Shown one piece after another: positions 1-64,000 of a stretch of 64,000 nt of DNA. Numbering within the stretch: the first letter of the stretch is position 1; each line of letters starts with the position of its first letter. The notes under the pieces were generated by a model. It was not told the origin of the DNA. It made no database searches and saw nothing but the letters and a program-made list of their open reading frames with translations. Both the position numbers and the translations under genes were made by a program. Origin of the DNA: Minisyncoccota bacterium (GTDB taxonomy: Bacteria > Patescibacteriota > Minisyncoccia > Phycocordibacterales > UBA9973); contig JBAYVZ010000001.1 of the NCBI GenBank assembly GCA_041674285.1, forward strand, positions 85,732 to 149,731, in the 5' to 3' direction.

Positions 1-2
1 AG

Positions 3-191
3 GAATTAAATGAAGCAAAAGACTTTATCGACATCGTAAATAAATCTGGTCGCTGGCCCAATCCAGTCGTCACCACACTCGAACCATTCACCATATTCTG
101 GCGCGCCGAGGAATATCATCAGGACTATCTACAAAAAAATCCGGGTGGCTACACCTGCCATGCGATATATTTTGATAGTTACCTAAAATAA
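3..191 (+). CDS. msrA: peptide methionine sulfoxide reductase MsrA, C-terminal fragment (5' truncated by window edge)
   Basis: Frame-3 translation reads ...[34 protein letters not shown] with the MsrA C-terminal AE(E/D)YHQ(D/Q)Y motif; stop TAA at 189-191; immediately upstream of msrB. Confidence 0.7.
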
Positions 192-198
192 TAATTAT

Positions 199-570
199 AT
201 GAACGATATACATTTAAACGAACTAACAGAAGAAGAAAAGAGGGTGATAGTAGGCAAAGGGACCGAGGCACCTTTTGTGGGTGAGTATACGAATACTAAA
301 TCCACTGGTGTGTATGTCTGCCTACAATGCAATGCACCGCTATATGCCTCTAAAGACAAATTCGAGAGTACTTGTGGCTGGCCTAGCTTTGATCAGGAGA
401 TAGAGGGTGCAGTGCGGAGGACTCTAGATGCCGATGGTAGTAGGATCGAGATCACCTGTGCCCATTGCGGTGGCCACCTGGGTCACGTATTCGAGGGTGA
501 GGGCCTGACTGATCGGAATATCCGTCACTGCGTGAATTCAATATCAATGAAATTTATAGAAGGGAAATAG
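199..570 (+). CDS. msrB: peptide methionine sulfoxide reductase MsrB (SelR domain)
   Basis: 123 aa with two CxxC pairs (CLQC...CAHCGGHLGHVF) and the CGWPSF motif typical of MsrB. Confidence 0.9.
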   Translation: MNDIHLNELTEEEKRVIVGKGTEAPFVGEYTNTKSTGVYVCLQCNAPLYASKDKFESTCGWPSFDQEIEGAVRRTLDADGSRIEITCAHCGGHLGHVFEGEGLTDRNIRHCVNSISMKFIEGK

Positions 571-571
571 T

Positions 572-1039
572 ATGCGCTACTGGCTCATAAAAAGTGAAGG
601 GGATTGCTACTCGATAGATGATCTCAAAAAAGACAAGAAGATTGCCTGGACTGGTATTCGCAATTATCAGTCCCGCAATTTTATGATGAATGATATGTCC
701 GTAGGTGATATAGCCCTCTTTTACCATTCCAATGGCACTACTGAGGCACCCACTGGCGTATACGGCATAGCCCGCGTAGCCTCGGCATCGCACCCGGACG
801 AGACCCAGTTTGCAAAGGATGATGAACACTACGATCCCAAGGCGACAAAGGAGAGGCCCATCTGGCACTGCGTAGGCATGGCCTTTGTCCGTAAATTCCG
901 GAATCCTGTGACTCTAGCCGAGATCAAGATTGACCCCGCTCTCGAGGGCATGCTGGTCCGCACCCGCGGCTCCCGCCTGTCCATCCAACCCGTCTCCCAA
1001 AAGCATTTTGAGTATATTGTGGGGTTGACTGACAATTAA
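572..1039 (+). CDS. EVE (PUA-like) domain protein
   Basis: MRYWLIKSEG...IAWTGIRNYQSRNFMMNDMSVGDIALFYHSN matches the EVE/DUF55 N-terminal signature; GC content higher than neighbouring radC. Confidence 0.8.
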   Translation: MRYWLIKSEGDCYSIDDLKKDKKIAWTGIRNYQSRNFMMNDMSVGDIALFYHSNGTTEAPTGVYGIARVASASHPDETQFAKDDEHYDPKATKERPIWHCVGMAFVRKFRNPVTLAEIKIDPALEGMLVRTRGSRLSIQPVSQKHFEYIVGLTDN

Positions 1040-1057
1040 TTATGATATAATTTATTT

Positions 1058-1717
1058 ATGAAATTAAAACAACTTCAAAAAGTTGATTTACCTCGTGAGA
1101 AATTGGCAAAGTATGGTGTTGATAAGTTAAAGGACTATGAGCTATTAGCTCTACTTTTAGGTTCAGGCATTAAGGGGTTGAATGTATTAGAACTTTCGAA
1201 AAGAATTTTAATCTTAGTAAAGAAGGATGGAATAGGAAATATTACCTTAAAAAATCTATTAGAAATAAAAGGTCTAGGTAAAGCAAAAGCATCCCAAGTT
1301 CTCTCTGCTCTGGAACTTAGCAAAAGGTTGAATACTGAAAATCAGATAGAAATACTTTCCTCTTTGGATGTTTGGAATTTCTGTTCTGATATAAGATCTA
1401 CAAAAAGAGAGCATTTTATTGCTTTTTATTTAGATACTCAAAATAGACTAATAGAACGTCAGATTATTTCTATTGGTACATTAAATGCATCACTGGTCCA
1501 TCCTAGAGAGGTTTTTGAGCCTGCTCTGACTTTGCATGCCTCTAGTATTCTTATTGCTCACAACCATCCATCAGGAGAGCTTAATCCATCTGCAGATGAT
1601 ATAGAAGTGACCAGGAGGCTTGTTCAGTCTGGTAAAATAATCGGTGTGGAGATTGTAGATCATATAATAGTCACAAAAAATAGTTATCTAAGCTTTCAGC
1701 AGAAAAATCTACTTTAG
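1058..1717 (+). CDS. radC: RadC-like JAB/MPN domain protein (UPF0758)
   Basis: N-terminal helix-hairpin-helix (LKNLLEIKGLGKAKASQV) plus C-terminal JAMM motif HNHPSG...SxxD; TATAAT lies 6 nt upstream of the ATG. Confidence 0.85.
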   Translation: MKLKQLQKVDLPREKLAKYGVDKLKDYELLALLLGSGIKGLNVLELSKRILILVKKDGIGNITLKNLLEIKGLGKAKASQVLSALELSKRLNTENQIEILSSLDVWNFCSDIRSTKREHFIAFYLDTQNRLIERQIISIGTLNASLVHPREVFEPALTLHASSILIAHNHPSGELNPSADDIEVTRRLVQSGKIIGVEIVDHIIVTKNSYLSFQQKNLL

Positions 1718-1794
1718 TTTCTGTATTTTTAGGGTTAGAAAGACTTATTTTAAGGCCTAGTAAAAGAAGAATTTATAGCATATAATTAGATTTA

Positions 1795-4146
1795 ATGGAC
1801 AAAAAATCACTAACAGAACAAGATATTTGCTCAAAATATATACTACCGGCCATTACAGATAGTGGTTGGGATTTAAAGCATCAAATCCGTGAACAGGTTA
1901 CTTTTACTGCCGGCAAGATTACCGTACGTGGCAAGACTGTTTCTCGTGGAGATCAAAAGCGTGCTGATATTATCTTGTATTACAAAAATGATTTACCGAT
2001 AGCTATCATTGAAGCTAAAGACAATAATCATGGAGTAGGTGCTGGTATGGAGCAGGGTCTTGGTTATGCTGAAGCTCTGGATATTCCTTTTGTTTTTAGT
2101 TCCAATGGGGATGCTTTTATTGAACATGATCGATTTGTGGCAGAGGGGGTTAAAGAAAGAGAAATATCTTTAGATAAATTCCCGTCACCTGAGGAGTTAT
2201 TTGAAAGATATAAAACAGCTAAAGGGATAGATAATAATATCGAAAATATAATTTCTGAAGAATATTTTCAGGAGCTTAAAGGTAAATCTCCTAGATATTT
2301 TCAAAGAGTAGCAATAAATAGAACAGTAGAAGCTGTAGCAAAAGCCCAAAAGCGTATTCTTTTGGTGATGGCTACGGGTACAGGTAAGACGTATACTGCA
2401 TTTCAGATTATTTGGCGTTTATGGAAGTCAAAATCTAAAAAAAGAATATTATTTCTTGTTGATAGAAATATATTAGCTGACCAGACTATGATCAATGATT
2501 TCAAGCATTTTGGAGACAAAATGACGAAAATAGAAAACCGAAATGTTGATAAATCTTACGAAGTTTATCTTGCTCTATATCAGGGGATTACTGGAAACGA
2601 AGAGGAGAAGAATATTTTTAAACAATTTTCTCCAGACTTTTTTGATTTGATCATTGTGGACGAGTGTCACCGTGGTAGTGCAAAAGACGACTCCGCTTGG
2701 CGTGAAGTTTTGGATTATTATTCAAATGCTACACAGATCGGCCTTACCGCTACACCAAAAGAAACAAAAGATATCTCTACTCAGTCATATTTTGGAGAGC
2801 CTATTTATACTTATTCATTAAAACAGGGTATAGATGATGGTTTTCTTGCTCCGTACAAGGTTATTCGAATTATTATCGATCGTGATGTGGAGGGGTATAG
2901 ACCAGAGGCCGGCAAGACAGATAAATACGGCAATGAGATTCCTGATCGTGTTTATAATACAAAAGATTTTGATCGTGATTTAGTTATAGACGAGCGCACA
3001 GAAATTGTAGCTAGAAAAATTACTGAATATATGAAAGAAACAGATCGTATGCAAAAAACGATTGTTTTCTGTGTGGATATAGATCATGCTGTTCGCATGC
3101 GTCAAGCATTAGCAAATGAAAATGCTGATATGGTTGCCGAAAATCGCAAATATGTTGTACGTATTACCGGAGACAATGAAGAGGGTAAGAGAGAATTGGA
3201 TAATTTTATTGACCCAGAAAATCCCTATCCGGTTATAGCAGTCACTTCAAAACTCATGACTACAGGAGTGGACGCTCAAACTTGTAGATTGATCGTTCTT
3301 GATCAAAATATTGGATCTATGACTGAATTCAAGCAAATAATCGGTCGTGGTACTCGTGTCCGAGAGGATTACAATAAAATGTATTTTACTATTATGGATT
3401 TCAGGAGTGTCACAGAGCTTTTTGCTGACCCAGATTTTGATGGTGACCCTGTTGTCGTGTATGAACCAAAAGGTGATGACCCTCTGAGTCCACCTGAAGA
3501 TATTATTGATCCAGTAGAACCAGAACCTGTTATATATCAAAAACCAAAGATAAACATCGGTGGTATTACTATTGGAGAGCCTCGTACAAAATTTTATGTA
3601 AATGGTATCGATGTAAAAGTTATAAATGAGCGTGTTCAATATATAGGCGAAGATGGTAAATTAATCACTGAATCCTTGAAAGATTATTCAAAGAAAAATA
3701 TTTTAAATGAGTATTCATCTCTGGATTCTTTTTTGAATGCCTGGAATCAGAGTGACAAAAAAGAAATAATAATAGAAGAATTAAAAAAGCAGGGTGTATT
3801 TTTTGAAGAATTAGAAAAAGAAGTTGGTAAAAATCTGGATCCATTTGATCTTGTTTGTCACATAGCTTATGGCAAGAAGCCTCTTACTCGCAAAGAGCGC
3901 GCAGAGAATGTCAGAAGGAATGATTACTTTGCAAAATACGAGGGCAAAGCCCGAGAGGTGATAGATGCTCTTTTGGAAAAATATGCAGATACAGGTATTA
4001 CCGCTATAGATGATATTGGTGATTTGCAGGTATCTCCTTTTACAAATTTTGGTACACCAGTGGAGATCGTAAACGAAATTTTCGGGGGGAGAGAAAAATA
4101 TTTAGAAGTTATTAGAAATATACAAAATAGCATTTATTTATGTTAG
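1795..4146 (+). CDS. hsdR: type I restriction enzyme R subunit (HsdR)
   Basis: HsdR_N-like N-terminus, SF2 helicase motifs MATGTGKT (Walker A), DECHR (motif II), TATP, QIIGRGTR; first gene of the R-M operon. Confidence 0.9.
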   Translation: MDKKSLTEQDICSKYILPAITDSGWDLKHQIREQVTFTAGKITVRGKTVSRGDQKRADIILYYKNDLPIAIIEAKDNNHGVGAGMEQGLGYAEALDIPFVFSSNGDAFIEHDRFVAEGVKEREISLDKFPSPEELFERYKTAKGIDNNIENIISEEYFQELKGKSPRYFQRVAINRTVEAVAKAQKRILLVMATGTGKTYTAFQIIWRLWKSKSKKRILFLVDRNILADQTMINDFKHFGDKMTKIENRNVDKSYEVYLALYQGITGNEEEKNIFKQFSPDFFDLIIVDECHRGSAKDDSAWREVLDYYSNATQIGLTATPKETKDISTQSYFGEPIYTYSLKQGIDDGFLAPYKVIRIIIDRDVEGYRPEAGKTDKYGNEIPDRVYNTKDFDRDLVIDERTEIVARKITEYMKETDRMQKTIVFCVDIDHAVRMRQALANENADMVAENRKYVVRITGDNEEGKRELDNFIDPENPYPVIAVTSKLMTTGVDAQTCRLIVLDQNIGSMTEFKQIIGRGTRVREDYNKMYFTIMDFRSVTELFADPDFDGDPVVVYEPKGDDPLSPPEDIIDPVEPEPVIYQKPKINIGGITIGEPRTKFYVNGIDVKVINERVQYIGEDGKLITESLKDYSKKNILNEYSSLDSFLNAWNQSDKKEIIIEELKKQGVFFEELEKEVGKNLDPFDLVCHIAYGKKPLTRKERAENVRRNDYFAKYEGKAREVIDALLEKYADTGITAIDDIGDLQVSPFTNFGTPVEIVNEIFGGREKYLEVIRNIQNSIYLC

Positions 4147-4158
4147 TTTGTATGTATA

Positions 4159-4187
4159 TTGACAATACAAACGAAAAGGTATAAAAT
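4159..4187 (+). promoter_or_regulatory. sigma70-like promoter for fic (TTGACA-17nt-TAAAAT) embedded in an 8-bp inverted repeat GTTTGTAT/ATACAAAC
   Basis: TTGACA at 4159-4164 and TAAAAT at 4182-4187 with 17-nt spacer; inverted repeat 4147-4154/4165-4172 brackets the -35. Confidence 0.45.
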
Positions 4188-4202
4188 GTTAGTATCTATC
4201 GT

Positions 4203-5375
4203 ATGAATACAAACAATAAAAAAACATATTCAATAGGAACTTATAGACCAGAAAAGGATGGGCTTAAAACATTCTTGCCAAATGCTTTTCCTGGTGATTT
4301 TGAGTTTTCTGGGAAGCTTTATAAGAAACAAAGTGAAGCATCTCATTATTTAGGTAAACTTGATGGTATTACAAAACTTTTACCCGATAAAGACTTTTTC
4401 TTGTTAATGTTTATTAAGAAAGACGCTACTTATTCTAGCCAGATCGAAGGTACTCAAGCGACATTTCAGGATGCTGTAGCCGTAGGTGCTTCTTCAGAGT
4501 ATGGAGCTGTTGATGGTAGTGATGTTCATGATATTGTTTATTACATCAAAGCTGTTAATTATGCTATGAAAAGAATTGTAGATTTTCCTCTTTCATTACG
4601 ACTAGTTAGAGAAATTCATGAAAAATTAATGAAAGGTGCTCGCTCAACACAACATGCTTATCCTGGAGAGTTTAGAAATTCTCAGAATTGGATCGGCGCA
4701 CGACTTCCCAAGGATGCAAGTTTTATCCCACCAAATGTTTCTGATATGAAAAATGCATTAGATGAGCTTGAAAAATTTATTCATGCGAAAGATGATTTTC
4801 CAGCACTCATAAAAGCAGGTCTTTTACATGCTCAATTTGAAACCATACATCCATTTACTGATGGTAATGGTCGTACTGGTAGAATGTTGATAACTCTTTA
4901 TTTGCATAAAGCAGGACTTTTGGAATTACCTGTTTTATATCTTTCAAGTTACTTTAAAAAATATCAAAAACTTTATTATTCAAAATTGGCAAGTTATCAT
5001 GATGAAGAGAGTGATATTGAGGGTTGGCTTAATTTCTTTTTAGATGGGGTTGTAGATACAGCACAGTCTTCAATAGAAACATGCGAAAAGATTATTGCAC
5101 TTAGAGAAAAGGATCATGCAAAAATTCAGACACTTGGAGTCAAAACAGCATCTAAAACATTTGAGGTTTTGCAACAGTTATACAAGCAACCAATAGTGGG
5201 TATCGCGGACATAGAAAAATGGACAAATTATACACAGCCAGGTGCCTACAAGATGATTCAGAGATTGATTGATTTAGATATTTTAGAACCATTGGGGGAT
5301 GTAAAGTATGGCCAAAAATATGTTTATACAAAGTATTACAAGATATTCGATTCTGATTTTATAAATAAAAAATAA
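4203..5375 (+). CDS. fic: Fic/DOC family protein (AMPylase-type; N-terminal Fic/DUF4172-like domain, C-terminal wHTH)
   Basis: Canonical Fic motif HPFTDGNGRTGR; upstream inhibitory-helix-like motif SSQIEGT ((S/T)xxxE(G/N)); located between hsdR and hsdM. Confidence 0.9.
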   Translation: MNTNNKKTYSIGTYRPEKDGLKTFLPNAFPGDFEFSGKLYKKQSEASHYLGKLDGITKLLPDKDFFLLMFIKKDATYSSQIEGTQATFQDAVAVGASSEYGAVDGSDVHDIVYYIKAVNYAMKRIVDFPLSLRLVREIHEKLMKGARSTQHAYPGEFRNSQNWIGARLPKDASFIPPNVSDMKNALDELEKFIHAKDDFPALIKAGLLHAQFETIHPFTDGNGRTGRMLITLYLHKAGLLELPVLYLSSYFKKYQKLYYSKLASYHDEESDIEGWLNFFLDGVVDTAQSSIETCEKIIALREKDHAKIQTLGVKTASKTFEVLQQLYKQPIVGIADIEKWTNYTQPGAYKMIQRLIDLDILEPLGDVKYGQKYVYTKYYKIFDSDFINKK

Positions 5376-5376
5376 C

Positions 5377-6807
5377 ATGGCCATACAATCTATAATAAAA
5401 AATATTCAAGACATCATGCGCAAAGACGCGGGCGTAGATGGTGATGCACAACGCCTTTCTCAGCTCGTATGGCTTTTGTTCTTAAAAATTTTCGACGACA
5501 AGGAAAAGGAATACGAGCTCGTTGATACAAAATACATTTCTCCTATTCCAGAGGATCTTCGCTGGCGTAATTGGGCGAGTAATGCCGAAGGCATCACTGG
5601 CGATGAGATGCTAGATTTCATAAACAATAAACTTTTCAAGCAACTCAAGGATCTAAAATTCAATAGCAGTGATGATCCTCGAGGTATGATAGTCAAAGAG
5701 GTTTTTGAGGATACTTACAACTATATGAAGTCTGGCACCTTGATTCGTCAGGTAGTAAATAAAATAAATGAGATAGATTTCAATAGCAAGGATGACCGCC
5801 ATCATTTCAATGAGATATACGAACATTTATTAAAGCAGCTTCAAAATGCGGGCAACGCTGGTGAATATTACACTCCTCGTCCGCTGACAAATTTTATTGT
5901 AAATACCCTTGATCCAAAATTAGGTGAAGATATTCTTGATCCCGCATGTGGTACTGGCGGATTTCTAATCAGTGCACTAGAATACATTCGTAATAGTGGA
6001 GAAATCAAAACTAAAAAAGACGAGACTAAACTTCAAAACCAAATTCATGGTGTAGAACTCAAACCACTCCCACACTTACTCGCTATTACAAATATGATTC
6101 TTCATGGAGTAGAGATTCCACAGCAGATAAAGCGTGGGGACATGCTCTCGCATCCACTTCGTGAATATGGTCCGAAAGATCGCGTGGATATTATAATCGC
6201 AAATCCTCCCTTCGGTGGTAGCGTAAAAGATGGCACTGAGGCAAACTTCCCAGCAGATTTTCGCACAAAGGAAACAGCTGATCTTTTTCTTGTATTATTT
6301 ATGGCATTATTGAAGCCTGGTGGCCGAGTCGGTATTGTCCTCCCAGACGGCTCACTCTTTGGTGAAGGGGTAAAATCTCGCATTAAAGAAAAGCTCCTTG
6401 AAGACTGCAACCTTCACACTATCATCCGCCTACCAGCAGGAGTATTCCAACCATATGCAGGGGTGAATACAAATCTAGTATTCTTTACAAAGGGTCAGCC
6501 TACAAAGGATGTCTGGTATTACCAGATGCCTCTACCAGCAGGAATGAAGCAGTATACAAAGAATCGTGGCATCACAGATGCAGAATTTGAAACTGTGGCA
6601 AAATGGTTCAAGAATAAAAAGGCAGGTGACAATGCATGGAAAGTATCTATCGCTGACATAAAAGCCCGCAATTTTAATCTTGATTTCAAGAACCCAAAGG
6701 GTGGGGAAGTTGAGGAAGAATTGAGTTCAAAGGAGTTGATTAAGAGAATTCAATCTGTCGAAGGTCAAATTACAAATACTTTTAGTGATATTTTGAAGAA
6801 TATATGA
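5377..6807 (+). CDS. hsdM: type I restriction-modification N6-adenine DNA methyltransferase (HsdM)
   Basis: HsdM_N-like N-terminus, SAM motif DPACGTGGFL, catalytic NPPFGG; stop overlaps the next ORF start (ATGA). Confidence 0.9.
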   Translation: MAIQSIIKNIQDIMRKDAGVDGDAQRLSQLVWLLFLKIFDDKEKEYELVDTKYISPIPEDLRWRNWASNAEGITGDEMLDFINNKLFKQLKDLKFNSSDDPRGMIVKEVFEDTYNYMKSGTLIRQVVNKINEIDFNSKDDRHHFNEIYEHLLKQLQNAGNAGEYYTPRPLTNFIVNTLDPKLGEDILDPACGTGGFLISALEYIRNSGEIKTKKDETKLQNQIHGVELKPLPHLLAITNMILHGVEIPQQIKRGDMLSHPLREYGPKDRVDIIIANPPFGGSVKDGTEANFPADFRTKETADLFLVLFMALLKPGGRVGIVLPDGSLFGEGVKSRIKEKLLEDCNLHTIIRLPAGVFQPYAGVNTNLVFFTKGQPTKDVWYYQMPLPAGMKQYTKNRGITDAEFETVAKWFKNKKAGDNAWKVSIADIKARNFNLDFKNPKGGEVEEELSSKELIKRIQSVEGQITNTFSDILKNI

Positions 6808-8189
6808 AACTGCATTCAATTCAAATAAAAAATTATAGAAGCATAGAAGATATTTCTTTTGAGATTATTCAATTAGATGATAAAAGTTTTACATATGGTC
6901 TGATTGGAGTTAATGAGGCTGGTAAATCGAGCATACTTAAAGCATTGTCATTAAAAGATGGATTAGTTCAGACTCAACAAAAAGATTTTCGTGATAAATC
7001 AAAGCCTGTTGAGGTCATTTATTCTTATGAACTTACTATTGAAGAGAGTAATGAATGTAAATCTATTTTGGAGCCAATACCTGATAATTTAATTTTTACT
7101 GATATTTCACTGAAAGCATATTTTTTAATCCAAAATCCAACACAAATAAATCTAGAATTTGATTTATTAAATATAACAAACGAGGAAAAAGCAAAAATCC
7201 AAGAAAAATTACAACAGTTGTTCTTATCTAAAATTCATAAGTCTGTTTTTTGGACAGCGGAAGATAAGTATTTAATTTCACAGCCAATAGATCTTAACGC
7301 TTTTGCTAATTCACCTGAAAATGTTTCGATTCCACTTAAAAATTGTTTTTATCTTGCTGGTATTTTAAATATCCAAGATAGAATAAGTTCTGTTGGTGTT
7401 GATTCTACTGAAATTGAGCAGCTTCAAACTGAACTCGGGGAAAAAGTAACAGATCATATTAAAACTGTTTGGCCAAATCATCCTATAGATATAACTTTTT
7501 TAATAAATAATGGCCAAATTAATTTTCATATAAAAGATGAGGGTGTTTCTGGTAAGGCAAAAACAGCAGATCAGAGAAGTGATGGTTTTAAGCAATTCGT
7601 ATCTTTTCTTCTTACTGTTTCTGCTCAAAATAAAAATGATGAACTTGCTAACTCAATTTTATTGCTTGATGAGCCTGAAACTCATCTACACCCACAAGCA
7701 CAAGAATATTTACTAGGAGAATTCATAAAGATTTCTTTAAATAATAGAAATAATATTGTATTTTTTGCTACCCATTCAAATTACATGATTGATAAGGGAG
7801 ATTTAAGTAGAAACTATAGGATTAAAAAAGAAAGTGGTAAGACAGAAAAAAATAAATTTGATAAAAAAAATTCCACATATGCGAGTGTAACTTATGAAGT
7901 TTTTGACATTCCAAGCACTGATTATCATAATGAGATTTATGGAAAATTGCATGATAGATATCAAGATGCAGATATTTCTGATGAAAAAAGATCTGGAGTG
8001 TTAAATTTTGATACTGGATTTTTGTATTCCGAAAAAGGGATTAAAAAAGATAAACCATGGAAGGGAAATATTAACCAAGCAACCCTACCTACATATATTA
8101 GGAATTGCATTCACCATCCTGATAATGGAGATAAATATAAAGATGTGGAATTAAGAAAATCTATAGAGTTGCTACGTTCTTATTTATGA
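6804..8189 (+). CDS. ABC/AAA_15-type ATPase with C-terminal HEPN-like RNxxxH motif (PrrC/RloC-like candidate anticodon nuclease, or RloA-like restriction-linked ATPase)
   Basis: Walker A GVNEAGKSS; ABC-like D/H-loop LLLDEPETHLHPQAQ; C-terminal ~150-aa extension containing RNCIHH (R-N-x3-H) about 30 aa from the C-terminus; translationally coupled between hsdM and hsdS. Confidence 0.7.
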   Translation: MKLHSIQIKNYRSIEDISFEIIQLDDKSFTYGLIGVNEAGKSSILKALSLKDGLVQTQQKDFRDKSKPVEVIYSYELTIEESNECKSILEPIPDNLIFTDISLKAYFLIQNPTQINLEFDLLNITNEEKAKIQEKLQQLFLSKIHKSVFWTAEDKYLISQPIDLNAFANSPENVSIPLKNCFYLAGILNIQDRISSVGVDSTEIEQLQTELGEKVTDHIKTVWPNHPIDITFLINNGQINFHIKDEGVSGKAKTADQRSDGFKQFVSFLLTVSAQNKNDELANSILLLDEPETHLHPQAQEYLLGEFIKISLNNRNNIVFFATHSNYMIDKGDLSRNYRIKKESGKTEKNKFDKKNSTYASVTYEVFDIPSTDYHNEIYGKLHDRYQDADISDEKRSGVLNFDTGFLYSEKGIKKDKPWKGNINQATLPTYIRNCIHHPDNGDKYKDVELRKSIELLRSYL

Positions 8190-8599
8190 AAAATAAACAC
8201 CAAACCTCAAAAATAAATTTAATCAAAGATTTTAAAATTGCTTTAAAGGATATGGAGCCATATGTAAAAAATCCAGACTATCTTATTAAAGGTAGAGAGT
8301 TTTCTAATTTTTCGTTAAGACCTAGAGAGGCTTGGGCGAATTGGTTGCTCTGTGTTGTTTTGAGAAAACTACATGGTGATAATATAACTTTTGCAGAGGA
8401 TCCCAATGGTGATGGTTTTATTGTTGATAAAAATACAGAAGAAATGATACAAACAGAGCATGTTTCAGCGCTGGAAAACCCTCTTAATCCTCAGCCAAAA
8501 GGAGAAAATAGAATTATAGATGCAATCAATTTAAAAATTATAAAAGGACCCGCATACGCTACTGGTAAATGGTTGGTGGTGTTTTTTGATGGGGCTTAA
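8186..8599 (+). CDS. hypothetical protein (restriction-linked ORF); the frame stays open for 69 further codons after an in-frame TAA (to 8806)
   Basis: 137-aa ORF overlapping the ATPase stop. After TAA at 8597-8599 the same frame has no stop until 8807-8809 despite AT-rich sequence. Confidence 0.4.
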   Translation: MKNKHQTSKINLIKDFKIALKDMEPYVKNPDYLIKGREFSNFSLRPREAWANWLLCVVLRKLHGDNITFAEDPNGDGFIVDKNTEEMIQTEHVSALENPLNPQPKGENRIIDAINLKIIKGPAYATGKWLVVFFDGA

Positions 8600-8810
8600 G
8601 AATTTTTCAGAAATAAAATAAGAGAAAACATAAAAGGTAGACATAATTTTGATGCTGTTTATTGCGTTGGTCTATTGACTGTGGATATAAATAGATACTC
8701 TTATATAGTTTCAGAATTTAAGGACTCTAGTGGAGAAAAATCTATATCTTTTAAAATAGATATTAATAATGATTTTACAGATTGGAACATTAATCAAATT
8801 CTTCAATAAT

Positions 8811-9938
8811 ATGAAAAATAATTGGCAAACAAAAAAAGTCGGGGATTGTTTAGAAAAAATACCTAGTTTGGGTAGTGTATTTAGTAGTCAAAATTTACAA
8901 ATTGGAAATTTTCCAATTATAGATCAGGGTCAAGATTTCATCACTGGGTATACAAATGATAAATCTTTAGTTTTTTCAGATTGTTTACCAGTGATTATTT
9001 TTGGAGACCACACACGAGCTTTGAAATTTATTGATTTTCCTTTTGCTGTTGGGGCAGATGGAACTAAAATACTAAAACCAAAAGCTGAATTTGATCCAAG
9101 ATTTTTCTATTACATGTTGTTATCTTTGGATTTAGGAAGTCGTGGATATGCTCGTCATTTTAAATTGCTAAAAGAATCAGAAATTCCACTCCCACCTCTA
9201 AAAACCCAAAAGGAAATTGTTGCGAAGTTGGGTGAGAAGATGGGGAAGATTAAAGAAGCGAAAAAATTACGGGAAGTGGCTATTGCTGACACTGAAAAAA
9301 TCCTCTCCCAAACCCTCCGCGAAATTTTTGAAGAAGGAAAAGAGAAAGGGTGGGAGGAAGTTTTCTTGAGAGATGTTTCTGAGGTTGTTGGTGGTGGAAC
9401 TCCAAGTACTTCAGTAAAGGGTTATTGGGACCAAACTTACGCATGGGCAACACCTAAAGACTTAGGAAGACTAAATTCGGTTTATATAAATAAGACAGAC
9501 AAAACAATATCAGAATTAGGTTTAAAAAATTCTTCAGCAAAACTTCTGCCTATTGGGTCAATTGTTTTTTCGTCACGTGCGCCAATCGGGTATTTGGCTA
9601 TTAATACTGTTCCTATGGCTACTAATCAAGGTTGTAGAAATTTTGTGTGTTCAGATAAAATAATTAATAAATTTCTCTATTACTCTTTAGTTTTTAATAG
9701 AGAATATATTAAGTCCCTAGGCTCAGGGTCAACATTTGCTGAAATATCAGGTTCAAAGCTAAAAGAAATTATAATATTTATTCCATCTCTTTCTGAACAA
9801 AAGAAAATTGTTACTAGGCTTGATGCACTTTCGGAAAAGATTCGCAAGGCGGTTGAGCTTCAAAAATCCCAGCTAGAGGATTTGAAAAAACTAGAAAAAG
9901 CCTATTTACGAGAAGCATTTAATGGGGAATTAATTTAA
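8811..9938 (+). CDS. hsdS: type I restriction-modification specificity subunit (HsdS), two target-recognition domains
   Basis: Central and C-terminal conserved HsdS helices (LPPLKTQKEIVAKLGEKMGKIKEAKKLRE... and IPSLSEQKKIVTRLDALSEKIRKAVELQKSQLEDLKK); an alternative upstream start at 8769 is possible. Confidence 0.85.
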   Translation: MKNNWQTKKVGDCLEKIPSLGSVFSSQNLQIGNFPIIDQGQDFITGYTNDKSLVFSDCLPVIIFGDHTRALKFIDFPFAVGADGTKILKPKAEFDPRFFYYMLLSLDLGSRGYARHFKLLKESEIPLPPLKTQKEIVAKLGEKMGKIKEAKKLREVAIADTEKILSQTLREIFEEGKEKGWEEVFLRDVSEVVGGGTPSTSVKGYWDQTYAWATPKDLGRLNSVYINKTDKTISELGLKNSSAKLLPIGSIVFSSRAPIGYLAINTVPMATNQGCRNFVCSDKIINKFLYYSLVFNREYIKSLGSGSTFAEISGSKLKEIIIFIPSLSEQKKIVTRLDALSEKIRKAVELQKSQLEDLKKLEKAYLREAFNGELI

Positions 9939-9946
9939 AATAATTT

Positions 9947-10378
9947 ATGTCAAAAAATAAAATTTCAGGAGATATGGGTGAGCAGGAGATTGTAGATTTG
10001 ATCGCTTGTCCTAATTGCAAGAAGAAGTTGATGTTATTACCTAAAAACTACCCATTATTCGATGTGCAGTGTGAGGGGTGTAGTTTTCGTGCTCAGGTGA
10101 AGACAAACAACACAAAGCCAAAGTCTATAATCTTTGGAGCTGGCTGGGATATTATGGAAAAAGTTTTAAAATCTGGATACATGGTTCCACCGCTGATAAC
10201 AAATTTTAAGTGGAGTGATAAGGGTGTGGATCATCAAGAGATTCGATTTTATCCTTTTGTACCGAAGATAAATTTAAAGATGCATCAGCTTTCTGGGGAG
10301 GCAAGACGCGCAAATTATAAAATGTTTAATTACATAGGAATAGACAAGCTTCCTTATTTTGAATTGTTTAAAAAATAA
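9947..10378 (+). CDS. hypothetical zinc-ribbon protein, possibly restriction-endonuclease-like
   Basis: CPNC...CEGC four-Cys cluster; N-terminal GDMGEQEIVDLIA resembles the start of Mrr/PD-(D/E)xK-like domains; directly follows hsdS. Confidence 0.45.
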   Translation: MSKNKISGDMGEQEIVDLIACPNCKKKLMLLPKNYPLFDVQCEGCSFRAQVKTNNTKPKSIIFGAGWDIMEKVLKSGYMVPPLITNFKWSDKGVDHQEIRFYPFVPKINLKMHQLSGEARRANYKMFNYIGIDKLPYFELFKK

Positions 10379-10383
10379 AAATT

Positions 10384-10959
10384 ATGAAAAAAGATATTTT
10401 TGAGCAAATAACAGAAGATTATTTTAGAAAATTGGGTTATTTTACTGTCGGAAATGAAAGATATAAGCCTGCTGGGGTAGGAGTTAATTCTGATATTGAT
10501 GTTTTAGCTATGCATCCACTCAGTAATGATCTTGTGGTTGTAAGTTGTAAAGGGTGGCAATCTGGGATTAATATAAGAGAAATATTAGAAACTCTTAAAA
10601 CAAATCCAGATAAAATTATTCGTGGTGGGACCTTCAGAAAAAGACTCAGAGAAATAGCAGACGAAGACTCAGCCAAGGAGTTAAAAAAGAAAGTTTATTC
10701 TTTAACAGGCAAAGACTCCTTTACTTTTTATTTGTCAGTTGTTGATTATAAAGGCAATAAAGATGATTTTGAAAATTTCTATTTGTTCAAGAAAAACTTA
10801 CCTAATTGTGATATAAAAATTATCACCTTTAGGAATATGATTGAATTTCTAGATTTAAATAAAACCACAACTCCATCACATAGCGATATAATACACATAT
10901 TGCAGTTATTAAAAGCAGCGAAAGGTGAAATTATTTTTAAAGAAATAATACAGCCATGA
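10384..10959 (+). CDS. Mrr-cat-like restriction endonuclease domain protein (PD-(D/E)xK fold)
   Basis: FEQITEDYFRKLGYFTV...GVNSDIDVLAMHP...DLVVVSCKGW follows the Mrr_cat pattern (FE..LV..LL..GY.V..GDGGID..A..(V/I)QCK), here with a (S)CK variant. Confidence 0.5.
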   Translation: MKKDIFEQITEDYFRKLGYFTVGNERYKPAGVGVNSDIDVLAMHPLSNDLVVVSCKGWQSGINIREILETLKTNPDKIIRGGTFRKRLREIADEDSAKELKKKVYSLTGKDSFTFYLSVVDYKGNKDDFENFYLFKKNLPNCDIKIITFRNMIEFLDLNKTTTPSHSDIIHILQLLKAAKGEIIFKEIIQP

Positions 10960-11028
10960 CCCAAAGCCCTGTCTGAGGGGTTTTTGAGCTATTTGCATCC
11001 TTTTTTAAAAGGGATATTATGAGAGTAT

Positions 11029-11703
11029 ATGAAGATTAAGGATATATTCCATAAAATCAAATCCCGTGTTTCTAGGACCCAATTGGGCTTATTTGTGTTT
11101 GCAATTTTGTTTGCTGGTATTGCATTTTTTCTTATATCTGAGAATAGGGATGGAGAATGTTCGCCAGAGTATAAAATACAGAGAAAGTATCTTAATAAAG
11201 ATATGTCGTCTTTGGAATTTAATTTTGATAAATACAAGACCAAAAATTCAAGACCCGAAACACTAAAATCTCTAGATTTAAATTATAGTAAGACAGCTAA
11301 AGAATTCAGAACTAGTATAATTTATCAGCTAAAAGATGAAATTGATTTTGACGGCAAATATACAGTGGTGGGTACTGGCATGACTGGATGGGATGGTCCA
11401 GTATGGATAGTCGACAGATCAAATGGTAAAGCTTATGAATTCCCATATCATCACTATCGTTTTTCTCTTGATTATAGTAAAGATAGTAACCTGATTGTAG
11501 TAAATTCAAAAGAAAGAATAAAAGAAATGCATGAAATTCACGGTTGTTCCTATTTAAACATTATGGAAGATATAGTGAGAGGAGCCTACGATTTAAGGCC
11601 TCATTATTTTGTCTGGGAGGACGGAGAATTTAAATATCTAGGACCCCAGAGCTATACTCCTAATAAAAATCCTTTTTGGGGAGATTATTTTAATAATAAT
11701 TAA
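11029..11703 (+). CDS. hypothetical membrane-anchored protein
   Basis: N-terminal TM helix LGLFVFAILFAGIAFFLI followed by a soluble domain; no recognisable motif. Confidence 0.45.
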   Translation: MKIKDIFHKIKSRVSRTQLGLFVFAILFAGIAFFLISENRDGECSPEYKIQRKYLNKDMSSLEFNFDKYKTKNSRPETLKSLDLNYSKTAKEFRTSIIYQLKDEIDFDGKYTVVGTGMTGWDGPVWIVDRSNGKAYEFPYHHYRFSLDYSKDSNLIVVNSKERIKEMHEIHGCSYLNIMEDIVRGAYDLRPHYFVWEDGEFKYLGPQSYTPNKNPFWGDYFNNN

Positions 11704-11712
11704 ATATTTCTG

Positions 11713-12273
11713 ATGATTCTTAAAAAAATACAAGAAAATTATTATAAAGATTTAAGGAAAGAATATGTTCCGAATAAAATTGACACGGTTTTTATTTTGG
11801 AATCTGTTCCAAGTGCAGATTCATATTTTTATAATATAGAAACTTCAAATAGGACTGTTATTAATACGTTTGCTAGACTATTGAATATAGAAAATCCAAA
11901 AGAATTTACACCCTCTTATATTTTAGATAAATTTGTTAATAAAAATTATATTATTCTTGATGCATTATATGAACCAATTGATAAATTATCTAGCAAAGAA
12001 AGAAGACAAAAAATAAAGGATAATAAACTTGAAATCAAAAAAGAACTTACTAATTTAGTTAAAGATAAAAATATAAAAATTATTCTTGTTAGTAAGTATG
12101 TTTATGAGGAGTTAGCAGGTGCACTCAGAGAAGATGGGTGGAATATTTTAAATAAAGAAAAAGGGGGAATGGTCCCTTTCCCTGGTAATGGATGGCAAAA
12201 AAAATTTATTAGAATAGTTTTAGCATTATTGCAGTCAGGCCCTAGGGTTCTGACTGGTAAGCAAGGACGGTGA
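11713..12273 (+). CDS. hypothetical protein
   Basis: 186-aa ORF, AT-rich, no recognised motif. Confidence 0.4.
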   Translation: MILKKIQENYYKDLRKEYVPNKIDTVFILESVPSADSYFYNIETSNRTVINTFARLLNIENPKEFTPSYILDKFVNKNYIILDALYEPIDKLSSKERRQKIKDNKLEIKKELTNLVKDKNIKIILVSKYVYEELAGALREDGWNILNKEKGGMVPFPGNGWQKKFIRIVLALLQSGPRVLTGKQGR

Positions 12274-12297
12274 TCACTTAAATCTGTAATTAATAAT

Positions 12298-12585
12298 ATG
12301 CTCACTTTTACTCAAAAGGTTTTAAATGTTGTACGGAAGATTCCGAGCGGAAAGACTATGACGTATGGCGAGGTGGCGAGGCGCGCTGGCAGCCCGCGCG
12401 GGGCGCGGGCGGTGGGGACGATTATGAAAAATAATTTCCTGCCGGATGTGCCGTGTCATCGTGTCGTTCCCACTACGCCTCTGGCTACGCGGGACAGAGC
12501 CCTGAGTGTAAAAACCGTCGGCGCGTACAATCGCGGCGGCCCGGAGGCGAAATACGCTTTACTTAAAAAGGAGGGTGCTATTTGA
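12298..12585 (+). CDS. methylated-DNA-protein-cysteine methyltransferase (MGMT/Ogt) DNA-binding/active-site domain protein
   Basis: TMTYGEVARRAGSPRGARAVGTIM...VPCHRVV matches the MGMT C-terminal domain with the PCHR active site retained; strikingly GC-rich (e.g. GCGCGCTGGCAGCCCGCGCGGGGCGCGGGCGGTGGGGACG). Confidence 0.75.
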   Translation: MLTFTQKVLNVVRKIPSGKTMTYGEVARRAGSPRGARAVGTIMKNNFLPDVPCHRVVPTTPLATRDRALSVKTVGAYNRGGPEAKYALLKKEGAI

Positions 12586-12599
12586 TATAATAAAAACAT

Positions 12600-13112
12600 A
12601 TGAAAAAATATTATATTACAGGAATGGCGGGCAGTGGAAAATCTACAATAGCTAGAATGCTGACTCAAAATAATATTAGAGCTATAGATATTGATGATCA
12701 TGATTTATCTCGATGGGTCAATAAAGAAACTGGAGAGGTTGTGCAGAGGCAGCCCGGTGCGGATAAATATTTTTTCAAGAATAATGCTTCTGCTCTAGAT
12801 ATCGAAAGACTATTTAAAATGATAGAGGAGATGGAGGGTCCTGTCTTTGTAGTAGGGTTAGCAGACAATCAAAAAGACTTTATAAATAAATTTGATAAAG
12901 TATTTTTGCTCAGATGTCATCCGAGTGCACTTATTCAGAGGATCAATAGTAGGAATGACAATAGTTTTGGCAAGGACGAAGAAGCTAGAAATATGATAAT
13001 ACGTGGAAATGAGAAATTTGAAAATAAGATGATGGATCTGGGTGCTATACCCATAGACACATCTATGCCCATAGATAAGGTATATGAGGAATTGATGTCT
13101 CAGACGAAATAA
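12600..13112 (+). CDS. P-loop NTPase / nucleotide-kinase-like protein
   Basis: Walker A GMAGSGKST near the N-terminus; small kinase-like size. Confidence 0.6.
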   Translation: MKKYYITGMAGSGKSTIARMLTQNNIRAIDIDDHDLSRWVNKETGEVVQRQPGADKYFFKNNASALDIERLFKMIEEMEGPVFVVGLADNQKDFINKFDKVFLLRCHPSALIQRINSRNDNSFGKDEEARNMIIRGNEKFENKMMDLGAIPIDTSMPIDKVYEELMSQTK

Positions 13113-13116
13113 TAAT

Positions 13117-13353
13117 ATGCCAGAAAAATTACACAAAATTCCAAAAGATTTGAAAGAGAAAATATTCAATACCAAGGGTGTTCTGGATCTGTGGGGCGAT
13201 CTCACGCCGTTGGCTCGTAATGAGTGGATCTGCTTTGTAGAATCTGCAAAGAAGGACGAGACTCGTCAAAAGAGAATCAATCGAGTGTGTGGCGATCTAT
13301 CCGCTGGCAAGCGCAGGCCCTGCTGTTGGGCCGGATGTCCACATAGAAAATAA
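13117..13353 (+). CDS. YdeI/OmpD-associated family protein
   Basis: LTPLARNEWICFVESAKKDETRQKRINRV...GKRRPCCWAGCPHR resembles the YdeI/OmdA family C-terminus. Confidence 0.5.
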   Translation: MPEKLHKIPKDLKEKIFNTKGVLDLWGDLTPLARNEWICFVESAKKDETRQKRINRVCGDLSAGKRRPCCWAGCPHRK

Positions 13354-13356
13354 AAT

Positions 13357-13388
13357 AGCCCGAGGCATACGCCTCGGGCTATTTTATT
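13357..13388. terminator. bidirectional rho-independent terminator (9-bp GC stem AGCCCGAGG/CCTCGGGCT flanked by A/T runs)
   Basis: Hairpin 13357-13380 with AAAATAAAAT upstream and ATTTTATTT downstream, between convergent genes. Confidence 0.75.
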
Positions 13389-13624
13389 TATGCTTTCTTT
13401 ATGAATTCTGTGCGCAGTACGATGCCCTTCATTCCATCAATATTGCACTCTACTAGCTCCTCGTCATCTGTCAGGCGGATATTCTTGGCCTTGGTGCCTT
13501 TCTTGATCACAGTAGAGCTGCCTTTTATTTTTAAGTCTTTTATCAGGGTGATACTGTCGCCATGGGCTAGTATCGTACCGTTCGCATCGCGAACTATTAC
13601 CTCGTCTTCATTTTCTGTATCCAT
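13388..13624 (-). CDS. PhnA-like protein (C-terminal domain only)
   Basis: ILAHGDSITLIKDLKIKGSSTVIKKGTKAKNIRL...IVLRTEFIKKA resembles the PhnA/YjdC C-terminal domain. Confidence 0.6.
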   Translation of the reverse strand: MDTENEDEVIVRDANGTILAHGDSITLIKDLKIKGSSTVIKKGTKAKNIRLTDDEELVECNIDGMKGIVLRTEFIKKA

Positions 13625-13666
13625 ATAGCCATAGTATACACGATTTTATAATTCCCGCATTATGTA

Positions 13667-13963
13667 TTGTATAATAATCTTGTTATGAAGAAATTCTCGG
13701 AAAAAGTAAAATTGTGGCGATGGCCTGGGGATGGGGCTTGGCATTTTGTGACTCTGGATAAAAAGCTATATGAAAAGATCCGCGCGAAATACGGCAAGGG
13801 CATGCTACGCATAAGTGCACAGGTAGGCAAGACAAAATTCGAGACATCACTACTGCCTCACAATATGTCCCAGAGCTATCTGATCGCTATTAAGAAGTCT
13901 GTCCGTCAGAGCGAGGGGCTACTCGACGGCGATTCATTCACAGTCAAATTTGAAATAAAATGA
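13667..13963 (+). CDS. DUF1905 family protein
   Basis: WRWPGDGAWHFVTL core typical of DUF1905. Confidence 0.5.
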   Translation: MYNNLVMKKFSEKVKLWRWPGDGAWHFVTLDKKLYEKIRAKYGKGMLRISAQVGKTKFETSLLPHNMSQSYLIAIKKSVRQSEGLLDGDSFTVKFEIK

Positions 13964-13975
13964 TATAATACCCAT

Positions 13976-14218
13976 ATGATATATATCGATGTTAGAACAA
14001 AGGGGGAATATGATAGTGGACATGTAGACGGGGCGATAAATTGCGACATCATGGATATGATGTATGGCAAGTTCCCCGATGTGCCAAAGGATGCAGAGAT
14101 CACGCTATACTGCGAGTCAGGCAATCGCTCTATGATGGCGAAAACTATGATGGAGCAAAATGGTTGGTCCAAAGTTGTCGATGGTGGTAGTATCGACAAC
14201 TTTATGAATAATGATTAA
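13976..14218 (+). CDS. rhodanese-domain sulfurtransferase (single domain)
   Basis: IDVRTKGEYDSGHVDGAIN...LYCESGNRS with the active-site Cys loop. Confidence 0.8.
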   Translation: MIYIDVRTKGEYDSGHVDGAINCDIMDMMYGKFPDVPKDAEITLYCESGNRSMMAKTMMEQNGWSKVVDGGSIDNFMNND

Positions 14219-14465
14219 AAGTAAAAAATATTTTGTATATATAGTAGAGTGTGCCGACGGCACACTCTACACTGGTATCACGACGGATCTAAAGAGGCGA
14301 GTGGAGGAGCATAATGCGGGTCCCGTGGGTGCCCGGTATACCAGCGCCCGTCGGCCTGTGTCCCTCGTGTATTCTCGGAAATTCAAAGACCGCTCATCTG
14401 CATCCATAGAGGAGGCTAGGATAAAGAAGCTTTCAAAAGCAGGTAAACTAGCACTAATTGGGTAA
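14211..14465 (+). CDS. GIY-YIG nuclease domain protein (UPF0213-like)
   Basis: YFVYIVECADGTLYTGITTDLKRRVEEHN is the GIY-YIG signature; GC-rich relative to surroundings. Confidence 0.8.
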   Translation: MIKSKKYFVYIVECADGTLYTGITTDLKRRVEEHNAGPVGARYTSARRPVSLVYSRKFKDRSSASIEEARIKKLSKAGKLALIG

Positions 14466-14533
14466 AAAAATACCCCATACAATATCATATATATTGACGA
14501 GGTGTTTTTGCTCACTTGCGTGAACGATTTGTT

Positions 14534-14857
14534 TTAAAATTTTCTGTGGTGTATAACCATGGACATTTGCCATTCCATATCAGCACAATCTTGTCCAAAC
14601 TCATTTTTTCTGTCTATTGAGTCTGAAATCTTTTGAATAATTTTTTCTAAATTTTCATTTTTATGAATTAATTTAGCTCTCGGATGTTGAAATGTTTTTT
14701 CAATTTTTTCTTTTGGTTCATAAATAAATGTTACCGGCGAAAAGATTGTATCCATTTCAATTTCTTCTGCATTTTTTGTTCTAATAAATGCATAATCTCC
14801 AAGATTTTGGGAAGGGGAAATTAAAAACCCTTTTGAAGTCTCAATGTACTTTTCCAT
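14534..14857 (-). CDS. hypothetical protein
   Basis: 107-aa ORF, no recognisable motif. Confidence 0.35.
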   Translation of the reverse strand: MEKYIETSKGFLISPSQNLGDYAFIRTKNAEEIEMDTIFSPVTFIYEPKEKIEKTFQHPRAKLIHKNENLEKIIQKISDSIDRKNEFGQDCADMEWQMSMVIHHRKF

Positions 14858-15006
14858 AATTAACCGATTTAGTGGTTCGATAATAGTATAGCATATTTAT
14901 GTATAAAAGTCAAGTATGTAGAATATGTTGATATTTAAATATAGTATAATGTCCTCAGCCCAAGGCCTTGCCTTGGGCTGAGGATTTGCATGATATACTA
15001 CTGTCT

Positions 15007-15561
15007 ATGCAAAAGATCGTGTCGATAGATGGCGTAGATATGCCATATACAATCAAATCCAATTCTAAATCCAGGAAGATCAGCCTCCGTATACAGCAGG
15101 GTGGTCATATCTTAGTGACAAAGCCTACGCGTGTATCTGTGCGATATATCGAGGGCGTAGTAGATAGTAAAAAGGACTGGATCGCGGAGCAGATAAACAA
15201 GCTGGGTAGCAAGCCGGCAAAATTACTCGCACACTATTCAGCCAAAGATTTAGAGGTGTATCGCGACGAGGCATACAATCTAGTAGATGCGAAAATCGCT
15301 CATTTCAATAAATTTTACAAGTTCGAGATAGAGCGTGTCACGATTCGCAATCAGTCTACCCGCTGGGGTAGCTGCTCACGGCAAAAGAATCTTAATTTTA
15401 ATTACAAGATAGTCTTGCTCCCATCAAAACTCCAGGACTATATCATCGTGCATGAATTATGCCACTTGAGTGAGATGAATCACGGCAAAAAATTTTGGGA
15501 TCTTGTTTCTCTGCAAATTCCGGATTATAAAGATTGTGTTAAATCTCTAAAGGATTATTAG
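15007..15561 (+). CDS. YgjP-like metal-dependent hydrolase (DUF45/WLM-like HExxH)
   Basis: IVHELCHLSEMNHGKKFWDLV (HExxH...H) and N-terminal MPYTIKSNSKSRKISLRI typical of the YgjP family; start chosen at ATG 15007 (track ORF begins at a TTG at 14968). Confidence 0.75.
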   Translation: MQKIVSIDGVDMPYTIKSNSKSRKISLRIQQGGHILVTKPTRVSVRYIEGVVDSKKDWIAEQINKLGSKPAKLLAHYSAKDLEVYRDEAYNLVDAKIAHFNKFYKFEIERVTIRNQSTRWGSCSRQKNLNFNYKIVLLPSKLQDYIIVHELCHLSEMNHGKKFWDLVSLQIPDYKDCVKSLKDY

Positions 15562-15695
15562 GATATATCTATCTATGGGCAAATCTTCGGTGCATTATTT
15601 TGCTATCTTTTAAATAAATTGTGTGGTATAGTACCTGTGTATATAGATACATAAGGCGCAGTCGAAGCTCTAAGAAAAATAACATAAAAAATCAT

Positions 15696-15893
15696 ATGAA
15701 AGGAATAATCAAAACTCTTACAGAAAAAGGATTCGGATTCATCTCTCGTGAAGGCGAGACAAAGGACCTATTCTTCCACTCTAAAGAATTATCTGGTGTC
15801 ACATACGAAGATCTACGCGAAGGTGACGAAGTTACTTTTGAAGTAGTAAACGGTGAAAAAGGCCCAGCTGCTGTAAACGTGCAACGCGCATAA
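15696..15893 (+). CDS. cspA: cold-shock protein (CspA family)
   Basis: MKGIIKTLTEKGFGFISREGETKDLFFHSKEL: cold-shock domain RNP motifs. Confidence 0.9.
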   Translation: MKGIIKTLTEKGFGFISREGETKDLFFHSKELSGVTYEDLREGDEVTFEVVNGEKGPAAVNVQRA

Positions 15894-15894
15894 T

Positions 15895-15940
15895 ACACAA
15901 AACAAAAATACACTCGAGAGAGTGTATTTTTGTTTTGTGT
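15895..15940. terminator. long bidirectional terminator hairpin (21-bp stem, GAGA loop)
   Basis: ACACAAAACAAAAATACACTC-GAGA-GAGTGTATTTTTGTTTTGTGT, a perfect inverted repeat after cspA. Confidence 0.8.
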
Positions 15941-15954
15941 GCTAGTATGTCTGT

Positions 15955-16524
15955 ATGGCAAAGATTACATCAGTAAAATTCATCACAGGCATAGTGGACG
16001 ACCATGCGATACTATCTGACGGCATACCTCAGATAGCTTTTATCGGGCGCTCCAATGTGGGTAAATCTACATTGATCAATACTCTCACAGCTAGTGGTGT
16101 ATCTCGTACTAGTTCATTCCCTGGGCGTACTCAGGAGATAAATATCTTCCTCGTGAACAAAGAGTTCTATTTTGTCGACCTACCTGGATATGGCTTTGCT
16201 CGTGCAGATGGCGCCGGCCGTGAGAAGATCAGCGAGCTCATCGACTCGTATCTATTCAGCTCTGTGAATGGCCAGAAGAAGGTGGTGATGATCGTCGATG
16301 TGAATGTCGGTATGACTGAAAAAGATCTCCTCATGCTCGAGCACCTAGAGAGTCATGACAAAGATTTCATCATCGTGGCGAACAAGACAGACCGCGCCAG
16401 CCAATCCGAGCTACATCACAATCTAAATGCAATCAGAAAAATAGCAGGGGATCACAAAGTGATACCTTTCTCATCAAAGAAAAGAACAGGCCTAGATGCA
16501 CTACTAGAAGAAATACTAAAATAG
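15955..16524 (+). CDS. engB: ribosome biogenesis GTPase EngB/YihA
   Basis: G1 GRSNVGKSTLINTL, G3 DLPGYG, G4 NKTD. Confidence 0.9.
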   Translation: MAKITSVKFITGIVDDHAILSDGIPQIAFIGRSNVGKSTLINTLTASGVSRTSSFPGRTQEINIFLVNKEFYFVDLPGYGFARADGAGREKISELIDSYLFSSVNGQKKVVMIVDVNVGMTEKDLLMLEHLESHDKDFIIVANKTDRASQSELHHNLNAIRKIAGDHKVIPFSSKKRTGLDALLEEILK

Positions 16525-16541
16525 TTCCTATTAAATAAAAA

Positions 16542-16571
16542 AATATCTTTCAAATGAAAGATATTTTTTTA
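16542..16571 (+). terminator. rho-independent terminator after engB
   Basis: AAATATCTTTCA-AA-TGAAAGATATTT hairpin followed by a T-run. Confidence 0.75.
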
Positions 16572-16598
16572 TTTAATAGTTATCCACAGTTTTTTAGT

Positions 16599-16627
16599 TG
16601 ACTGTGAACGCTCGTTCACATATAATA
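16599..16627 (+). promoter_or_regulatory. sigma70-type promoter (TTGACT-17-TATAAT) with a LexA/Cheo-type SOS box GAAC-N4-GTTC in the spacer
   Basis: TTGACT 16599-16604, spacer GTGAACGCTCGTTCACA (17 nt), TATAAT 16622-16627; palindrome TGTGAACG-CT-CGTTCACA; upstream of the small ORF and lexA. Confidence 0.6.
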
Positions 16628-16682
16628 TAAATATAAGTAATTAATAGTAACAGCCTAAACCAAATGGTCGGCAAAGAATAAT

Positions 16683-16877
16683 ATGAGTAAAGAACAATAC
16701 ATCAAATTAATAGAGAGAGAGTTGAACAACATAAACAAGCGCATCGATATGAAGATCCTCGCTGGGCAGGAGTATCACAAGGAGGCTCAGGACCACAAGC
16801 TCCTCCGTCGCAAAATTCTCCAGCACTCACGCCGTGCATACTTCAATAGATTCTTTCCGATGATTCTAAAATTCTAG
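16683..16877 (+). CDS. hypothetical small basic protein co-transcribed with lexA (putative SOS-regulated)
   Basis: 64-aa ORF immediately downstream of the LexA-box promoter, 12 nt before lexA. Confidence 0.4.
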   Translation: MSKEQYIKLIERELNNINKRIDMKILAGQEYHKEAQDHKLLRRKILQHSRRAYFNRFFPMILKF

Positions 16878-16889
16878 TATAATAGATAT

Positions 16890-17456
16890 ATGTACAACGA
16901 ATACAAAAACAAATTACTATCTTTCTACCAAAGAGAAAATCGTATGCCGACATACACAGAGATGATGTCTCTCTTTGGATTCAAATCCAAGAATGCCGTA
17001 GCCAGACTCGTAGATAAATTCATCGAGGCTGGTCTCGTGGCAAAAGACCATCTGGGTCGCTTGGTACCGGAATCATCTTTTTCTGATATTCCACTCCTCG
17101 GTTCTGTAAAAGCTGGACTACCTGCAGATGTAGCAGAGCAGTCCTACGACACGGTGAATCTAGACAATTATCTAGTGAACAAAAAAGGCAACACTTTTAT
17201 GCTCGAAGTAGACGGCGAAAGTATGATCGATGCGCATATTGCAGACGGTGATATGGTCCTAGTCGAGCGTACAGACAAGGCTCGCGATGGGGACATCGTA
17301 GTGGCAGATGTAGATGGTGAATTCACAATGAAATATTTTAAAAAGAAGGGGGACAAAGTCTGGCTCGAGCCAGCCAATCGGGATTTCAAGCCTATCTATC
17401 CCGAGCAGTATCTCCATATCAACGGCGTAGTAAAAGCCGTTATTCGCAAGTATTAG
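16890..17456 (+). CDS. lexA: LexA repressor (wHTH + S24 peptidase)
   Basis: N-terminal wHTH (TYTEMMSLFGFKSKNAVARLVDKFIEAGLV), cleavage-site region VKAG, S24 catalytic GESM...DGDMVLVER...K. Confidence 0.85.
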   Translation: MYNEYKNKLLSFYQRENRMPTYTEMMSLFGFKSKNAVARLVDKFIEAGLVAKDHLGRLVPESSFSDIPLLGSVKAGLPADVAEQSYDTVNLDNYLVNKKGNTFMLEVDGESMIDAHIADGDMVLVERTDKARDGDIVVADVDGEFTMKYFKKKGDKVWLEPANRDFKPIYPEQYLHINGVVKAVIRKY

Positions 17457-17554
17457 AATCAGCACTTGCTTTTTTAACTTAAAAATGCTATATTGTCAAT
17501 ATATTCGCAAAACCTATTCGAAATAGGTATTTAACTGTAATAATAAAAAAATTT

Positions 17555-18172
17555 ATGGGAGATTTTAATAGAGGTGGTTTCGGTGGTAATCGCGGCGGTG
17601 ACCGTGGTGGTTTCCAAAAGAAAAGTTTTGGTGGTGGTAATCGTGGTGGTGGATTTGGTGGTGGTCGCGGTGGCGACCGTGGTCCAGTATCTATGCACAA
17701 GGCAGTATGTGATGAATGTCAAAAGAACTGTGAAGTTCCTTTCCGTCCATCAGGCGACAAGCCAATATACTGTTCTGACTGTTTCGGAGGCAAGAAGGAG
17801 GGTGGTGATCGCGCCCCAAGAAAAGATTTCGGAAATCGTGACGCTCGTCCATCATTTGGTGACCGTGCTCCACGCGCTGAATTTTCAAAGCCAGCAGCTC
17901 CTGCAAACGACAATACAGCAAAGCAACTATCAGAGATCAGTGCAAAGCTTGACCGTCTAGTAAGTTCAATCGAAAAATTGACTGCTACTCCAAAAGTTGA
18001 ATCTAATTTTGTAAAAGTTGCCCCTGTGGTATCTGCTCCAAAAGTAGAAGCAAAGAAGGTAGAAGCTAAAAAGGCAGCTCCAACTGCCAAGGCACCTGCA
18101 AAGAAAGCCGCACCAGCAAAAGCAGCTCTCAAGGCCCCTGCAAAAAAGGTTGTCGCAAAGAAAAAGAAATAA
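17555..18172 (+). CDS. RGG/Gly-Arg-rich zinc-ribbon protein with Lys/Ala-rich histone-H1-like tail
   Basis: N-terminal GGFGGNRGGDRGG repeats, CDECQKNC...CSDCF zinc ribbon, C-terminal KAAPTAKAPAKKAAPAKAALKAPAKK tail; overlapping alternative-frame ORFs in the track are artefacts of the GC-rich repeats. Confidence 0.6.
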   Translation: MGDFNRGGFGGNRGGDRGGFQKKSFGGGNRGGGFGGGRGGDRGPVSMHKAVCDECQKNCEVPFRPSGDKPIYCSDCFGGKKEGGDRAPRKDFGNRDARPSFGDRAPRAEFSKPAAPANDNTAKQLSEISAKLDRLVSSIEKLTATPKVESNFVKVAPVVSAPKVEAKKVEAKKAAPTAKAPAKKAAPAKAALKAPAKKVVAKKKK

Positions 18173-18188
18173 TTTTTTCACCTAAAAA

Positions 18189-18211
18189 AGTCCCCATCTG
18201 GGGACTTTTTT
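18189..18211 (+). terminator. rho-independent terminator
   Basis: AGTCCCC-ATCT-GGGGACT followed by TTTTTT. Confidence 0.75.
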
Positions 18212-18251
18212 GTTTATTTTGAATTTTTAAAAAAATGATATAATATCACTC

Positions 18252-18379
18252 ATGAGTCCCGTTAGAAGTCATACATGTTATTTTTGACTACGGGGTTTAT
18301 TTTAAAAAAGTATACATATTCGATATTATTAGTTAAATTATGTACGATAATCTAAAGATTATCTACTTCTAACGGGATG
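18252..18379 (+). promoter_or_regulatory. structured leader element copy 1 (uORF MSPVRSHTCYF + 12-bp long-range stem CCCGTTAGAAGT/ACTTCTAACGGG ending at the ppi start codon)
   Basis: Extended -10 TGATATAAT ends 7 nt before uORF ATG 18252; 5' arm 18258-18269, 3' arm 18365-18376, main ATG 18377. Confidence 0.6.
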
Positions 18380-19045
18380 AGTAATAAAATAATTATAGGT
18401 ATAGTTATTGTATTAGTGGTTTTGGGTGTTGGTTTTTCTATGTTTAAAAAGAGTGCTTCGAATAATGATTTGAATTCTGGTTCAACATTTTCAAATACAC
18501 AAGTGACAGAGGAAAAGCAGGCCCCAGAAGAGGCTGATATAAAATTAGTAGATAATAAAGATAAAAAATTTATGAAAGCAGTAATGGAGACAAACAAGGG
18601 TACTATCGAGATCGAATTTAGTACGGCTACACCAAAGACCGTAGAGAATTTTATTAAATTAGCAAAAGAAGGTTTTTATGATGGAGTAAAGTTTCACCGC
18701 GTGATAAAGGGATTCATGGTTCAAGGTGGCGATCCGCTGACAAAGGATGACTCACAGGCAGCCATGTGGGGCACAGGAGGTCCAGGATACAAATTTGCTG
18801 ATGAGATCACATCTACAAACAAGAATGATGTAGGTACGATATCTATGGCAAACTCTGGTCCAAATACAAATGGTAGTCAATTCTTTATCAATGTAAATGC
18901 AAACAATTTCCTAGATACAAAGCACACAGTATTTGGAAAAGTTGTAAAAGGTATGGACGTAGTGACTGCTATCGAGAATACAAAGACAGGAGCAGGTGAT
19001 AGACCAGTGGAAGCAGTAGTGATAAAAGGTATCACACTAGAATAA
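18377..19045 (+). CDS. membrane-anchored cyclophilin-type peptidyl-prolyl cis-trans isomerase
   Basis: N-terminal TM IIIGIVIVLVVLGVGF; cyclophilin motifs HRVIKGFMVQGGDP, FFIN. Confidence 0.9.
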   Translation: MSNKIIIGIVIVLVVLGVGFSMFKKSASNNDLNSGSTFSNTQVTEEKQAPEEADIKLVDNKDKKFMKAVMETNKGTIEIEFSTATPKTVENFIKLAKEGFYDGVKFHRVIKGFMVQGGDPLTKDDSQAAMWGTGGPGYKFADEITSTNKNDVGTISMANSGPNTNGSQFFINVNANNFLDTKHTVFGKVVKGMDVVTAIENTKTGAGDRPVEAVVIKGITLE

Positions 19046-19057
19046 AATAGTTAATAT

Positions 19058-19093
19058 AAAATCTCCCCTAAGCCTTGCCTAGGGGAGATTTTA
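19058..19093. terminator. bidirectional terminator hairpin ATCTCCCCTA/TAGGGGAGAT
   Basis: 10-bp stem with 9-nt loop flanked by AAA/TTT between convergent genes. Confidence 0.7.
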
Positions 19094-19098
19094 TATTG

Positions 19099-19260
19099 TT
19101 ATCTTTTGTGTTCGCGCCAATTATAATTGTCGTCTTCCTCTTCTTTGTCTTTCTTGTCGAGTATCATAGGTGTACCGCAAGCCTGGCATTCATCACCTAG
19201 GACTCTTCGCCCGCATCTCATACAAGTCGGATCATTCTTTGCTTCTTCTTCGTCTTCCAT
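19099..19260 (-). CDS. small acidic zinc-ribbon protein (53 aa), not in ORF track
   Basis: Minus-strand translation MEDEEEAKNDPTCMRCGRRVLGDECQACGTPMILDKKDKEEEDDNYNWREHKR* with CxxC...CxxC. Confidence 0.35.
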   Translation of the reverse strand: MEDEEEAKNDPTCMRCGRRVLGDECQACGTPMILDKKDKEEEDDNYNWREHKR

Positions 19261-19316
19261 ATTTTTTATTTAAATTTTGTCGCGTATTTATTTTTACGTG
19301 ACACCTTAACTTTTAA

Positions 19317-19955
19317 TTATTCTTTCCACTTTGGAATAAAGAATCCAAATGTGTGGTATAAGATTTTTGTTGATCTGCTGGAAATATTAAAGAATACTCC
19401 GATTGTAAATATTGCTAGTGCTACGGTAGTATTCAATGGTGCTACTGCCATGGCCACGAGTGCAGATACGATAGGGAACATGATACGGGCCCGGGCATGT
19501 CGGTGCTCCTTTTTTGTAACGTGACTATTCTCTATATTATGTGAATTCTTTGCGTATGTCCTCATCCATAGTGTAGTTAAGGCCAATAGTACGATGTGTA
19601 TAGCGAATATGTCGATGACCAGTACAGAGTGGCTGTATAGGCCTAGTAGGTGAGATGTGAATGGTAGTAGGGCAACGATAAATAGGAATACGGCATTTAT
19701 ATTTATGAACCTCGTGTCTACATTCTGCGCAAATACAGATGTGATAAAGTGATGACTCCGCCAGTAAGAGAATAGTACTGTGAATGCTAGTAGGTATGAT
19801 AGTAGGGGATTTGTCAGTGTCAGTAGTGATCGAGCGATCTCTGGATCTGTAGACAATACATTTAAATCTGCTGGTAATTTAATCTCTAGGACTAATAAAG
19901 TCATGACGATAGCAAATATACCGTCGGCTAATTGCTCTAATCTTTGTTGTTTCAT
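19317..19955 (-). CDS. TMEM175/DUF1211 family membrane protein (putative K+ channel)
   Basis: RLEQLADGIFAIVMTLLVLEI matches the DUF1211 signature (RLEAFSDGVFAI..TLLVLE); multiple TM helices; start chosen at MKQQR with TATAAT 6 nt upstream on the minus strand. Confidence 0.7.
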   Translation of the reverse strand: MKQQRLEQLADGIFAIVMTLLVLEIKLPADLNVLSTDPEIARSLLTLTNPLLSYLLAFTVLFSYWRSHHFITSVFAQNVDTRFININAVFLFIVALLPFTSHLLGLYSHSVLVIDIFAIHIVLLALTTLWMRTYAKNSHNIENSHVTKKEHRHARARIMFPIVSALVAMAVAPLNTTVALAIFTIGVFFNISSRSTKILYHTFGFFIPKWKE

Positions 19956-20050
19956 TTTTTTATTATAACATATCTCGTATATTGGTATATTTGACAAATT
20001 CTATTTTTTATATATAATATTTAAAACTTTGTAATCAACAATATCTAACT

Positions 20051-21118
20051 ATGGGAGCAACTAATCCGCATGAGCAGCAAAAGATTTTGAGACATGAAGA
20101 AGAATTAAAGAAAAAAACTATTTCCAACCAACTAAAACAGGCTGGCAATTTTTTTACCAATCATTTTTCTGTATTATCCCCCAAATTTAGTTTGGCTGGG
20201 CAGTACGAAGAAAAACTGGATCTTTGTTTTCCAAATCATGTTCCACCAAATCTAACTCTTCTAATCAAAAGTGAAATCTTGCAACAAGGTAAATTTATCA
20301 TCAATCATTATGAAGAGAAAAATACCTTTCGCATTACGATTCCAGAAGATCATCTTTCTACATTTAAAGGTAAAAAATTTAATTTCAATCAGCCTAAATT
20401 CAAGCTAGACACAACTGTCACAATTGAAAAAGCTGAAGAAGTAAAAACTGAATTACCTTTAAATGAAGAGTTAAACAATCCTACGTCTCAAGCCGAGGCA
20501 ACAATTTCAAATCAAAACACAAATCAAAACACAAATCAAACAACAAACAACACAAACCAAGACAACGACATGGCAAAAAATGATTTAATTGAAGCTCGCA
20601 AGGGCATCCTAGTTTTATTTAAGGAAAAAGGAATTACCACAAAGAACTATTGGAAGATTGAGCCTGCATCAGATGGAATTTCATTAGTGATTAATTGTAA
20701 GTCAACTGAAGATGCCGAAAACATCAATAAGTTGCTTGTTGAAGCTAATTACTCTTCAAAGCGTAAAAAAGGCAAGATGACTGTATGGAGTGATGTTTAT
20801 GCTGGTAAGGTACCACCGAAGAAAAGAACATCAAAGAAAACTGCTGCCAAAAAAGTTACCAAGAAAGTTGCAGTAAAAAAAGCTAAAAAAACCGCAGGAA
20901 AAGTATCAGTTAAAAAATCTGGATACACGAGCGACAATGTTTCAGCTCAATTGAGGATGATTGCAGACCAGCTTGAAAAACAAAAATTCAGTAATCCTGA
21001 AGCCTTGTTTACAAGATTGGTGGGTGACGGCGAGCTTATTGTACGTACAAAAAACAAAAAGGGGAGTGAAGTGCTGACAAATATTAGCAAAGAAGCATTC
21101 CTCGCCTGTTTTAAATAG
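20051..21118 (+). CDS. hypothetical protein with N/Q/T-rich repeat and Lys-rich histone-H1-like segment
   Basis: NQNTNQNTNQTTNNTNQDND repeat (DNA microsatellite 20506-20560) and KKRTSKKTAAKKVTKKVAVKKAKKTAGKVSVKK. Confidence 0.5.
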   Translation: MGATNPHEQQKILRHEEELKKKTISNQLKQAGNFFTNHFSVLSPKFSLAGQYEEKLDLCFPNHVPPNLTLLIKSEILQQGKFIINHYEEKNTFRITIPEDHLSTFKGKKFNFNQPKFKLDTTVTIEKAEEVKTELPLNEELNNPTSQAEATISNQNTNQNTNQTTNNTNQDNDMAKNDLIEARKGILVLFKEKGITTKNYWKIEPASDGISLVINCKSTEDAENINKLLVEANYSSKRKKGKMTVWSDVYAGKVPPKKRTSKKTAAKKVTKKVAVKKAKKTAGKVSVKKSGYTSDNVSAQLRMIADQLEKQKFSNPEALFTRLVGDGELIVRTKNKKGSEVLTNISKEAFLACFK

Positions 21119-21140
21119 GCAAAAGAAAAAACAAAGAGAG

Positions 21141-21169
21141 CAGGCCGTACAAAATACGGCCTGTTTTTT
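21141..21169 (+). terminator. rho-independent terminator
   Basis: CAGGCCGTA-CAAAA-TACGGCCTG + TTTTTT. Confidence 0.8.
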
Positions 21170-21218
21170 ATTTGACAAAAGTTGTATTTATAGGTATTGT
21201 AAAGAAAAAATATAAAAC

Positions 21219-21977
21219 ATGAAAAATAAAAAAGTACTGATTACAGGAGCGACCTCTGGTTTGGGGAAGCTTTTAGCAAGAGAGCTCGCGACTAAAGAGT
21301 ATTCTTTGATTATTACAGGCAGAGATTCTAATGAATTAAAGTCTTTAGTGGAAGAATTAAATGAATATACTCAAGTTGTGGCATATCCTGCCGATTTATT
21401 ACAGGCTCACCATTTATATATGCTTGCCTCTATTTATTGTGAAGATGTTTCTGTTGTTATTAATTGCGCTGCGGATTTTGGCCCAGTAAAGAATTTATTG
21501 GATGTATCAGCCAAAGAGATTATGGATGCCTTTAAGGTGAATGTTATGGCTCCAATTTCATTAGTTCAACACGCACTGCCATATATGCTGAAGAGTGGAT
21601 ATGGCCGGATTATTAACATCGGATCAACTGGTGGTTTGACTGGGTATCCATTACGTACGCCTTATTGTTTAAGTAAAAGTGCTCTGGTGGCTTTTACAAA
21701 AACATTGAATGGGGAAATTCTTTCCGGTGAATACGGAGACAAGGATGTAAATGTAAAAGCTTTTTGTATTTGTCCTGGTCCTTTTGAGGGTAAAAGATTG
21801 GAAACTCAGATCCGTGAGAGAGCCAAGTACAAAAAAGTCTCACCAAAAAAAATTCGTGAAAAATACGAATCAATCCAAGGGGGGATTATTGACCCTAATA
21901 AAATCGTGAGTATGGTTATTGCTACAATTGATCCTAGTGTCACCTGGCACGACCACCACGATGTAATCACATTTTAA
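21219..21977 (+). CDS. short-chain dehydrogenase/reductase (SDR) family oxidoreductase
   Basis: Cofactor-binding TGATSGLGK; catalytic S...YxxxK (YCLSK). Confidence 0.85.
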   Translation: MKNKKVLITGATSGLGKLLARELATKEYSLIITGRDSNELKSLVEELNEYTQVVAYPADLLQAHHLYMLASIYCEDVSVVINCAADFGPVKNLLDVSAKEIMDAFKVNVMAPISLVQHALPYMLKSGYGRIINIGSTGGLTGYPLRTPYCLSKSALVAFTKTLNGEILSGEYGDKDVNVKAFCICPGPFEGKRLETQIRERAKYKKVSPKKIREKYESIQGGIIDPNKIVSMVIATIDPSVTWHDHHDVITF

Positions 21978-21987
21978 AAAAAAGACA

Positions 21988-22027
21988 ACTCACAGAAATG
22001 ACAAAAAGCTCATTCTGTGAGTTTTTT
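21988..22027 (+). terminator. rho-independent terminator
   Basis: ACTCACAGAA...TTCTGTGAGT 10-bp stem followed by TTTTTGTTTT. Confidence 0.75.
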
Positions 22028-22162
22028 GTTTTACATTTGACATTTTTATTAAAAAATGCTATTCTATAGAAGTTGAAATACTCCTTTGTGCGTTAGTGTT
22101 TCAATCCCAATTTGCAACATAGTTTTGCAAACATTAGTATTGAAGCACTGAAAATTATATAT

Positions 22163-23608
22163 ATGGCTTATAAACCAAATTCTGGAAGAACTCGGAGTTC
22201 TTCCTCTGATAGCGTAGGTGGCGATAGTCGCCCATCGCTCCGATCAAGTGGTAGTCGTGGTGGATCTTCTCATGGAGGCCCGTCTCGATCATCACATAGT
22301 AATAGTAGTAGTCCTGCACGTGCAGCCCGTCCTTCACATGGAGGTCCAGCTCGCTCATCAGCACCTTATTCAGGTGGTGGTGGATCCCGTGGTGGCCGTG
22401 GCAATTTTTCTGGAAACAGAAAGGGCCGTGGTGGCTCAGGTGGTGGAGGCGGATCACGTGGTGGTTCATCTCGTGCCGGTGGCCGTGGCAAGGGTAATTT
22501 CGAGAGGATAGATTTCTCACGATTTATCAACAAAGCTACAATCACAGAAAAAGAGGAGATTTACTTACCGACTCATACATTCTCTGATTTTAAAGTAGAT
22601 GAATCTTTAAAGAGAGCTATCGCAAATAAAAATTACATATATCCGAGTCCTATTCAGGACAAGGCTATTCCTCATGCTCTAGAGGGTCGCGATATCGTAG
22701 GTATTGCGAATACTGGTACAGGTAAAACTGCAGCATTCCTAATCCCACTTATCAACAAGATATTGAATAACAAAAATGAAAAGGTGATAATCCTTGCTCC
22801 TACACGAGAGCTCGCAATTCAGATTGAAAAAGAATTGTTTGAATTCGTAAAGGGTATGAGTATCTTCTCTGTAGTATGCGTAGGAGGCGCACCGATATAT
22901 CCGCAAATCAAGACATTACGAAGACGTTGCGACTTTATCATCGGTACACCCGGACGTATCATGGACCTAGTAGATCGAAAAGAAATAAACCTCTCGACTG
23001 TGAACAATATAGTTCTCGATGAGGCTGATCGTATGCTAGACATGGGATTCGTAGATGATATGACAAAGATATTGCGTGCTATGCCCGAGCAGAAGCAAGC
23101 CTTCCTCTTCTCAGCGACTCTTCCAAAAGAAGTAGAAAAGCTAGTAGAGAGATTCACAAAGGATCCAGTGCGTGTGATGGTAAAGACTCGCGATACATCA
23201 AAGAACGTAGAGCAAGATATCGTCCGCATATCACGTGGTACAGAAAAGATGGATGTCCTAGAAGATCTCCTTTCTACAGCAGAATTCGACAAAGTTATAA
23301 TCTTTGCAGAGATGAAGCACACAGTAGAAAAGATTTCAGTGGAGTTGATAAAGCGCGGTTTCCGTGCAGGATCAATCCACGGCGACAAACGTCACAACGA
23401 GAGACAGAGAACACTGACACAATTTAAAGATGGAACTCTTAGTATTCTCGTAGCGACAGACGTCGCAGCTCGAGGACTAGATATCCCAAATGTATCTCAC
23501 GTGATCAACTATGAAGTACCTCAGACTTATGATACCTATGTTCACCGTATCGGCCGTACAGGCCGTGCCAGTGCAAAGGGTACAGCTCTGACATTCGTAG
23601 CAGGTTAA
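22163..23608 (+). CDS. DEAD-box ATP-dependent RNA helicase with N-terminal Ser/Arg/Gly (RGG)-rich extension
   Basis: Q-motif, GTGKTAAF, DEAD, SAT, HRIGRTGR; ~120-aa N-terminal RS/RGG low-complexity region; start set at ATG 22163 (TATATAT immediately upstream). Confidence 0.9.
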   Translation: MAYKPNSGRTRSSSSDSVGGDSRPSLRSSGSRGGSSHGGPSRSSHSNSSSPARAARPSHGGPARSSAPYSGGGGSRGGRGNFSGNRKGRGGSGGGGGSRGGSSRAGGRGKGNFERIDFSRFINKATITEKEEIYLPTHTFSDFKVDESLKRAIANKNYIYPSPIQDKAIPHALEGRDIVGIANTGTGKTAAFLIPLINKILNNKNEKVIILAPTRELAIQIEKELFEFVKGMSIFSVVCVGGAPIYPQIKTLRRRCDFIIGTPGRIMDLVDRKEINLSTVNNIVLDEADRMLDMGFVDDMTKILRAMPEQKQAFLFSATLPKEVEKLVERFTKDPVRVMVKTRDTSKNVEQDIVRISRGTEKMDVLEDLLSTAEFDKVIIFAEMKHTVEKISVELIKRGFRAGSIHGDKRHNERQRTLTQFKDGTLSILVATDVAARGLDIPNVSHVINYEVPQTYDTYVHRIGRTGRASAKGTALTFVAG

Positions 23609-23651
23609 AATTAAATAACCCTAGCAAGACCCGTTCTTGCTTAAAAACAAA

Positions 23652-23694
23652 AAAACTTACAAGCTTACGCTATCGCGCAAAGTTGTAAGTTTTT
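23652..23694. repeat. palindromic intergenic hairpin repeat, copy 1 (AAACTTACAAGCTTACGCTATCGCGCAAAGTTGTAAGTTT)
   Basis: Near-identical to copies at 27587, 28198, 40300; flanked by A-run/T-run (bidirectional-terminator-like). Confidence 0.85.
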
Positions 23695-23737
23695 TTGTTT
23701 GCACTCATTAATTTTTTATTTTATAATTTATTCATAA

Positions 23738-26700
23738 TGAAAAACATATTGCATTTCGCAATAGTGTTTGTATTCATAACTATTTTTAATATAGGAATAT
23801 TTCCTAGTTTTGCTTTTGCAGATACTGTCGTAGTAGGAGATATAAATGAAGATACTGTGTGGAGTTACGGAGACGGACCTTATATCCTGCAAGGTAATGT
23901 GTATGTGGATAGTGGAGTAAATTTAATTATCGAGAGCGGTACGATTGTAAAATTTGAGTTAGGATCTAGCCTCATTATCCAAGGCAATGTAGATATGCGT
24001 GGGTCTGAGGGTGATGAGATTTATTTTACTTCTATTTTAGATGATAGTATCGGTGGAGATACAAATTTTGATGAGGACGCCACCTCTCCTAGTCTTGGTG
24101 ATTGGAGGTTTATATTATTTGATTCTGGGTCCGTTTCTGGCATTTTAAATAATGTAATTTCACGGTACTCAGAGCAGGGCCTCGTTGTTTTTGATGCTTA
24201 TCTGAGTGTAGATGGTTTTACGTCAGATCAGGATATATATTTTTTAAATTCCAACGGAAGTCATTTATCCAGGATAAATATACCCAGTATGTCATTTTTT
24301 GATCATAGTAGCGCCTCCATCTCCGACAGTACCATCTCTGGTCCAGACAATACACCTATCTTGGTCCTTTATGAGGGGAATACTGTAAATATATTAAATA
24401 CTACGATATCTTGTATTTCTTTTTGCGGGAATGTAGTTAGTGTTTATAATTCATCAGTTTTGAATATAGAATCATCTGGTATATCTAGCGATTCCGGTGG
24501 TGTTTATGTTTTTGATTCTACTTTAAATGTCACAGATTCAGTTATTGATAATAGGAATAATGGGATATCTATATATGATTCATCTTTGTCTATATCAGAT
24601 TCTACTATCAAGAATTCTCAAAATTTTGGTATCGGTGTATATAATTTTTCTTTACAAAATATAGAGATTACAAATAATGAGATAAAAAATAATGGCATAG
24701 GGATAGCTTCATATGGAGAAGCGTTTTCAGTTCATGAAAATAGTATCCATGGGAATATTGTTGGTGTATCCAATGAAGCTATTTATATGGGGGACCTAAT
24801 TATGGACTCAAATTGGTGGGGGAGCAAAACGGGCCCATATCATGACACTCTGAATATCTACGGATTGGGTGATAGTGCCACTGACGGAGTATCCTACTAT
24901 CCTTGGCTACCTTATGACCCACTCAGTAGCGAGATGTCCAACGTGCTATTTATTCCTGGTTTTCAAGGTAGCAGATTGTATAAACAAAAAACATTGCCAA
25001 TCATTGGTAATGTGGAAGATAAACTCTGGGAGCCGAATACCAATAGTGATATCACAGATATGATGATGGATAATTTTGGCATTAGCCTAGATGAAAATAT
25101 CTATACTAGAGATATTGTAGATAAAAAGAGTGCTCTATTTTTTACTAGCGATATCATCTATGAATCTTTTATGAATGATATGGAAGCTCTAGTTAGTTCA
25201 AATACTATGGCGGATTGGGCGGCGACTCCTTATGACTGGAGGTATGACCCTATGTATGTAGTAGAACATGGTAGCGTGGATATAAATGGAAATATTTTTT
25301 ATGAAAATGAATTATTTGGATCCGAAGATTCATATATAGTAAAACAGGTAGAGAGCCTGATTGGTACATCAAAAAGTGGGAGGATCACACTAGTAGCTCA
25401 TTCAAATGGAGGCCTGGTTTTAAAAGCTCTAATGGTAAAGCTGGAGCAAATGAAAGCTGATGGTCTGAATGATTATGTGGATTATATAGATAAAGTTATC
25501 ATGGTCGCTACGCCACAGGTCGGTACACCCAAAGCTGTAGCTTCTATCCTGCATGGCTATGACCAGGAATTGTATTCCGGTGTGATTATGAAGCAATCGG
25601 TAGCTCGCAATTTTGCGATTAGGTTACCTGGGGCTTATGGATTGCTCCCGACTTCAAAATATTTTTATAACGTAGTGGATTCGCCAGTTGTCTTTGATCA
25701 GAGTTTAAATAAGATAAATAATTTTTATAAGATTTTTGGAGAAAAAATATCTAATTATGAAGATTTTGTAGATTTCTTATTAGCAAAAAAGAAAGACCGT
25801 ACGACTCCAGCTGTCTCCATGCTCGAAACACCAGCGATATTATTCCCAGGGATTTTTAATGATTCGGTAGATATTCACGAACAGCTTGATAATTATACTT
25901 TCCCAAGTAAAACAAAAGTCTACCAGCTCGCAGGTTGGGGCTTGCCGACATTGAAGGCTGTGCGATATTTCTCTCGAGCTGACTGCATACCTATCTCTAT
26001 TTTTAGCAAAAAATGCAAGATAGAAAATAATCTAGACGTAGAGCCTGTATTTACTGATGATGGGGACGAGACCGTAGTAACGCCTAGTGCTAATTATATT
26101 TCAGGCAATAATTATTATTTAAATTTATATAAATATAATAAAGATATGGGTTATGAGAATGAAGAAGTTTTTGATCACGCTCGTATACTTGACATTCTTT
26201 ATACAAGATCATGGATTATAAATATTTTAAGAAATAATTCTGTATTACCAGATTATGTGACTAAGACAAAACCTCCAAGTAATCAAAATTTAGTTATGTA
26301 TATACATACAACACCAGGTATGGACAAGAACGTATCGATTACAGACAAGGATGGCAACAATATGGGTATCAGGCTAGGTGTACCGTCAGACCCAGAAACT
26401 ACAGATTTTATACCGTATATCCAAGAGATTCCCGGAGGGTTTTATTCTATGATGGGGAGGAATCATTATGTATATCTGAGCTATTCAGGATCCGATAGTT
26501 ATAGGGTGAATATCACCCCAGCCGAGAATTCGGGTGGGGATACGAGCTCTGGTAGTGTCACTATCCGCCAAGATGTAGTCATTGGTGATACGATAGAGAG
26601 CTCCGTGACTGTGCCTAGCATCCCTGTATCTCCTGATACTATTATTTCCACGGACATAGGTCCAGATGGGTCTATAGACGATGTGGAGGTGGACAATGAA

Positions 26701-27144
26701 GGTGATGGCAATGTGGACTATATAGTGCCATCTATCCCCACAGAGGATCCACAGTCCCCAGTACAAGATGATGACAATATGAACTCCGAGATTATTCCAG
26801 ATCTAGAGATTTCAAAATCTTATGGATCTAATGCTGTTGTCCCCGATGAGAGAGGTGTCGTCGTGATAAGGGAAGGTATTGAAGTTAGATTAAATAAGAC
26901 AGATACTCAGATAGAAGGCGATCCAGTTTTGATACCTAATACTAAAATAGAAATTATAGATTCCGATATAGGTAATAAAGAGGTTGCGTCTGTGTTTGAT
27001 GAATACATCTATTCTGGGTCCAATCTGTCTGCATCTGTCCTGGAGTCTGAGATAGAAATCCCTTGGTTAAAAATTTTAAATACAATTCTGATTGCTATTA
27101 TTATATCTCTTGTATTGTATAAATTTATGTATAAGGTAAAATAA
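23738..27144 (+). CDS. large cell-surface protein: signal peptide, right-handed beta-helix repeats, alpha/beta-hydrolase (lipase/esterase-like GxSxG) domain, C-terminal TM anchor
   Basis: Signal peptide MKNILHFAIVFVFITIFNIGIFPSFAFA; NosD/pectate-lyase-like repeats (NNGISIYDSSLSISDSTIKNSQNFGIGVYNF); LVAHSNGG nucleophile elbow; C-terminal TM ILNTILIAIIISLVLY; start set at ATG 23738. Confidence 0.75.
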
Positions 27145-27148
27145 AAAT

Positions 27149-27589
27149 ATGAATTGGCAAAAAATTACAATTTGGACTTTAATTCTATCTGTTATTATTT
27201 ATCTGCTTTTTTATTACATTGCTAGTCATACAGATAAATTTTGTTATGAAGATCACTGGGACTGTTATTTAAAATTAAGATTTGCGATATCTTTTTCCTT
27301 TATAAATCTTTTCGAGTATATAATTCCAATCTTACTAATTGTTGCGTCTTTGCCAAGTCGCTATCAAAGAAAAATGTATATAAGTTTTATTTTTGTTTCT
27401 GTATTGGTTTTTATTTTTGTGTTTATTTTGTTGCCATATGAGTGTACTGGTTATATGTGCTTTGATAAGGCTAGTGGAGCCAAGTTTGCCCGAAATCTAT
27501 ACCCCCTAGTCCTAATCCCAATACTTGTGATCAATTTCTTCCGCTTCCGCAAACAAGACAAAAAAGCTTCAATTATTTTAAGCAAATAA
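27149..27589 (+). CDS. hypothetical polytopic membrane protein
   Basis: Four predicted hydrophobic helices; no motif. Confidence 0.45.
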   Translation: MNWQKITIWTLILSVIIYLLFYYIASHTDKFCYEDHWDCYLKLRFAISFSFINLFEYIIPILLIVASLPSRYQRKMYISFIFVSVLVFIFVFILLPYECTGYMCFDKASGAKFARNLYPLVLIPILVINFFRFRKQDKKASIILSK

Positions 27590-27628
27590 AACTTACAAAC
27601 TTACGCTATCGCGCAAAGTTGTAAGTTT
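27587..27628. repeat. palindromic intergenic hairpin repeat, copy 2
   Basis: AAAACTTACAAACTTACGCTATCGCGCAAAGTTGTAAGTTT; identical to copy 4; overlaps the stop of the upstream ORF. Confidence 0.85.
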
Positions 27629-27658
27629 CAGTGGTGTATTATTAATAATAATTAACCT

Positions 27659-28156
27659 ATGAGCATTGAAACAGAAATATTGTCCTACTTGGCAAATCAA
27701 AAAAGAGAAAAGCCACTAAAATACAAAGGTCTTAGGGTTGGCCTGTTCGGCTTGCCAGATTTTGAACATTATAAATACCAGACAATGGCTGCAAGATTAT
27801 CCGGTCTCAAAACAAAGGGGTATATAGATGAGAAAAATGGAGCATACTTTATTACAAAAAAGGGTAGAGATTTTCTTTTAAAAAGTAAATCTATCCTTCA
27901 AAAATTTTCGACAAATAAAACGAGTACAGATCCGAAGGATCTTTTGATTGTATATGACATACCCGAGGGTAATAAGAAGCAGAGAGATTGGTTTCGTCGG
28001 CAGTTGGTATCTATGCATTTTGTGATGATACAGAGGAGTGTCTGGGTAGGTCCAGCTCCATTATCCGATGAATTTCTTGCATATTTAAAATCTTTAAAAC
28101 TTAATGATAATTTTAAAACATTCAGATTAGCAAAGGGGTATGATACTCGTAAGTAA
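27659..28156 (+). CDS. winged-helix + Cas2-like (VapD/Cas2-fold) domain protein, orphan
   Basis: C-terminal half LLIVYDIPEGNKKQRDWFRRQLVSMHFVMIQRSVWVG...FKTFRL parallels the Cas2 N-terminal core (LVLV.YDI..D..RRR....L...G.R.Q.SVF). N-terminal ~75 aa is wHTH-like; no CRISPR array nearby. Confidence 0.5.
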   Translation: MSIETEILSYLANQKREKPLKYKGLRVGLFGLPDFEHYKYQTMAARLSGLKTKGYIDEKNGAYFITKKGRDFLLKSKSILQKFSTNKTSTDPKDLLIVYDIPEGNKKQRDWFRRQLVSMHFVMIQRSVWVGPAPLSDEFLAYLKSLKLNDNFKTFRLAKGYDTRK

Positions 28157-28197
28157 GAGTATTATGAATAAATAATTTAAAATTTAGTATAAAATAT

Positions 28198-28242
28198 TAA
28201 ACTTACAACTTTGCGCTATCGCGCAAAGTTGTAAGTTTTTTG
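28198..28242. repeat. palindromic intergenic hairpin repeat, copy 3 (perfect palindrome AACTTACAACTTTGCGC-TAT-CGCGCAAAGTTGTAAGTT)
   Basis: Perfect 17-bp arms; followed by TTTTTTGTTTTTTT. Confidence 0.85.
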
Positions 28243-28320
28243 TTTTTTTGAGTATATTTGTGCTATTTACAAAAAACTTCATATATTGTAGTCTAAAAGA
28301 AAACCCTTAATTTTATATTC

Positions 28321-28800
28321 ATGAAAACTAAAAAAATTAGTATCTTCGCACAAATTACCATTATTGCGGTCATTCTCGTGTTGTTGTTTCTATTCAAAGA
28401 TTATTTGATAGATTCAGTTTTCCTTTCACTTTTTGCTGTATTTTCAGCTTTACTCCTAGTGTCTATCTTTAATTTTATTGATCATATTTATGTAAAAAAA
28501 GGTGAAATGACCAAGGAAAAAATATTGGAAGTTGTCAGTAAGTCTCGAGCTAAGTTTCAAAAATTTGGCTATCTTCCTTTGGAATTTGAAGAAAAATATC
28601 ATAGTACGTCGGTGCCCGATAAGGATCAGGATATAAGGCATTGTATCTGGATGCTCGATCAAATTGAAAAGCAAATCAATGATAATGATTTTGAGATTGG
28701 AAGGATAAACAGATGGCTCGGTTTTGTACAGCATTGTTTATGGGCATATGGATTCTATTCACTCGAAGAGATGAGAGATCAAAATCGACCAACAAAATAA
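28321..28800 (+). CDS. hypothetical membrane protein
   Basis: Two N-terminal TM helices; no motif. Confidence 0.45.
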   Translation: MKTKKISIFAQITIIAVILVLLFLFKDYLIDSVFLSLFAVFSALLLVSIFNFIDHIYVKKGEMTKEKILEVVSKSRAKFQKFGYLPLEFEEKYHSTSVPDKDQDIRHCIWMLDQIEKQINDNDFEIGRINRWLGFVQHCLWAYGFYSLEEMRDQNRPTK

Positions 28801-28869
28801 TTGACTAAACATCAAAAAATCCCTAGAACTTTCGTTCGAGGGATTTTTTAATGCGTCTATGTATATAGA

Positions 28870-29997
28870 TTATGCAGTTGCTTTTTTGTCGTCTAGGAAT
28901 ACTAGAGTCATTCTCTGGTCTTTTGGTTCAAATAGTGTCACTTGGAAATTGTATGTCTTACCCATCTCTAGTGTCTTCTTTAGTTTTTCCTCAGATCCAA
29001 ATCCTGAATTGTGTACTAGTCCTGCTACTCCTTGCTTGATAGATACCAATGCGCCGTGTTTGTTGAACTTGATTACTACTCCAGATACGATATCACCCTT
29101 CTTCAATGTAGTCTCGAATTCCTTCCATGGGTTTTCTTTTAGAGCTTTGATTGAAAGAGAGATTTTACCTTCTTTGATTTCGATTATCTTTGCCTTGATC
29201 TTGTCGCCGATCTTGAATAGGGCACGTGGATCTTCTACTAGACCCCAATCAAGCTCAGAGATGTGTACTAGACCTTCTAGACCCTCTTCTACCTTTAGGA
29301 ATACTCCGAAGTCTACGATACCAGCTACTGTACAATCGATAGCATCACCTACAGTGTATTTGCCTACTACTGCCTGGCGTTCTTCTGGATTGTTGTCTTT
29401 TTCAGAGAAGATTAATTTACCTTCTTTTGGAAGAGCTGAGATCATGATCACATTGATGCGCTTGCCTACGAGCTTCTTCAATTCCTTTAGAATCTTGTCC
29501 TTGTCAGAATCTTCAACCCTCGGATAGTGCTCACTTGAAAGCTGTGATGCTGGTAGGAATCCTGCGATACCCTGCCATTCAAGGATTAGTCCACCCTTGT
29601 TTGCCTCCTTTACTGTGATTTCAAGTAATGTCTTTGACTTGATTGCCTTGTCAGCTTCACTCCAGATTAGAGCTTGTTTTGCTTCCTTTAGAGAAAGTTC
29701 GATGTAACCATCGTCATTGCCTGCTGATACAACCTTTGCCTTTACTACGTCACCAATGTTTACTTTCTTGATGATGTCTTTTGCATTGATGAATTCACGT
29801 CCATATATGATACCTGTACCGTATGGTGCAAGGTCGATATATACAGATGATTTCATGATCATGATCACTGGACCCTCGACTAGAGTATCCACAACTGGTG
29901 GAAGTTCTGTCTTTTCAAGCATCTTGCCGACACTTGAGAGTTCAGCTTTAGCATGTTCTACAACACTGTCTAAAACTTCTTTTTCGTCTTTTTTCAT
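28870..29997 (-). CDS. rpsA: 30S ribosomal protein S1 (short, four S1 domains)
   Basis: Repeated S1/OB motifs (GDVVKAKVV, VGDAIDCTVAGIVDFGVFLKV, FKIGDKIKAKIIEI). Confidence 0.85.
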   Translation of the reverse strand: MKKDEKEVLDSVVEHAKAELSSVGKMLEKTELPPVVDTLVEGPVIMIMKSSVYIDLAPYGTGIIYGREFINAKDIIKKVNIGDVVKAKVVSAGNDDGYIELSLKEAKQALIWSEADKAIKSKTLLEITVKEANKGGLILEWQGIAGFLPASQLSSEHYPRVEDSDKDKILKELKKLVGKRINVIMISALPKEGKLIFSEKDNNPEERQAVVGKYTVGDAIDCTVAGIVDFGVFLKVEEGLEGLVHISELDWGLVEDPRALFKIGDKIKAKIIEIKEGKISLSIKALKENPWKEFETTLKKGDIVSGVVIKFNKHGALVSIKQGVAGLVHNSGFGSEEKLKKTLEMGKTYNFQVTLFEPKDQRMTLVFLDDKKATA

Positions 29998-30224
29998 AAT
30001 TTAAAAATTAAAAAACCGCCCGTTCCTGTGATTTACCAATGGTAAAAGGGAACAGCGGCACAATATATGGGTCTTTTTGATGCGGTTAAGTAAATTGCAC
30101 CATCAAGGGATATCCACATACTGGGCTAGTAATACGTAAAAGATACCATAAAATAAGGGCTTTTGCAAGCTTGACTAGTGTAGGCAATGGGTGGTATAAT
30201 ATACGAAAATTAAACCCGAAAAAA

Positions 30225-30716
30225 ATGAACAAAATTTTATTAGCTAAATCAAGGATGAATCATCCTCTTAGCTCTATTTGCACGTTGTCAAACGGAAAAC
30301 AGGTGGATGGTGAGAAATTTATTGTGGATTTGCCTGTGGAGTATCTCAGTATTGTGGATGAAAAACCTACAATGGTTATACCCATCAAGCAGCATTTTTT
30401 AAAGCTGAATGAGGCTGATCAGAAGAAAAAATTAGAATCATTTATCTTCCATTCAAATGAAAAATCTAAAAATTTTGATTTTGCGATCTTGGTATTGCCT
30501 ATGAGATCTCCGCGATCTCTTCATTTGATGGTTTCTAACTTTTGTTTAAAAAATGAATATGCATTTGCAGATTCATCAAATTCACAAGAGAAAAAAGAAT
30601 TATTAATTAGCTTACCTGTACCTAAAAACCCTGAGATCGATTTAGTGTCAATGTTCCATTTGGGAATTCACAATGAATCTGGTTATCAGAATCGTTTGGC
30701 TATTGCCAAAGTTTAA
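30225..30716 (+). CDS. hypothetical protein
   Basis: ORF from ATG 30225 (track ORF begins 30171); no motif. Confidence 0.4.
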   Translation: MNKILLAKSRMNHPLSSICTLSNGKQVDGEKFIVDLPVEYLSIVDEKPTMVIPIKQHFLKLNEADQKKKLESFIFHSNEKSKNFDFAILVLPMRSPRSLHLMVSNFCLKNEYAFADSSNSQEKKELLISLPVPKNPEIDLVSMFHLGIHNESGYQNRLAIAKV

Positions 30717-30794
30717 TCAAACTAAAGAAGTTCGACCTGTCAGATTTAATCTGGTGGGTCTTCTTTTTTTATATATATTTGATATAATACTCCT

Positions 30795-31421
30795 ATGATT
30801 ATCACATACCTCGGAAAGCAATTTTTTAAAATTCAGCAAGGCGATCTAGTCGTCGCATTTAACCCTATTAGTAAAGAATCAAAATGGGATGGTAAGATAT
30901 CTCGTTTTGGTTCAGATATAGCACTATCTACTACAAATCACCCAGATTACAATGGCTTTGACACTGTATCTCACGGAGACACTGTTCCTTTTTCTGTATC
31001 TGGTGCTGGTGACTATGAAATAAGGGGTATTTTTATAAAGGGTGTGGGTACCGAGGCTAGTATCGGTGGTAAAAAATATGTGAATACTATCTATTCTATG
31101 TCTATCGAAGGTATAACTCTTGGAATACTGGGTCCTGTGGCTAGTGGAGCTATGACATCTCCAGTAAAGGCAGAATTTGAATCTCCTGATATTCTTTTTG
31201 TTCCAATCGGAGGCGGAGATACGCTGGAGGTAGCCGAGGCATACAAAATGGCTCTCTCTATGGAGTCCAAGATTATAATTCCAATGGGCTATGACGAAAA
31301 ATCACTAAAGGCGTTCTTAAAAGAAGGAGGTCAGGAAAATACAAAGTCAATAGAAAAGCTAACCATCAAAGCAAAAGAGCTCGCTGGACGAGAGGGCGAG
31401 ATTGTCGTTCTGGATTATTAA
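30795..31421 (+). CDS. hypothetical protein, possibly degenerate metallo-beta-lactamase-fold (UPF0173-like)
   Basis: MIITYLGKQFFKIQQGDLVVAFNP resembles N-termini of MBL-fold hydrolases, but the HxHxDH motif is not intact (TTNHPDYNG). Confidence 0.35.
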   Translation: MIITYLGKQFFKIQQGDLVVAFNPISKESKWDGKISRFGSDIALSTTNHPDYNGFDTVSHGDTVPFSVSGAGDYEIRGIFIKGVGTEASIGGKKYVNTIYSMSIEGITLGILGPVASGAMTSPVKAEFESPDILFVPIGGGDTLEVAEAYKMALSMESKIIIPMGYDEKSLKAFLKEGGQENTKSIEKLTIKAKELAGREGEIVVLDY

Positions 31422-31435
31422 TATACAATAAGGAT

Positions 31436-31561
31436 ATGAATCCCGTTAGAGATGTGTTTGTTTTATTTTTAAAGTGGGATGAATATTAAATTAAGTCGTA
31501 TTTTTTTACTAAACATTAATAAGATACGGTAATGTAAACATTACCTATCTCTAACGGGATG
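31436..31561 (+). promoter_or_regulatory. structured leader element copy 2 (uORF MNPVRDVFVLFLKWDEY + stem CCCGTTAGAGAT/ATCTCTAACGGG ending at the start codon of the downstream membrane protein)
   Basis: uORF ATG 31436; 5' arm 31442-31453; 3' arm 31547-31558; main ATG 31559. Confidence 0.6.
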
Positions 31562-31891
31562 AAAGATTATATCTATAAATTGCGCTCAAAGCCAGAAGAA
31601 ATAAGGAAACAGTATATGTTTTTCTTTATTGCTATCTTTATGACTGTCGTAGGTGGAGTGTGGGTTTATAGTCTGACCAATACATTTTTTAAATCTTCTG
31701 CGAGTCCCGAGGTTGGTCTAAGTGAAGATGTTAAGCCATTTGCACTGTTCGCAAATACAATAAAGGATACTTATACAAATGTAAAAGCAAGCGCAGTTGA
31801 CCCATTCACAAAAGATAAAGAAGAGATAAAAGACGTGATTCCGGTTGAGAATCAGAAGATGATACCACTTACAGTAATAGATAACCAATAA
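31559..31891 (+). CDS. small N-terminally membrane-anchored protein
   Basis: [22 protein letters not shown]; precedes gyrA by 4 nt. Confidence 0.5.
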
Positions 31892-31895
31892 TACA

Positions 31896-34352
31896 ATGGC
31901 AAAAAAAGAAGAAAACAATGAAATAGTAAAAGAGCATGTAAACGTAGTCTCTGTAAATATTAGTCGTGAGATGAAAGACTCATTTATCGACTATGCCATG
32001 TCTGTGATCACAGATCGCGCTCTACCTGATGTGCGTGATGGATTAAAGCCAGTTCACCGTCGTATCCTATACGCTATGAATGAGATGGGATTGACCCATT
32101 CTTCTCGTTTTCGTAAGTCTGCTGCAGTAGTCGGAGACGTGCTCGGAAAGTACCACCCACACGGAGATGTGGCTGTTTATGATTCTATGGTGGGTATGGC
32201 TCAGGATTTCTCTTATCGTTATCCTCTGATATTCGGGCAGGGTAACTTTGGTTCTATCGACGGGGACAATGCAGCTGCTATGCGTTATACAGAGGCAAAA
32301 ATGGCAAAGATCTCATCAGTCCTTCTCCTTGATCTAGAAAAAGAAACAGTAGATTTTCGACCAAACTACGACCAGACTCGCAAGGAGCCTATCGTGCTAC
32401 CTACTGCTGTCCCATCACTATTGCTAAACGGTACTCTAGGTATCGCTGTGGGTATGGCTACAAATATCCCACCACACAATCTAGGTGAGGTAGTAGACGC
32501 TACAATCGAGCTAATTGATAATAAGGACGCAACTACGGAGGATCTGATGAAGCATATCAAGGGTCCAGACTTTCCAATCGGTGGTATCGTATACGGTCAG
32601 GCAGATATGCTACATGCATATTCTACTGGACGTGGTGGAGTAGTGACTCGTGGCGAGGCAGAGATAGTAGAGCAAAAGAGTGGCACATTTCAGATCATCA
32701 TCACATCTATCCCGTACCGTGTGAATAAATCAGCTCTTATTGAGGCTATAGCGGCCCTAGTGCAAGAGAAAAAGCTAGAAGGTATCAAAGGCCTACGTGA
32801 TGAATCAGCAAAAGATATCCGTATCGCTATTGATCTAAAATCAGGTGTTCACCCACAAAAAGTACTGAACTATATCTACAAGCATACACAGCTCGAGCAG
32901 TCTTTCAATTTTAACATCGTGGCCCTAGTAGATGGTGTACCTCAGACATTGTCACTCAAGAGTCTGCTCTCTGAATTCATAACTCACAGGCAGGTTGTGG
33001 TAAAGCGTCGCACAGAATACGACCTACGTAAGGCAAAAGAACGCGAGCATATATTGCTCGGCTTGAAAAAAGCTCTCGACCATATCGACAAAGTAATCTC
33101 TGTGATCCGTGCTTCAAAGGATACAGCTACAGCAAAGGTAAATTTGATGAAGGAATTCAAATTCTCTGATCTGCAGGCTACAGCTATTCTTGAGATGCGT
33201 CTGCAAAAGCTAGCAGGACTCGAGAGAAAGAATGTAGAATTGGAACTTGCAGAAAAGCAGGCACTTATCAAAGAGCTCGAGGCACTGCTCTCATCTCCAA
33301 AGAAAATGCTAAAAGTAATCGCTGATGAATTGATTGCTATCAAGGAAAAGTATGCAGACGAGCGCCGTACTCGTATCATCAAGGGTGGAGTAAAGGCTAT
33401 CAACGAAGAAGATCTTATCCCAGAAAAAGAATCTGTACTAGTATTCACAAAAGGTGGATATGTAAAGCGTACTGATCCAGGTGAATACCGTGCTCAAAAG
33501 CGTGGAGGTGTGGGGGTAGTCGATATCGAGACAAAGGATGAAGACTTTGTGACAATGCTCGTATCAGCAAATACACACAGTGACCTACTATTCTTTACAA
33601 ACCGTGGAAAGGCATACCAGATCAAGATGTATGACATACCAGAGGGCAAGCGTGCTACAAAGGGTAAGTCTGTCATGAACTTTATCTCACTCGATGATGG
33701 AGAGAAGGTGACTTCAATTTTACCGATAGACAAAGAGACAAAGAAGACAGTAGAGAGTCTGATGCTCGTAACAGCCCAAGGTGTAGCCAAGAAAGTGTCT
33801 GCAGAGGGATTCAAAGATGTGCGCCGTTCAGGGCTCATCGCTATCACTCTTGATAAAGGTGACGAGCTCGTATCTGTACTACCAATCACAAAGGGTGATA
33901 GTGTGATGCTCGCGACAGCCCAAGGTCAATCTATCCGATTCGAAGAAGATGATGTCCGCGAGATGGGACGTGCAGCAGCAGGTGTACGCGGTATCAAGCT
34001 AGGCAAGAATGACAGCGTCATCGGTGTGGACCGTGTAGCAAAGGGGGATAAAGAGAGCTCTCTTTTGATTCTCAGTGAGCACGGCCTCGGAAAGAAGACT
34101 GGTATCAAGGAATACAAAGTCCAAAAGCGTGGAGGATCTGGTATCAAGACTGCAAAAGTGACTACAAAGACTGGAAAGCTAATTGTGGCAAAGATAGTAG
34201 GTGATGAGAATGAAATCATCGCTGTCTCACAAAAAGGCCAAGTGATCCGCGTAGATTTGAAATCTATCCCTTCATCTGGACGCCAGACTCAAGGTGTGAC
34301 AATCATGAAGCTCCGCGCAGGCGATTCAATAGCATCTATTACTTGTTTGTAA
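31896..34352 (+). CDS. gyrA: DNA gyrase subunit A
   Basis: Catalytic-Tyr region [17 protein letters not shown]-terminal beta-pinwheel repeats. Confidence 0.95.
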
Positions 34353-34369
34353 AATTTAAATATAAAAAA

Positions 34370-34396
34370 GTCCGGAATTTACTTTCGGACTTTTTT
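34370..34396 (+). terminator. rho-independent terminator after gyrA
   Basis: GTCCGGAA...TTTCGGAC + TTTTTT. Confidence 0.65.
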
Positions 34397-34416
34397 ATAT
34401 GTGATATAATTAAAAC

Positions 34417-34950
34417 ATGTTTGCAAATCCACAAAGTAATGTAGCTCAATTTAATCTACGCGAGGGTATGCGTGTCGCTGATTTTGGTGCAGGGAGTGGT
34501 GGGTATGTACGTGCTATCTCTGATCGTGTCGGTCATACTGGCAAGGTCTATGCCATCGATGTACAGAACTCTCTATTCCTAAAACTAACAGAAGACGTAA
34601 AAAAATATCCACTCCAAAATGTAGAGTGTATTCTCGGTGATGTAGAGAAAAAGGGTGGGTCAAAACTCGCAGATAAATCCATGGATGCAATCATAGCTTC
34701 CAATGTATTATTCCAGATAGAGGATAAATTAGGCCTGATAGATGAGATTAAAAGAGTTTTAAAGCCAAAAGGGCGAGTACTGGTCATAGATTGGTCAGAT
34801 TCTTTTGGTGGTATGGGTCCAGCACCTATGTACGTAGTGCCCAAGATAAAAGCAGAACATCTATTTATCGATAGAGGTTTTAGAGTTATCGAAAATATAG
34901 GAGCGGGGAGTCATCATTATGGTATAATATTTATATATGAGTCCCGTTAG
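34417..34950 (+). CDS. class I SAM-dependent methyltransferase
   Basis: Motif I VADFGAGSGGY, motif post-I/II AIDV..., LKPKGRVLVIDW. Confidence 0.8.
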   Translation: MFANPQSNVAQFNLREGMRVADFGAGSGGYVRAISDRVGHTGKVYAIDVQNSLFLKLTEDVKKYPLQNVECILGDVEKKGGSKLADKSMDAIIASNVLFQIEDKLGLIDEIKRVLKPKGRVLVIDWSDSFGGMGPAPMYVVPKIKAEHLFIDRGFRVIENIGAGSHHYGIIFIYESR

Positions 34951-35066
34951 AAACCGCGATCGCAATTTAAATAAAAATATTATTATAAAAATTATGCAAT
35001 ATATAAAAATTAACAATCTAATTAATCAGAATCACGACTTGATCGCGATCTGTTTCTAACGGGATG
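34937..35066 (+). promoter_or_regulatory. structured leader element copy 3 (40-codon uORF MSPVRNRDRN... + 21-bp interrupted stem CCCGTTAGAAAC-CGCGATCGC / GCGATCGCG-AGAT-GTTTCTAACGGG)
   Basis: TATAAT 34923-34928 is 8 nt upstream of uORF ATG 34937; uORF stop TAA 35057-35059 lies inside the 3' arm; main ATG 35064. Confidence 0.6.
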
Positions 35067-36368
35067 AGTAATTTTCAAACAATTTTTACTGCTATTTTTT
35101 TAGCCTTCTTTGTTTTTGGTGTTTTGGTTTTTGCTGGGCTAATACCTCTAGGAAAATCTTCAAATTCAAATTCTCCTGTGGGTAATGTGGTGATATGGGG
35201 GACATTTCCTTCTTTGTCTATGTCAAAGATTATTGAAGAAATAAATTCTTCAAATCAAGACCTCATTATTAAGTACGCACAAAAGCCAAAGGGCACATAC
35301 CAACAGGATATATTAGAAGCTATGGCTTCTAGTTCTGGGCCAGACTTGTTTTTTGTAACTCCAGATATGGTGATAAAAAACAAAAAATTTATTTATCCTA
35401 TGCCTTATTCAAATTATCCAGAAAAGTCATTTAACTCAACCTTTATTGAAGGTTCTAACGTTTTTTTGGCAAAAGAAGGAGTGCTGGCCTTTCCTGTAGT
35501 TGCTGATCCTCTGGTTCTTTATTACAACAAAGAATTGCTTACAAATGCAGGCATTGCAAAACCTCCGGTTTATTGGGATGAATTATTTGAGATGAATTCG
35601 TTACTGACAAGAAAGAATAATGACGGTGTGGTATCTCAATCCATGATTGCATTGGGTGGTTTTGATAATATTAATAATGCAAAAGATATAATGACTCTAC
35701 TCTTGATTGGTAGTGGCGATTCTATTATCCAAAACGATCGCTCTGATGGGACTATGTCTGTGGTAGTGAATGACAAGACTCCGTTCACATTGTCGCCAGT
35801 AGAGACAGCCATAGGATTCTTTAATGAATTTTCAAATGTGAATAACCAGGCTTATTCATGGAATAGATCTCTCCCGAATTCAAAAGATATGTTTACAAAC
35901 GGTAAATTGGCTTTTTATATTGGTCGCGCGAGTGAACTTTTTGAGATTGAGTCCATAAATCCAAATCTTAGTTTTGATGTAACAAATGTTCTCCAGACCC
36001 GCAGTACAAATCTAAAGAGGACAAATGGTCCAATCTACGCATTGGCTACTAGTAGTCGTTCTACAAATGTGGCTGGTTCATTGGGTGTAGCTGGCCTGAT
36101 GTCTAGTCCTGATATTGCAAGGGAGATATCTTCGGCATTGTCTATCCCACCAGCACAGAAGGATTTATTGAATGAAAATCCGACAGATCCATATATATAT
36201 ACTTTCTATAAATCAGCAATCTATCTGTACCCATGGTTGGATCCAGATACAAAGATCACAGATACAATATTTAGGGATCTATATCAGAATCTAATATCAA
36301 ATAAACTAAGTTCTGCCGATGCTGTGAATAAACTTCAGAGTCAGTTGGACTTATTAATTAAAAAATAA
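35064..36368 (+). CDS. membrane-anchored extracellular solute-binding protein (ABC-type SBP family-1-like)
   Basis: N-terminal TM anchor; SBP-like features (VVIWGTFPS..., GPDLFFVTPD, GKLAFYIG); no permease genes adjacent. Confidence 0.55.
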   Translation: MSNFQTIFTAIFLAFFVFGVLVFAGLIPLGKSSNSNSPVGNVVIWGTFPSLSMSKIIEEINSSNQDLIIKYAQKPKGTYQQDILEAMASSSGPDLFFVTPDMVIKNKKFIYPMPYSNYPEKSFNSTFIEGSNVFLAKEGVLAFPVVADPLVLYYNKELLTNAGIAKPPVYWDELFEMNSLLTRKNNDGVVSQSMIALGGFDNINNAKDIMTLLLIGSGDSIIQNDRSDGTMSVVVNDKTPFTLSPVETAIGFFNEFSNVNNQAYSWNRSLPNSKDMFTNGKLAFYIGRASELFEIESINPNLSFDVTNVLQTRSTNLKRTNGPIYALATSSRSTNVAGSLGVAGLMSSPDIAREISSALSIPPAQKDLLNENPTDPYIYTFYKSAIYLYPWLDPDTKITDTIFRDLYQNLISNKLSSADAVNKLQSQLDLLIKK

Positions 36369-36371
36369 TAT

Positions 36372-37346
36372 ATGAAAAAAATACTTGCAATATTTATATT
36401 GGTAGCAACGCTAGCACCTACGATGTCGTTTGCTGGCGGTTTTGATGAGCCACCTTTTGCAGATATATACAACCCTGATTCAAAATGCTGGAGAGGTGTG
36501 ATGCATCTAAAGGGGCCTAGCGAGCAATTGCTACGTCAAAATATGCCTGTTAAGATGCGAGAGTCCTATGCGACTGCAGTGGGTGTGGATATTTCTGCTG
36601 TACCTTCATTTGCTCCTTTTATAATTGAAACATCTAATACTTCTCTCTATGATTCTGAAAAGAAAGAATATCACTTCTATGCAGCTGCAGTGTATCCACT
36701 ACCAGGTGTAGATGATGACTGTATAAAAGCGGTCCCACCATCAAATCCAAATACTACTGTGACTACTGAGGGTAAGGACATAATAGGAAAATCTACAGTT
36801 GGCCTGGCTGCTGCTAGAGCTGCTGTGGGTGGTGCTGGGTCTATCGGTCTCGGTGGTATCGCAGGTGTTGTGGCAGGGTCAAATCCTAATCCTGATACTC
36901 CAGGGGATATAAAGGGTACTCCTTTATACTCAGGTTCAACATCTGGTAATAGTGAGATTAATTATAATCCTGGTCCGAGTGGTCTAGCTGTGGACTGTAA
37001 CCGAGGAGAACCTGTAGTTCAGTATAGTACAGGCAAAAATGGTCAGAGAATAACCGAAGTGGTATTTCAGAATAATTGTGGTTTTGATGATTTGATGACT
37101 CTAATCAACAAGATTATTAATTTTCTTTTGTTTGTCATTGCTACACCCCTAGTCGCTATCGGTGTGTGTTATGCGGGATTCCTGTATCTTACATCTGGTG
37201 GTAGCTCTGAGAAGACTGGTCAGGCAAAAAGTATACTCATGAATCTAGTTATCGGTTATATAGTCGCATTGCTAGCTTGGGTAGTAGTGAAAACGATAAT
37301 GGTATCGTTAGGGTTCAATGCTACTGGTATATTCCTAGAGATTTAA
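36372..37346 (+). CDS. secreted VirB2/TrbC-pilin-like protein with long Gly-rich N-terminal domain (paralog 1 of 5)
   Basis: Signal peptide; C-terminal two-TM core PLVAIGVCYAGFLYLTSGGSSEKTGQAKSILMNLVIGYIVALLAWVVVK. Confidence 0.5.
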   Translation: MKKILAIFILVATLAPTMSFAGGFDEPPFADIYNPDSKCWRGVMHLKGPSEQLLRQNMPVKMRESYATAVGVDISAVPSFAPFIIETSNTSLYDSEKKEYHFYAAAVYPLPGVDDDCIKAVPPSNPNTTVTTEGKDIIGKSTVGLAAARAAVGGAGSIGLGGIAGVVAGSNPNPDTPGDIKGTPLYSGSTSGNSEINYNPGPSGLAVDCNRGEPVVQYSTGKNGQRITEVVFQNNCGFDDLMTLINKIINFLLFVIATPLVAIGVCYAGFLYLTSGGSSEKTGQAKSILMNLVIGYIVALLAWVVVKTIMVSLGFNATGIFLEI

Positions 37347-37383
37347 TGTTGTGTTTAATTATAATTAATTTTAAAATAATAAG

Positions 37384-37788
37384 ATGAATAAAATTACGTT
37401 TTTCATGTTACGAAATAAAAAGATTTTGACTGTCGCGTATCTCCTTGTTTTAATGATTTTGCCTTTTGCTTTCTCTCATGCAGTTGATCCTGCTGGTGTG
37501 AATCTGGATGTGAGGATAAAGAACCCTCTGGATAGTAGTATAAATACACTCCCAAAGTTCATAGAAGAGGCTTTGAAAATTGTACTGCAGATCGGTGTGC
37601 CGGTGGTGACATTGGCTATCATATACAGTGGTTTTCTTTTTGTAATGGCAAGAGGGAATAGTGAAAAGCTAGGCGAGGCCAAGAATACACTGATGTACAC
37701 ACTCATAGGAGCGGCATTGCTACTAGGATCATGGGTCATAGCGCAGGCTATACAAGGTACAATATCAGACATTAAAAGCACAACATAA
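37384..37788 (+). CDS. VirB2/TrbC-pilin-like small two-TM protein (paralog 2)
   Basis: Signal peptide; core VPVVTLAIIYSGFLFVMARGNSEKLGEAKNTLMYTLIGAALLLGSWVIAQAI. Confidence 0.5.
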   Translation: MNKITFFMLRNKKILTVAYLLVLMILPFAFSHAVDPAGVNLDVRIKNPLDSSINTLPKFIEEALKIVLQIGVPVVTLAIIYSGFLFVMARGNSEKLGEAKNTLMYTLIGAALLLGSWVIAQAIQGTISDIKSTT

Positions 37789-37803
37789 TTAAAATAAAAA
37801 TAT

Positions 37804-38103
37804 ATGCAATGTTCAAATTCAATTAAAAGTATTACAGATTTTATAAATCTAGGGAGCTGTATATTGATAAAGTCTGTGGTTCCTCTACTATTCTCTATCG
37901 CTACTGTTGGTTTTATATGGGGTATCATCCAGTATTTTATAAATCCTGATAATGAAGAGAAGCGTAGTGCAGGTAAATCTTATATGATATGGGGATTGAT
38001 TGGGTTATTCGTGATGGTATCTATCTGGGGGCTAGTAGGGGTATTCTCTTCTACTTTAGGGATCAATAATAAGCTGATCGTTCCTCAGGTATATACAAAA
38101 TAA
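37804..38103 (+). CDS. VirB2/TrbC-pilin-like small two-TM protein (paralog 3)
   Basis: Core VPLLFSIATVGFIWGIIQYFINPDNEEKRSAGKSYMIWGLIGLFVMVSIWGLVGVF. Confidence 0.5.
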   Translation: MQCSNSIKSITDFINLGSCILIKSVVPLLFSIATVGFIWGIIQYFINPDNEEKRSAGKSYMIWGLIGLFVMVSIWGLVGVFSSTLGINNKLIVPQVYTK

Positions 38104-38189
38104 AAACTTGCGTATTGTATATCATTTTGTGATATAATATAAGTATCATTATTAGGGTTTAGTCGTTAATTATTATTTAAAAATAAAAC

Positions 38190-38555
38190 ATGAAAAAAAT
38201 TATTTCATCAAGTTTGGTTTTGTCACTGCTCCCTGTTTTTGTTTCTGCTGCGTCTGTTGATGCTTATTCAATAATCGCAACAATTGGAAGACTTTTGAAT
38301 TTGGTTATCCCTGTTCTTATTGCGTTTGCTGTAGTTTACTTTATCTGGGGAGTTATCCAGTACACAATCTCAGGTAATGACGAGGCAAAAGAAAAGGCTC
38401 GTACAAGTATCATCCAAGGTCTTATCGGTCTATTCGTGATCGTAGCTTTCTGGGGTATCATCGGTATCATCACAAATACATTTGGAGTCGGATCAACTAG
38501 CTTCTCAGCTAACAACCAGCTTCCTTGTATCCCAACATCTGGAAATCCTTGCTAA
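38190..38555 (+). CDS. VirB2/TrbC-pilin-like small two-TM protein (paralog 4)
   Basis: Signal peptide; core IPVLIAFAVVYFIWGVIQYTISGNDEAKEKARTSIIQGLIGLFVIVAFWGIIGII. Confidence 0.5.
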   Translation: MKKIISSSLVLSLLPVFVSAASVDAYSIIATIGRLLNLVIPVLIAFAVVYFIWGVIQYTISGNDEAKEKARTSIIQGLIGLFVIVAFWGIIGIITNTFGVGSTSFSANNQLPCIPTSGNPC

Positions 38556-38567
38556 TAAAATAAATAT

Positions 38568-39413
38568 ATGTTTTTTGAACTTATACCAGTAGCAGAGGCG
38601 AGTGTGGCGACATTGATGCAGAGCATTAATAGGGTTATTATTAACCCTATTATAATACTGATGTTCTCTGCTGCCATAGTTTACTTTCTGTATGGCGTAG
38701 TTCAGTATCTCATTTCTCCGGATGACGAGGAGTTGAGGACTACCAGTAAATCCCATATGCTCTATGGGATTATTGGTATTTTTATCATGATGTCGGTTTT
38801 TGGTATTATGCGTGTGATTCTAAACTCACTGGGAGAGAATCATATAAAGATTACAGACACAGGAGAAGTAAATATCGCACCGAGGGACGGCTCTGGTTTT
38901 AACAATATTGGTGACTCGATAATAGATAAATCAATATTTACTCCGGTAAATAATAAATTTGAAAAACCAGTAGATACCTCTTGGGTAGATACAAACATAA
39001 CAACAAAGAAAGACCTAAATAAGACCATATATATAGATCCAAACTCTGTTTCAACAAAATCTACTTCAGGTACCTCAAGCGGTGTCGGAACAGGTGGTTC
39101 TACTGGTGGTCTGCCTGAGATCAAGAACGAGAGTAATCTGCCATCTTTAGATGCAGGTGTCGCAAAGATTGTTCAAGATATGAAAGATGCCTACAAGACA
39201 GATAGCAAGAATTACAAGGTCGTAGCTTCTGGGTTATCTAACTCTGAACAATCTGCAAAAGAACAAACTATCATGAATGCTCGTATTATGGTTGCCAAAG
39301 AAAAAAATGTGACCAATCTGGACAGTGTTTATAATGGAGGTATCCTGTATGAGAAAAATTGGAAAGTCGGTGAGACCTACCACTACTGGGTAGCTATGAG
39401 CTCTCCTAAATAA
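38568..39413 (+). CDS. VirB2/TrbC-pilin-like two-TM protein with ~190-aa C-terminal extracellular extension (paralog 5)
   Basis: Core NPIIILMFSAAIVYFLYGVVQYLISPDDEELRTTSKSHMLYGIIGIFIMMSVFGIM; Gly/Ser/Thr linker SGTSSGVGTGGSTGG. Confidence 0.5.
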   Translation: MFFELIPVAEASVATLMQSINRVIINPIIILMFSAAIVYFLYGVVQYLISPDDEELRTTSKSHMLYGIIGIFIMMSVFGIMRVILNSLGENHIKITDTGEVNIAPRDGSGFNNIGDSIIDKSIFTPVNNKFEKPVDTSWVDTNITTKKDLNKTIYIDPNSVSTKSTSGTSSGVGTGGSTGGLPEIKNESNLPSLDAGVAKIVQDMKDAYKTDSKNYKVVASGLSNSEQSAKEQTIMNARIMVAKEKNVTNLDSVYNGGILYEKNWKVGETYHYWVAMSSPK

Positions 39414-39423
39414 CCTAACTTAA

Positions 39424-39450
39424 AAACCACCGAAAGGTGGTTTTTATTTT
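39424..39450 (+). terminator. rho-independent terminator
   Basis: AAAAACCACC-GAAA-GGTGGTTTTT. Confidence 0.8.
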
Positions 39451-39489
39451 GTTTGGTCATTATACCCTTAAAACATGAGCTAGATGTGC

Positions 39490-39518
39490 TTGACAAAAAA
39501 GTTGAAAAAGAGTATAAT
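39490..39518 (+). promoter_or_regulatory. consensus sigma70 promoter TTGACA-17-TATAAT
   Basis: TTGACA 39490-39495, TATAAT 39513-39518, exactly 17-nt spacer; upstream of the 39628 gene. Confidence 0.6.
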
Positions 39519-39627
39519 ATGTAAATAAGGTTAGTTCTTTGAAATGGCAGGGATTTTGGTTTGTTTACTAGAGCGGATATATAATTATCACTTCTGGCAA
39601 ACAAACCAATATAAAACATACAACAAC

Positions 39628-40152
39628 ATGAAAAAGCCAATGCTTTTAGTAGTTGCAATCATCATCATGATGTTAGCGACAACGGTTAACTCTACCGCAC
39701 AACAAAAAATGAGTAAAAATAGTAGTATCGCAGGTGGGAGTGTTGATTCTTTGGTTCTCGTTCAAAAAATCATTGATGATGCCATTACTGCTCGAGAAGA
39801 GGTTTCTGGGATGGTAATGATCGTGGAGCAATTTATTAGCTTAGAACAACATGAGTTTGACAGTCTATATCTTGAATTCCGGAAATTGAATCCGGATTCC
39901 GCGGTGAGTATTTATGAGGGTGCCTCGGTTTCGAAAGAACAAGAATTGGAATTCGAGAATTACATGGCGATGTCGGAAGAGAGATCACATCTTATTATAA
40001 GTCAAATGGAAAAGGTCTCATCAGAAAAAGAGATTTTACTTGACCGGTTCATGAATCTACAGACTAAATATCTTGAACTAACAGATTTGCTCCTCAAAAA
40101 CTACGACATTTTGGTCCGCCTTCTTAGATGTAAAGAAGAAAACAAAAATTAA
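39628..40152 (+). CDS. secreted coiled-coil protein, hypothetical
   Basis: Signal peptide MKKPMLLVVAIIIMMLATTVNSTAQ (start chosen at internal ATG 39628). Confidence 0.45.
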   Translation: MKKPMLLVVAIIIMMLATTVNSTAQQKMSKNSSIAGGSVDSLVLVQKIIDDAITAREEVSGMVMIVEQFISLEQHEFDSLYLEFRKLNPDSAVSIYEGASVSKEQELEFENYMAMSEERSHLIISQMEKVSSEKEILLDRFMNLQTKYLELTDLLLKNYDILVRLLRCKEENKN

Positions 40153-40299
40153 CGCCTTCCTCCTGCCGAAAACAAAAATCCTTTTCTTTCGAAAGGGATT
40201 TTTAATTTTATAGACGTTTATTTGCTTATTAATAATATTTGTTGTTCCAGTTTTTTGTATAATTTTTGGGCCATAGATTTACATATGCTATTTAACTAT

Positions 40300-40344
40300 A
40301 AAACTTACAAACTTACGCTATCGCGCAAAGTTGTAAGTTTTTTT
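40300..40344. repeat. palindromic intergenic hairpin repeat, copy 4
   Basis: AAAACTTACAAACTTACGCTATCGCGCAAAGTTGTAAGTTTTTTTG; between convergent genes. Confidence 0.85.
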
Positions 40345-40403
40345 GTTTAATTAAAATGCGTTTAATTTGGTTTAATTAAGTAATATTTAATCTCTTTGTA
40401 GTA

Positions 40404-40880
40404 TTAATTATTTAGAGTTTTTTTGAGAATTTCCAAAGTAAAACGAGACCTGTCATCTCTATTGCTATCTTCTGGATCTGCAAGATCTTCTATTTTCTTT
40501 ATCAATTCATCTGCTGTTTTCCAAACTAGTTCAGACCCCTGCTCATAATCCTCTGTTGGTGCTGGAGCCACCGGTTCACCTTGTAATTTGGCTGTACAAA
40601 TAATACTTTTAAAACATCTCATTGTTGGGTTGTCGTATGAGCCAAAGCTGCCTACGGGCTTGATATCTGTGATGTTGCATCCTACTTCTTCCTTTGCTTC
40701 ACGGATAAGTCCATCTATCCATTCCTCTCCATCTTCTACACCACCACCTGGCAATGGATACATACGTCCAATTTCATCTCTGTACTTTATGGATGCTATA
40801 TTATTTTTGTCATCAATTAATATAAAACCGAAATCTTCTGCTTCAAAATGATTTGCTGGGTATGGGTAAGATATTTCCAT
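40404..40880 (-). CDS. NUDIX hydrolase
   Basis: Nudix box GGGVEDGEEWIDGLIREAKEEVG (Gx5Ex7REuxEExGu); start at MEISYPY (longer track ORF would run toward the tRNA). Confidence 0.8.
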   Translation of the reverse strand: MEISYPYPANHFEAEDFGFILIDDKNNIASIKYRDEIGRMYPLPGGGVEDGEEWIDGLIREAKEEVGCNITDIKPVGSFGSYDNPTMRCFKSIICTAKLQGEPVAPAPTEDYEQGSELVWKTADELIKKIEDLADPEDSNRDDRSRFTLEILKKTLNN

Positions 40881-41006
40881 GGGTATATTATAGCATTGAT
40901 AAAAGGTTGGATGCACCAGGACCTGCAGTATCCTTTCCCGGACGCATGTGACGCAGGTCGCATGCTTAGGGTTACACAAGAAAAAAGCTCTCTTTTGCGA
41001 GACATT

Positions 41007-41078
41007 TTTCTAAATGTGACCCTACCGGGAATCGAACCCGGATTAACGGCTTGAAAAGCCGGCGTCCTAACCGTTAGA
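41007..41078 (-). tRNA. tRNA-Glu (anticodon UUC)
   Basis: Minus-strand sequence GGCCCTATCGTCTAACGGTTAGGACGCCGGCTTTTCAAGCCGTTAATCCGGGTTCGATTCCCGGTAGGGTCA folds as a cloverleaf; anticodon loop TTTTCAA (U33, UUC, A37); T-loop GGTTCGATTCC; no encoded CCA. Confidence 0.8.
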
Positions 41079-41217
41079 CGATAGGGCCAAAAAACATAGA
41101 ATGAGTATAGCAATTTTTAGAAAAAAAGACAAATTTATATAGATGTTTTGTAATATGCTTTGACTAAATACCTCAAATATAGTATTTTAAAGAAAAATCT
41201 ACAAAATCTGTTTGCCA

Positions 41218-41648
41218 TGAAAAATTCAAAAACTTCGATCCTCGTAGGGCTTGCGATATTGTTCTGCCACGAGATTTACAAATTCCACATTAAATTCAAT
41301 AGTGGATTCACCATGGAATTCCTGAATGCCTCTGCTTACATCTTTCTCCCGGCCTTGTTATTTTTCTTGATGAGCAAGGTTGTTCTTCCGAGTAAAAAGA
41401 AAGAAGCTTTCTCAGAATTTTTTGACTTTATTTGGTTTATTTCGGCTATCTTATCACTCGGAGTGCTCTTTAAAAGCTTGTTGCTCTCATTTAATATCCA
41501 CCCTGGAATCCTGATTAACTCAGTCATTTGGGTTACTTCATTTTTTACTGTAACCATTCTTTATTTAAAAAGCCATAAGGATGATGACCAGGAAAAGAAA
41601 AGGAAGGAAATTGAAGCCAAGCGGATAGAGCATGGAATTTTCTCTTGA
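41218..41648 (+). CDS. hypothetical polytopic membrane protein
   Basis: Hydrophobic helices throughout; start likely MKNSKTSILVGL (track ORF begins 41160). Confidence 0.4.
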
Positions 41649-41782
41649 TTAGAAATTGAAAAAGCGCATGACGAGATACTCGGCATGTGCTTTTTTGTAG
41701 GTAGAATTTATAATGTCTATATGCTATAATCCCCAAATAGGTTTTTAACGTTTGCTTGATATTGTTTAGAGTTTAAAGTCGT

Positions 41783-41861
41783 TTGCGCGGTTAGCTGTCT
41801 TGGTAGATAACAAGTAAATACATGCGCGGTTATGCTGTCTTGGTAGATAACAAGTAAATAC
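41783..41861 (+). repeat. two tandem 39/40-nt direct repeats, each recapitulating the first ~23 nt of the adjacent tRNA-Val
   Basis: GCGCGGTTAGCTGTCTTGGTAGATAACAAGTAAATACAT (41783-41821) and GCGCGGTTATGCTGTCTTGGTAGATAACAAGTAAATACAT (41822-41861), followed directly by the tRNA beginning GCGCGGTTAGCTCAGTTGGTAGAG. Confidence 0.8.
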
Positions 41862-41934
41862 ATGCGCGGTTAGCTCAGTTGGTAGAGCGCGTCATTGACG
41901 TTGACGATGTCACAGGTTCGACTCCTGTATCGCG
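41862..41934 (+). tRNA. tRNA-Val (anticodon GAC)
   Basis: GCGCGGTTAGCTCAGTTGGTAGAGCGCGTCATTGACGTTGACGATGTCACAGGTTCGACTCCTGTATCGCGCA; anticodon stem CGTCA/TGACG, loop TTGACGT; T-loop GGTTCGACTCC. Confidence 0.85.
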
Positions 41935-42084
41935 CACAAAGTAAGCGATAGCAAGTAAACTACTTTACTTGCGTACGGGAGGCGAAAAGCTTTTCCTTAT
42001 GAGTTTACGAATGGAAAAGGTGTACTGATTCTGTAAGAATCGACATTCCTGTATTGTTCACATTTATTTTTTTAAATTTATTTT

Positions 42085-42822
42085 ATGAAAACACAAGTTA
42101 TTATTTTAGCGGCAGGCCATGGTAAGAGAATGCAATCTGATATACCAAAGGCTCTGACATCGCTACACGGTAAGCCATTTATCAAATATGTTTTAGATTC
42201 TGTCGCATCCTCTGGTGTATGCCCATCACCAATACTAGTAATAGGACAGAAGGGTGACCAGGTCAGAGATACTCTGGGTGATAGTTATGCATATGTAGTT
42301 CAGACCGAGCAGCTAGGCACAGGGCATGCTGTCATGTGTGCAAAAGAGGCTTCTGGCGATGCAGAGAATGTGCTCATACTATATGCAGATCAGCCACTAG
42401 TGAGTGCGGAGACGATAAAAAAACTAGCAGATGAGCATATAAAAGACGATACTATACTATCTATGGCTACAGTAAAAGTGGATGATTTCGATGATTGGCG
42501 TGCTGGATTTTCAAATTTTAGTCGCGTGATACGCGATGAGGATGGCAAGCTACTACGTACTGTAGAGATGAAAGATGCTACAGAAGAAGAAAAGAAAATC
42601 ACAGAGATCAATCCATGCTATCTAGTATTCAAAGCCCCATGGATGTGGGAGAAACTGCAAGGGTTGAAGAATAACAATGCCCAAGGTGAATACTATCTGA
42701 CGGATTTGATCGCTCTGGCTTGTGAATTAGATAAAGATATCACCACTATACAGATAGATCCCAAAGAGGCTCTGGGTGTAAATACAAAAGAGCAGTTAGA
42801 ACAACTAGAGAAAATATTCTAA
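42085..42822 (+). CDS. sugar-phosphate nucleotidyltransferase (GlmU N-terminal-domain-like, no acetyltransferase domain)
   Basis: ILAAGHGKRMQSDIPKAL matches the (L/I)AAGxGTRMxSxxPK pyrophosphorylase signature; 245 aa. Confidence 0.8.
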   Translation: MKTQVIILAAGHGKRMQSDIPKALTSLHGKPFIKYVLDSVASSGVCPSPILVIGQKGDQVRDTLGDSYAYVVQTEQLGTGHAVMCAKEASGDAENVLILYADQPLVSAETIKKLADEHIKDDTILSMATVKVDDFDDWRAGFSNFSRVIRDEDGKLLRTVEMKDATEEEKKITEINPCYLVFKAPWMWEKLQGLKNNNAQGEYYLTDLIALACELDKDITTIQIDPKEALGVNTKEQLEQLEKIF

Positions 42823-42831
42823 ATAAAAAAC

Positions 42832-42859
42832 CAGCTAGGCAAGACCTAGCTGTTTTTTT
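42832..42859. terminator. bidirectional terminator hairpin CAGCTAGG/CCTAGCTG
   Basis: 8-bp stem flanked by AAAAAA and TTTTTTT between convergent genes. Confidence 0.75.
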
Positions 42860-42865
42860 ATTTTA

Positions 42866-43792
42866 TTATTTATTTCTCTGAATCCACATATATATGTCTT
42901 CTAGGGCTTTGACTGCATCTCCTGTTGCTATATTGTTCTGGTGGTATTTACCATTTGTACAATCTCCGGCTGCCCATACTCCCGGGACTTGGGATGCTTG
43001 GGTCATAGGATCTACTATGATCTTGTTTATCTCGTCTAGCGGTACTACTCCTTTTACAAAATCTGTGTTTGGTATCTGGCCTATCTCTACAAATATTCCA
43101 GAAGCGGGGATAGAATGCTCTTCATTTGTACTCGTATCTCTGTATGTCAGTGTCGATACGAATTGCTCACCATCTACTCTAGTAGTTACAGCATTTTTGA
43201 TAACCTTCATATTTGGATTTGCTAGTACTTTTTCTACTGTTATCTCGTCTGCACGAAATGTCTCACTACGATTGATGAGGGTGACACTCTTGCAGTATGC
43301 CAGTAGCTGAGCCGCACTCTCGAATCCGGCATTGCCTCCACCTATCACTACTACATCCATGCCAGAGAATAGTGGGCCGTCACAAGATGCGCAATATGTG
43401 ATGCCTTTGTTTTCATATACATCTGCATTCATTGCTTCGAGCTTTCTCCTGCCTGATCCCGTAGTTATGAGTACTGTGAGTGCATTGTATTCTTTGCCGT
43501 CGTCACTCTTGATAGTAAAACCTTTTTCATTCTTGACTATTCCTACTGCTTTCTCTCCCTCTACGATATCTAGGAATGGACCCTTGTAATACATAATATG
43601 CTTTTTAAGGTTTGCCCCTAGTTCAGCTCCACCTATCTCTGGTGTGCCTATCCAGTTGTAGATAGTCTCGGATACTGTAGACTGACCTCCAAATTCTGGT
43701 GTGATAAGTATGCTTTTAAGTTGTTTTCTTGCGGCGTATACGGCACCTGCTGCTGCAGCTGGCCCTCCACCGATAATGATTAAATCGTACAT
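42866..43792 (-). CDS. trxB: thioredoxin-disulfide reductase
   Basis: FAD motif IIIGGGPAAAAGAVYAARK, redox CASCDG, NADPH motif VVVIGGGNAGFESA. Confidence 0.9.
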   Translation of the reverse strand: MYDLIIIGGGPAAAAGAVYAARKQLKSILITPEFGGQSTVSETIYNWIGTPEIGGAELGANLKKHIMYYKGPFLDIVEGEKAVGIVKNEKGFTIKSDDGKEYNALTVLITTGSGRRKLEAMNADVYENKGITYCASCDGPLFSGMDVVVIGGGNAGFESAAQLLAYCKSVTLINRSETFRADEITVEKVLANPNMKVIKNAVTTRVDGEQFVSTLTYRDTSTNEEHSIPASGIFVEIGQIPNTDFVKGVVPLDEINKIIVDPMTQASQVPGVWAAGDCTNGKYHQNNIATGDAVKALEDIYMWIQRNK

Positions 43793-43956
43793 AGGATTAG
43801 GTTCTAGGAGCTAGGTTCTAGCGACTAGTTGAATTAAAAATAACTACAAAATTAACATTTTGTAGTTAGATTATAATATATTTATACATAAAACAAAAAT
43901 CACCCATAATGGGTGATTTTTACTAGAATCTAGTCACTAGAAACTAGTACCTAATT

Positions 43957-45173
43957 CTACTTCTTTCTACGTAGAAATGCTGGAACTGTACTCCAATCAT
44001 CATTTGCTGTGTCATCGATAAACATGTCGTCATCTTCGATTTTTACAGGTTCTGGTTTTTTGAAGTATGCAGTCTCTGGCTCCTTTGCTGCTTCTTTGAT
44101 TACAGGTTCTGGCTTCTTAATTATAGAGAATATATCTTCTTTTTGTGCTGACTGTATTGCTGGTTGCTCAGTCGTATTGTGATCTCTTGAAGAAGAGAAT
44201 AGTGAGCGCTTTGGCATATCAGTAGGGAAGCCAGTAGCAATAACTGTGACTTTCATTTCTCCTTTCTTTAGCTTCTCGTCCTTGATTGTTCCAAAGATAA
44301 CTTTTGCGTCCTTGTCGATAGATTCTGTGATGATCTTGGCTGCTTCTTGGATCTCATGGATAGTTAGATCGTCTCCACCAGAGATTGCAAATAGTACACC
44401 ATGAGCACCAGAAATAGATAGATCAAGTAGTGGGAATTGATAGCTTGGAGAGCTGCCTTTTCAGAACGTCCTTCACCTGCCGCTATACCTACACCCATGA
44501 GGGCTGATCCAGCATCTGACATGACTGCCTTGATATCAGCAAAGTCCACATTGATAGTACCAGGGGTCGTAATGAGCTCTGAGATGCCCTCTACAGCTTG
44601 TTTTAGTACTTCATCACACATTGCAAAGGCTTGTCTAAATCCTACGTCCTTGCCTGATATTACGAGCAGTCTGTCATTTGGAATCACTAGAATTGCATCC
44701 ACTTCTTTTTCAAGCTCAGCTAGACCCATCTCTGCTAATTTCATTCTCTGGTTTCCTTCGAATGAGAATGGCTTTGTGACTACGGCTACAGTTAGTATCC
44801 CTTGCTCTTTTGCAGCTTGGGCTACTATAGGAGCAGCACCTGTTCCAGTACCTCCACCCATACCACCAGCGATGAATACCATATCTGCACCTTTGATTAC
44901 ATCTTGGATTTCAGCTTTTGTTTCTTCTGCTGCACGACGACCCACTTCTGGATTCATACCAGCACCTAGACCTTTTGTAAGGTTTTTCCCAAGGTGAACT
45001 TTTTTCTCTGCAAGAGAATTATGGAGATCTTGAGTATCAGTGTTCATCACGATGAATTCAACACCTTTAACTTTTGAGTTGATCATGTGGTTAAGTGCAT
45101 TTTTACCTGAACCACCGACTCCGATGACCTTGATACGAGCAAATGATTCTACTTCTGGATTTATTTTAGCCAT
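43957..45173 (-). CDS. ftsZ: cell division protein FtsZ, interrupted by a single-nucleotide frameshift near 44432-44434 (track shows two ORFs, 44364..45173 and 43957..44256)
   Basis: N-terminal part has GGGTGTG tubulin signature. Shifting frame by one base after ...QAINS restores the conserved FtsZ sequence PLLDLSISGAHGVLFAISGGDDLTIHE...KVTVIATGF...IPAFLRRKK. The lesion is a C3 (forward G3) homopolymer where C4 is needed. Confidence 0.85.
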
Positions 45174-45300
45174 TTAAATATAAAATAATGTTTATAATGT
45201 ATGAATTTCTGTATGTGCTCCTGGACACCGGAAGACACTACTAGTACCTACTATAGTATCAGGGATAACATAAAAAGCAAACTTTTGACAGTTTGCTTTT

Positions 45301-46470
45301 TTATGGTAAAAGTTGAGATAAAATTGATTTAAAAAATCCTTTTACTTGTTTTATATTTCCTTGAAGAGGGTTCAATTCTTCGTTGAAATTATTGTTTTTT
45401 GAGTAGAGTGCTAGCCCTAGAGATGTATACCATGATGCATCTTTTACTTTGTATTTTGAATTGATAGATATATCTGTTGGTCCTATACGAGATGGCAATC
45501 TTAGGTCTCTTTTTGCTATCTCATCGATTCTCTGTATGTACGATCCACCTCCGACTATTATCACACCAGCTGGGAGTAGGCCATTCTTCTTTATCCTTCT
45601 TAGGTGATTCTCTACGAGCTCAAATATATCTCCGAGTCGAGCCTCGACGATCTCGTCTATTTTCTTTTTAGGAAAATTCCCCAGTAGACTACCGATCTTT
45701 ACATTCTCTGCTTCTTCTAAGTCTATACGGAAACCAAGGGCTACATCTTTTGTTATATCCATTCCTCCGATGGGGAATGTGATCATTGATGTCGGCATAT
45801 TATTTTCAAATACTGCCATAGATACTGTCTCTGCTCCAATGTCTAACAATGCACTGCCTGCCATCTTTTGCTTCTCGGACAATGTAGCCATACCGGTAGC
45901 TATCTGAGATGGTATGATATCTATGATTTCAATATTTGATTCAGCAAAAGCTGTGACCAGGTCCTCTATATTTTGCTTTAGACAAGTTATATACAGAGCT
46001 TTTACTTCGAGCTTGATACCACGCATACCTTCGGGGTGACCGTGTATCTCCTTGCCGTCTAGCTTGTACGCTAGTGGGTAGCTCTGTATTATTTTGCGAT
46101 TTGGGATGTCTAGATTTTCTTCACTATTTGCGAGAGCTTTTGTTACATCTAGATTTGTAATCTCTCCATCAGCTTTACTAATGATGGCACTACCGATAGA
46201 TGCGACAGAGAGTAGGCTGATGCCACCGATAGATACATAAGCTTTTTTGATTTTTATATCTCCGCAGTTTTTCTCTGCATTTCGAACTGCACGGCGAATA
46301 CTATCAGATACTTGTTTTATGTTTATGATATAACCCATCTTTACCCCAGAAGTAGAAGAAGAACCAATACCCAAAAATGATGGGTATTCTTCGCCATTTA
46401 CATGTTCTAGTACTGTGACACGAGTAGTGTGTGTACCGATATCTATACCGACTGAGATTTTTTTTGCCAT
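45301..46470 (-). CDS. ftsA: cell division protein FtsA (actin-like ATPase)
   Basis: ISVGIDIGTHTTRV phosphate-1 motif, actin-fold motifs; immediately upstream of ftsZ on the same strand. Confidence 0.9.
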   Translation of the reverse strand: MAKKISVGIDIGTHTTRVTVLEHVNGEEYPSFLGIGSSSTSGVKMGYIINIKQVSDSIRRAVRNAEKNCGDIKIKKAYVSIGGISLLSVASIGSAIISKADGEITNLDVTKALANSEENLDIPNRKIIQSYPLAYKLDGKEIHGHPEGMRGIKLEVKALYITCLKQNIEDLVTAFAESNIEIIDIIPSQIATGMATLSEKQKMAGSALLDIGAETVSMAVFENNMPTSMITFPIGGMDITKDVALGFRIDLEEAENVKIGSLLGNFPKKKIDEIVEARLGDIFELVENHLRRIKKNGLLPAGVIIVGGGSYIQRIDEIAKRDLRLPSRIGPTDISINSKYKVKDASWYTSLGLALYSKNNNFNEELNPLQGNIKQVKGFFKSILSQLLP

Positions 46471-46485
46471 TTAGAAAAAGAAGAT

Positions 46486-46869
46486 TTATTTAAATATTTT
46501 TAGATATTTTTTTTCTTCTCTCTCCATTGTACTACCATGTTCGAAACCTTTCAAATGTAGGAATCCGTGGATAACTAAAAACTTCAAAAAATTTGGGTAA
46601 TCCATGTCAAAAAGAGGGGCATCTTCTTTGATTTTCTCAAGCTCTAGCACGATCTCTCCAGATGTATCAGACAGAGGGAATGAGAGAATATTTGTCGGGT
46701 AGTCTTTGCCTCGCCACTTTTTATTTAACTTGCGAGACTCACTTGGAGACACGCATACTACAGAGAGTTCAAAATCCTCTCCGCAGATACGGTCCTTCAT
46801 CGCCACAAAAGGCAAGCTTGGTAGCTTGCCTTTTGTTTTGTTTTTAAATTCAAACTTATTGTCTTGCAT
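46486..46869 (-). CDS. ybeY: rRNA maturation endoribonuclease YbeY
   Basis: HGFLHLKGFEH (H-x-x-x-H-x-x-x-x-x-H zinc motif). Confidence 0.85.
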   Translation of the reverse strand: MQDNKFEFKNKTKGKLPSLPFVAMKDRICGEDFELSVVCVSPSESRKLNKKWRGKDYPTNILSFPLSDTSGEIVLELEKIKEDAPLFDMDYPNFLKFLVIHGFLHLKGFEHGSTMEREEKKYLKIFK

Positions 46870-46871
46870 AA

Positions 46872-47120
46872 TTAGCGACGACGTCCACGAACGATCTTTA
46901 CTACCTTGCCGAGCTTTACGAGCTTTTCATGCTCTTTGCGGCGGGCTAGGCGCTTTAGTGTTCCTTCTTTTGTTGCAAGTTTTGAGATTTTGCGCTCGTT
47001 GTAACGATTGCCTTTAACCTTTTGTATTATTCCAGTCTCTTGCACTTTGCGAGTGAAGCGACGGATGAGGTTTGTACTACTCTCATTTGCATTTTTCTTT
47101 ACTTCTACAACTGTAATCAT
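46872..47120 (-). CDS. rpsU: 30S ribosomal protein S21
   Basis: MITVVEVKKNANESSTNLIRRFTRKVQETGI... parallels S21 ([28 protein letters not shown]...); Lys/Arg-rich C-terminus; start chosen at MITVV. Confidence 0.6.
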   Translation of the reverse strand: MITVVEVKKNANESSTNLIRRFTRKVQETGIIQKVKGNRYNERKISKLATKEGTLKRLARRKEHEKLVKLGKVVKIVRGRRR

Positions 47121-47148
47121 ATTTGGAGAATATATCACATATTAACTT

Positions 47149-49128
47149 TTACAGCAAGTCCTCGGGCTCTATATTGAGGGTAAAAGTACTAGAAACAGCC
47201 CGGAGTCTCTTGTATAGGTCACTATCTGCCTGGGTATCTTTGTTCAGTGGTACTGGCCAAAGCTTTGGGTCTATCTTTATCACAGTATTGGTCACGTATT
47301 CACCTCGGACCTTGCCGACAAAAGCTGAAAAGATCTGTGGGTCATAGGCTCCGAGGGTTTTATTTATATATTCACGAGCTTTTTCACCCTGAGCTGCGGT
47401 CCCTGTGAATGTTATCTTTATTAGTTTTTTAAATGGTGGATATCCGAACATTTTTCTCTCCTCGAGGTCTTCTCTATACAGAGGGAGTACATTCCCAGAC
47501 AATATATTTCGTAATACTTTATTTTCCGCCATTCTAGTTTGGATTAGGATGCCGTTGATTGTGATGGCCTGGAGTTTTTCGATGATATGCAGTATCTTTT
47601 GATTCATGTTGAAACTCGGTATGGAGAATAGTCCGTCCACGGATATGATAGCACTCGCATATACGTCGTCTTTGAGATATGAAAATGCCATCTCTGTGCC
47701 GATTAGGATACTTCCTTTTTCTTTATAGAAAGATGCGATAGCTGCGCGAGCTTCGGTGTCGGTGCTAGTAGTCTCCTTGTCTATCTGTACTACATTTATG
47801 TCTGGGAAATATTTTTTTACTTCTGCATAGACCCGGTCCGTACCTATTCCTAGTGGATTTAGATTCCAGCTAGTACATATTGGGCATCTAGTCTCGGTCT
47901 TTTCTTTATAACCGCATTTATTGCACATGAATACACGACCACCCTCGTCTTTGGTGGCTGATCTCTGCTTGTTCCCATATAGGACTACAGGTGAAGTACA
48001 ATTTGGGCAGAGTAGTGTGTGTCCGCAATCATTACACACTGTGACTCCGGCAAGACCCTTGCGCACAGAAAAAAGAAATACAGATTCACCGTACTCGTGA
48101 CAGTACTCGATCATCTTTTTTACATCGCTAGACAATACAGAAAAACTCTTTTTGCCGAGCTCGTCCGTCTCATTTTTCATATCGATGATTACTTGTTTTT
48201 CTGCATTGGTAAATCTGAATAGTGGGGGAGCCACCTCTGCGAATTCTGCTTGTTGATGTCTGTATAGTGTCTCGGGGCGAAGTATCGTATCACCCAGGAT
48301 TAATTTTGATTTGTTTATCGAGGCATATATCTCTACAAATGTACGAGTGTCGATAAATGGTCTGACGAATTGTTTGTATGAGTCGGAACTCTCGTGTTCG
48401 AGGATGATAGTCTTGATATCTGTTCGTGGAATAGAGAGGAACATCCCTGTACCTATTATAAGAATAGGATGCTTTTCCTCTTTGCACTTATTGTAATTTG
48501 TCACCATTGTCTTCTTGTTCATGTCATGGGAGAAGGTATATACATAGTGTTCGATGCCCTTGGATAACATGTTTTTGAATTTCTCTGTGTCATATCTGGT
48601 CGGTACACATATAAATACTGATTCCTTTTTAGAAAAAGATTCACGTATCAGTGTCCTGTACCATCCGATACGATCCACCCAAGTAGCCTGGAATATAAGT
48701 TTTTCCTGTTTTATGTCTGCTGTGTTTTCTGTTGATGCTGATTTTGCGCTCTCTGCATCTTCAATCTCTTCTTTATTTTTTTCTAAAATAATATTTTTAT
48801 CTAGGAATGCACTAGGGAGCATCGTATCTATGATCGCGCCCGTACTACCTAGTGTGTATTCTCGCAACCGTAGGCAACTTTCAAAAAAAGCATCGCCAAA
48901 TGGTGCAGCCCCACGAACTTTTATTATTTTCTTTAATTGGAATTTTGCGTCTTTGAGTTCTTGTTTTAGATTTTCTGCGGGCTCAATACCGATGACTAAT
49001 GCATCGATCTCGCGAGATCGTACAGGGACGACGACAAGAGTACCCAGCTTGATTTCTTGGGCGGAAAAATAAGTAAGGTATTCTTTTTTGATACCTTTGT
49101 CGATCGGAATAACTGTCAGTATGTACAT
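47149..49128 (-). CDS. priA: primosomal protein N' (PriA helicase)
   Basis: N-terminal 3'-DNA-binding domain, SF2 helicase motifs, Cys-rich zinc-binding insert CPNC...C..C...CNKC...CPIC; track ORF starts at a GTG one codon upstream. Confidence 0.85.
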   Translation of the reverse strand: MYILTVIPIDKGIKKEYLTYFSAQEIKLGTLVVVPVRSREIDALVIGIEPAENLKQELKDAKFQLKKIIKVRGAAPFGDAFFESCLRLREYTLGSTGAIIDTMLPSAFLDKNIILEKNKEEIEDAESAKSASTENTADIKQEKLIFQATWVDRIGWYRTLIRESFSKKESVFICVPTRYDTEKFKNMLSKGIEHYVYTFSHDMNKKTMVTNYNKCKEEKHPILIIGTGMFLSIPRTDIKTIILEHESSDSYKQFVRPFIDTRTFVEIYASINKSKLILGDTILRPETLYRHQQAEFAEVAPPLFRFTNAEKQVIIDMKNETDELGKKSFSVLSSDVKKMIEYCHEYGESVFLFSVRKGLAGVTVCNDCGHTLLCPNCTSPVVLYGNKQRSATKDEGGRVFMCNKCGYKEKTETRCPICTSWNLNPLGIGTDRVYAEVKKYFPDINVVQIDKETTSTDTEARAAIASFYKEKGSILIGTEMAFSYLKDDVYASAIISVDGLFSIPSFNMNQKILHIIEKLQAITINGILIQTRMAENKVLRNILSGNVLPLYREDLEERKMFGYPPFKKLIKITFTGTAAQGEKAREYINKTLGAYDPQIFSAFVGKVRGEYVTNTVIKIDPKLWPVPLNKDTQADSDLYKRLRAVSSTFTLNIEPEDLL

Positions 49129-49368
49129 CACGTACGAAATAGGAAATCTTTAGATTTCCGTATTTTAATAACCTTGTAATAGCTTCGACTCAGTATTTGC
49201 ATAATCAATTTATCGTTTAAAATTAAACAGCACATTTCGTACGTGATACATACCTACATCCTAGCATATTTTAGAGTCTTGTAATTTCCCCAAGGAGACT
49301 CCTTGGGAATATTGACACAGTTATATTTTAGTTATATTCTGGGTAAAAATGTCTAACTTTTAATTTTA

Positions 49369-49689
49369 ATGATTATGGAAATTATTTATTGCTTAATCTG
49401 TGTAGCTGCTGGTGCAGCATCTTTTGCTATCTTGTATTTTTCTTTTAGAAAATCCGCCTATCAGGAATTTGATTATTTGCCAAAAGGTAGATATAAAATT
49501 TTGGCTTCCGTTCCAAAGAATGCGAGCAGCGAGTATGTAACTATTATTCCTGTTGATGGGGCTAATAAAATTAAAAGGGGTGAAAGGCCATTTTTTGTTA
49601 TTATGACAAAGAACGACATTAAATCTTACGGAAATACTGTAGGTTGTGTTTTAAATACTGTCGAGGGTCTCTTCAGTAAGGTTGATTGA
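49369..49689 (+). CDS. hypothetical small membrane protein
   Basis: N-terminal TM; no motif. Confidence 0.35.
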   Translation: MIMEIIYCLICVAAGAASFAILYFSFRKSAYQEFDYLPKGRYKILASVPKNASSEYVTIIPVDGANKIKRGERPFFVIMTKNDIKSYGNTVGCVLNTVEGLFSKVD

Positions 49690-49837
49690 TTGCTAAAATA
49701 TTACCAGTTAGTCAGATATATTCTGCCTAGCTGGTTTTTGTTCTGTATGCTATTGCATACTTTAGGTTAGTTTGTTATAATACACTTATCACTACGAAAG
49801 AGACCCTTATGCAGATCCGTCTGCATCGGGGGCTTTT

Positions 49838-50320
49838 TTATTTTAAGCTAGAAAACTTATGATAATGTTGATTTAAAAATGTTACTTCAGTATTTTTATT
49901 TTTCAATAATATTGAGCATTTTTTCTCATCGGGAGCAATAATGCAATTAATAACATTATTCTTTTGCAAGAATTCAACTAGACACCCAAAGTCTCCATCA
50001 CCAGTTATTAAAATAAAAGAATTTGTTGCATTTGTATAAAAATCAGAAACAGCTTTAAGTACTAATTCTGCATCACAATTTCCTTTAACAACTCCGCCTA
50101 CAGATACTGTTTGTTTGAAAATTAGAATGAATCCACATTCTTGCAGGTGTTCGTAGAATTTTACACGACTAGGGACGAGTCCAATAAACAAGTATATGTT
50201 TTTAGATTTATATTTTTGATTCAGCCATCCTCTAAATTTCTTGTAATCTATTTCAAAATTAAGTTCTTTAGCTGATCTGTATAAATTATTTCCATCAATA
50301 TAGATGTTTATTTTATCCAT
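49838..50320 (-). CDS. NYN/LabA-like (PIN-like) domain protein
   Basis: MDKINIYIDGNNLY... and ...ILITGDGDFGCLVEFL match the NYN/DUF88 pattern. Confidence 0.75.
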   Translation of the reverse strand: MDKINIYIDGNNLYRSAKELNFEIDYKKFRGWLNQKYKSKNIYLFIGLVPSRVKFYEHLQECGFILIFKQTVSVGGVVKGNCDAELVLKAVSDFYTNATNSFILITGDGDFGCLVEFLQKNNVINCIIAPDEKKCSILLKNKNTEVTFLNQHYHKFSSLK

Positions 50321-50379
50321 ATTTATATTTTAACATACAGGTTTTATTTATCTATTTTTATGCTATAATCGGCACACAA

Positions 50380-51393
50380 ATGGCAATATTCAACAAGAAA
50401 TTAGGAATAGATCTCGGCACAGCGAATACTCTCGTGTATTTGCCTGGTAAAGGTATCGTCCTAAATGAGCCATCCGTCGTCGCTGTATCTGAACAGGACA
50501 ACACTATTCTGGCTATCGGCCTTGAAGCAAAGGAGATGATCGGTAAAACTCCTGAAAATATTATCGTATATCGCCCTATGAAGGACGGTGTCATCGCTGA
50601 CTATCGTGTGACCGAGGCAATGCTACGATACTTCATCACAAAAGCTCTCGGTAAATACAACCTAATAAAGCCCGATGTGATGGTATCTGTACCTGCAGGT
50701 ATCACATCTACAGAGCGCCGTGCCGTAGTAGAGGCAGCAGTCCGTGCAGGAGCTCGCAATGCGTATGTAGTAAAGGAGCCTATTCTCGCTGCTATCGGTG
50801 CTGGTGTACCTATACATGAATCAAAAGGGCATATGATCATGGATATCGGTGGTGGTACTACCGATGTGGCTGTGATTGCACTCGGAGGAATCGTGGCTTC
50901 TACTTCTGTAAAATGTGCAGGGGACAAGATCGACCTAGCGATAGCTGATTACATCAAAAAAACTTTTAACCTAGCGATAGGAGACAGAACTGCCGAGCAG
51001 ATCAAGATAAAGATTGGTGCAGCTGTACCACTGGAAGAAGAACTCACTATCACTATCAAAGGGCGCGACTTTATCCAAGGGTTGCCTCGTACTGCACAGA
51101 TTTCTACAAATGAGATAGTGCATGCCATAGACAAAGAGCTCAAGACTATGATCGGAGCTATCAAGAGCGTATTATCCGAGACTCCACCGGAGCTCGCAGC
51201 AGATATCATAGACGAGGGTATCATCATGACTGGAGGTACTTCTTCATTACGCAATCTAGGTGAATTGGTATATAGAAAAACTGGAGTAAAAGCTCGTCTT
51301 GCAGATGAGCCACTATTTTGTGTTGCCAATGGTACAGGAGAAGCACTGAACCATCTCGAGACTTACAAAAAAACTATAATTAGCAAAAAATAA
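50380..51393 (+). CDS. mreB: rod shape-determining protein MreB
   Basis: GIDLGTANTLVY..., actin-fold phosphate and adenosine motifs; TATAAT 9 nt upstream of the ATG. Confidence 0.95.
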   Translation: MAIFNKKLGIDLGTANTLVYLPGKGIVLNEPSVVAVSEQDNTILAIGLEAKEMIGKTPENIIVYRPMKDGVIADYRVTEAMLRYFITKALGKYNLIKPDVMVSVPAGITSTERRAVVEAAVRAGARNAYVVKEPILAAIGAGVPIHESKGHMIMDIGGGTTDVAVIALGGIVASTSVKCAGDKIDLAIADYIKKTFNLAIGDRTAEQIKIKIGAAVPLEEELTITIKGRDFIQGLPRTAQISTNEIVHAIDKELKTMIGAIKSVLSETPPELAADIIDEGIIMTGGTSSLRNLGELVYRKTGVKARLADEPLFCVANGTGEALNHLETYKKTIISKK

Positions 51394-51394
51394 T

Positions 51395-52255
51395 ATGGAT
51401 AAAAGTAAGAAAGTACTAAACATTATTTATACTGTTTTTTTGTATATATTTGCCTTTATAGGCTTCATTTTTGTGTGCGTATTGATCGCAATGCAATTTG
51501 GATGGCTCAATGTTAAAGGTGCATCTTCATCTCGCAACAAATATTTCCAAATGCCGGCTAGTGCTATCCTATCTGTTACTAATAGTGATTCTGTAAAATC
51601 AGAGTGGATGAGTACCGATCAGTGGAATCTAATGAAATATGTTTTCACTCGTGATCAGGAAATTATAAAGAGGGCTGCAAATGATGCGGGTGTATCTCCG
51701 CGCTTACTACTAGGTGGCGTGATGGGTGAGCAATTCCGCTTTTTCAATAATAGAAGAGAGTCATTCAAGAATTATTTTGAACCGATGAAGATACTGGCAT
51801 CACTGTCGAATACTTCTTTTGGTATCGCAGGTATAAAACCAAAAACAGTAGGGCAGATCGAAGATGGCCTAAAAAATCCATCATCTCCTTTTTATCTGGG
51901 CCCTGAAATGGAAAATATTATAACCTATGATCCATCTATGACTGACATAGAATCTGTGCGCATGGACCGCATCACAAATACAAAGGATCCCTACTACTCA
52001 TATCTATATGTGGGACTATATATGAGGCAGATTGAAGCTCAATGGTCAAAAGCTGGCTATGACATACACAATCAAGCTGGAATAATGGCTACTCTATACA
52101 ACCTCGGCTTTTATTATTCAAAACCAAATGCAAATCCTGCCATTGGTGGATCACTGATAAATATAGAAGGCGTAGATTATACTTTTGGTGATATTGCTCA
52201 TGAATTTTATAATTCAGATGAGCTATTGGATATATATCCACGTGATGTACAATAG
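51395..52255 (+). CDS. hypothetical membrane-anchored protein downstream of mreB
   Basis: N-terminal TM IIYTVFLYIFAFIGFIFVCVLIAM; start 1 nt after the mreB stop; no resemblance to MreC recognised. Confidence 0.45.
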   Translation: MDKSKKVLNIIYTVFLYIFAFIGFIFVCVLIAMQFGWLNVKGASSSRNKYFQMPASAILSVTNSDSVKSEWMSTDQWNLMKYVFTRDQEIIKRAANDAGVSPRLLLGGVMGEQFRFFNNRRESFKNYFEPMKILASLSNTSFGIAGIKPKTVGQIEDGLKNPSSPFYLGPEMENIITYDPSMTDIESVRMDRITNTKDPYYSYLYVGLYMRQIEAQWSKAGYDIHNQAGIMATLYNLGFYYSKPNANPAIGGSLINIEGVDYTFGDIAHEFYNSDELLDIYPRDVQ

Positions 52256-52259
52256 AGAT

Positions 52260-52949
52260 ATGTTTGAAGATTTATTTCCTACAAAACTTTATCATAGCTA
52301 TATCGTAGAGGGAGATCCTACTACTACACCTATCGAACTGAGAGATTATTTAATCTCTTCTGGTCGCATTACTTCAGATAGTCCGGATGTATTCTTTGAA
52401 TTATATGAAGCTCTAGATATGGAACAGAGTCATGGTATCAGAGAGTGGCATACACTAGCATCATCTTCTGGTGGCTCTCGTATGTGTATCATCGGTGCAA
52501 AAAATATTAATCGTGAAGCAGAGCAGTCACTATTGAAAATGCTCGAGGAGCCGGGTGAGAATACTCATTTTTTCCTCGTGATCCCAGATAAGTCAAATGT
52601 GTTGCCGACTATTCTATCCCGATGTCATGTGGTTCAGGCTGAGAAAAAAGATAAATACGGGCCATGGGTTGATAAATTTATCTCTGCTAGTATAAAAGAC
52701 CGATTGGACATGGTAGCTCTAGTAGTAAAATCCGCAGAAGATGCCGATACTAGCGCTACACTAAGACATGAAGCATTAAATATCCTCAATTCATTAGAAG
52801 GAAAGATATTTAAAAAATACAAACAAGATACTGTTAAAAATAAAAGTTTAGAATGGGTCGTGGGCGAAATTATCAAGTCAAAAAAATATTTGCGCAATCC
52901 GGGTTCCTCGGTCAAGATGCTCTTGGAGCATATAGCGCTTGTGATATAA
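52260..52949 (+). CDS. holB: DNA polymerase III delta' subunit-like (HolB)
   Basis: ...AEQSLLKMLEEPGENTHFFLV... matches the clamp-loader delta'/tau box (..ANALLKTLEEPP..T.FIL); start chosen at ATG 52260. Confidence 0.65.
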   Translation: MFEDLFPTKLYHSYIVEGDPTTTPIELRDYLISSGRITSDSPDVFFELYEALDMEQSHGIREWHTLASSSGGSRMCIIGAKNINREAEQSLLKMLEEPGENTHFFLVIPDKSNVLPTILSRCHVVQAEKKDKYGPWVDKFISASIKDRLDMVALVVKSAEDADTSATLRHEALNILNSLEGKIFKKYKQDTVKNKSLEWVVGEIIKSKKYLRNPGSSVKMLLEHIALVI

Positions 52950-52958
52950 TTAATAAAT

Positions 52959-53492
52959 ATGAGTTACAATACAACACAATTCAAGACAGAATTAAAAAAG
53001 ATAGAAACATGGCTATCAGGAGAATACGGATCTGTACACACAGGCCGTGCTACTCCTATGGTCCTCGATAATATTATGGTGGAGAGTTATGGGCAGTATA
53101 TGCCGATAAAGAATATCGCATCTGTGTCTGTAGAGGATCCAAAGACGCTACGCATCGCCCCATGGGATAAAGTCATGATAAAAGAAATCGAGAAAGCTAT
53201 TCAGACTGCAGATATAGGACTCTCAGTTCTTTCGGATAGTGATGGAGTGCGTGCGATATTTCCGATGCTCACTACCGAGACTCGTACAAAATTGGTAAAA
53301 GTTCTCAAAGAAAAACTAGAAGACGCTCGTATCTCTGTACGCAAGGCCCGCGGAGATGAGATATCACTACTAGATGACCTAACTGAAGATGAACAAAAGA
53401 GAGGTAAAGAAGATATTCAAAAGGCAGTAGACGAATCGAATAAAAATCTCGAAGCAATTTTCGACAAAAAAGAAGTAGAAGTAATGAGTTAG
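52959..53492 (+). CDS. frr: ribosome recycling factor
   Basis: Full-length RRF pattern including ISVRKARGD. Confidence 0.9.
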   Translation: MSYNTTQFKTELKKIETWLSGEYGSVHTGRATPMVLDNIMVESYGQYMPIKNIASVSVEDPKTLRIAPWDKVMIKEIEKAIQTADIGLSVLSDSDGVRAIFPMLTTETRTKLVKVLKEKLEDARISVRKARGDEISLLDDLTEDEQKRGKEDIQKAVDESNKNLEAIFDKKEVEVMS

Positions 53493-53840
53493 TAACATAA
53501 AACACCTATTGTCTAAATAGGTGTTTTATGTTATTGTATGTAAAAATAATTCCATAAAACCCTTAATTACAGACAGTTATGAACACAGAAAGCACAGAGC
53601 CAAACTCAAAAAAAGATCAAGAAGAAAATTCATTGCCACAAGACAAACAAGGCGCAGGAACACAAAATGTAAATGGATCCAAGGATGCAAAGGTTGAAAA
53701 ACCATTTGTAGAAAAGAAATCAATGCCAGGGGATGAGTTCCTCAGTAAGCATGAGTAAAATTAAACAGGTTAAAAACCTGAAAAACATCCGCGATATTTA
53801 TTGCGGATTTTTTTATACCCAATTGTGCTATAATCTCTAC

Positions 53841-54938
53841 ATGAATATTTTGATTTTTATAGTAATACTTTTAGTTTTAGTTGTTTCTCATGAATTTGGG
53901 CATTTTATTGTTGCAAAAAAGAGTGGTATCCGAGTAGATGAATTCGCTTTTGGTTTTCCACCTAGAATTTTTGGTAAAAAAATAGGGGAGACTACTTATA
54001 GTCTCAATGCCTTGCCACTCGGTGGCTATGTAAAGATTTTTGGAGAAAATCCAGATGAGGATTCAATGAATGGTCCCGACCGCGATCGTAGCTTTGTAAA
54101 TAAACCAAGATATATCCAAGCCGCAGTTCTTTCTGCAGGTGTAGTCATGAATTTCTTAGTTGCTTGGTTACTCATATCTATTGGTTTTATGAGTGGTATG
54201 CCTACTTCTGTGGCATCACTATCTCATGGTCAAACTCTGACAAATCAAGCTATCACTATCACTTCTGTATTGCCTGGATCTCCTGCAGAAATTTCTGGAT
54301 TACGAGCTGGGGATGTCCTAGTATCTATGAAGACAAAAACAGACGTGACCGATACACCTTCTACTGATAGCGTATCTTATTTTATAAAAAAGCACGGTTC
54401 TGAATCTATAGATATCACATACAAGCGTGGACCGGATGTACTGAATACTTCTTTGACACCTAGTATTAAAAAAGAAGGAGGAGCTCCTACTGTCGGTATA
54501 TCTATGGATATGATCGGCATGTTAAAGCTCGCACCACTCCCTGCTATATGGGAAGGACTAAAACTATCGGCTGACCTTTTTGTAGCTACAGCTGTTGGAT
54601 TCTTTACTCTCATACATGATGCTGTTCTAGGTCAAGCTGATATGTCTACTCTGACTGGTCCAGTGGGTATCGTCGGTGTAGTGGGTGATGCTGCAAAATT
54701 CGGATTTATATACCTACTATCATTCACAGCACTCATCTCTATAAACTTGGCAGTGATAAACTTGATACCATTCCCAGCGCTCGATGGCGGTAGACTAATA
54801 TTTCTATTGATTGAAAAGATAAAAGGTAGCAAGATCAGTCCAAATATAGCCAATTGGACAAATACTATCGGTTTCGGACTCCTGATGCTACTGATGGTAA
54901 TCATCACATATCACGATATAGTAAAGTTGATAAAATAA
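53841..54938 (+). CDS. rseP: RIP site-2 metalloprotease RseP (PDZ-containing)
   Basis: HEFGHF zinc motif in the first TM, PDZ domain (ITSVLPGSPAEISGLRAGDVLVSM), C-terminal LDGGR motif; TATAAT 6 nt upstream of the ATG. Confidence 0.85.
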   Translation: MNILIFIVILLVLVVSHEFGHFIVAKKSGIRVDEFAFGFPPRIFGKKIGETTYSLNALPLGGYVKIFGENPDEDSMNGPDRDRSFVNKPRYIQAAVLSAGVVMNFLVAWLLISIGFMSGMPTSVASLSHGQTLTNQAITITSVLPGSPAEISGLRAGDVLVSMKTKTDVTDTPSTDSVSYFIKKHGSESIDITYKRGPDVLNTSLTPSIKKEGGAPTVGISMDMIGMLKLAPLPAIWEGLKLSADLFVATAVGFFTLIHDAVLGQADMSTLTGPVGIVGVVGDAAKFGFIYLLSFTALISINLAVINLIPFPALDGGRLIFLLIEKIKGSKISPNIANWTNTIGFGLLMLLMVIITYHDIVKLIK

Positions 54939-54945
54939 TATAAGA

Positions 54946-54982
54946 AAAATCCGCACAGGTACGACCTGTGCGGATTTTTATT
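54946..54982 (+). terminator. rho-independent terminator
   Basis: ATCCGCACAGGT-ACGA-CCTGTGCGGAT + TTTTTATTTT. Confidence 0.85.
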
Positions 54983-55038
54983 TTGTTTGACATATATCGC
55001 TTATATAGTAGTATTTAGAAAAACATTTCAAAAAAAAT

Positions 55039-56523
55039 ATGAATAAAAAAGAAAGAGTTCCCTTTTTAGGGAAGTTGTTCCGTCTGCCGGGTCAGATAGG
55101 ACCAGTTGTTATGGGTAAAGTACGAGATATTTATGATCTTGAAAATATCTTGGTGTTTGTCGTTAGCGACAGAATTTCTGCTTTTGATAAAAATTTACCC
55201 TTTGATGTAAAAAACAAGGGTACAATTTTAAATCAAATTGCGTGTTTAAATATGGAGCAAACAAAGGATATTATTCCCAATTCTTTGCTTTATTTTAATT
55301 CACGAATTGCTGTAATGGAAAAATGCGAGCCGTTCAAAGTTGAGTTTGTTTGGAGGCGTTACATGGAAGGTTCATACCACAGAGATATCTATTCAAAAGG
55401 TCAAAAAGATCCTTGGGGGTACGAATTATCTAAAGGAATTAGGTACCAGGAAAAATTGCCTGAATTAATGTTCACTCCAACGACAAAATCTCCTGATGGA
55501 ACTCACGATTTACCAATTTCTCTTGCTGAAATCCTTGAGCAAAAACTGATGAAAGAAGAGGAATACATTTATCTAAAAGAAAAATCAAGAAAATTATTCA
55601 TTAGAGGTGAGGAATTGGCTGACAAACAAGGTTTGATTCTTGTAGATACCAAGTATGAATTCGGCAAGAATCCAAAGGGTCATTTAAAGTTAATTGATGA
55701 GATCCACACACCAGATTCCAGTCGGTATTTTTACAAAGAAGGGTATGAGGCAAGATTCGCCGCCAGGGAAGATCAGAAACAATTATCAAAAGAATTTGTA
55801 AGGCAACATCTTATTTCATTGGGTTATCAGGGTGAAGAAGATCAAATTATGCCAGAATTTGATGGCGCCTTTATCCAGTCAGTAGAAGACAGATATCTAT
55901 TGCTCTACAGAGAGTACACAGGCAATGATTTATTTGATAATAATGCCATGGATAAGGAATCCGTTGCTAGGCAAATTTATAGATCTCTTGCTGATTACTA
56001 TGCTACTACCAGAGAGGTTGAAATCGGTATCATTATGGGAAGTGAGAGTGACTTACCTATTATGGAAAAAGCCGCAATGATTCTACTTGAAGCAGGGATA
56101 CCATTTAAAGTTGACATTGTTTCTGCGCATAGAACACCGCTCGACCTGAAACCTTATACAAAATATGCTGAAAAGAATGAATTTAAGGTAATTATAGCTG
56201 GTGCTGGTGGAGCTTCACATTTAGCTGGTATGGCCAAAGCTAATACGATTATTCCCGTTATCGGTGTACCAATTCAATCACCTAGCAATCAGCTTCAAGG
56301 TGACTCTCTTTCTTCTACTGTACAAATGCCTGAAGGCGTACCTGTTGCCACCGTTGCAATTAATGGAGCGGGGAATGCTGGAATATTGGCTCTTGAAATT
56401 TTAGCTACCAGCGATGATGGTGTGAAAAGTTACATGAAGAAATACAAGAAATCATTAATCAAAAAAGTTACCGGGATGCGTTCTCGGGTAAGAGAATTCT
56501 GGCCTTCTGTTTTTTCTAAATAA
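55039..56523 (+). CDS. bifunctional SAICAR synthetase (PurC) / N5-CAIR mutase-AIR carboxylase (PurE) fusion
   Basis: N-terminal PurC motifs (GKVRDIY, SDRISAFD, EFVWRRYMEGS); C-terminal PurE (EIGIIMGSESDLPIMEKAA...VSAHRTP...IIAGAGGASHLAGM). Confidence 0.85.
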   Translation: MNKKERVPFLGKLFRLPGQIGPVVMGKVRDIYDLENILVFVVSDRISAFDKNLPFDVKNKGTILNQIACLNMEQTKDIIPNSLLYFNSRIAVMEKCEPFKVEFVWRRYMEGSYHRDIYSKGQKDPWGYELSKGIRYQEKLPELMFTPTTKSPDGTHDLPISLAEILEQKLMKEEEYIYLKEKSRKLFIRGEELADKQGLILVDTKYEFGKNPKGHLKLIDEIHTPDSSRYFYKEGYEARFAAREDQKQLSKEFVRQHLISLGYQGEEDQIMPEFDGAFIQSVEDRYLLLYREYTGNDLFDNNAMDKESVARQIYRSLADYYATTREVEIGIIMGSESDLPIMEKAAMILLEAGIPFKVDIVSAHRTPLDLKPYTKYAEKNEFKVIIAGAGGASHLAGMAKANTIIPVIGVPIQSPSNQLQGDSLSSTVQMPEGVPVATVAINGAGNAGILALEILATSDDGVKSYMKKYKKSLIKKVTGMRSRVREFWPSVFSK

Positions 56524-56546
56524 AAAAGAATTTTAATAATTCAAAA

Positions 56547-56586
56547 GGCGTGCCTCGTTTAATTACGAGCTGCACGCCTTTTTTCT
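56547..56586 (+). terminator. rho-independent terminator
   Basis: GGCGTGC-CTCGT-TTAATT-ACGAG-CT-GCACGCC + TTTTTTC. Confidence 0.85.
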
Positions 56587-56639
56587 TTGTCATAAATAAT
56601 TTTTATGTTATCTTGTGTTTAAAATTCCAAAAAAAATAA

Positions 56640-57131
56640 ATGAATAAATTCAAAAAAACAGGCGTACTGCTATCGGGAGTGTTAGCGGTATTATTATTTT
56701 CATCATTAGGTTTGTCTGCTCAAAATACAAAAAGCAAGCAAAGTATCTCAGTTGATTATTCTGTTAAAGATTCCGTTGAAGCTTTAGAGAAAATCAGGGT
56801 TTCTATAAAAGAACACGAAAAGACAATAAATCTTTTAGAGTCAGAGTCTCAATCTCAAAATCTAAGACTACGGGATTACAATCTAAGGCGAGATTCAATA
56901 GGGATTCTTATCTCTGTATTGTCTACTCTGGACTCATCTTCTATGGATTTCAAAGTATTAGAAGCTGAAACTACTTATTTAATGTTGATGCTAGATTCTG
57001 AGCTTCTGCAGTTTGCCGAAGAAAAGATGGTGTTGAATAAAAAGATCGTTGTTGCAAATAATAGAACAATGTATCTATCTGGTAGAGAAAAGGCGCTTGT
57101 TGAGCATATTGATAAGTTCAAAAAGAAATAA
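56640..57131 (+). CDS. secreted coiled-coil protein, hypothetical
   Basis: Signal peptide TGVLLSGVLAVLLFSSLGLSAQ. Confidence 0.45.
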   Translation: MNKFKKTGVLLSGVLAVLLFSSLGLSAQNTKSKQSISVDYSVKDSVEALEKIRVSIKEHEKTINLLESESQSQNLRLRDYNLRRDSIGILISVLSTLDSSSMDFKVLEAETTYLMLMLDSELLQFAEEKMVLNKKIVVANNRTMYLSGREKALVEHIDKFKKK

Positions 57132-57302
57132 TTGTTCCTTCTAATCGTCTAAACGCACCTCGTACTCCGAGCTCTGCGTTTTTTCTTTTGCCTTATATCC
57201 AATATTTTGCCAAAATTAAAAATTTATGATATAGTACATGTATTAGTTCGCCATGAGGCGATTTTATTTTTAATTAATTACTTAAATAGTACGAAACAAT
57301 AT

Positions 57303-59111
57303 ATGGAGATCAGAAATATAGCGATTATAGCCCATGTGGACCATGGAAAAACAACCCTTACTGACGAGCTGATGAAGCAATGCGGTATGAATAACGAGGG
57401 TACTTCTATGGACTCAAATGCTCTCGAGCAAGAACGTGGAATCACTATCTACTCTAAAAATACCTCTGTAAACTACAAGGGTACAAAGATAAACATCGTG
57501 GACACACCAGGCCACGCGGACTTCGGATCTGAAGTTGAGCGTGTTCTTCGTGCTATCGACTCTGTTCTCCTTCTAGTTGATGCCCAAGAGGGTCCTATGC
57601 CACAGACTCGTTTCGTGTTGAAAAAGTCTCTAGAGCTAGGGTTAAAGCCTATCGTAGTGATCAACAAGATCGACAAACCAGCAGCCAATCCAGATCGTGT
57701 GCATGAAGAAGTACTAGAGCTTTTCCTAGAATTGGGTGCAAATGAAGAACAAATTGATTTCCATACTATATACGCTATCGGTCGCCAAGGAATAGCCAAG
57801 AAAAATCTGACAGATGATTCAAAGGATCTTACTCCACTATTGGATTTGATATTAGAGACTGTACCAGAAGCTTCAAAGAACGCTGAACTACCTTTTCAGG
57901 CTCAGGTATTTAATCTTGGCTATGATAACTTCCTAGGACGTCTAGCTATCGTACGTGCATACTCTGGTTCTATTAAAACTGGATCAAATATCTATGTAAA
58001 AAAAGAAGATGGACATGTTCGAACAACAAGAATAACAAAAATGTTCACATTTGAAGGAATCGTTCGAAAAGAAGCTGCAGAATTCTCAACTGGAGACATC
58101 GCTATTATCGCTGGTATCCCTGATGTATTCATCGGTGAGACTATTACTTTCGAGCCAGGTACAGAAGCCCTACCATCTATCCAGATCGATGAACCTACAA
58201 TCTCTCTGAACTTCCTCGTGAACGATTCACCATTTGCAGGTAAAGAAGGTAAATTTGTGACAAGTCGTCAAATTCGCGAACGCCTTGAAAAAGAATTGGA
58301 AATAAACGTCGGTCTAAAAGTAGACTGGGAGCGATCAGCAGAGCTAGATCGTGAAGGATTTACTGTGTACGGACGCGGAGAGTTACACATCGCTGTGCTC
58401 CTAGAAAATATGCGCCGTGAAGGATTTGAACTACAGGTCTCACAGCCACACGTAATCATCAAAGAAGAGAATGGTATGAAAGTAGAACCTTATGAAGAGG
58501 TGACTATCGATGTGCGTAATGAATTCTCTGGATCAGTTATCGAAAAGCTTACAGCTCGTCGTGGTCTGATTACTCATATGCATGAAAAAGAAGGTATAAC
58601 TCGTATATTGTTAGAAATACCTACTCGTGGAATTCTCGGTTACCGTGGACAGTTCGTTGTCGACACAAAAGGTGAGGGAATCCTCGCATCACGATTTATC
58701 GGATTCAAGGAATACGCAGGCGAGATAAAGAAGCGTGACGTAGGATCAATGACATCTATGGTAGCAGGTAAAGTAGTAGCATTCTCACTATGGACTCTAC
58801 AGGAACGAGGAATACTATATGTTGAGCACGGAGATGAAGTGTATGAAGGTATGGTTGTCGGTAACGTCACAAAGGGTGATGAGATGGCAGTCAATCCTAC
58901 AAAGGGTAAACAGCTTTCAAACATGCGTGCATCTGGTACTGACGAAGCAGTGAATGTAAAACCACCATTTAAGCTATCTATCGAGAGAGGTTTGGAGACT
59001 ATGTCAGACGATGAATACCTTGAAATTACACCTAAAAATGTTCGTTTGCGCAAGAAGTTTTTGACAGAACAAGACAGAATGAGAGCTAAAACAGCAGCTA
59101 CAAAGAAATAA
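57303..59111 (+). CDS. typA: translational GTPase TypA/BipA
   Basis: MEIRNIAIIAHVDHGKTTL (G1), DTPGH, NKID; EF-G-like domains, ~600 aa; start chosen at ATG 57303. Confidence 0.9.
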   Translation: MEIRNIAIIAHVDHGKTTLTDELMKQCGMNNEGTSMDSNALEQERGITIYSKNTSVNYKGTKINIVDTPGHADFGSEVERVLRAIDSVLLLVDAQEGPMPQTRFVLKKSLELGLKPIVVINKIDKPAANPDRVHEEVLELFLELGANEEQIDFHTIYAIGRQGIAKKNLTDDSKDLTPLLDLILETVPEASKNAELPFQAQVFNLGYDNFLGRLAIVRAYSGSIKTGSNIYVKKEDGHVRTTRITKMFTFEGIVRKEAAEFSTGDIAIIAGIPDVFIGETITFEPGTEALPSIQIDEPTISLNFLVNDSPFAGKEGKFVTSRQIRERLEKELEINVGLKVDWERSAELDREGFTVYGRGELHIAVLLENMRREGFELQVSQPHVIIKEENGMKVEPYEEVTIDVRNEFSGSVIEKLTARRGLITHMHEKEGITRILLEIPTRGILGYRGQFVVDTKGEGILASRFIGFKEYAGEIKKRDVGSMTSMVAGKVVAFSLWTLQERGILYVEHGDEVYEGMVVGNVTKGDEMAVNPTKGKQLSNMRASGTDEAVNVKPPFKLSIERGLETMSDDEYLEITPKNVRLRKKFLTEQDRMRAKTAATKK

Positions 59112-59257
59112 AAGACTTATAATACAAGGCTTTTGACAAATATTTGACTTTGTTTACTAATGATGATACTATAAATTTATAAATAAATTAAAATTAATTT
59201 TTAGATAGCGTCCCGTCTTTAAAGGACAATTACGTGACGTGATTCTGAGGAATCAAC

Positions 59258-60289
59258 ATGGCACAACCTATTACATTTAAACCAAAACAAGTTACAAAGC
59301 GTATGCTTTCTAATCTTCCTGATCGTGCATACGAAGTAGTCGTAAACCGTTTTGGTCTTACTGATGAAGCAGAAAGAAAGACACTAGAAGCAATCGGCAA
59401 GAAATACGGTATCACTCGTGAGCGAGTAAGACAGATTGAAAATTCTGCTCTTTCTATGATCCGAAAAGGTGATGCTTTCAAAAATGAAAATGCTGTCTTT
59501 GATGAGCTGAAAGTTTTGGTTCATGCGCTGGGTGCTATAGTGTCTGAAGATGAATTACTGGGTCATGTATCAAAAGATAAATTGACTCAAAACCACATAC
59601 ACCTTTACCTTACGCTAGGAGATGCTTTTACAAAGCACAAAGAAGACGATCATTTCAAGGCCCGCTGGAGTGTAGATGACGCTGTTGCTAACAAGGTTCA
59701 CCAGGCTATCCGAGATATCTATTCAAATCTTTCAGATAAAGATTTAGTTACAGAAGGTGATCTAGTATCAAAATTCCTAGACAACCTAAAGGACCTCTCA
59801 GAACAATACAAGAATGAAGAGATAGCTCGTCGCTGGATAAACATTTCAAAGCATATAGGCAAGAATCCTCTAGGTGAATGGGGTAAATCAAATTCTTCAG
59901 GCATCAAGACTCGTGGAATCAAAGATTATGCATTCCTAATGATGAGAAAGCATGGTTCACCTATGCACTTCCGCGAAGTAGCAAAATCAATAGCTGATAC
60001 TTTTAGTAAAAAATGTCATACAGCTACTTGTCACAATGAATTGATTAAAGATGACCGTTTTGTTCTTGTTGGACGTGGAATCTACGCTCTAAAAGAGTGG
60101 GGTTACAAGACTGGAGTTGTCCGTGATGTAATCCGTGAGCTCCTAAAAAAGAACGGCCCGATGACAAAAGAAGATATTGTAGACCAAGTTATGAAGGAGA
60201 GGTATCTAAAGAAAAATACAATCCTAGTAAATCTTCAAAATTCAAAATATTTTAAGAAAAACAAACAAGGTTTATATACCGTAGCATAA
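59258..60289 (+). CDS. sigma-70 region-4-like HTH protein fused to two HARE-HTH (RNAP-delta/Mrr_N-like) winged-helix domains
   Basis: N-terminus LSNLPDRAYEVVVNRFGL...TLEAIGKKYGITRERVRQIENSAL is sigma region-4.2-like; FVLVGRGIYALKEWGY and YFKKNKQGLYTVA are HARE-HTH signatures. Confidence 0.55.
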   Translation: MAQPITFKPKQVTKRMLSNLPDRAYEVVVNRFGLTDEAERKTLEAIGKKYGITRERVRQIENSALSMIRKGDAFKNENAVFDELKVLVHALGAIVSEDELLGHVSKDKLTQNHIHLYLTLGDAFTKHKEDDHFKARWSVDDAVANKVHQAIRDIYSNLSDKDLVTEGDLVSKFLDNLKDLSEQYKNEEIARRWINISKHIGKNPLGEWGKSNSSGIKTRGIKDYAFLMMRKHGSPMHFREVAKSIADTFSKKCHTATCHNELIKDDRFVLVGRGIYALKEWGYKTGVVRDVIRELLKKNGPMTKEDIVDQVMKERYLKKNTILVNLQNSKYFKKNKQGLYTVA

Positions 60290-60482
60290 TAAATACCCTC
60301 ACCATTTTGGTGGGGGTGTTTTGTTGTAGGAATATGTTATAATAATTTTATGTATCAAAAAGGTTTTACTACAATTATTATAATTATTGTTGGGATAGTT
60401 TTGGCTCTTGTTTTGATTGGTTATTATACTACACCAAAACTAGATACAGATTCATCTTACTTAGAATCAGTATCATAATGTC

Positions 60483-61793
60483 ATGCTTGAAACATTTTTA
60501 GCTACTCACAATTTTAGTGTAATTCAATTCTTGCTCGTCGGTATCGGGTATCTGATGCCTTTTCCTCTAGCTTTTGCTGCCTTTCATCTTTGGCATCACT
60601 ATAGACAAGAAAAATTTATCTCAGGTATCAAATGGATATTGCTCGAAGTCCAGGTTCCTCGCGAGATAAACAAAACCCCAGCTGCTATGGAGCTTATATT
60701 TTCAAATGCAATGTATCACCAGAGTATGAAAGGTTTCTGGGAAGAGTTCATCATAGGTGCGCCATGGCTATGGTTTTCACTCGAGATCGCATCTATCGAT
60801 GGTCAGGTGCATTTCTTTGTTCGTACTCCTTCTCGTATTCGCAATCTAGTAGAGACTCAGATATACGGTCAATATCCTCAAGCTAAAGTCATCGAAGTCG
60901 ATGATTATGTATTCCACGTGGATCAGTATAAAAAAGATGGTGATTGGTATATGTGGGGTTGTGAATTCATGAAAAAGCGTGAAGATTTTTTGCCCATCAA
61001 GACATGGAAGGATTTTGGGGATGATATGAAGACTGGTCAAAAAGAAGAATTCAAAATAGATCCCATCACTCCTACTATCGAATACCTTGGGTCACTTAAA
61101 AAAGGTCAGCAGTTATGGATGCAGATAATTATCCGTCAGAATATCAAGAAGTATCACAGTCATGTTACGGGGAAGCATGTGGGTTTCCAGGAGGCTTCTA
61201 TCGAATTTATTCACGAAATGCTAAAACCTTATACTAGAGCCCAGCAAAATGAAAAAGCTGATGGTAGCAAGGGTGACCTAGGTGCCGATGTGCGTACTCC
61301 AGACTTTTTAAAGCCTACAGTCAAGTCAATATCTGATGCTATGGTTCAGTTGCATTTCGATACGGGTATCCGTGTAGTCTGCTTGTCTCGTAAAGATTTG
61401 ATCTCTGAGGATGAATTCAATAATCTTCGTCGTAATGTTCGTCTTATATTCCGTCAGTTTTCCCAACCTGGTATAAATGAGCTGTGGCGTGTGAATTCTA
61501 CTCAATTTGACGCACCATGGTCCGACCCTACAGGTTTGGCTTTGACCAAGATGAAGAAAAGAATGCTTGATTACTATCGTTTGCGTATTATGTTCCACCC
61601 ACCGATACAATATGCTTTTGAGTATCCAAAATTGTTGAGCATATTCTTTCCCTCATATAGCCCCAAGGTCTTTGTTATGTCAGTACAAGAGCTATCTACT
61701 ATATTCCACTTCCCAGGCATGGTATCGGAGACTCCTTCATTCAAGCGCATCGAATCAAAGATCGCAAAGCCGCCGGCAAATCTTCCTTTATAA
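60483..61793 (+). CDS. hypothetical membrane-anchored protein
   Basis: N-terminal TM FSVIQFLLVGIGYLMPFPLAFAAF; 436 aa; no motif. Confidence 0.45.
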   Translation: MLETFLATHNFSVIQFLLVGIGYLMPFPLAFAAFHLWHHYRQEKFISGIKWILLEVQVPREINKTPAAMELIFSNAMYHQSMKGFWEEFIIGAPWLWFSLEIASIDGQVHFFVRTPSRIRNLVETQIYGQYPQAKVIEVDDYVFHVDQYKKDGDWYMWGCEFMKKREDFLPIKTWKDFGDDMKTGQKEEFKIDPITPTIEYLGSLKKGQQLWMQIIIRQNIKKYHSHVTGKHVGFQEASIEFIHEMLKPYTRAQQNEKADGSKGDLGADVRTPDFLKPTVKSISDAMVQLHFDTGIRVVCLSRKDLISEDEFNNLRRNVRLIFRQFSQPGINELWRVNSTQFDAPWSDPTGLALTKMKKRMLDYYRLRIMFHPPIQYAFEYPKLLSIFFPSYSPKVFVMSVQELSTIFHFPGMVSETPSFKRIESKIAKPPANLPL

Positions 61794-61799
61794 TTCTTT

Positions 61800-62711
61800 A
61801 TGGATATTACACCACCAGTACATCCAAATATAAAAATAAAATCAAAAATAAGAGCATATATAATTATATGCCTTATTTTTGTTTTTACTTTTACACTTTT
61901 TAGCCTAATATCTGCACCGTTTGGGTATATTCCGACAATAGTGCACATTAATCGCGGGGCGAATCTGAAATCAATCACAGAAGAATTTAAGGATAAAAAG
62001 ATTGTCAGATCTGCCTCAATGCTCCAGACTTTTGTATTGTTATTTCAGTCTGGTAAAGCGATACCTGTCGGGGACTACTATTTCAATGGTGAGCCAGTCT
62101 GGAGAGTCGGATACATGCTAGCACGTGGCGATCATCATATCGTACCTATACGAGTAACTTTCCCTGAGGGTTTGACCAACGAAGAGATGGCAAATGTATT
62201 GTCAAAAAAGATACCGTCTTTTGACACAGAAGAGTTTATTAGAATAACAAACGGGCAACAAGGTTACCTTTTCCCCGATACTTATTTCTTTTATCCAAAG
62301 ACTACACCAGATGAAGTAGTGGAGTCATTGCAGTCTAATTTTTCTAAAAAAATCAAGACAGTAGAATCAGAAATTGAAAAATCTGGGTACACAAAAAAAC
62401 AAATACTCACTATGGCGTCCATACTAGAGGGTGAGGCTCGTGGGGAAAATGATATAGATATGATATCTGGTATTTTGTGGAAAAGACTAAAAAGTGGTAT
62501 GTTACTCCAAGTTGATGTAGATAGGGGTACATACAGCAAAAAGGGATTACCTGCGTCACCGATTTCGAACCCTGGGATGTCTGCTATAAAATCAGCACTG
62601 AATCCAGTCAGTAGTTCCTACTTGTATTATTTACATGACAAAGAGGGTCAGGTGCACTATGCGGTGACATACACAGAGCATAAAAATAATATAAAGAAAT
62701 ATTTAAAATGA
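61800..62711 (+). CDS. mltG: endolytic murein transglycosylase MltG (YceG-like)
   Basis: N-terminal TM; YceG signature GLPASPISNPGMSAIKSALNPVSSSYLYYL. Confidence 0.8.
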   Translation: MDITPPVHPNIKIKSKIRAYIIICLIFVFTFTLFSLISAPFGYIPTIVHINRGANLKSITEEFKDKKIVRSASMLQTFVLLFQSGKAIPVGDYYFNGEPVWRVGYMLARGDHHIVPIRVTFPEGLTNEEMANVLSKKIPSFDTEEFIRITNGQQGYLFPDTYFFYPKTTPDEVVESLQSNFSKKIKTVESEIEKSGYTKKQILTMASILEGEARGENDIDMISGILWKRLKSGMLLQVDVDRGTYSKKGLPASPISNPGMSAIKSALNPVSSSYLYYLHDKEGQVHYAVTYTEHKNNIKKYLK

Positions 62712-63598
62712 TAATAATAAATCAAAAACAAAAAGATTATGAATTGGTGGATAGTGGCGGAGGTGAAAAACTCGAGCGATTTGGTGGTATCGTGATATCT
62801 CGCCCTGATCCCGAGGCTATCTGGAACAAGACTGATGAGCGCATTTGGGATGATGCACATCTTTACTATACTCGCCGTGGCAATAGCGGTCAGTGGCAGG
62901 TTGGCCGTGGCAAGACTGTGCCTAATTCTTGGAATATCGAATACGGAGATTTTACTTTTATAATCAAGCCTACATCATTCAAGCATATCGGTATTTTCCC
63001 TGAACAAAAAGCCCAATGGGAATGGATAAAAGATAAGTTGAAAGTAGAAAGTGAAAAGCTGAAAGATGATAAAAAGAAAGTCTTGAATCTTTTTGCATAT
63101 ACTGGTGGGGCTACACTTGCAGCTGCACGTGCAGGGGCCGAAGTTGTCCATGTGGATGCATCAAAGTCTGCCGTATCATGGGCTCGTGAGAATGCAGAGG
63201 TGTCAGGCCTCGCGGATGCACCTGTACGATGGATCGTGGACGATTGTATTGCATTCCTACGAAGAGAGATAAAGAGAGGAAATAGATATGATTGTATAAT
63301 CATGGACCCCCCAGCTTTTGGTCATGGTCCAAAGGATGAACTCTGGAAGATCGAGGAGCACTTTGCGGAGCTAATAGATCTGTGTCAGCAAGTACTATCT
63401 GAAAATCCAATAGCGATAATACTCAATGGTTATACAGCAGGGTACTCTGCTATCGCATATGCGAATATCTTGAAGGATATGATGGCAAATTATGATGGAA
63501 AGATAGAGAGTGGAGAACTAGCTATAGCCGAATCTGGCAGTGATAAGTTATTGCCTTGTGGTATTTTTGCAAGATGGGAGAGATCGAATTCGAAATAG
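62708..63598 (+). CDS. class I SAM-dependent RNA methyltransferase (RlmI/RlmK-like catalytic domain, no PUA)
   Basis: LNLFAYTGGATLAAARAGA..VVHVDASKSAV (motif I), IIMDPPAFG (motif IV). Confidence 0.75.
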   Translation: MIIINQKQKDYELVDSGGGEKLERFGGIVISRPDPEAIWNKTDERIWDDAHLYYTRRGNSGQWQVGRGKTVPNSWNIEYGDFTFIIKPTSFKHIGIFPEQKAQWEWIKDKLKVESEKLKDDKKKVLNLFAYTGGATLAAARAGAEVVHVDASKSAVSWARENAEVSGLADAPVRWIVDDCIAFLRREIKRGNRYDCIIMDPPAFGHGPKDELWKIEEHFAELIDLCQQVLSENPIAIILNGYTAGYSAIAYANILKDMMANYDGKIESGELAIAESGSDKLLPCGIFARWERSNSK

Positions 63599-63741
63599 CT
63601 CCTTTCAAAAAGCACGAATATTTTTTTGGTAAAAAATTTCTCTGCTCGTCGATCAAGAAAATAATATTCATAAACTCATTTATTTTCTAATCTCCTGTGC
63701 AAGACTTTTTTCAAGGACTATTTTAAATTCGATTTATTATT

Positions 63742-64000
63742 ATGAACAAACAAAAAACAGTATTTGTCGGTGTGAGTGGTGGGGTAGATAGCTCTGTATC
63801 TGCAGCATTACTAAAAGACCAAGGCTACAACGTAGTCGGGGTATTTATTCGTACATGGCAACCTGATTTTATAGAGTGTACTTGGCGAGATGAGCGCCGG
63901 GATGCTATGCGTGTATGTGCACATCTAGATATTCCGTTCCTGGAATGCGACGGTGAGGAGGCCTATAAAAAGGGTGTAGCAGATTATATGATCTCTGAAT
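63742..64000 (+). CDS. mnmA: tRNA-specific 2-thiouridylase MnmA, N-terminal fragment (3' truncated by window edge)
   Basis: PP-loop [18 protein letters not shown]; ...[21 protein letters not shown]. Confidence 0.85.

Follow-up and report, generated by a model that had tools for sequence, protein, structure and literature searches.

A palindromic repeat family around a short wHTH-Cas2-like gene in Paceibacterota, and its putative role as operator sites

A 64,000-nucleotide stretch of a Paceibacterota (CPR) genome, here called the window, contains four near-identical palindromes of about 40 nt, which raises the question of whether they serve as terminators, as mobile or recombining elements, or as binding sites for a protein. 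The initial annotation placed them at positions 23652-23694, 27587-27628, 28198-28242 and 40300-40344, and all four were recovered at these positions in plus orientation. A shared 24-mer matched 4 of 4 copies on the plus strand with 0 mismatches (0 expected by chance, 100 shuffles), and a repeat search of the window placed all of them in one 55-nt family. Copies 2 and 4 agree with each other, as had been reported, and do so over 41 nt; a single base, A to G, sets copy 1 apart from them, and copy 3 diverges from the others in the inner left arm. A search of the window and a further 19 kb of its contig (L018, L020) revealed no fifth copy, which gives a total of 4 copies in about 83 kb of the 200-kb contig, confined to 16.7 kb. 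The distances between successive copies are 3936, 610 and 12102 nt and enclose whole genes, for which reason a CRISPR array, already discounted in the initial annotation, was rejected. One exact match to the palindrome is present in a related species representative genome.

Copy 1 (23652-23694, plus strand) consists of seven A residues, AACTTACAAGCTTACGC TATC GCGCAAAGTTGTAAGTT, and seven T residues. It lies between the stop codon of a DEAD-box helicase gene (23608) and an LCAT-like gene, adjoins another hairpin immediately upstream (23623-23641), and is followed after 8 nt by a promoter-like element of the LCAT-like gene (TTTGCA-18-TATAAT). Together with copy 2, it brackets a block (23737-27589, plus strand) that encodes an LCAT-like protein of 1135 aa (Pfam LCAT, 1.8e-14) and a membrane protein of 146 aa. 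Copy 2 (27587-27628, plus strand) begins at the stop codon of the membrane-protein ORF (27587-27589), which falls inside its A-run, and continues into TTTCAG. Copy 3 (28198-28242, plus strand) starts 43 nt past the stop codon of the gene that follows copy 2, and is a perfect stem (dG -24.4 kcal/mol) followed by a T-run; the perfect pairing had been recognized before, and the arms of 17 bp around TAT are corrected here to 18 bp, AAACTTACAACTTTGCGC and GCGCAAAGTTGTAAGTTT, with a 4-nt loop, TATC. Copy 4 (40300-40344, plus strand) has A- and T-run flanks as in copy 1 and is located between convergent genes, a 202-aa ORF on the plus strand and a NUDIX gene on the minus strand, with a terminator-like hairpin (40174-40203) about 100 nt upstream. 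Its orthologue in the related MAG JAGOUR01 (L001, 3184-3221) carries the G variant of copy 1. The A-runs at the 5' side and T-runs at the 3' side that had been ascribed to all copies are present at copies 1, 3 and 4, but copy 2 has no T-run. Each of the remaining terminator-like hairpins of the window has a unique sequence, in line with the earlier description.

The gene between copies 2 and 3 (27659-28156, plus strand) encodes a 165-aa protein with a wHTH and a Cas2-like (PaaX_M) domain, identified from Pfam and fold matches, which is the candidate binding protein and is referred to below as the regulator. We compared seven genomes, the window and six other Paceibacterota (L006, L008, L009, L011, L014 and L016), whose regulator homologues show about 55-60% identity. 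A like site is found on both sides of the orthologous gene in 7/7 genomes, with a sequence that differs from genome to genome, and copy 2 is the counterpart of the upstream sites in all six relatives. The sites have the frame TTAC(C)-N~10-C-TAT-N-G-N~10-(G)GTAA in common, in which the outer boxes and the centre (TTAC, CTATNG, GTAA) show little or no variation and the spacers drift. The spacing of the inverted boxes, TTAC(C)-N22-24-(G)GTAA, is found at 15 distinct sites in the 7 genomes. The search pattern TTAC-N9-11-(TATN/NATA)-N9-11-GTAA gave 18 matches over 276 kb, compared to 4.2 +/- 1.9 in shuffled sequence; 16 were sites of this kind, and the other 2 represent one orthologous chance match inside an ATP-synthase gene. 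Both gene flanks matched the pattern in L006, L008, L009, L014, L016 and the window, as did the upstream flank in L011, where the downstream site is one base off (GGCAA). Within +/-10 kb of the gene, the relatives contained no pattern matches besides the bracketing sites.

In the relatives, the downstream site begins 0-5 nt past the stop codon. The gene is located in the rpsG...fusA region in L006, L009, L011 and L016, and in different contexts in L008, L014 and the window; its immediate neighbours are unrelated ORFans from genome to genome, and both sites accompany it in every context examined. The two sites are in direct orientation relative to each other in the window, L011, L014 and L016, and inverted in L008 and L009.

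The 165-aa protein matched the Pfam families PF20803 (3.8e-15), PF09827 (2.9e-6) and HTH_45 (2e-4). A Foldseek search with its AlphaFold model (pLDDT 79) gave E. coli PaaX (8A39) as the top hit with a probability of 0.99, at an E-value of only 4e-3, followed by Cas2 proteins and wHTH repressors. PaaX is the repressor of the phenylacetate catabolon in E. coli and Pseudomonas and contains a GntR-type wHTH, a Cas2-like middle domain, and a C-terminal effector domain. The two proteins thus share an N-terminal wHTH followed by a Cas2-like (PF20803) domain. However, an assignment of the protein as a PaaX orthologue (~300 aa, with PaaX_C) was rejected, as it is too short, shows no Pfam match to the PaaX_C effector domain, and gives 17 bits with the PaaX equivalog model TIGR02277, whose cut-off is 264.55. 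No paa genes were found near the regulator. Another difference from PaaX is that the protein keeps the Cas2-type signature residues; YDI...QRSVW is invariant in alignments of the regulator homologues, as is the Cas2 catalytic-type Asp, D100, across 79 aligned sequences.

The upstream site appears to overlap the regulator's own, near-leaderless promoter. In the six relatives, the right box is followed by 2-3 nt, a -10 element resembling TGATATAAT, another 6-9 nt, and the ATG, while in the window 10 nt separate the right box of copy 2 from the putative extended -10-like element TGTATTATT (27635-27643, plus strand), which was aligned by eye. These promoters are consensus matches only, in AT-rich DNA. 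The upstream site of L008 is located in a divergent promoter region, where there is no upstream gene to terminate.

Taken together, the bracketing of the gene in all seven genomes and the overlap with the putative promoter favour the protein-binding palindrome, one of the roles listed in the initial annotation. On this comparative basis, we consider it rather probable that the four repeats are operator sites of the 165-aa protein, a mini-PaaX that would regulate its own gene, and that in the window lineage the site became terminator-like and was copied to two terminator slots. The protein would dimerize via the Cas2-like domain, and its winged helices, two per dimer, would contact the outer inverted boxes TTAC(C)...(G)GTAA, which are about 29 bp apart, centre to centre, with the invariant C-TAT-N-G centre in between. 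The upstream site would span positions -35 to -17 of the near-leaderless, extended -10 promoter and, when bound, would exclude RNA polymerase and cause negative autoregulation, in the way that has been described of E. coli PaaX at Px. The second site, directly adjacent to the gene's 3' end in all genomes examined, would most likely cooperate with the first, either by bringing the ~550-bp gene into a loop or by acting as a roadblock where the gene ends. In the window lineage, the whole site would have developed into a near-perfect hairpin with A- and T-runs, and a unit of about 55 nt would then have been copied to two more intergenic terminator slots, giving rise to copies 1 and 4. Both probably also terminate transcription, and the LCAT-like operon may have come under the control of the regulator in this way.

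The window lineage also differs from its relatives in both presumed partners. In the site, TTACA replaces TTACC and the arms are 1 bp shorter, and in the predicted recognition helix the protein has the changes N45A, C47L and L43M relative to its homologues. This apparent co-variation is anecdotal and was counted in favour of the operators. Other observations count against them. Copy 4 lies between convergent genes and hence has no promoter to control, and copy 1 stops 8 nt short of the -35 element of the LCAT-like promoter instead of covering it. Even at positions that vary from one genome to another, copies 1, 2 and 4 have the same sequence, which indicates that they arose by copying and not by selection for binding. 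The two-fold symmetry of the sites is kept via changes on both sides (82% of the cells paired, 0/500 shuffles as high), which a hairpin-dependent mechanism would also predict. A purely structural dimerization domain would have no need of the invariant D100, and the comparison comprises only seven genomes.

That the repeats are instead intrinsic bidirectional terminators with a shared sequence, forming a small REP-like dispersed family without a protein partner, we consider unlikely, even though all four copies lie at gene 3' ends, and copies 1, 3 and 4 combine an A-run, a stable stem and a T-run in terminator slots. Copy 3 is the sole family member listed in the terminator scan, and copies 1 and 4 have the T-run and imperfect stems. 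The order of the helicase, LCAT-like and membrane-protein genes is the same in L022 and L023, without palindromes at either end of the block. Copy 1 lies exactly where L022, with the same two flanking genes and the same promoter, has a unique GC-rich terminator hairpin, and an ordinary hairpin follows the membrane-protein gene in L022 and L023 at the position of copy 2. However, sequence boxes are not retained in terminators between genomes with proteins of ~60% identity, while the boxes here are conserved across genera and the stem drifts. The stability of the site hairpins extends from -4.9 kcal/mol, a value that shuffled sequence also reaches, to -24.4 kcal/mol, with the upstream site of L014 (-4.9 kcal/mol) and the downstream site of L016 (-6.7 kcal/mol) as weak folders. 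Most sites in the relatives have no T-run, and separate canonical terminators adjoin the upstream sites of L011 and L016 and the downstream site of L009. In copies 1, 2 and 4 the non-transcribed strand gives the more stable fold (-16.8 versus about -11.4 kcal/mol), copy 2 has no T-run, the L008 upstream site is in a divergent promoter region, and the only four copies in 83 kb are no farther than 16.7 kb from the regulator gene. The terminator role that had been suggested is thus plausible for copies 1, 3 and 4 as a secondary trait of this lineage, with copy 1 in a terminator slot, but not as a conserved function, given the sites in the relatives.

The sites could also be hairpin substrates, as ssDNA, cruciform or RNA, of a Cas2-like nuclease domain, with the gene as a domesticated single-copy element of REP/RAYT or IS200 type that occasionally seeds copies, or the protein could process its own mRNA at the 3' hairpin; we regard this as quite unlikely. 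The resemblance to REP/RAYT systems is that the gene is single-copy and vertically inherited and has on each side an imperfect palindrome of 30-40 nt, specific to the lineage and with a short conserved head (4-5 nt); extra copies occupy intergenic positions at gene 3' ends, and two such near-identical copies have appeared in the window lineage. The unit is compact (~620 bp) and has been relocated whole between genomic contexts, the symmetry-preserving double changes exceed those in shuffled sequence, and the Cas2 hallmark is invariant. On the other hand, no fixed sub-stem is kept paired, since L016 lacks the inner stem and L011 and L014 have an unpaired middle, and the upstream site precedes the presumed transcription start, which would place it outside the mRNA of the gene. 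The protein between the palindromes does not belong to the Y1/HUH transposases, no conserved HUH motif was found in the regulator alignment, and the nearest structural match, PaaX, acts as a repressor, not as a nuclease. The head is TTAC/GTAA and not GTAG as in REP. Copies are very few, 4 in 83 kb compared to tens to hundreds for REP, and within +/-10 kb the other genomes show no more than the bracketing pair. The REP-like dispersed repeat put forward initially is not upheld, as the few copies are clustered, and the RAYT that was looked for did not appear; the flanked gene encodes wHTH and Cas2-like domains, and the annotated or scanned genes of the 83 kb yielded no transposase, integrase or recombinase. 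Still more speculative, and in our view very unlikely, is the specific version in which the protein would have Cas2-fold nuclease activity and would recognize and nick the hairpins on either side of its gene, as a REP/RAYT-like domesticated element built on the Cas2 fold and not the HUH fold, conserved across Paceibacterota and seeding hairpins into terminator slots in this lineage. Least probable of all, and hardly credible, is the recombination role also listed in the initial annotation, in which the palindromes would be attC-like or dif-like sites for site-specific recombination that delimit mobile cassettes at 23738-27589 and 27659-28156. Two adjacent gene blocks are indeed bracketed by direct repeats, the ORFans next to the regulator are unrelated between genomes, and the combination of conserved inverse boxes on the outside and a variable region inside is superficially attC-like. 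However, the block with the LCAT-like gene is syntenic without such sites, the supposed cassette between copies 2 and 3 is the same conserved gene every time, the orientation of the sites varies between direct and inverted, no integrase, recombinase or transposase was detected in the annotated or scanned genes of the 83 kb, and the additional ORFans that separate rpsG from the regulator in L006 and L009 have no further site in front of them.

To return to the putative operators, the CPR/Patescibacteria possess very few transcription factors and, to our knowledge, almost no regulatory sites that have been defined by experiment. The best parallel is the operator of E. coli PaaX, TGATTC-N27-GAATCA, with PaaX exerting steric repression of its own promoter (PMC9493321). 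The sites described here, TTACC-N24-GGTAA, likewise consist of short inverted boxes with a long spacer, one of them over the putative promoter of the regulator. They differ from that operator in the extra invariant centre, C-TAT-N-G, in the second site that abuts the 3' end of the gene every time, and in the CPR host, where the gene is usually located between rpsG and fusA. If correct, the proposal would provide a testable protein-site pair, a two-domain mini-PaaX and the 34-bp site TTACC-N10-CTATCG-N10-GGTAA, with a site-gene-site architecture common to seven Paceibacterota genomes, often in the rpsG-fusA region, and an example of an operator that turned into a terminator-like hairpin and was copied to new loci. 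No major concept would change unless the palindromes were nuclease substrates after all. The results also draw attention to the large family of short wHTH-Cas2-like proteins, which comprises ~860 clusters (50% identity) at E<=1e-10 and in which the subfamily aligned here has its Cas2-type residues intact.

The four palindromes of about 40 nt at 23652-23694, 27587-27628, 28198-28242 and 40300-40344 (copies 1-4) were confirmed at the coordinates of the initial annotation; a shared 24-mer matches all four on the plus strand with 0 mismatches, while 0 matches are expected by chance (100 shuffles). A repeat search recovered them as one 55-nt family with identical orientation and spacings of 3936, 610 and 12102 nt. 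Over 41 nt, copies 2 and 4 show no difference, and a single base distinguishes copy 1 from them. The description of copy 3 as a perfect palindrome holds, with an 18-bp stem and the loop TATC rather than 17-bp arms around TAT. Of the A-runs on the 5' side and T-runs on the 3' side that had been assigned to all copies, copy 2 lacks the T-run, and its A-run includes the stop codon of the preceding ORF. As previously stated, each of the remaining terminator-like hairpins of the window has a sequence of its own. At gathering thresholds, Rfam yielded two tRNAs in the window and nothing else, and the gene content is typical of the CPR, with, for example, T4SS-type pilins and many ORFans.

Copies 2 and 3 flank a gene for a 165-aa protein (27659-28156, plus strand) that combines a winged helix with a Cas2-like PaaX_M domain, here called mini-PaaX. 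We favor, with moderate confidence, that the repeats are operators of this adjacent regulator, and that they became terminator-like in this lineage and were copied to two more intergenic sites. An operator-gene-operator-like arrangement is present in all seven Paceibacterota genomes examined, which makes the protein-binding palindrome, one of the roles initially proposed, the best-supported reading.

The comparison set consisted of the loci of six homologs of this gene with about 55-60% identity, from other Paceibacterota (L006, L008, L009, L011, L014 and L016). In all six, the gene is flanked on both sides by a two-fold symmetric sequence of roughly 34-38 nt. The site sequence varies between genomes within a common frame, TTAC(C)-N~10-C-TAT-N-G-N~10-(G)GTAA. 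A regular expression for this frame matches both flanks in each genome, except for the downstream site of L011 (GGCAA), and has no other match within +/-10 kb of the relatives' loci. Over 276 kb it gave 18 matches, compared to 4.2 +/- 1.9 in shuffled sequences; two of the 18 represent one orthologous chance match inside an ATP-synthase gene. Copies beyond the bracketing pair occur only in the lineage of the window. Four genomes have the module between rpsG and fusA, the others in three different contexts, and both sites accompany the regulator gene in every context. In the four rpsG (S7)-fusA (EF-G) cases (L006, L009, L011 and L016, each near position 10000 of its locus), the regulator gene is bordered on one side or on both by unrelated ORFans specific to the lineage, and the interval is thus a variable spot within the otherwise conserved str-operon region.

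The upstream site has a similar layout in the six genomes: the distance from the right box to TGATATAAT (or a close variant of it) is 2-3 nt, and a further 6-9 nt separate this element from the ATG. The arrangement resembles a near-leaderless promoter with an extended -10, in which the site would cover the -35 to -17 region. The equivalent -10-like element in the window, TGTATTATT, is placed 10 nt past the right box. In L008, the upstream site lies between divergent genes and can therefore not be a terminator there. The downstream site starts 0-5 nt past the stop codon in the six genomes and 43 nt past it in the window. Since the genes that come next are unrelated across the genomes and the distance to their promoter-like elements is widely variable, the downstream site belongs to the regulator gene and not to the neighbor, and a role in regulating a conserved neighboring gene was rejected. 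A relaxed scan of the window for the outer boxes, TTAC-N22-27-GTAA, showed no enrichment (12 matches, 11.6 expected), so that a wider regulon cannot be called.

The conserved columns cluster in three blocks, TTAC, C-TAT-N-G and GTAA, while the spacers drift. The two-fold symmetry is preserved beyond chance, with 82% of the cells paired, a level that none of 500 shuffles reached. However, no fixed sub-stem is maintained: L016 has no inner stem, and the middles of the L011 and L014 sites are unpaired. The predicted hairpin stability ranges from -4.9 kcal/mol, which is the level of shuffled sequences, to -24.4 kcal/mol. Canonical terminators with A-run, GC-stem and T-run are located directly beside the upstream sites of L011 and L016 and the downstream site of L009, and for copies 1, 2 and 4 the non-coding strand gives the better fold. 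Taken together, these sequence features point to recognition of the sites in duplex DNA rather than to a conserved terminator or RNA hairpin.

The regulator family is tightly conserved, at a mean column identity of 68% (79 sequences), and is part of a large group of proteins of about 165 aa, which comprises 864 clusters (50% identity) at E<=1e-10. The AlphaFold model (pLDDT 79) contains a wHTH, in which residues 40-52 form the recognition helix and residues 56-65 the wing, and after it a ferredoxin-like domain. The best Foldseek match in the PDB is PaaX from E. coli (8A39); Cas2 and VapD proteins and the DNA-binding domains of MarR, PadR and CggR rank after it. PaaX in E. coli binds the operator TGATTC-N27-GAATCA and represses its own promoter through steric hindrance (review PMC9493321). 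The sites described here are likewise inverted boxes with a long spacer, but the regulator differs from PaaX in that it lacks the C-terminal effector domain. For this reason, and because it scores 17 bits against a cut-off of 264.55 bits, it was rejected as a PaaX ortholog. The Cas2 signature YDI...QRSVW is retained and D100 is invariant; less probably, the Cas2-like domain may be a hairpin-directed nuclease. In the recognition helix, the protein in the window departs from the family consensus in three residues (L43M, N45A and C47L), and its site differs from those of the relatives at the fifth box position and has arms that are 1 bp shorter. That the helix and the site changed together is suggestive only. 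The literature search found nothing on this protein family or motif.

In the lineage of the window, an operator would have taken on a terminator-like form and then been copied into two further intergenic sites. Copies 1 and 4 have a common unit of about 55 nt, including the A- and T-runs, with 95% identity, which indicates that they arose by copying. Copies 1, 2 and 4 have a left arm (AACTTACGCTATCGCGC) that is also found in the downstream site of L014, so the imperfect palindrome is probably ancestral, and copy 3 with its perfect palindrome probably represents a derived form, which may have arisen, for instance, via quasi-palindrome correction. Copy 4 is located between convergent genes, about 100 nt past another terminator-like hairpin, and is kept in the Candidatus Paceibacterota MAG JAGOUR01, the DNA of which is 91-95% identical to the window. 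This ortholog was the sole match of the 20-mer ATCGCGCAAAGTTGTAAGTT among the GTDB species representatives. The same 20-mer gave one chance match in the JGI metagenomes, in a GC-rich coding region (L002), and a 17-mer gave one in viral contigs (L005), in which the regulator family was not found. The 20-mer scan covered the GTDB species representatives and the JGI metagenomes, which do not contain the source genome. Just 5' of copy 4, a 202-aa ORF (39544-40152) has no DNA match in JAGOUR01, which has a different sequence and its own terminator there (window 39452-40231, JAGOUR01 locus 2424-3114), so that this position is a strain-variable gene slot. In L006, near-identical terminator hairpins follow two adjacent genes (2969-3004 and 3948-3983; ATCAAAAAATCCCACC....GGTGGGATTTTTTGAT), and local duplication of such hairpins is thus possible in these genomes.

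The initial annotation also considered the repeats as REP-like elements, as terminators and as recombination sites delimiting mobile cassettes. Dispersal of the REP type is not supported by the copy number, which is four in about 83 kb (the window and 19 further kb), all inside 16.7 kb. The additional 19 kb of the 200-kb contig (ENA ERZ27247358 k141_666987) contain no further copy, and in the annotated or scanned genes of the 83 kb the suggested search for a RAYT revealed no RAYT, transposase or integrase. Recombination of cassettes is likewise not supported. One of the two proposed cassettes, between copies 1 and 2, is the block of an LCAT-like 1135-aa gene and a 146-aa membrane-protein gene (23737-27589, plus strand). 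The related species JAPLXP01 (L022), where the helicase is 90% identical, has the same helicase-LCAT-membrane-protein order, and between the helicase and LCAT genes its flanks and promoter-like sequence agree with those of the window. Yet it contains a unique GC-rich terminator hairpin exactly in the slot of copy 1 and an ordinary hairpin 3' of the membrane-protein gene, in the place of copy 2. Copy 1 is therefore a lineage-specific replacement in a terminator slot, and the block is not a site-bounded cassette. Terminator activity is plausible for copies 1, 3 and 4, but as a secondary role and not as the conserved function. A CRISPR array, already dismissed in the initial annotation, and a DNA-uptake sequence were both rejected on spacing and density.

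A second motif family in the window has three copies, at 18336-18380 (plus), 31518-31562 (plus) and 49126-49181 (minus), of the form tac-G-(7-bp stem)-TAAA-(stem)-ta...acgg/tg-ATG, each ending at a start codon. The genes behind them are one for a PPIase, a 110-aa ORF that precedes gyrA, and one that is PriA-like. The stems (GATAATC, GGTAATG and GGAAATC) differ via compensatory changes, and the window has no other perfect 7-bp/TAAA hairpins; the motif is a candidate regulatory hairpin of 5'-leaders. Directly 5' of tRNA-Val(GAC) (41864-41937), a tandem repeat at 41785-41872 comprises about 2.2 copies of a 40-nt unit. Each unit opens with the first ~12 nt of this tRNA (GCGCGGTTAGCT), and the array may be a duplication or integration scar. 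Finally, two regions of GGT/CGT-rich imperfect repeats (17568-17682 and 22374-22485) specify low-complexity stretches rich in Gly and Arg. A zinc-finger protein contains one of these stretches, and the DEAD-box helicase ORF has the other in its N-terminal part.

Follow-up and report, generated by a model that had tools for sequence, protein, structure and literature searches.

What does a Cas2-like protein do when no CRISPR system accompanies it, and why should its gene lie between two copies of a palindrome? Both questions are raised by a 165-residue protein encoded in the 64,000-nucleotide stretch of DNA analysed here (referred to below as the window), which comes from an ultra-small bacterium (CPR/Nomurabacteria). 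The window spans positions 48998-112997 of a 200,730-nt metagenome contig in ENA (source sample ERZ27247358). The original prediction, made from the sequence alone, was that this gene could be a toxin or a regulator of a mobile cassette, flanked by hairpin repeats. We compared the protein and its flanking palindromes with those of its relatives, which makes a transcription factor of an undescribed type that controls its own gene the most likely reading, ahead of a CRISPR component, a toxin or a jumping gene. We refer to the protein and its family as mini-PaaX.

Domain architecture of mini-PaaX

The C-terminal half of the protein matches Cas2-type domains at the level of both profile and structure. 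Residues 95-158 match the Pfam family PaaX_M ("PaaX central Cas2-like domain") with 56.2 bits (E = 3.8e-15, cutoff 24) and residues 95-143 match CRISPR_Cas2 (PF09827) with 27.8 bits (E = 2.9e-6, cutoff 23.8), both scores being above the Pfam gathering thresholds. The same C-terminal stretch is matched by PADLOC Cas2 models. The NCBIfam equivalog model for cas2 (TIGR01573) scored 22.5 bits, below its cutoff of 24.5, and the model for PaaX (TIGR02277) scored 17 bits, far below its cutoff of 264. An AF2 model built on 37 homologues (pLDDT 76) has a ferredoxin-like beta1-alpha1-beta2-beta3-alpha2-beta4 arrangement over residues 95-156 (strands at 95-99, 122-125, 128-131 and 152-156, helices at 106-118 and 137-145), preceded in the N-terminal half by a helix-strand-helix-helix-wing arrangement. 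When the PDB was searched with Foldseek, the best whole-chain matches were PaaX (8A39) and the PaaX-like protein Rv0674 (3KFW), followed by many Cas2 chains (probability 0.98-1.0) and VapD.

Assignment of the N-terminal half to the winged-helix class is weaker, as it combines a weak, sub-threshold match to HTH_45 (E = 2e-4, residues 40-79) with the predicted structure. This half contains a conserved YKG..GLPxF motif (residues 22-35), a putative recognition helix (residues 40-53) and a wing (residues 56-65). The protein ends at residue 165, about seven residues past the PaaX_M match, and PaaX_C is absent.

The Cas2-like domain is near-invariant in all forms of the family (consensus PKNLLxxYDIPExxKxERDWFRRxLxxFxFxMIQRSVWVGPSPLPxxFxxYxK......KTFKL). 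Y99-D100 and Q125-x-S127-V128-W129 are invariant in alignments of 37 and of 81 sequences, and the invariant stretch that begins at Q125 reads Q125-R-S-V-W-V-G-P. The YD and QRS motifs align with those of the Cas2 protein SSO8090, which places D100, at the end of beta1, at the position of the Cas2 catalytic aspartate. Neither an HUH motif nor an invariant or near-invariant histidine was found in the family alignments. A winged helix joined to a Cas2/VapD fold was what the original prediction had proposed, citing YD(I/V) and QxSV(W) as Cas2 motifs, and it agrees with the Pfam matches, the AF2 model and the Foldseek search; the profile and structure comparison with Cas2 and VapD returned CRISPR_Cas2 above threshold and structural matches to Cas2, VapD and PaaX, and the two motifs proved to align to SSO8090 and to be invariant in the family. 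The description of the gene as an orphan also holds for the window, in which TRF found no CRISPR-like array and the precomputed Pfam gene lists, which cover its whole length, contain no cas gene.

Four copies of a palindrome in the window

The 40-nt palindrome occurs four times in the window, always on the + strand, where none was expected (none was found in 100 shuffles) (Table 1). It has the outer blocks CTTAC...GTAAG and a core GCGC-TATC-GCGC, the core of copies 2 and 3 being CGCTATCGCG. The right outer block of copy 2, GTAAG, covers the -35 region of the mini-PaaX gene. Copy 3 is a perfect palindrome of 18+18 bp with TATC at its centre, followed by a T-run. Copies 1, 3 and 4 have 18-bp stems with T-runs that score as intrinsic terminators, and they could double as terminators in this strain.

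Table 1. Positions of the mini-PaaX gene, its domains, its promoter element and the four palindrome copies in the window.
Feature	Position	Strand	Basis or remarks
Solo palindrome, copy 1	23653..23692	.	Precedes, by about 64 nt, the start codon (ATG at 23737) of the gene for a 1135-aa surface protein with an LCAT domain
Palindrome, copy 2 (upstream; proposed operator)	27589..27628	.	Ends 30 nt before the ATG; centre at -50
-10 box AATAAT	27647..27652	+	6 nt before the ATG; read from sequence; family consensus; few Shine-Dalgarno sequences
Mini-PaaX gene (wHTH + Cas2-like, 165 aa)	27659..28156	+	ORF, homologues, Pfam, AF2
Putative winged-helix half, residues 1-80	27659..27898	+	HTH_45, secondary structure, outer-block co-variation
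Cas2-fold domain, residues 93-158	27935..28132	+	PaaX_M and CRISPR_Cas2 above threshold, Foldseek, conservation
Palindrome, copy 3 (downstream)	28199..28238	.	Starts 43 nt after the stop codon; homologous site family-wide
Solo palindrome, copy 4	40301..40340	.	Identical to copy 2; between the convergent genes of a 202-aa ORF and a NUDIX protein

No RNA family from Rfam was found at the palindromes of the window, and tblastn detected no second paralogue there. The exact palindrome was absent from 80 related loci and from metagenome contigs. In a relative whose protein is 96% identical, the downstream palindrome is kept with one substitution in a surrounding spacer that has diverged. The palindrome sequence itself appears to be strain-specific, and only the architecture of gene and palindromes is common to relatives.

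Paralogues occupy conserved genomic slots

We found 243 full-length homologues with 55-96% identity to the 165-residue protein. Those that carry an organism name all belong to Nomurabacteria/Paceibacteria (CPR), with the exception of one labelled Desulfobacterales. With a threshold of E<=1e-10, a profile search against 1.84 billion cluster representatives yielded 768 clusters (at 50% identity); a threshold of E<=1e-3 gave 3129, and the best 150 of the 3129 are mostly 150-190 residues long, i.e., without PaaX_C. The family is large and lineage-specific. It is already present in databases but under automatic names, which include "CRISPR-associated endonuclease Cas2", "DNA-binding transcriptional regulator PaaX" (several, from JGI) and hypothetical protein. 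We found no description of the family, of its operator-bracketed organisation or of a link between Cas2 and PaaX in the searchable literature.

Sampling one genome per species gave 121 loci, 80 of which were fetched. Many genomes in this sample have two to four paralogues, which are about 60% identical or less to one another within a genome, with no near-identical copies. Across the 80 loci each paralogue occupies a slot of its own that is conserved between genomes. Where X denotes the family member, these slots include rpsL-rpsG-X-fusA (22 loci), rpsB/tsf <- X -> proS-mreB-mreC, nusA-hppA-X-tig-clpP-rny and lemA-htpX-X-gatC-gatA. Because the paralogues are so diverged and sit in conserved slots, the family appears to be old and vertically inherited, and to be under strong purifying selection.

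Neighbouring genes were named by eye from their sequences, mainly for the recurrent clusters. No partner gene or neighbour cluster is common to all contexts of the 80 loci, no cas gene or Cas1-like partner recurs among the neighbour clusters, and the identified clusters contain no recombinase gene. The identified clusters and the window's Pfam gene lists likewise contain no paa genes. The original prediction had pointed to PaaX operons as the neighbourhood that would mark a conventional regulator; the identified neighbours are instead rpsG/fusA, tig/clpP, gatCA and proS/mreB, and never paa genes.

Palindromic sites before and after the gene in relatives

A generic test based on the best palindrome score was discarded as too noisy, since AT-rich intergenic terminators score high, and a core-motif test was used instead. 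The relaxed core motif [GC]C[TGC]AT[ACG]G[GC] served as the probe for sites in the 80 loci. It was present between -62 and -20 from the ATG in 71 of 80 loci, with a modal centre at -35/-36, and in 69 of 78 loci it was found no further than 90 nt past the stop codon. The background frequency of the motif, one per 3.1 kb, corresponds to 0.014 (upstream) and 0.03 (downstream) expected occurrences per interval searched. A distant subfamily (~40% identity, from groundwater metagenomes, 80 loci) is bracketed as well, with sites upstream in 60 of 75 loci, downstream in 69 of 76 and on both sides in 54 of 71. Its sites have the core CGATCG (ACGATCGT / GCGATCGC) and outer blocks such as TGTTAACA, their modal centre is at -25, and the right outer block often overlaps TATAAT. 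In all, about 85-90% of the ~160 relatives examined have a palindromic site of their own before and after the gene, which upholds the earlier suggestion that copies 2 and 3 of the window belong to the gene they flank.

The upstream site has a fixed relation to a promoter. The palindrome is centred at -34 to -38 in most loci and is followed by an extended -10 element, TGnTATAAT, at -15 to -7, whose hexamer (-12 to -7) ends 6 nt before the ATG. Because the hexamer ends so close to the start codon, the mRNA of the gene is predicted to be leaderless, and the centre of the palindrome would fall on the -35 position. In several loci the upstream gene has canonical GC-rich terminators of its own, placed before the palindrome. 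Given these separate terminators and the fixed promoter geometry, the upstream site is therefore associated with the promoter and is not a terminator. The window is an exception to the common spacing, with its -10 box at the canonical place and its upstream palindrome centred at -50, not -36. The downstream site often starts a few bases past the stop codon and is always within the 3' UTR, and most downstream copies in the family have no T-run.

Across the window, a Shine-Dalgarno-like sequence was found for 2 of the 74 called genes, and 26 of the 74 have a -10-like hexamer whose end lies 5-8 nt upstream of the start codon, in several cases as TGATATAAT. The arrangement TGATATAAT-N6-8-ATG stands at many first genes of the window. 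This suggests that leaderless transcripts are common in the source organism.

Solo sites are rare (~8-15 in 790 kb of related loci). In the gatC slot (four loci inspected), the downstream site lies ~60 nt upstream of the expected start of the next gene, its centre being ~45-50 nt upstream of that gene's -10 box. The downstream palindrome of another family member (locus L076) lies 107 nt upstream of a homologue of the 1135-aa LCAT-domain gene that follows copy 1 in the window, a hint that this surface-protein gene may be a shared target.

A few loci have additional sites. At L027 tandem palindromes stand on either side of the gene, one pair before it (-154 and -100) and one pair behind it; L013 has several copies on one side of the gene (at +20, +205 and +390), and at L023 at least two tandem copies lie on one side of the family member. 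At L037 a solo palindrome (~1677) lies between ComEC-like and SOD-like genes, in a slot that is filled by a family member elsewhere (e.g., L020). The outer block of this solo site matches the specificity of a different paralogue from the same genome (L041), and the site is compatible with either regulation in trans or a scar of gene loss.

Two-block symmetry and co-variation of site and protein

We aligned 148 sites on their centres; the figures that follow are for the long subfamily (>=150 aa). Complementarity between the two halves is ~100% at positions +/-1, 3 and 4 and 90-98% at +/-13-17, where several pair types occur at each position, and only 48-78% at +/-5-12. Where the two halves fail to pair, G.U combinations are not favoured on either strand. 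With strict pairing confined to the core and the outer block, and with mismatches of this kind, the sites do not look like stems, and the two-block symmetry points to a symmetric protein on two DNA segments about one turn apart per half-site. The intermediate positions (+/-5-12) are 72% alike between the two flanking copies of one locus, compared to 46% between loci, which could reflect gene conversion rather than recognition.

Among the long forms, the outer block changes together with the putative recognition helix (Table 2), and paralogues of one genome have different sites. A short subfamily (~20 loci, 119-131 aa) has no helix 1, recognition helix (helix 3) or wing and keeps the YKG..GLPxF motif and the Cas2-like domain. 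Its sites are a 20-bp palindrome, ATCTACGCTATAGCGTAGAT (ATCTACGC-TATA-GCGTAGAT), that is kept between genomes; they have 10-bp arms, no symmetry past +/-10 and no outer block.

Table 2. Outer blocks of the sites and the recognition helices of the corresponding long-form proteins.
Outer block	Recognition helix
TTACC	KYQT-LANR
TAAC(C/T)	KKQS-VRNxF
TCCAT	NKES-VRNNF
ACATA	S-IKNAYYSL
GTGAC	RNS-INxAxxRL
CTCAC	KTS-FANAISRM
CTTAC (this window)	KYQT-MAAR

Read most simply, these patterns assign the outer block to the winged helix and the conserved core to the rest of the protein, which is likewise conserved. The correlation between helix and outer block is partly confounded, as a gene and its adjacent sites are inherited together. 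Paralogues that share the TTACC block differ in the core and in the intermediate positions, and these differences are not obviously explained by a near-invariant domain.

Additional observations in the window

A recurring leader stands directly before the ATG of four unrelated genes (18330-18379, 31512-31561, 35020-35066 and 49129-49180 (- strand)), which encode a PPIase, a 110-aa ORF before gyrA, a solute-binding protein and a PriA-like protein. It comprises a hairpin, G(G/A)(T/A)AAT(C/G)-TAAA-(G/C)ATT(A/T)(T/C)C, that is clear in three of the four copies and shows compensatory changes, followed by CTAyyTC(T/G)(A/T)ACG(G/T)G-ATG. As Shine-Dalgarno sequences are nearly absent from this genome, the leader may act as a signal for translation or processing. 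A 40-nt unit is repeated 2.6 times in tandem at 41784-41886, a stretch that overlaps tRNA-Val (41864-41937). The repeats are degenerate duplicates of the 5' part of tRNA-Val and its upstream sequence, and may be the footprint of a past integration or duplication at this tRNA.

A defence island (1795-10378) contains a type I restriction-modification system (HsdR, 1795-4146; HsdM, 5377-6807; HsdS, 8769-9938) interleaved with genes for a Fic protein (4203-5375) and an AAA_15/AAA_21 ATPase (6804-8189). A DpnI-like gene (9974-10378) is the last of the island, and EVE and RadC genes lie just upstream of the island. Five consecutive paralogous genes that match T4SS_pilin (36372-39413) follow the gene for the solute-binding protein.

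Discussion

PaaX is a GntR-type repressor of phenylacetate catabolism (PDB 8A39 and 3L09; Rv0674, 3KFW). At full length it has ~300 residues and comprises the Pfam families PF07848, PF20803 and PF08223, the C-terminal domain, PaaX_C, being the phenylacetyl-CoA ligand domain. Mini-PaaX has the same domain order, a winged helix followed by a Cas2-like central domain, but is half the size, has neither PaaX_C nor a paa context, and is found in CPR bacteria. It also keeps the Cas2 hallmarks YD and QxSVW, which PaaX is not known to have. The sites of the two resemble each other in geometry as well. By occluding RNA polymerase, PaaX sterically blocks transcription from its own promoter; its operator, TGATTC-N27-GAATCA, consists of two inverted 6-mers ~33 bp apart centre to centre (PMC9493321). 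The outer blocks of mini-PaaX, at +/-13-17, are ~30 bp apart and lie on the -35 region of its own promoter. Unlike the PaaX operator, the putative operator of mini-PaaX has an extra conserved central core; a second putative operator follows the stop codon (69/78 loci), and there are several paralogues per genome.

We regard it as fairly probable that mini-PaaX is a small dimeric PaaX-like autorepressor that has no ligand domain and binds the palindromes as double-stranded operators. The 165-residue protein would be a dimer with the first two domains of PaaX, the winged helix and a Cas2-fold dimerisation domain, and would bind the 36-40-bp palindromes as duplexes. The two winged helices of the dimer would read the outer blocks CTTAC...GTAAG, and the conserved remainder of the protein would presumably lie over the central core GCGC-TATC-GCGC. 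The -35 region of the promoter, which is that of the gene itself and leaderless, lies partly within the upstream site, so that the protein would be expected to repress its own transcription. The downstream site and the few solo sites may be further operators. The downstream site might loop with the upstream one, or it might insulate a small gene in dense operons as a roadblock that stops read-through in or out; downstream and solo sites might also control neighbours, such as the next gene or the large surface-protein gene.

Several observations fit this autorepressor less well. Copy 4 is a solo site between convergent genes, not at a promoter, and the upstream site of the window is centred at -50 rather than -36. 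The T-runs after copies 1, 3 and 4 suggest that these copies would also serve as intrinsic terminators. Autoregulators do not usually have a second operator right behind their stop codon, and simple autoregulation does not account for it. In addition, the conservation of the Cas2-like domain, with its kept Asp, far exceeds what dimerisation needs and hints at an additional or different activity. It is conceivable, though we consider it doubtful, that the Cas2-fold domain, in addition to the winged helix, acts directly on DNA and, as a dimer, recognises the central core or nicks it through the conserved Asp in a sequence-specific manner. The core, which resembles a restriction site (CGC-TATA-GCG; CGATCG in the distant subfamily), flanks the genes even in the short subfamily without a winged helix.

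Much of what was found could also be read as a selfish or mobile cassette, in which a Cas2-like nuclease or strand-transferase acts on palindromic cores that are the ends of the element. The same palindrome lies on both sides of the gene in two deeply diverged subfamilies, there are two to four copies per genome at different loci, and one of the solo palindromes is in a ComEC/SOD slot that a family member occupies in other genomes. D100 is invariant at the Cas2 catalytic position in an extremely conserved domain, the cores are like restriction-type palindromes (CGATCG, GCGATCGC), and the flanking copies of one locus are homogenised. The logic would be analogous to that of IS200/IS605 or REP/RAYT: as there, the gene encodes a small alpha/beta protein and is bracketed by palindromic repeats, a few of which also occur alone elsewhere. 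We nevertheless consider a mobile cassette unlikely. The paralogues are <=60% identical and syntenically fixed in conserved slots, with no sign of recent movement; solo sites are rare (~8-15 in 790 kb), not present in hundreds as for REP/RAYT, and the window has four copies in 64 kb; there is no HUH motif, catalytic Tyr helix or conserved His, and no recombinase gene among the identified neighbours; the sites are not continuous hairpins, as +/-5-12 pair in only 48-78%; and the upstream copy is in a fixed promoter geometry. A device acting on RNA, in which the palindromes would be hairpins (terminators or processing sites) that an RRM-like Cas2 domain binds or cuts to control read-through, would suit the terminator-like copies 1, 3 and 4 of the window (18-bp stems with T-runs), the position of the downstream site, always within the 3' UTR, and the description of some Cas2 and VapD entries of the PDB as RNases. 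It is quite unlikely, because the gene's own promoter is downstream of the upstream site, which leaves that site outside the mRNA, the stems are discontinuous in most loci with mismatches that show no G.U bias, most downstream copies have no T-run, the arms of the short subfamily are only 10 bp, and the outer block tracks the winged helix, a reader of double-stranded DNA. Of the earlier proposal of a toxin or a regulator of a mobile cassette, the regulator survives. The toxin, nuclease and mobile cassette found no positive support: no conserved partner gene was seen, as a toxin-antitoxin pair would have, and the paralogues are old and syntenically stable with no sign of mobility. The hairpins of the same proposal are contradicted by strict complementarity in two blocks only and by the lack of G.U bias; the sites also have a fixed place on the gene's leaderless promoter.

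Mini-PaaX has in common with Cas2 and VapD the ferredoxin-like beta-alpha-beta-beta-alpha-beta fold, an Asp that closes beta1 and the QxSV motif. The Pfam and PADLOC Cas2 matches, together with the name Cas2 that some pipelines give to homologues, would fit an orphan Cas2 that outlived its CRISPR-Cas system, or a VapD-like toxin with a cognate antitoxin. We judge this very unlikely, as the window has no cas genes and no array, the recurrent neighbours in the 80 loci are housekeeping genes with no recurrent Cas1-like partner, the TIGR01573 score is below its cutoff, and the family is vertically stable under strong purifying selection. Mini-PaaX further departs from Cas2 and VapD in that neither cas1 nor an array or antitoxin gene accompanies it, in that its Cas2 fold is joined to a winged helix, and in the cognate palindromes at its promoter. 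A conventional PaaX repressor of phenylacetate catabolism, which the PaaX_M match and the JGI naming of several homologues might suggest, has next to no probability; it is refuted by the TIGR02277 score (17 bits vs 264), by the absence of PaaX_C from a protein that ends at residue 165, and by the absence of paa genes from the identified clusters of the 80 loci and from the window. Two further identities were considered and rejected. Some outer blocks (CCTAAC...GTTAGG) recall integron attC sites, but the blocks of other subfamilies are unrelated and no recombinase is among the identified clusters; a CRISPR mini-array (repeat-gene-repeat) was dismissed because no more than two copies flank the gene, at a distance of 570 nt, and cas genes are absent.

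If the Cas2-fold domain does act on the core, this would be a new function for the Cas2 fold. The genes would then be self-bracketed units, either self-insulating or remnants of selfish elements, and the family could link Cas2/VapD nucleases to PaaX-type regulators in evolution. The tiny genomes of CPR bacteria are thought to hold very little regulation, and hardly any transcription factors of CPR/Patescibacteria are known. Mini-PaaX would bring to these organisms a readable code between protein and operator and several insulated paralogues per cell, encoded next to core operons (fusA, tig-clpP, gatCAB and proS-mreBC). The family may thus offer a natural experiment on a Cas2-fold domain outside CRISPR and on the origin of PaaX-type repressors.

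Follow-up and report, generated by a model that had tools for sequence, protein, structure and literature searches.

A conserved five-gene array of VirB2-like pilin-type proteins next to an orphan solute-binding protein gene in Paceibacteria

Five consecutive genes of an ultra-small Paceibacteria (Patescibacteria/CPR) bacterium encode VirB2-like pilin-type proteins of the PF18895 (T4SS_pilin) family with a two-helix hairpin core, and comparison of their sequences with those of related species indicates that the array is a fixed five-member set of separate orthologous lineages, not a freely varying cassette. The genes lie within a 64,000-nucleotide stretch of DNA that was analysed as a whole, hereafter called the window. 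A near-identical MAG carries the name 'Candidatus Paceibacterota bacterium', and the relatives belong to Paceibacteria or Nomurabacteria. A preliminary description of the window had reported five open reading frames on the same strand, and their coordinates and lengths proved exact (Table 1). For p2 the gene caller picks another start, the ATG at 37405, which gives a protein of 127 aa.

Table 1. Coordinates of the array, its two upstream neighbours and its transcription signals (positions counted from the first letter of the window)
Feature	Position	Strand	Details
SAM-dependent methyltransferase	34417..34950	+	177 aa; Pfam Methyltransf_11/25/31
SBP_bac_1 solute-binding-fold protein (SBP)	35064..36368	+	434 aa; PF01547 57.3 bits; PF13416 50.1 bits
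p1, position-1 pilin-like	36372..37346	+	324 aa; PF18895 40.6 bits; PF04956 (TrbC) 17.0 bits
p2, position-2 pilin-like	37384..37788	+	134 aa; PF18895 37.0 bits; PF04956 23.1 bits
p3, position-3 pilin-like	37804..38103	+	99 aa; PF18895 44.3 bits
Extended -10 promoter element	38130..38138	+	TGATATAAT; p3-p4 spacer (86 nt), 52 nt upstream of the p4 ATG
p4, position-4 pilin-like	38190..38555	+	121 aa; PF18895 42.0 bits; NF045849 35.3 bits
p5, position-5 pilin-like	38568..39413	+	281 aa; PF18895 25.4 bits
Intrinsic-terminator-like hairpin	39421..39446	+	11-bp stem then T run, after p5

Hydropathy and alignment revealed both segments of the common core that had been proposed, two hydrophobic helices and a charged loop, in all five proteins. 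In pairwise BLASTP searches p1 matched p2 (E = 3e-12), and p3, p4 and p5 matched one another (p3-p4, 3e-20; p3-p5, 5e-22; p4-p5, 2e-16); between these two paralogue groups the values were about 1e-3 to 4e-5, with the exception of p2-p5 (0.22). Judged by this similarity, the paralogy of the five genes is beyond chance. Pairwise identity within the array is 16-45%, the core of p2 being 41% identical to that of p1 and p5 being 43% identical to p3, and a profile built from the five cores matched no ORF of the window outside the array. AF2 modelled p4 as a helix-loop-helix (helices 25-60 and 64-98; core pLDDT 80-87). The mean number of lysines plus arginines is 2.4-4.0 in the loop versus 0.5-1.7 in the flanks, and cysteine pairs lie on the N- or C-terminal side of the hairpin and are rare inside it (median count 0). 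As had also been noted, most of the proteins carry signal peptides: these are predicted from sequence in p1, p2 and p4 (AxA-type site), p3 and p5 being without one.

Assignment to a family was made against the gathering cut-offs of PF18895 (26.6 bits) and PF04956 (27.9 bits) and the 40-bit cut-off of NF045849. The proteins p1-p4 scored above the PF18895 cut-off and p5 was 1.2 bits short of it, the precomputed annotation likewise calling p5 'faint'. PF04956 (TrbC/VirB2) matched p1 and p2 below its cut-off and gave no match to p3-p5 at E <= 1. The search of pilin profiles that had been suggested as a check was thus successful with PF18895 for four of the proteins and fell short with PF04956. Among orthologous position-1 and position-2 cores, PF18895 was matched in 32/32 and PF04956, at E <= 0.01, in 27/32 (best 1.5e-7). 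Sequence profiles of the p4 family and of the position-1/2 cores retrieved no solved pilin from the PDB chains; matches there to CD20 and chemokine receptors were set aside as spurious membrane proteins. The VirB2/TrbC-type topology put forward in the preliminary description is supported by the PF18895 matches, the recurrent TrbC similarity and the model of p4.

Like canonical VirB2/TrbC proteins (PF04956; Agrobacterium T-pilus, RP4 TrbC), the five are small, with a leader in 3/5, two hydrophobic helices and a short charged loop, a predicted topology with termini out and loop in, and a weak but recurrent profile similarity. They differ from VirB2/TrbC in scoring below the curated cut-off, in their monoderm host and lack of adjoining virB genes, and in being five distinct paralogues, two of them fused to globular domains, rather than one major pilin; they show no sign of cyclisation or other processing. 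The NF045849 family (Mycoplasma ICE Mbov_0395/MMCAP2_0565) comprises a pilin-like conjugal transfer protein of the T4SS of a monoderm without a cell wall. Its 80-residue two-helix profile is covered almost completely by each of the five proteins, at 21.6, 26.4, 26.9, 35.3 and 23.3 bits for p1 to p5, all below the cut-off. In Mycoplasma the gene is present once, on a mobile element, whereas the present array occupies a chromosomal housekeeping locus.

The members of the array are individually distinctive. The differing extensions that had been described were both found, N-terminal in p1 (residues 22-236, 12% Gly) and C-terminal in p5 (96-281). In p1, a signal peptide (1-21) is followed by an alpha/beta module (24-117; nt 36441-36722), a Gly/Ala/Pro-rich linker and the hairpin core (about 237-324; nt 37080-37343); cysteines 39/117 and 209/236 are predicted to face outwards. 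The most TrbC-like of the five is p2, in which the PF04956 match spans profile positions 8-97 of 98 and the predicted signal peptide ends in PFAFSHA, before VD. A conserved N-terminal cysteine pair (C3, C19) characterises p3, and the count of N-side cysteines is even in 58/58 position-3 orthologues (median two). In p4, a predicted signal peptide (ending VFVSAA, before SVD) and the hairpin core precede a C-terminal tail with two invariant cysteines (C113, C121); 435 homologues of p4 were found, all 120 of those listed carry PF18895, and some are named 'pilin' by NCBI. Finally, p5 has a short N-terminus (MFFELIPVAEA), a hairpin core (residues 1-95), a linker and a diverged copy of the module (207-281; nt 39186-39410). 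The pattern MxFxIIPVAEA is kept in p5 orthologues, which argues that the short start is not a truncation artefact.

The alpha/beta module shared by p1 and p5, of about 94 aa, had no Pfam or PDB sequence match, and its model has a pLDDT of 85.7. Iterated module profiles matched the p5 copy at 1.8e-4 and 1.9e-29. A single-sequence HMMER scan of 1.84 billion representatives returned only five true relatives of the module, all of them pilins; three more matches (P0123, P0125, P0126) were discounted as repeat-protein noise. Across species the outer extensions vary, position 1 ranging from 119 to 702 aa and position 5 from 99 to 774 aa. Against the near-identical MAG, the p1 module has a dS of 1.09 versus 0.19 for the p1 core, and this higher synonymous divergence suggests recombination.

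The order gyrA, methyltransferase, orphan SBP_bac_1 gene and about five pilin genes is kept in 72 related species. Among the 68 non-redundant loci with an upstream SBP gene, in which gene order is always identical, 57 have five pilin genes, six have four and four have six; one further locus has two SBP-like ORF fragments. For each of the five positions, the best match in another genome is to the same array position in 58/58 cases. The preliminary description had envisaged a diversified set of paralogues that might form a host-interaction toolkit. The diversification is not recent: the paralogues are ancient, and every one of the five has separate orthologues and a set position in all 58 relatives. 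Estimates of dN/dS against the near-identical MAG (0.05-0.14 for whole pilin genes and, within p1 and p5, 0-0.03 for the hairpin core), with no value in the array analysis above 0.42, show purifying selection on every pilin gene. The idea of p4 as the most conserved member was rejected, since all five pilins have a median identity of 49-59% to those of the window (GyrA, 86%).

Upstream of the array, the methyltransferase gene is flanked by gyrA and the SBP gene in all loci for which the DNA on that side is long enough, and in the majority of relatives its 3' end runs 8 nt into the SBP gene (median gap -8 nt). The SBP, a protein of the sugar-binding type, has an N-terminal membrane anchor (MSNFQTIFTAIFLAFFVFGVLVFAG) and its gene ends 3 nt ahead of p1. 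In relatives, all 68 non-redundant loci with sufficient 5' sequence have the SBP gene immediately before the pilin genes, at a median distance of 2 nt. The SBP is an orphan: genes for a permease or an ABC ATPase (BPD_transp, ABC_tran) were found neither in the window nor in the relatives' flanks, so that the permease and ATPase genes of an SBP-dependent ABC importer are missing from its side. It is probably co-expressed with the pilins and acts as their partner at the cell surface. The p3-p4 spacer is the only long one in the block (median 122 nt versus 2-26 nt at the other junctions) and contains TGnTAnAAT in 45/56 relatives; p4 and p5 have an extended -10 promoter of their own. The terminator-like hairpin closes the transcription unit behind p5. 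On its 3' side, a perfect TTGACA-17-TATAAT promoter (39490-39518) serves the next gene, for which no match was found in the locus of the near-identical MAG (L011). The neighbours of the block are gyrA, the methyltransferase, the SBP, a NUDIX protein and tRNAs; apart from two tRNAs, Rfam gave no match in the window, and it gave none in the pilin block of one relative.

As the preliminary description had remarked, no VirB4, VirB6 or other T4SS gene is present in the window, either among the scanned ORFs or in the precomputed Pfam annotation. T4SS families were also absent from 10 kb past each end of the window, so that 84 kb of the 200.7-kb source contig, about 46 kb upstream and 35 kb downstream of the array, were covered, and no VirB4-like ATPase occurred within 10 kb of the block in 72/72 relatives' loci. 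Large Walker-A ORFs near the block in these relatives turned out to be ClpB, IF-2, ATP synthase, AAA_13/15 or similar, not T4SS ATPases. The locus thus lacks the adjoining virB4, virB6 and related genes with which a canonical pilin is encoded. Four relatives that carry the same gene block (RAAC4_OD1_1, GWD2_36_14, GWE2_34_25 and GCA_003446925) are, however, listed as VirB4-positive (PMC12102498, Table S1). An unrelated family of small membrane proteins had been expected if VirB2/TrbC similarity and a T4SS in the genome were both lacking; as it is, the profile similarity exists and these four genomes are listed as VirB4-positive.

We infer that the five proteins function as T4SS-assembled surface subunits, and we consider it reasonably probable that they are non-redundant subunits of one such structure; non-redundancy is assumed from the constancy of the set, in which five separate orthologous lineages recur. 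Each protein is predicted to insert in the cytoplasmic membrane with its K/R-rich loop inside and both termini outside, a topology that would place the cysteine pairs and the p1 and p5 modules outside the cell. By analogy with VirB2, TraA and TrbC, and with published work on Patescibacteria, a VirB4-type monoderm (MPF-FATA-like) T4SS encoded elsewhere in the genome would extract the subunits from the membrane and build from them a surface filament, or an extension of the channel, for contact with a host cell. Within it, p1 and p5 would display swappable outer modules and p4 and p5 would be transcribed separately, the five not being alternative versions of one pilin. The absence of T4SS genes around the array and of VirB4-like ATPases near the block in relatives, the lack of signal peptides in p3 and p5, the sub-threshold PF04956 scores and the want of a solved pilin among the PDB matches count against the T4SS-subunit reading, as does the SBP, since T4SS biology predicts no solute-binding-fold partner. 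In Patescibacteria no pilus of this type has been seen, and reviews go no further than a 'potential to elaborate conjugative pili'.

The constant presence of the SBP gene raises the alternative that the five two-TM proteins, with ten helices between them, make up the membrane portion of an unconventional, T4SS-independent uptake or signalling system around the SBP, their pilin likeness reflecting shared ancestry only. Consistent with this are the close linkage of SBP and pilin genes in all 68 informative loci, the lack of a permease or ABC ATPase nearby, the fact that the block never adjoins T4SS genes, and weak matches of orthologue cores to transporter families (MatE 11/32, DctQ 2/32). Such transporter noise is, however, far outweighed by PF18895 (32/32) and TrbC (27/32) in the cores; moreover, no energising component was found, three of the five proteins have predicted cleavable signal peptides, the large predicted extracellular modules and Cys-bonded tails suit displayed subunits better than a permease, and a homologous array in Saccharibacteria lies inside a T4SS locus without an SBP. 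We therefore regard a complex of this kind as unlikely. Less still can be said for secreted bacteriocin-like or holin-like peptides, which the preliminary description had offered as an alternative: beyond the small size and hydrophobicity of the proteins, and leaders on some of them, nothing favours it. A class II bacteriocin or holin cluster would require a double-glycine leader, a C39 peptidase/ABC exporter and immunity or lysis genes, none of which was found in the neighbourhood. The PF18895 match is specific, and the block, with gyrA on one side and housekeeping genes on the other, has been vertically conserved across 72 species, all of which makes this reading highly improbable.

A repertoire for host-range or antigenic variation, in which interchangeable major pilins are used one or a few at a time, has been suggested for the VirB2 arrays of Bartonella and Anaplasma and floated for Patescibacteria (PMC12102498). 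The low identity within the array (16-45%), the widely differing lengths of the outer extensions at positions 1 and 5 and the signs of recombination in the p1 module would suit this published interpretation. Against it stand the strict positional orthology (58/58 per position) and near-constant gene number, the conserved hallmarks of single positions (the p3 and C-terminal p4 cysteine pairs, MxFxIIPVAEA in p5) and purifying selection throughout, with no dN/dS above 0.42; the variability is limited to appended modules and spares the pilin cores. In addition, the six PF18895 genes of Southlakia epibionticum ML1, a Saccharibacteria array (SEML1_0014-0019), were each scored essential (Wang et al, 2023, PMC10633639). 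We consider such a repertoire unlikely here and prefer the reading of the five proteins as subunits of one T4SS-assembled structure.

Tandem VirB2-like arrays are already published for Patescibacteria (441 arrays of 2-11 genes, mean identity 25%, maximum 54%; Quinonero-Coronel et al, 2025, PMC12102498), and the present array therefore belongs to a known kind. It resembles these arrays in family (PF18895), phylum, tandem same-strand arrangement, gene number and low identity, and as five consecutive genes it falls within their published definition (at least two pilin-profile genes, in tandem or one gene apart, in a Patescibacteria genome). It lies away from any T4SS locus, as about 40% of the published Patescibacteria pilin genes lie away from virB4. 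The published arrays are most abundant in Microgenomatia and Saccharimonadia, whereas this one is from Paceibacteria; here an orphan SBP_bac_1 gene beside gyrA always precedes the array, while the ML1 cluster is without an SBP, and the words 'solute' and 'gyrA' do not occur in the main text of PMC12102498. Unlike the published arrays, this one has five demonstrated positional orthologue lineages and two members with an extra alpha/beta module. What is new is the conserved gyrA-methyltransferase-SBP-pilin block with its five positional lineages, internal promoter, terminator and p1/p5 module.

Canonical conjugative T4SS pili are built from one VirB2-type pilin and tipped by VirB5, and in the T4SS literature we found no description of a solute-binding-fold partner for them. 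A more speculative extension, which we rate as rather improbable, is that in this Paceibacteria clade the locus specifies a fixed five-subunit heteromeric surface apparatus. Two of its subunits would bear exchangeable alpha/beta modules on the outside, and the membrane-anchored solute-binding-fold protein would be its dedicated partner. Such an apparatus would amount to a pilus or conduit in which major and minor subunits are combined with a part that captures ligands, for host attachment or nutrient withdrawal. By analogy only, the sets of major and minor pilins in type IV pili and in type II secretion (for example FimU-PilVWXE, GspGHIJK) likewise comprise about five fixed, diverged paralogues in one operon, with a separately promoted member and extra outer domains on some. 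Type IV pilins, however, are built on one N-terminal helix and are cut at a prepilin-peptidase site that the five proteins lack; fold and machinery are unrelated, and no homology is claimed.

The T4SS of Patescibacteria is essential in the one species tested, yet it is without a relaxase or coupling protein, and its pilin arrays are the feature that separates it from other monoderm systems. The locus described here leaves the type of system unchanged and adds a clean comparative data set, with five pilin lineages, an SBP-fold protein as their constant neighbour, a promoter inside the array and a pilin-borne module without a Pfam or PDB sequence match. Together, the five lineages under purifying selection, the SBP neighbour, the internal promoter and the module argue for non-redundant parts of one structure over a variation cassette, and the p1 and p5 modules and the SBP are concrete candidates for structural and genetic study.

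The preliminary description had reported a tandem array of five paralogous genes, and this observation is confirmed. The coordinates claimed for the five consecutive forward-strand ORFs, here p1 to p5, match the window exactly, and all five proteins contain the claimed common core, consisting of a hydrophobic helix, a short charged loop and a second hydrophobic helix, which spans ~90 residues. By pairwise BLASTP the proteins fall into two groups, p1 with p2 (41% identity, 3e-12) and p3 with p4 and p5 (28-45% identity, 1e-16 to 5e-22). Matches between the groups were weaker (about 1e-3 to 4e-5), and the p2-p5 pair showed no significant similarity. A five-core profile matched no ORF of the window beyond p1-p5.

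Coordinates of the pilin-like array and of other features of the window
Feature	Position	Strand	Remarks
p1	36372-37346	+	324 aa ORF
p2	37384-37788	+	134 aa ORF
p3	37804-38103	+	99 aa ORF
p4	38190-38555	+	121 aa ORF
p5	38568-39413	+	281 aa ORF
Extended -10 element	38130-38138	+	TGATATAAT; p3-p4 spacer; TGnTAnAAT in 45/56 relatives
Terminator-like hairpin	39421-39446	+	directly after p5
p1 module span compared	36441-36722		vs 7406-7687 of L011
p3-p4 spacer	38104-38189		retains only ...TTTAGTCGTTAA...
Methyltransferase gene	34417-34950	+	SAM methyltransferase
Methyltransferase-SBP gap	34941-35063		113 nt
SBP gene	35064-36368	+	SBP_bac_1 solute-binding fold
Defence-type island	1795-10959
LCAT-like protein	23695-27144		1149 aa
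Cas2-like protein	27659-28156		165 aa
ORF after the pilins	39490-40152		202 aa; internal start at ATG 39628

The proposal that these are T4SS pilin-family proteins is supported by Pfam scans, in which p1 (40.6 bits), p2 (37.0), p3 (44.3) and p4 (42.0) passed the 26.6-bit cut-off of PF18895 (T4SS_pilin), with p5 under it at 25.4 bits. The comparison with canonical TrbC/VirB2 (PF04956) fared less well: all five proteins missed the 27.9-bit cut-off, p2 reaching 23.1 and p1 17.0 bits, and p3-p5 gave no match. However, when 32 orthologous cores from positions 1 and 2 were compared, 27 again showed this similarity at E <= 0.01 (best 1.5e-7). The Mycoplasma ICE pilin-like family NF045849 gave a sub-threshold match to all five. 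An AF2 model of p4, with 30 homologues as input, was a helix-loop-helix (core pLDDT 80-87); since helical hairpins match thousands of chains, fold searches with this model were uninformative, and sequence profiles reached no solved pilin. Taken together, these results establish membership of PF18895 but not of canonical VirB2/TrbC, although the resemblance to the latter is real.

Among 290 orthologues, the inter-helix loop carries a mean of 2.4-4.0 Lys and Arg residues, compared with 0.5-1.7 for the 15 residues flanking it. The hairpin itself seldom contains cysteine (median count 0); these residues cluster N- or C-terminal to it, and their number is mostly even. Applying the positive-inside rule, and given that Cys pairs of the disulfide type would be expected in a non-cytoplasmic location, we infer from sequence that the loop faces the cytoplasm and that the two termini lie outside. 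VirB2 and TraA likewise have a cytoplasmic loop and external termini, the same arrangement as that predicted for p1-p5.

Residues 24-117 of p1 form an additional module of ~94 aa with the pattern FxxxPF..CW..TEY..YP..LYD..YYxWxDxRAP..G..DC. In other species one to five tandem copies of this module lie within the C-terminal extension of position-5 pilins, and a diverged copy makes up the C-terminus of p5 in the window (residues 207-281). Of the 58 loci compared, only three have it at the N-terminus of position 1, namely the window and the two loci most closely related to it, L011 and L012. L011 is the locus of a near-identical MAG, 'Candidatus Paceibacterota bacterium Gw_Eff_bin_515'; between this and the window, dS was 1.09 for the p1 module, 0.19 for the hairpin core and 0.1-0.5 for neighbouring genes. 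This local mosaic, with its excess over the adjoining core, suggests that the p1 module was exchanged by recombination. The module is always on a terminus predicted to lie outside the cell, and a putative displayed binding role is plausible.

As the preliminary description had stated, no T4SS component was found in the window, nor was any present in the adjoining 10 kb at either end on the 200.7-kb metagenome contig that carries the window (ENA ERZ27247358 k141_666987); the neighbours of the array are housekeeping genes (gyrA, ftsZ, ftsA, priA, ATP synthase and ribosomal protein genes). Scanning a p4-family alignment over one genome per species recovered 72 loci, in Paceibacteria and Nomurabacteria-type MAGs, and in none of the 72 did a VirB4-like ATPase lie within 10 kb of the block. 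Wherever the upstream DNA was sufficient, the pilins were preceded, in this order, by gyrA, a gene for a 175-aa SAM methyltransferase and one for a 431-445-aa SBP_bac_1 protein (SBP). Five pilins were present in 58 of the loci with an upstream SBP gene, four in 6 and six in 4, counting the window and omitting duplicate contigs. All block-bearing genomes in a published data set (n=4; RAAC4_OD1_1, GW2011_GWD2_36_14, GW2011_GWE2_34_25 and GCA_003446925) are listed there as VirB4-positive (PMC12102498), and T4SS machinery is therefore encoded elsewhere in the genomes of these relatives. Many of the block-bearing loci (L013, L016-L018, L025-L028 and others) come from TPA_asm MAGs with the title 'uncultured Candidatus Saccharibacteria bacterium'. 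Their p4 proteins are ~60% identical to those of Paceibacteria/Nomurabacteria MAGs, and these organism labels look wrong.

The five genes represent fixed positional lineages. Whichever pilin of the 58 five-pilin loci was compared with the other genomes, its top match occupied the same position (58/58 cases at every one of the five positions). Each position has its hallmarks: N-terminal extensions and signal peptides at 1 and 2, an N-terminal Cys pair at 3, a signal peptide and the invariant C-terminal tail IPCIPxPGxxC at 4, and at 5 a short conserved MxFxIIPVAEA start with C-terminal extensions reaching about 660 aa. Compared with the window, the median identity of the five pilins was 49-59% and that of the SBP 51%, with GyrA at 86%. 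This is a fairly narrow clade, in which pilins and SBP are fast-evolving envelope proteins that change in step. Between the window and the near-identical MAG, dN/dS was 0.05-0.14 when each pilin gene was taken as a whole, and 0-0.03 in the hairpin cores of p1 and p5.

These observations bear on the suggestion, floated in PMC12102498, that members of such arrays are interchangeable variants. Strict positions, position-specific hallmarks and low dN/dS argue for non-redundant subunits instead, in agreement with the individual essentiality of six Saccharibacteria paralogues, the PF18895 genes SEML1_0014-0019 of S. epibionticum (each scored essential; PMC10633639 supplement). A variation repertoire is an improbable explanation of the array. 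A membrane anchor is conserved at the N-terminus of the SBP, for which neither a permease nor an ATPase partner was found nearby; in the 56 relatives measured, the median gap from the SBP gene to pilin 1 is 2 nt. The protein may be a surface partner expressed together with the pilins, or simply an operon neighbour, and we regard a T4SS-independent membrane complex centred on it as unlikely. The bacteriocin-like peptides raised in the preliminary description, or holin-like ones, seem very improbable. We consider it most likely, with moderate confidence, that p1-p5 would be subunits of a T4SS-assembled surface structure with its machinery encoded elsewhere.

The spacer between positions 3 and 4 is long (median 122 nt in relatives, 86 nt in the window), other junctions having medians of 2-26 nt. 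Since this spacer contains an extended -10 element and p5 is followed by a terminator-like hairpin, a separate promoter probably serves p4 and p5 within a longer unit starting upstream of the SBP or methyltransferase gene. The next gene, a 202-aa ORF with an internal signal-peptide-like start (MKKPMLLVVAIIIMMLATTVNS), lies behind a perfect sigma-70-type promoter (TTGACA-17-TATAAT); it matched no Pfam family, and neither L011 nor any other of the 72 loci has a counterpart.

In at least 34 of 56 relatives, the 5' leader of pilin gene 4 contains a hairpin 3' of the extended -10 (for example L052 9934-9977, L029 9923-9966 and L061 9924-9967), with an invariant GTCG in its loop and an 8-bp helix showing compensatory changes in 7 pairs. 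Its score was reached by 0/500 shuffles, and slid controls scored much lower. The motif ATTATTAT(A/T)AG(GTCGTT) often lies 3' of the hairpin, which had no Rfam match and may be regarded as a candidate cis-regulatory RNA. The hairpin is missing from the window and from the two loci closest to it, where the spacer is shortened. Between the methyltransferase and SBP genes, most relatives have an 8-nt overlap in place of the gap seen in the window. A long inverted repeat (CCCGTTAGAAAC..GCGATCGC pairing with GCGATC..GTTTCTAACGGG) closes this gap, taking in the stop codon of the methyltransferase gene and reaching exactly to the start codon of the SBP gene; the spacer folds at -35.2 kcal/mol (z = -5.8). 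This may be an insertion or else a structure occluding the SBP start, and is probably the 'leader' of the preliminary description.

Elsewhere in the window, a defence-type island carries genes for type I restriction-modification (HsdR, HsdM, HsdS). Two other genes, one of the Fic/DOC type and one for an AbiEii-like ATPase (AAA_15/AAA_21), break up this set, and DpnI-like and Mrr-like nucleases follow it. A closely related MAG (L006) has a DUF8370/DUF8371 gene in place of AAA_15 and different downstream genes; the island therefore varies between strains. In the 'giant surface lipase-like protein' of the preliminary description, ~9 kb upstream of the pilins, the middle third carries a lipase/acyltransferase domain of LCAT-like type (PF02450); no conserved association with the pilin block was found. 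A smaller protein combines a winged helix with a PaaX_M/Cas2-like domain, and neither a CRISPR array nor another cas gene was seen near it.

Tandem VirB2-like pilin arrays have already been reported in Patescibacteria (383 assemblies contained 441 arrays, each of 2-11 genes, in which identity averaged 25% and did not exceed 54%; PMC12102498), and a 2025 review describes the Patescibacteria systems as unique among monoderms in their potential to make conjugative pili. The array described here is a further example of this known kind. It has an SBP gene directly upstream, whereas the T4SS cluster of S. epibionticum has none, and the main text of PMC12102498 makes no mention of an SBP-pilin linkage. 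Four details are new and of moderate interest to specialists: the orthology by position, the linkage to the SBP gene, the promoter inside the array and the module carried by the pilins.
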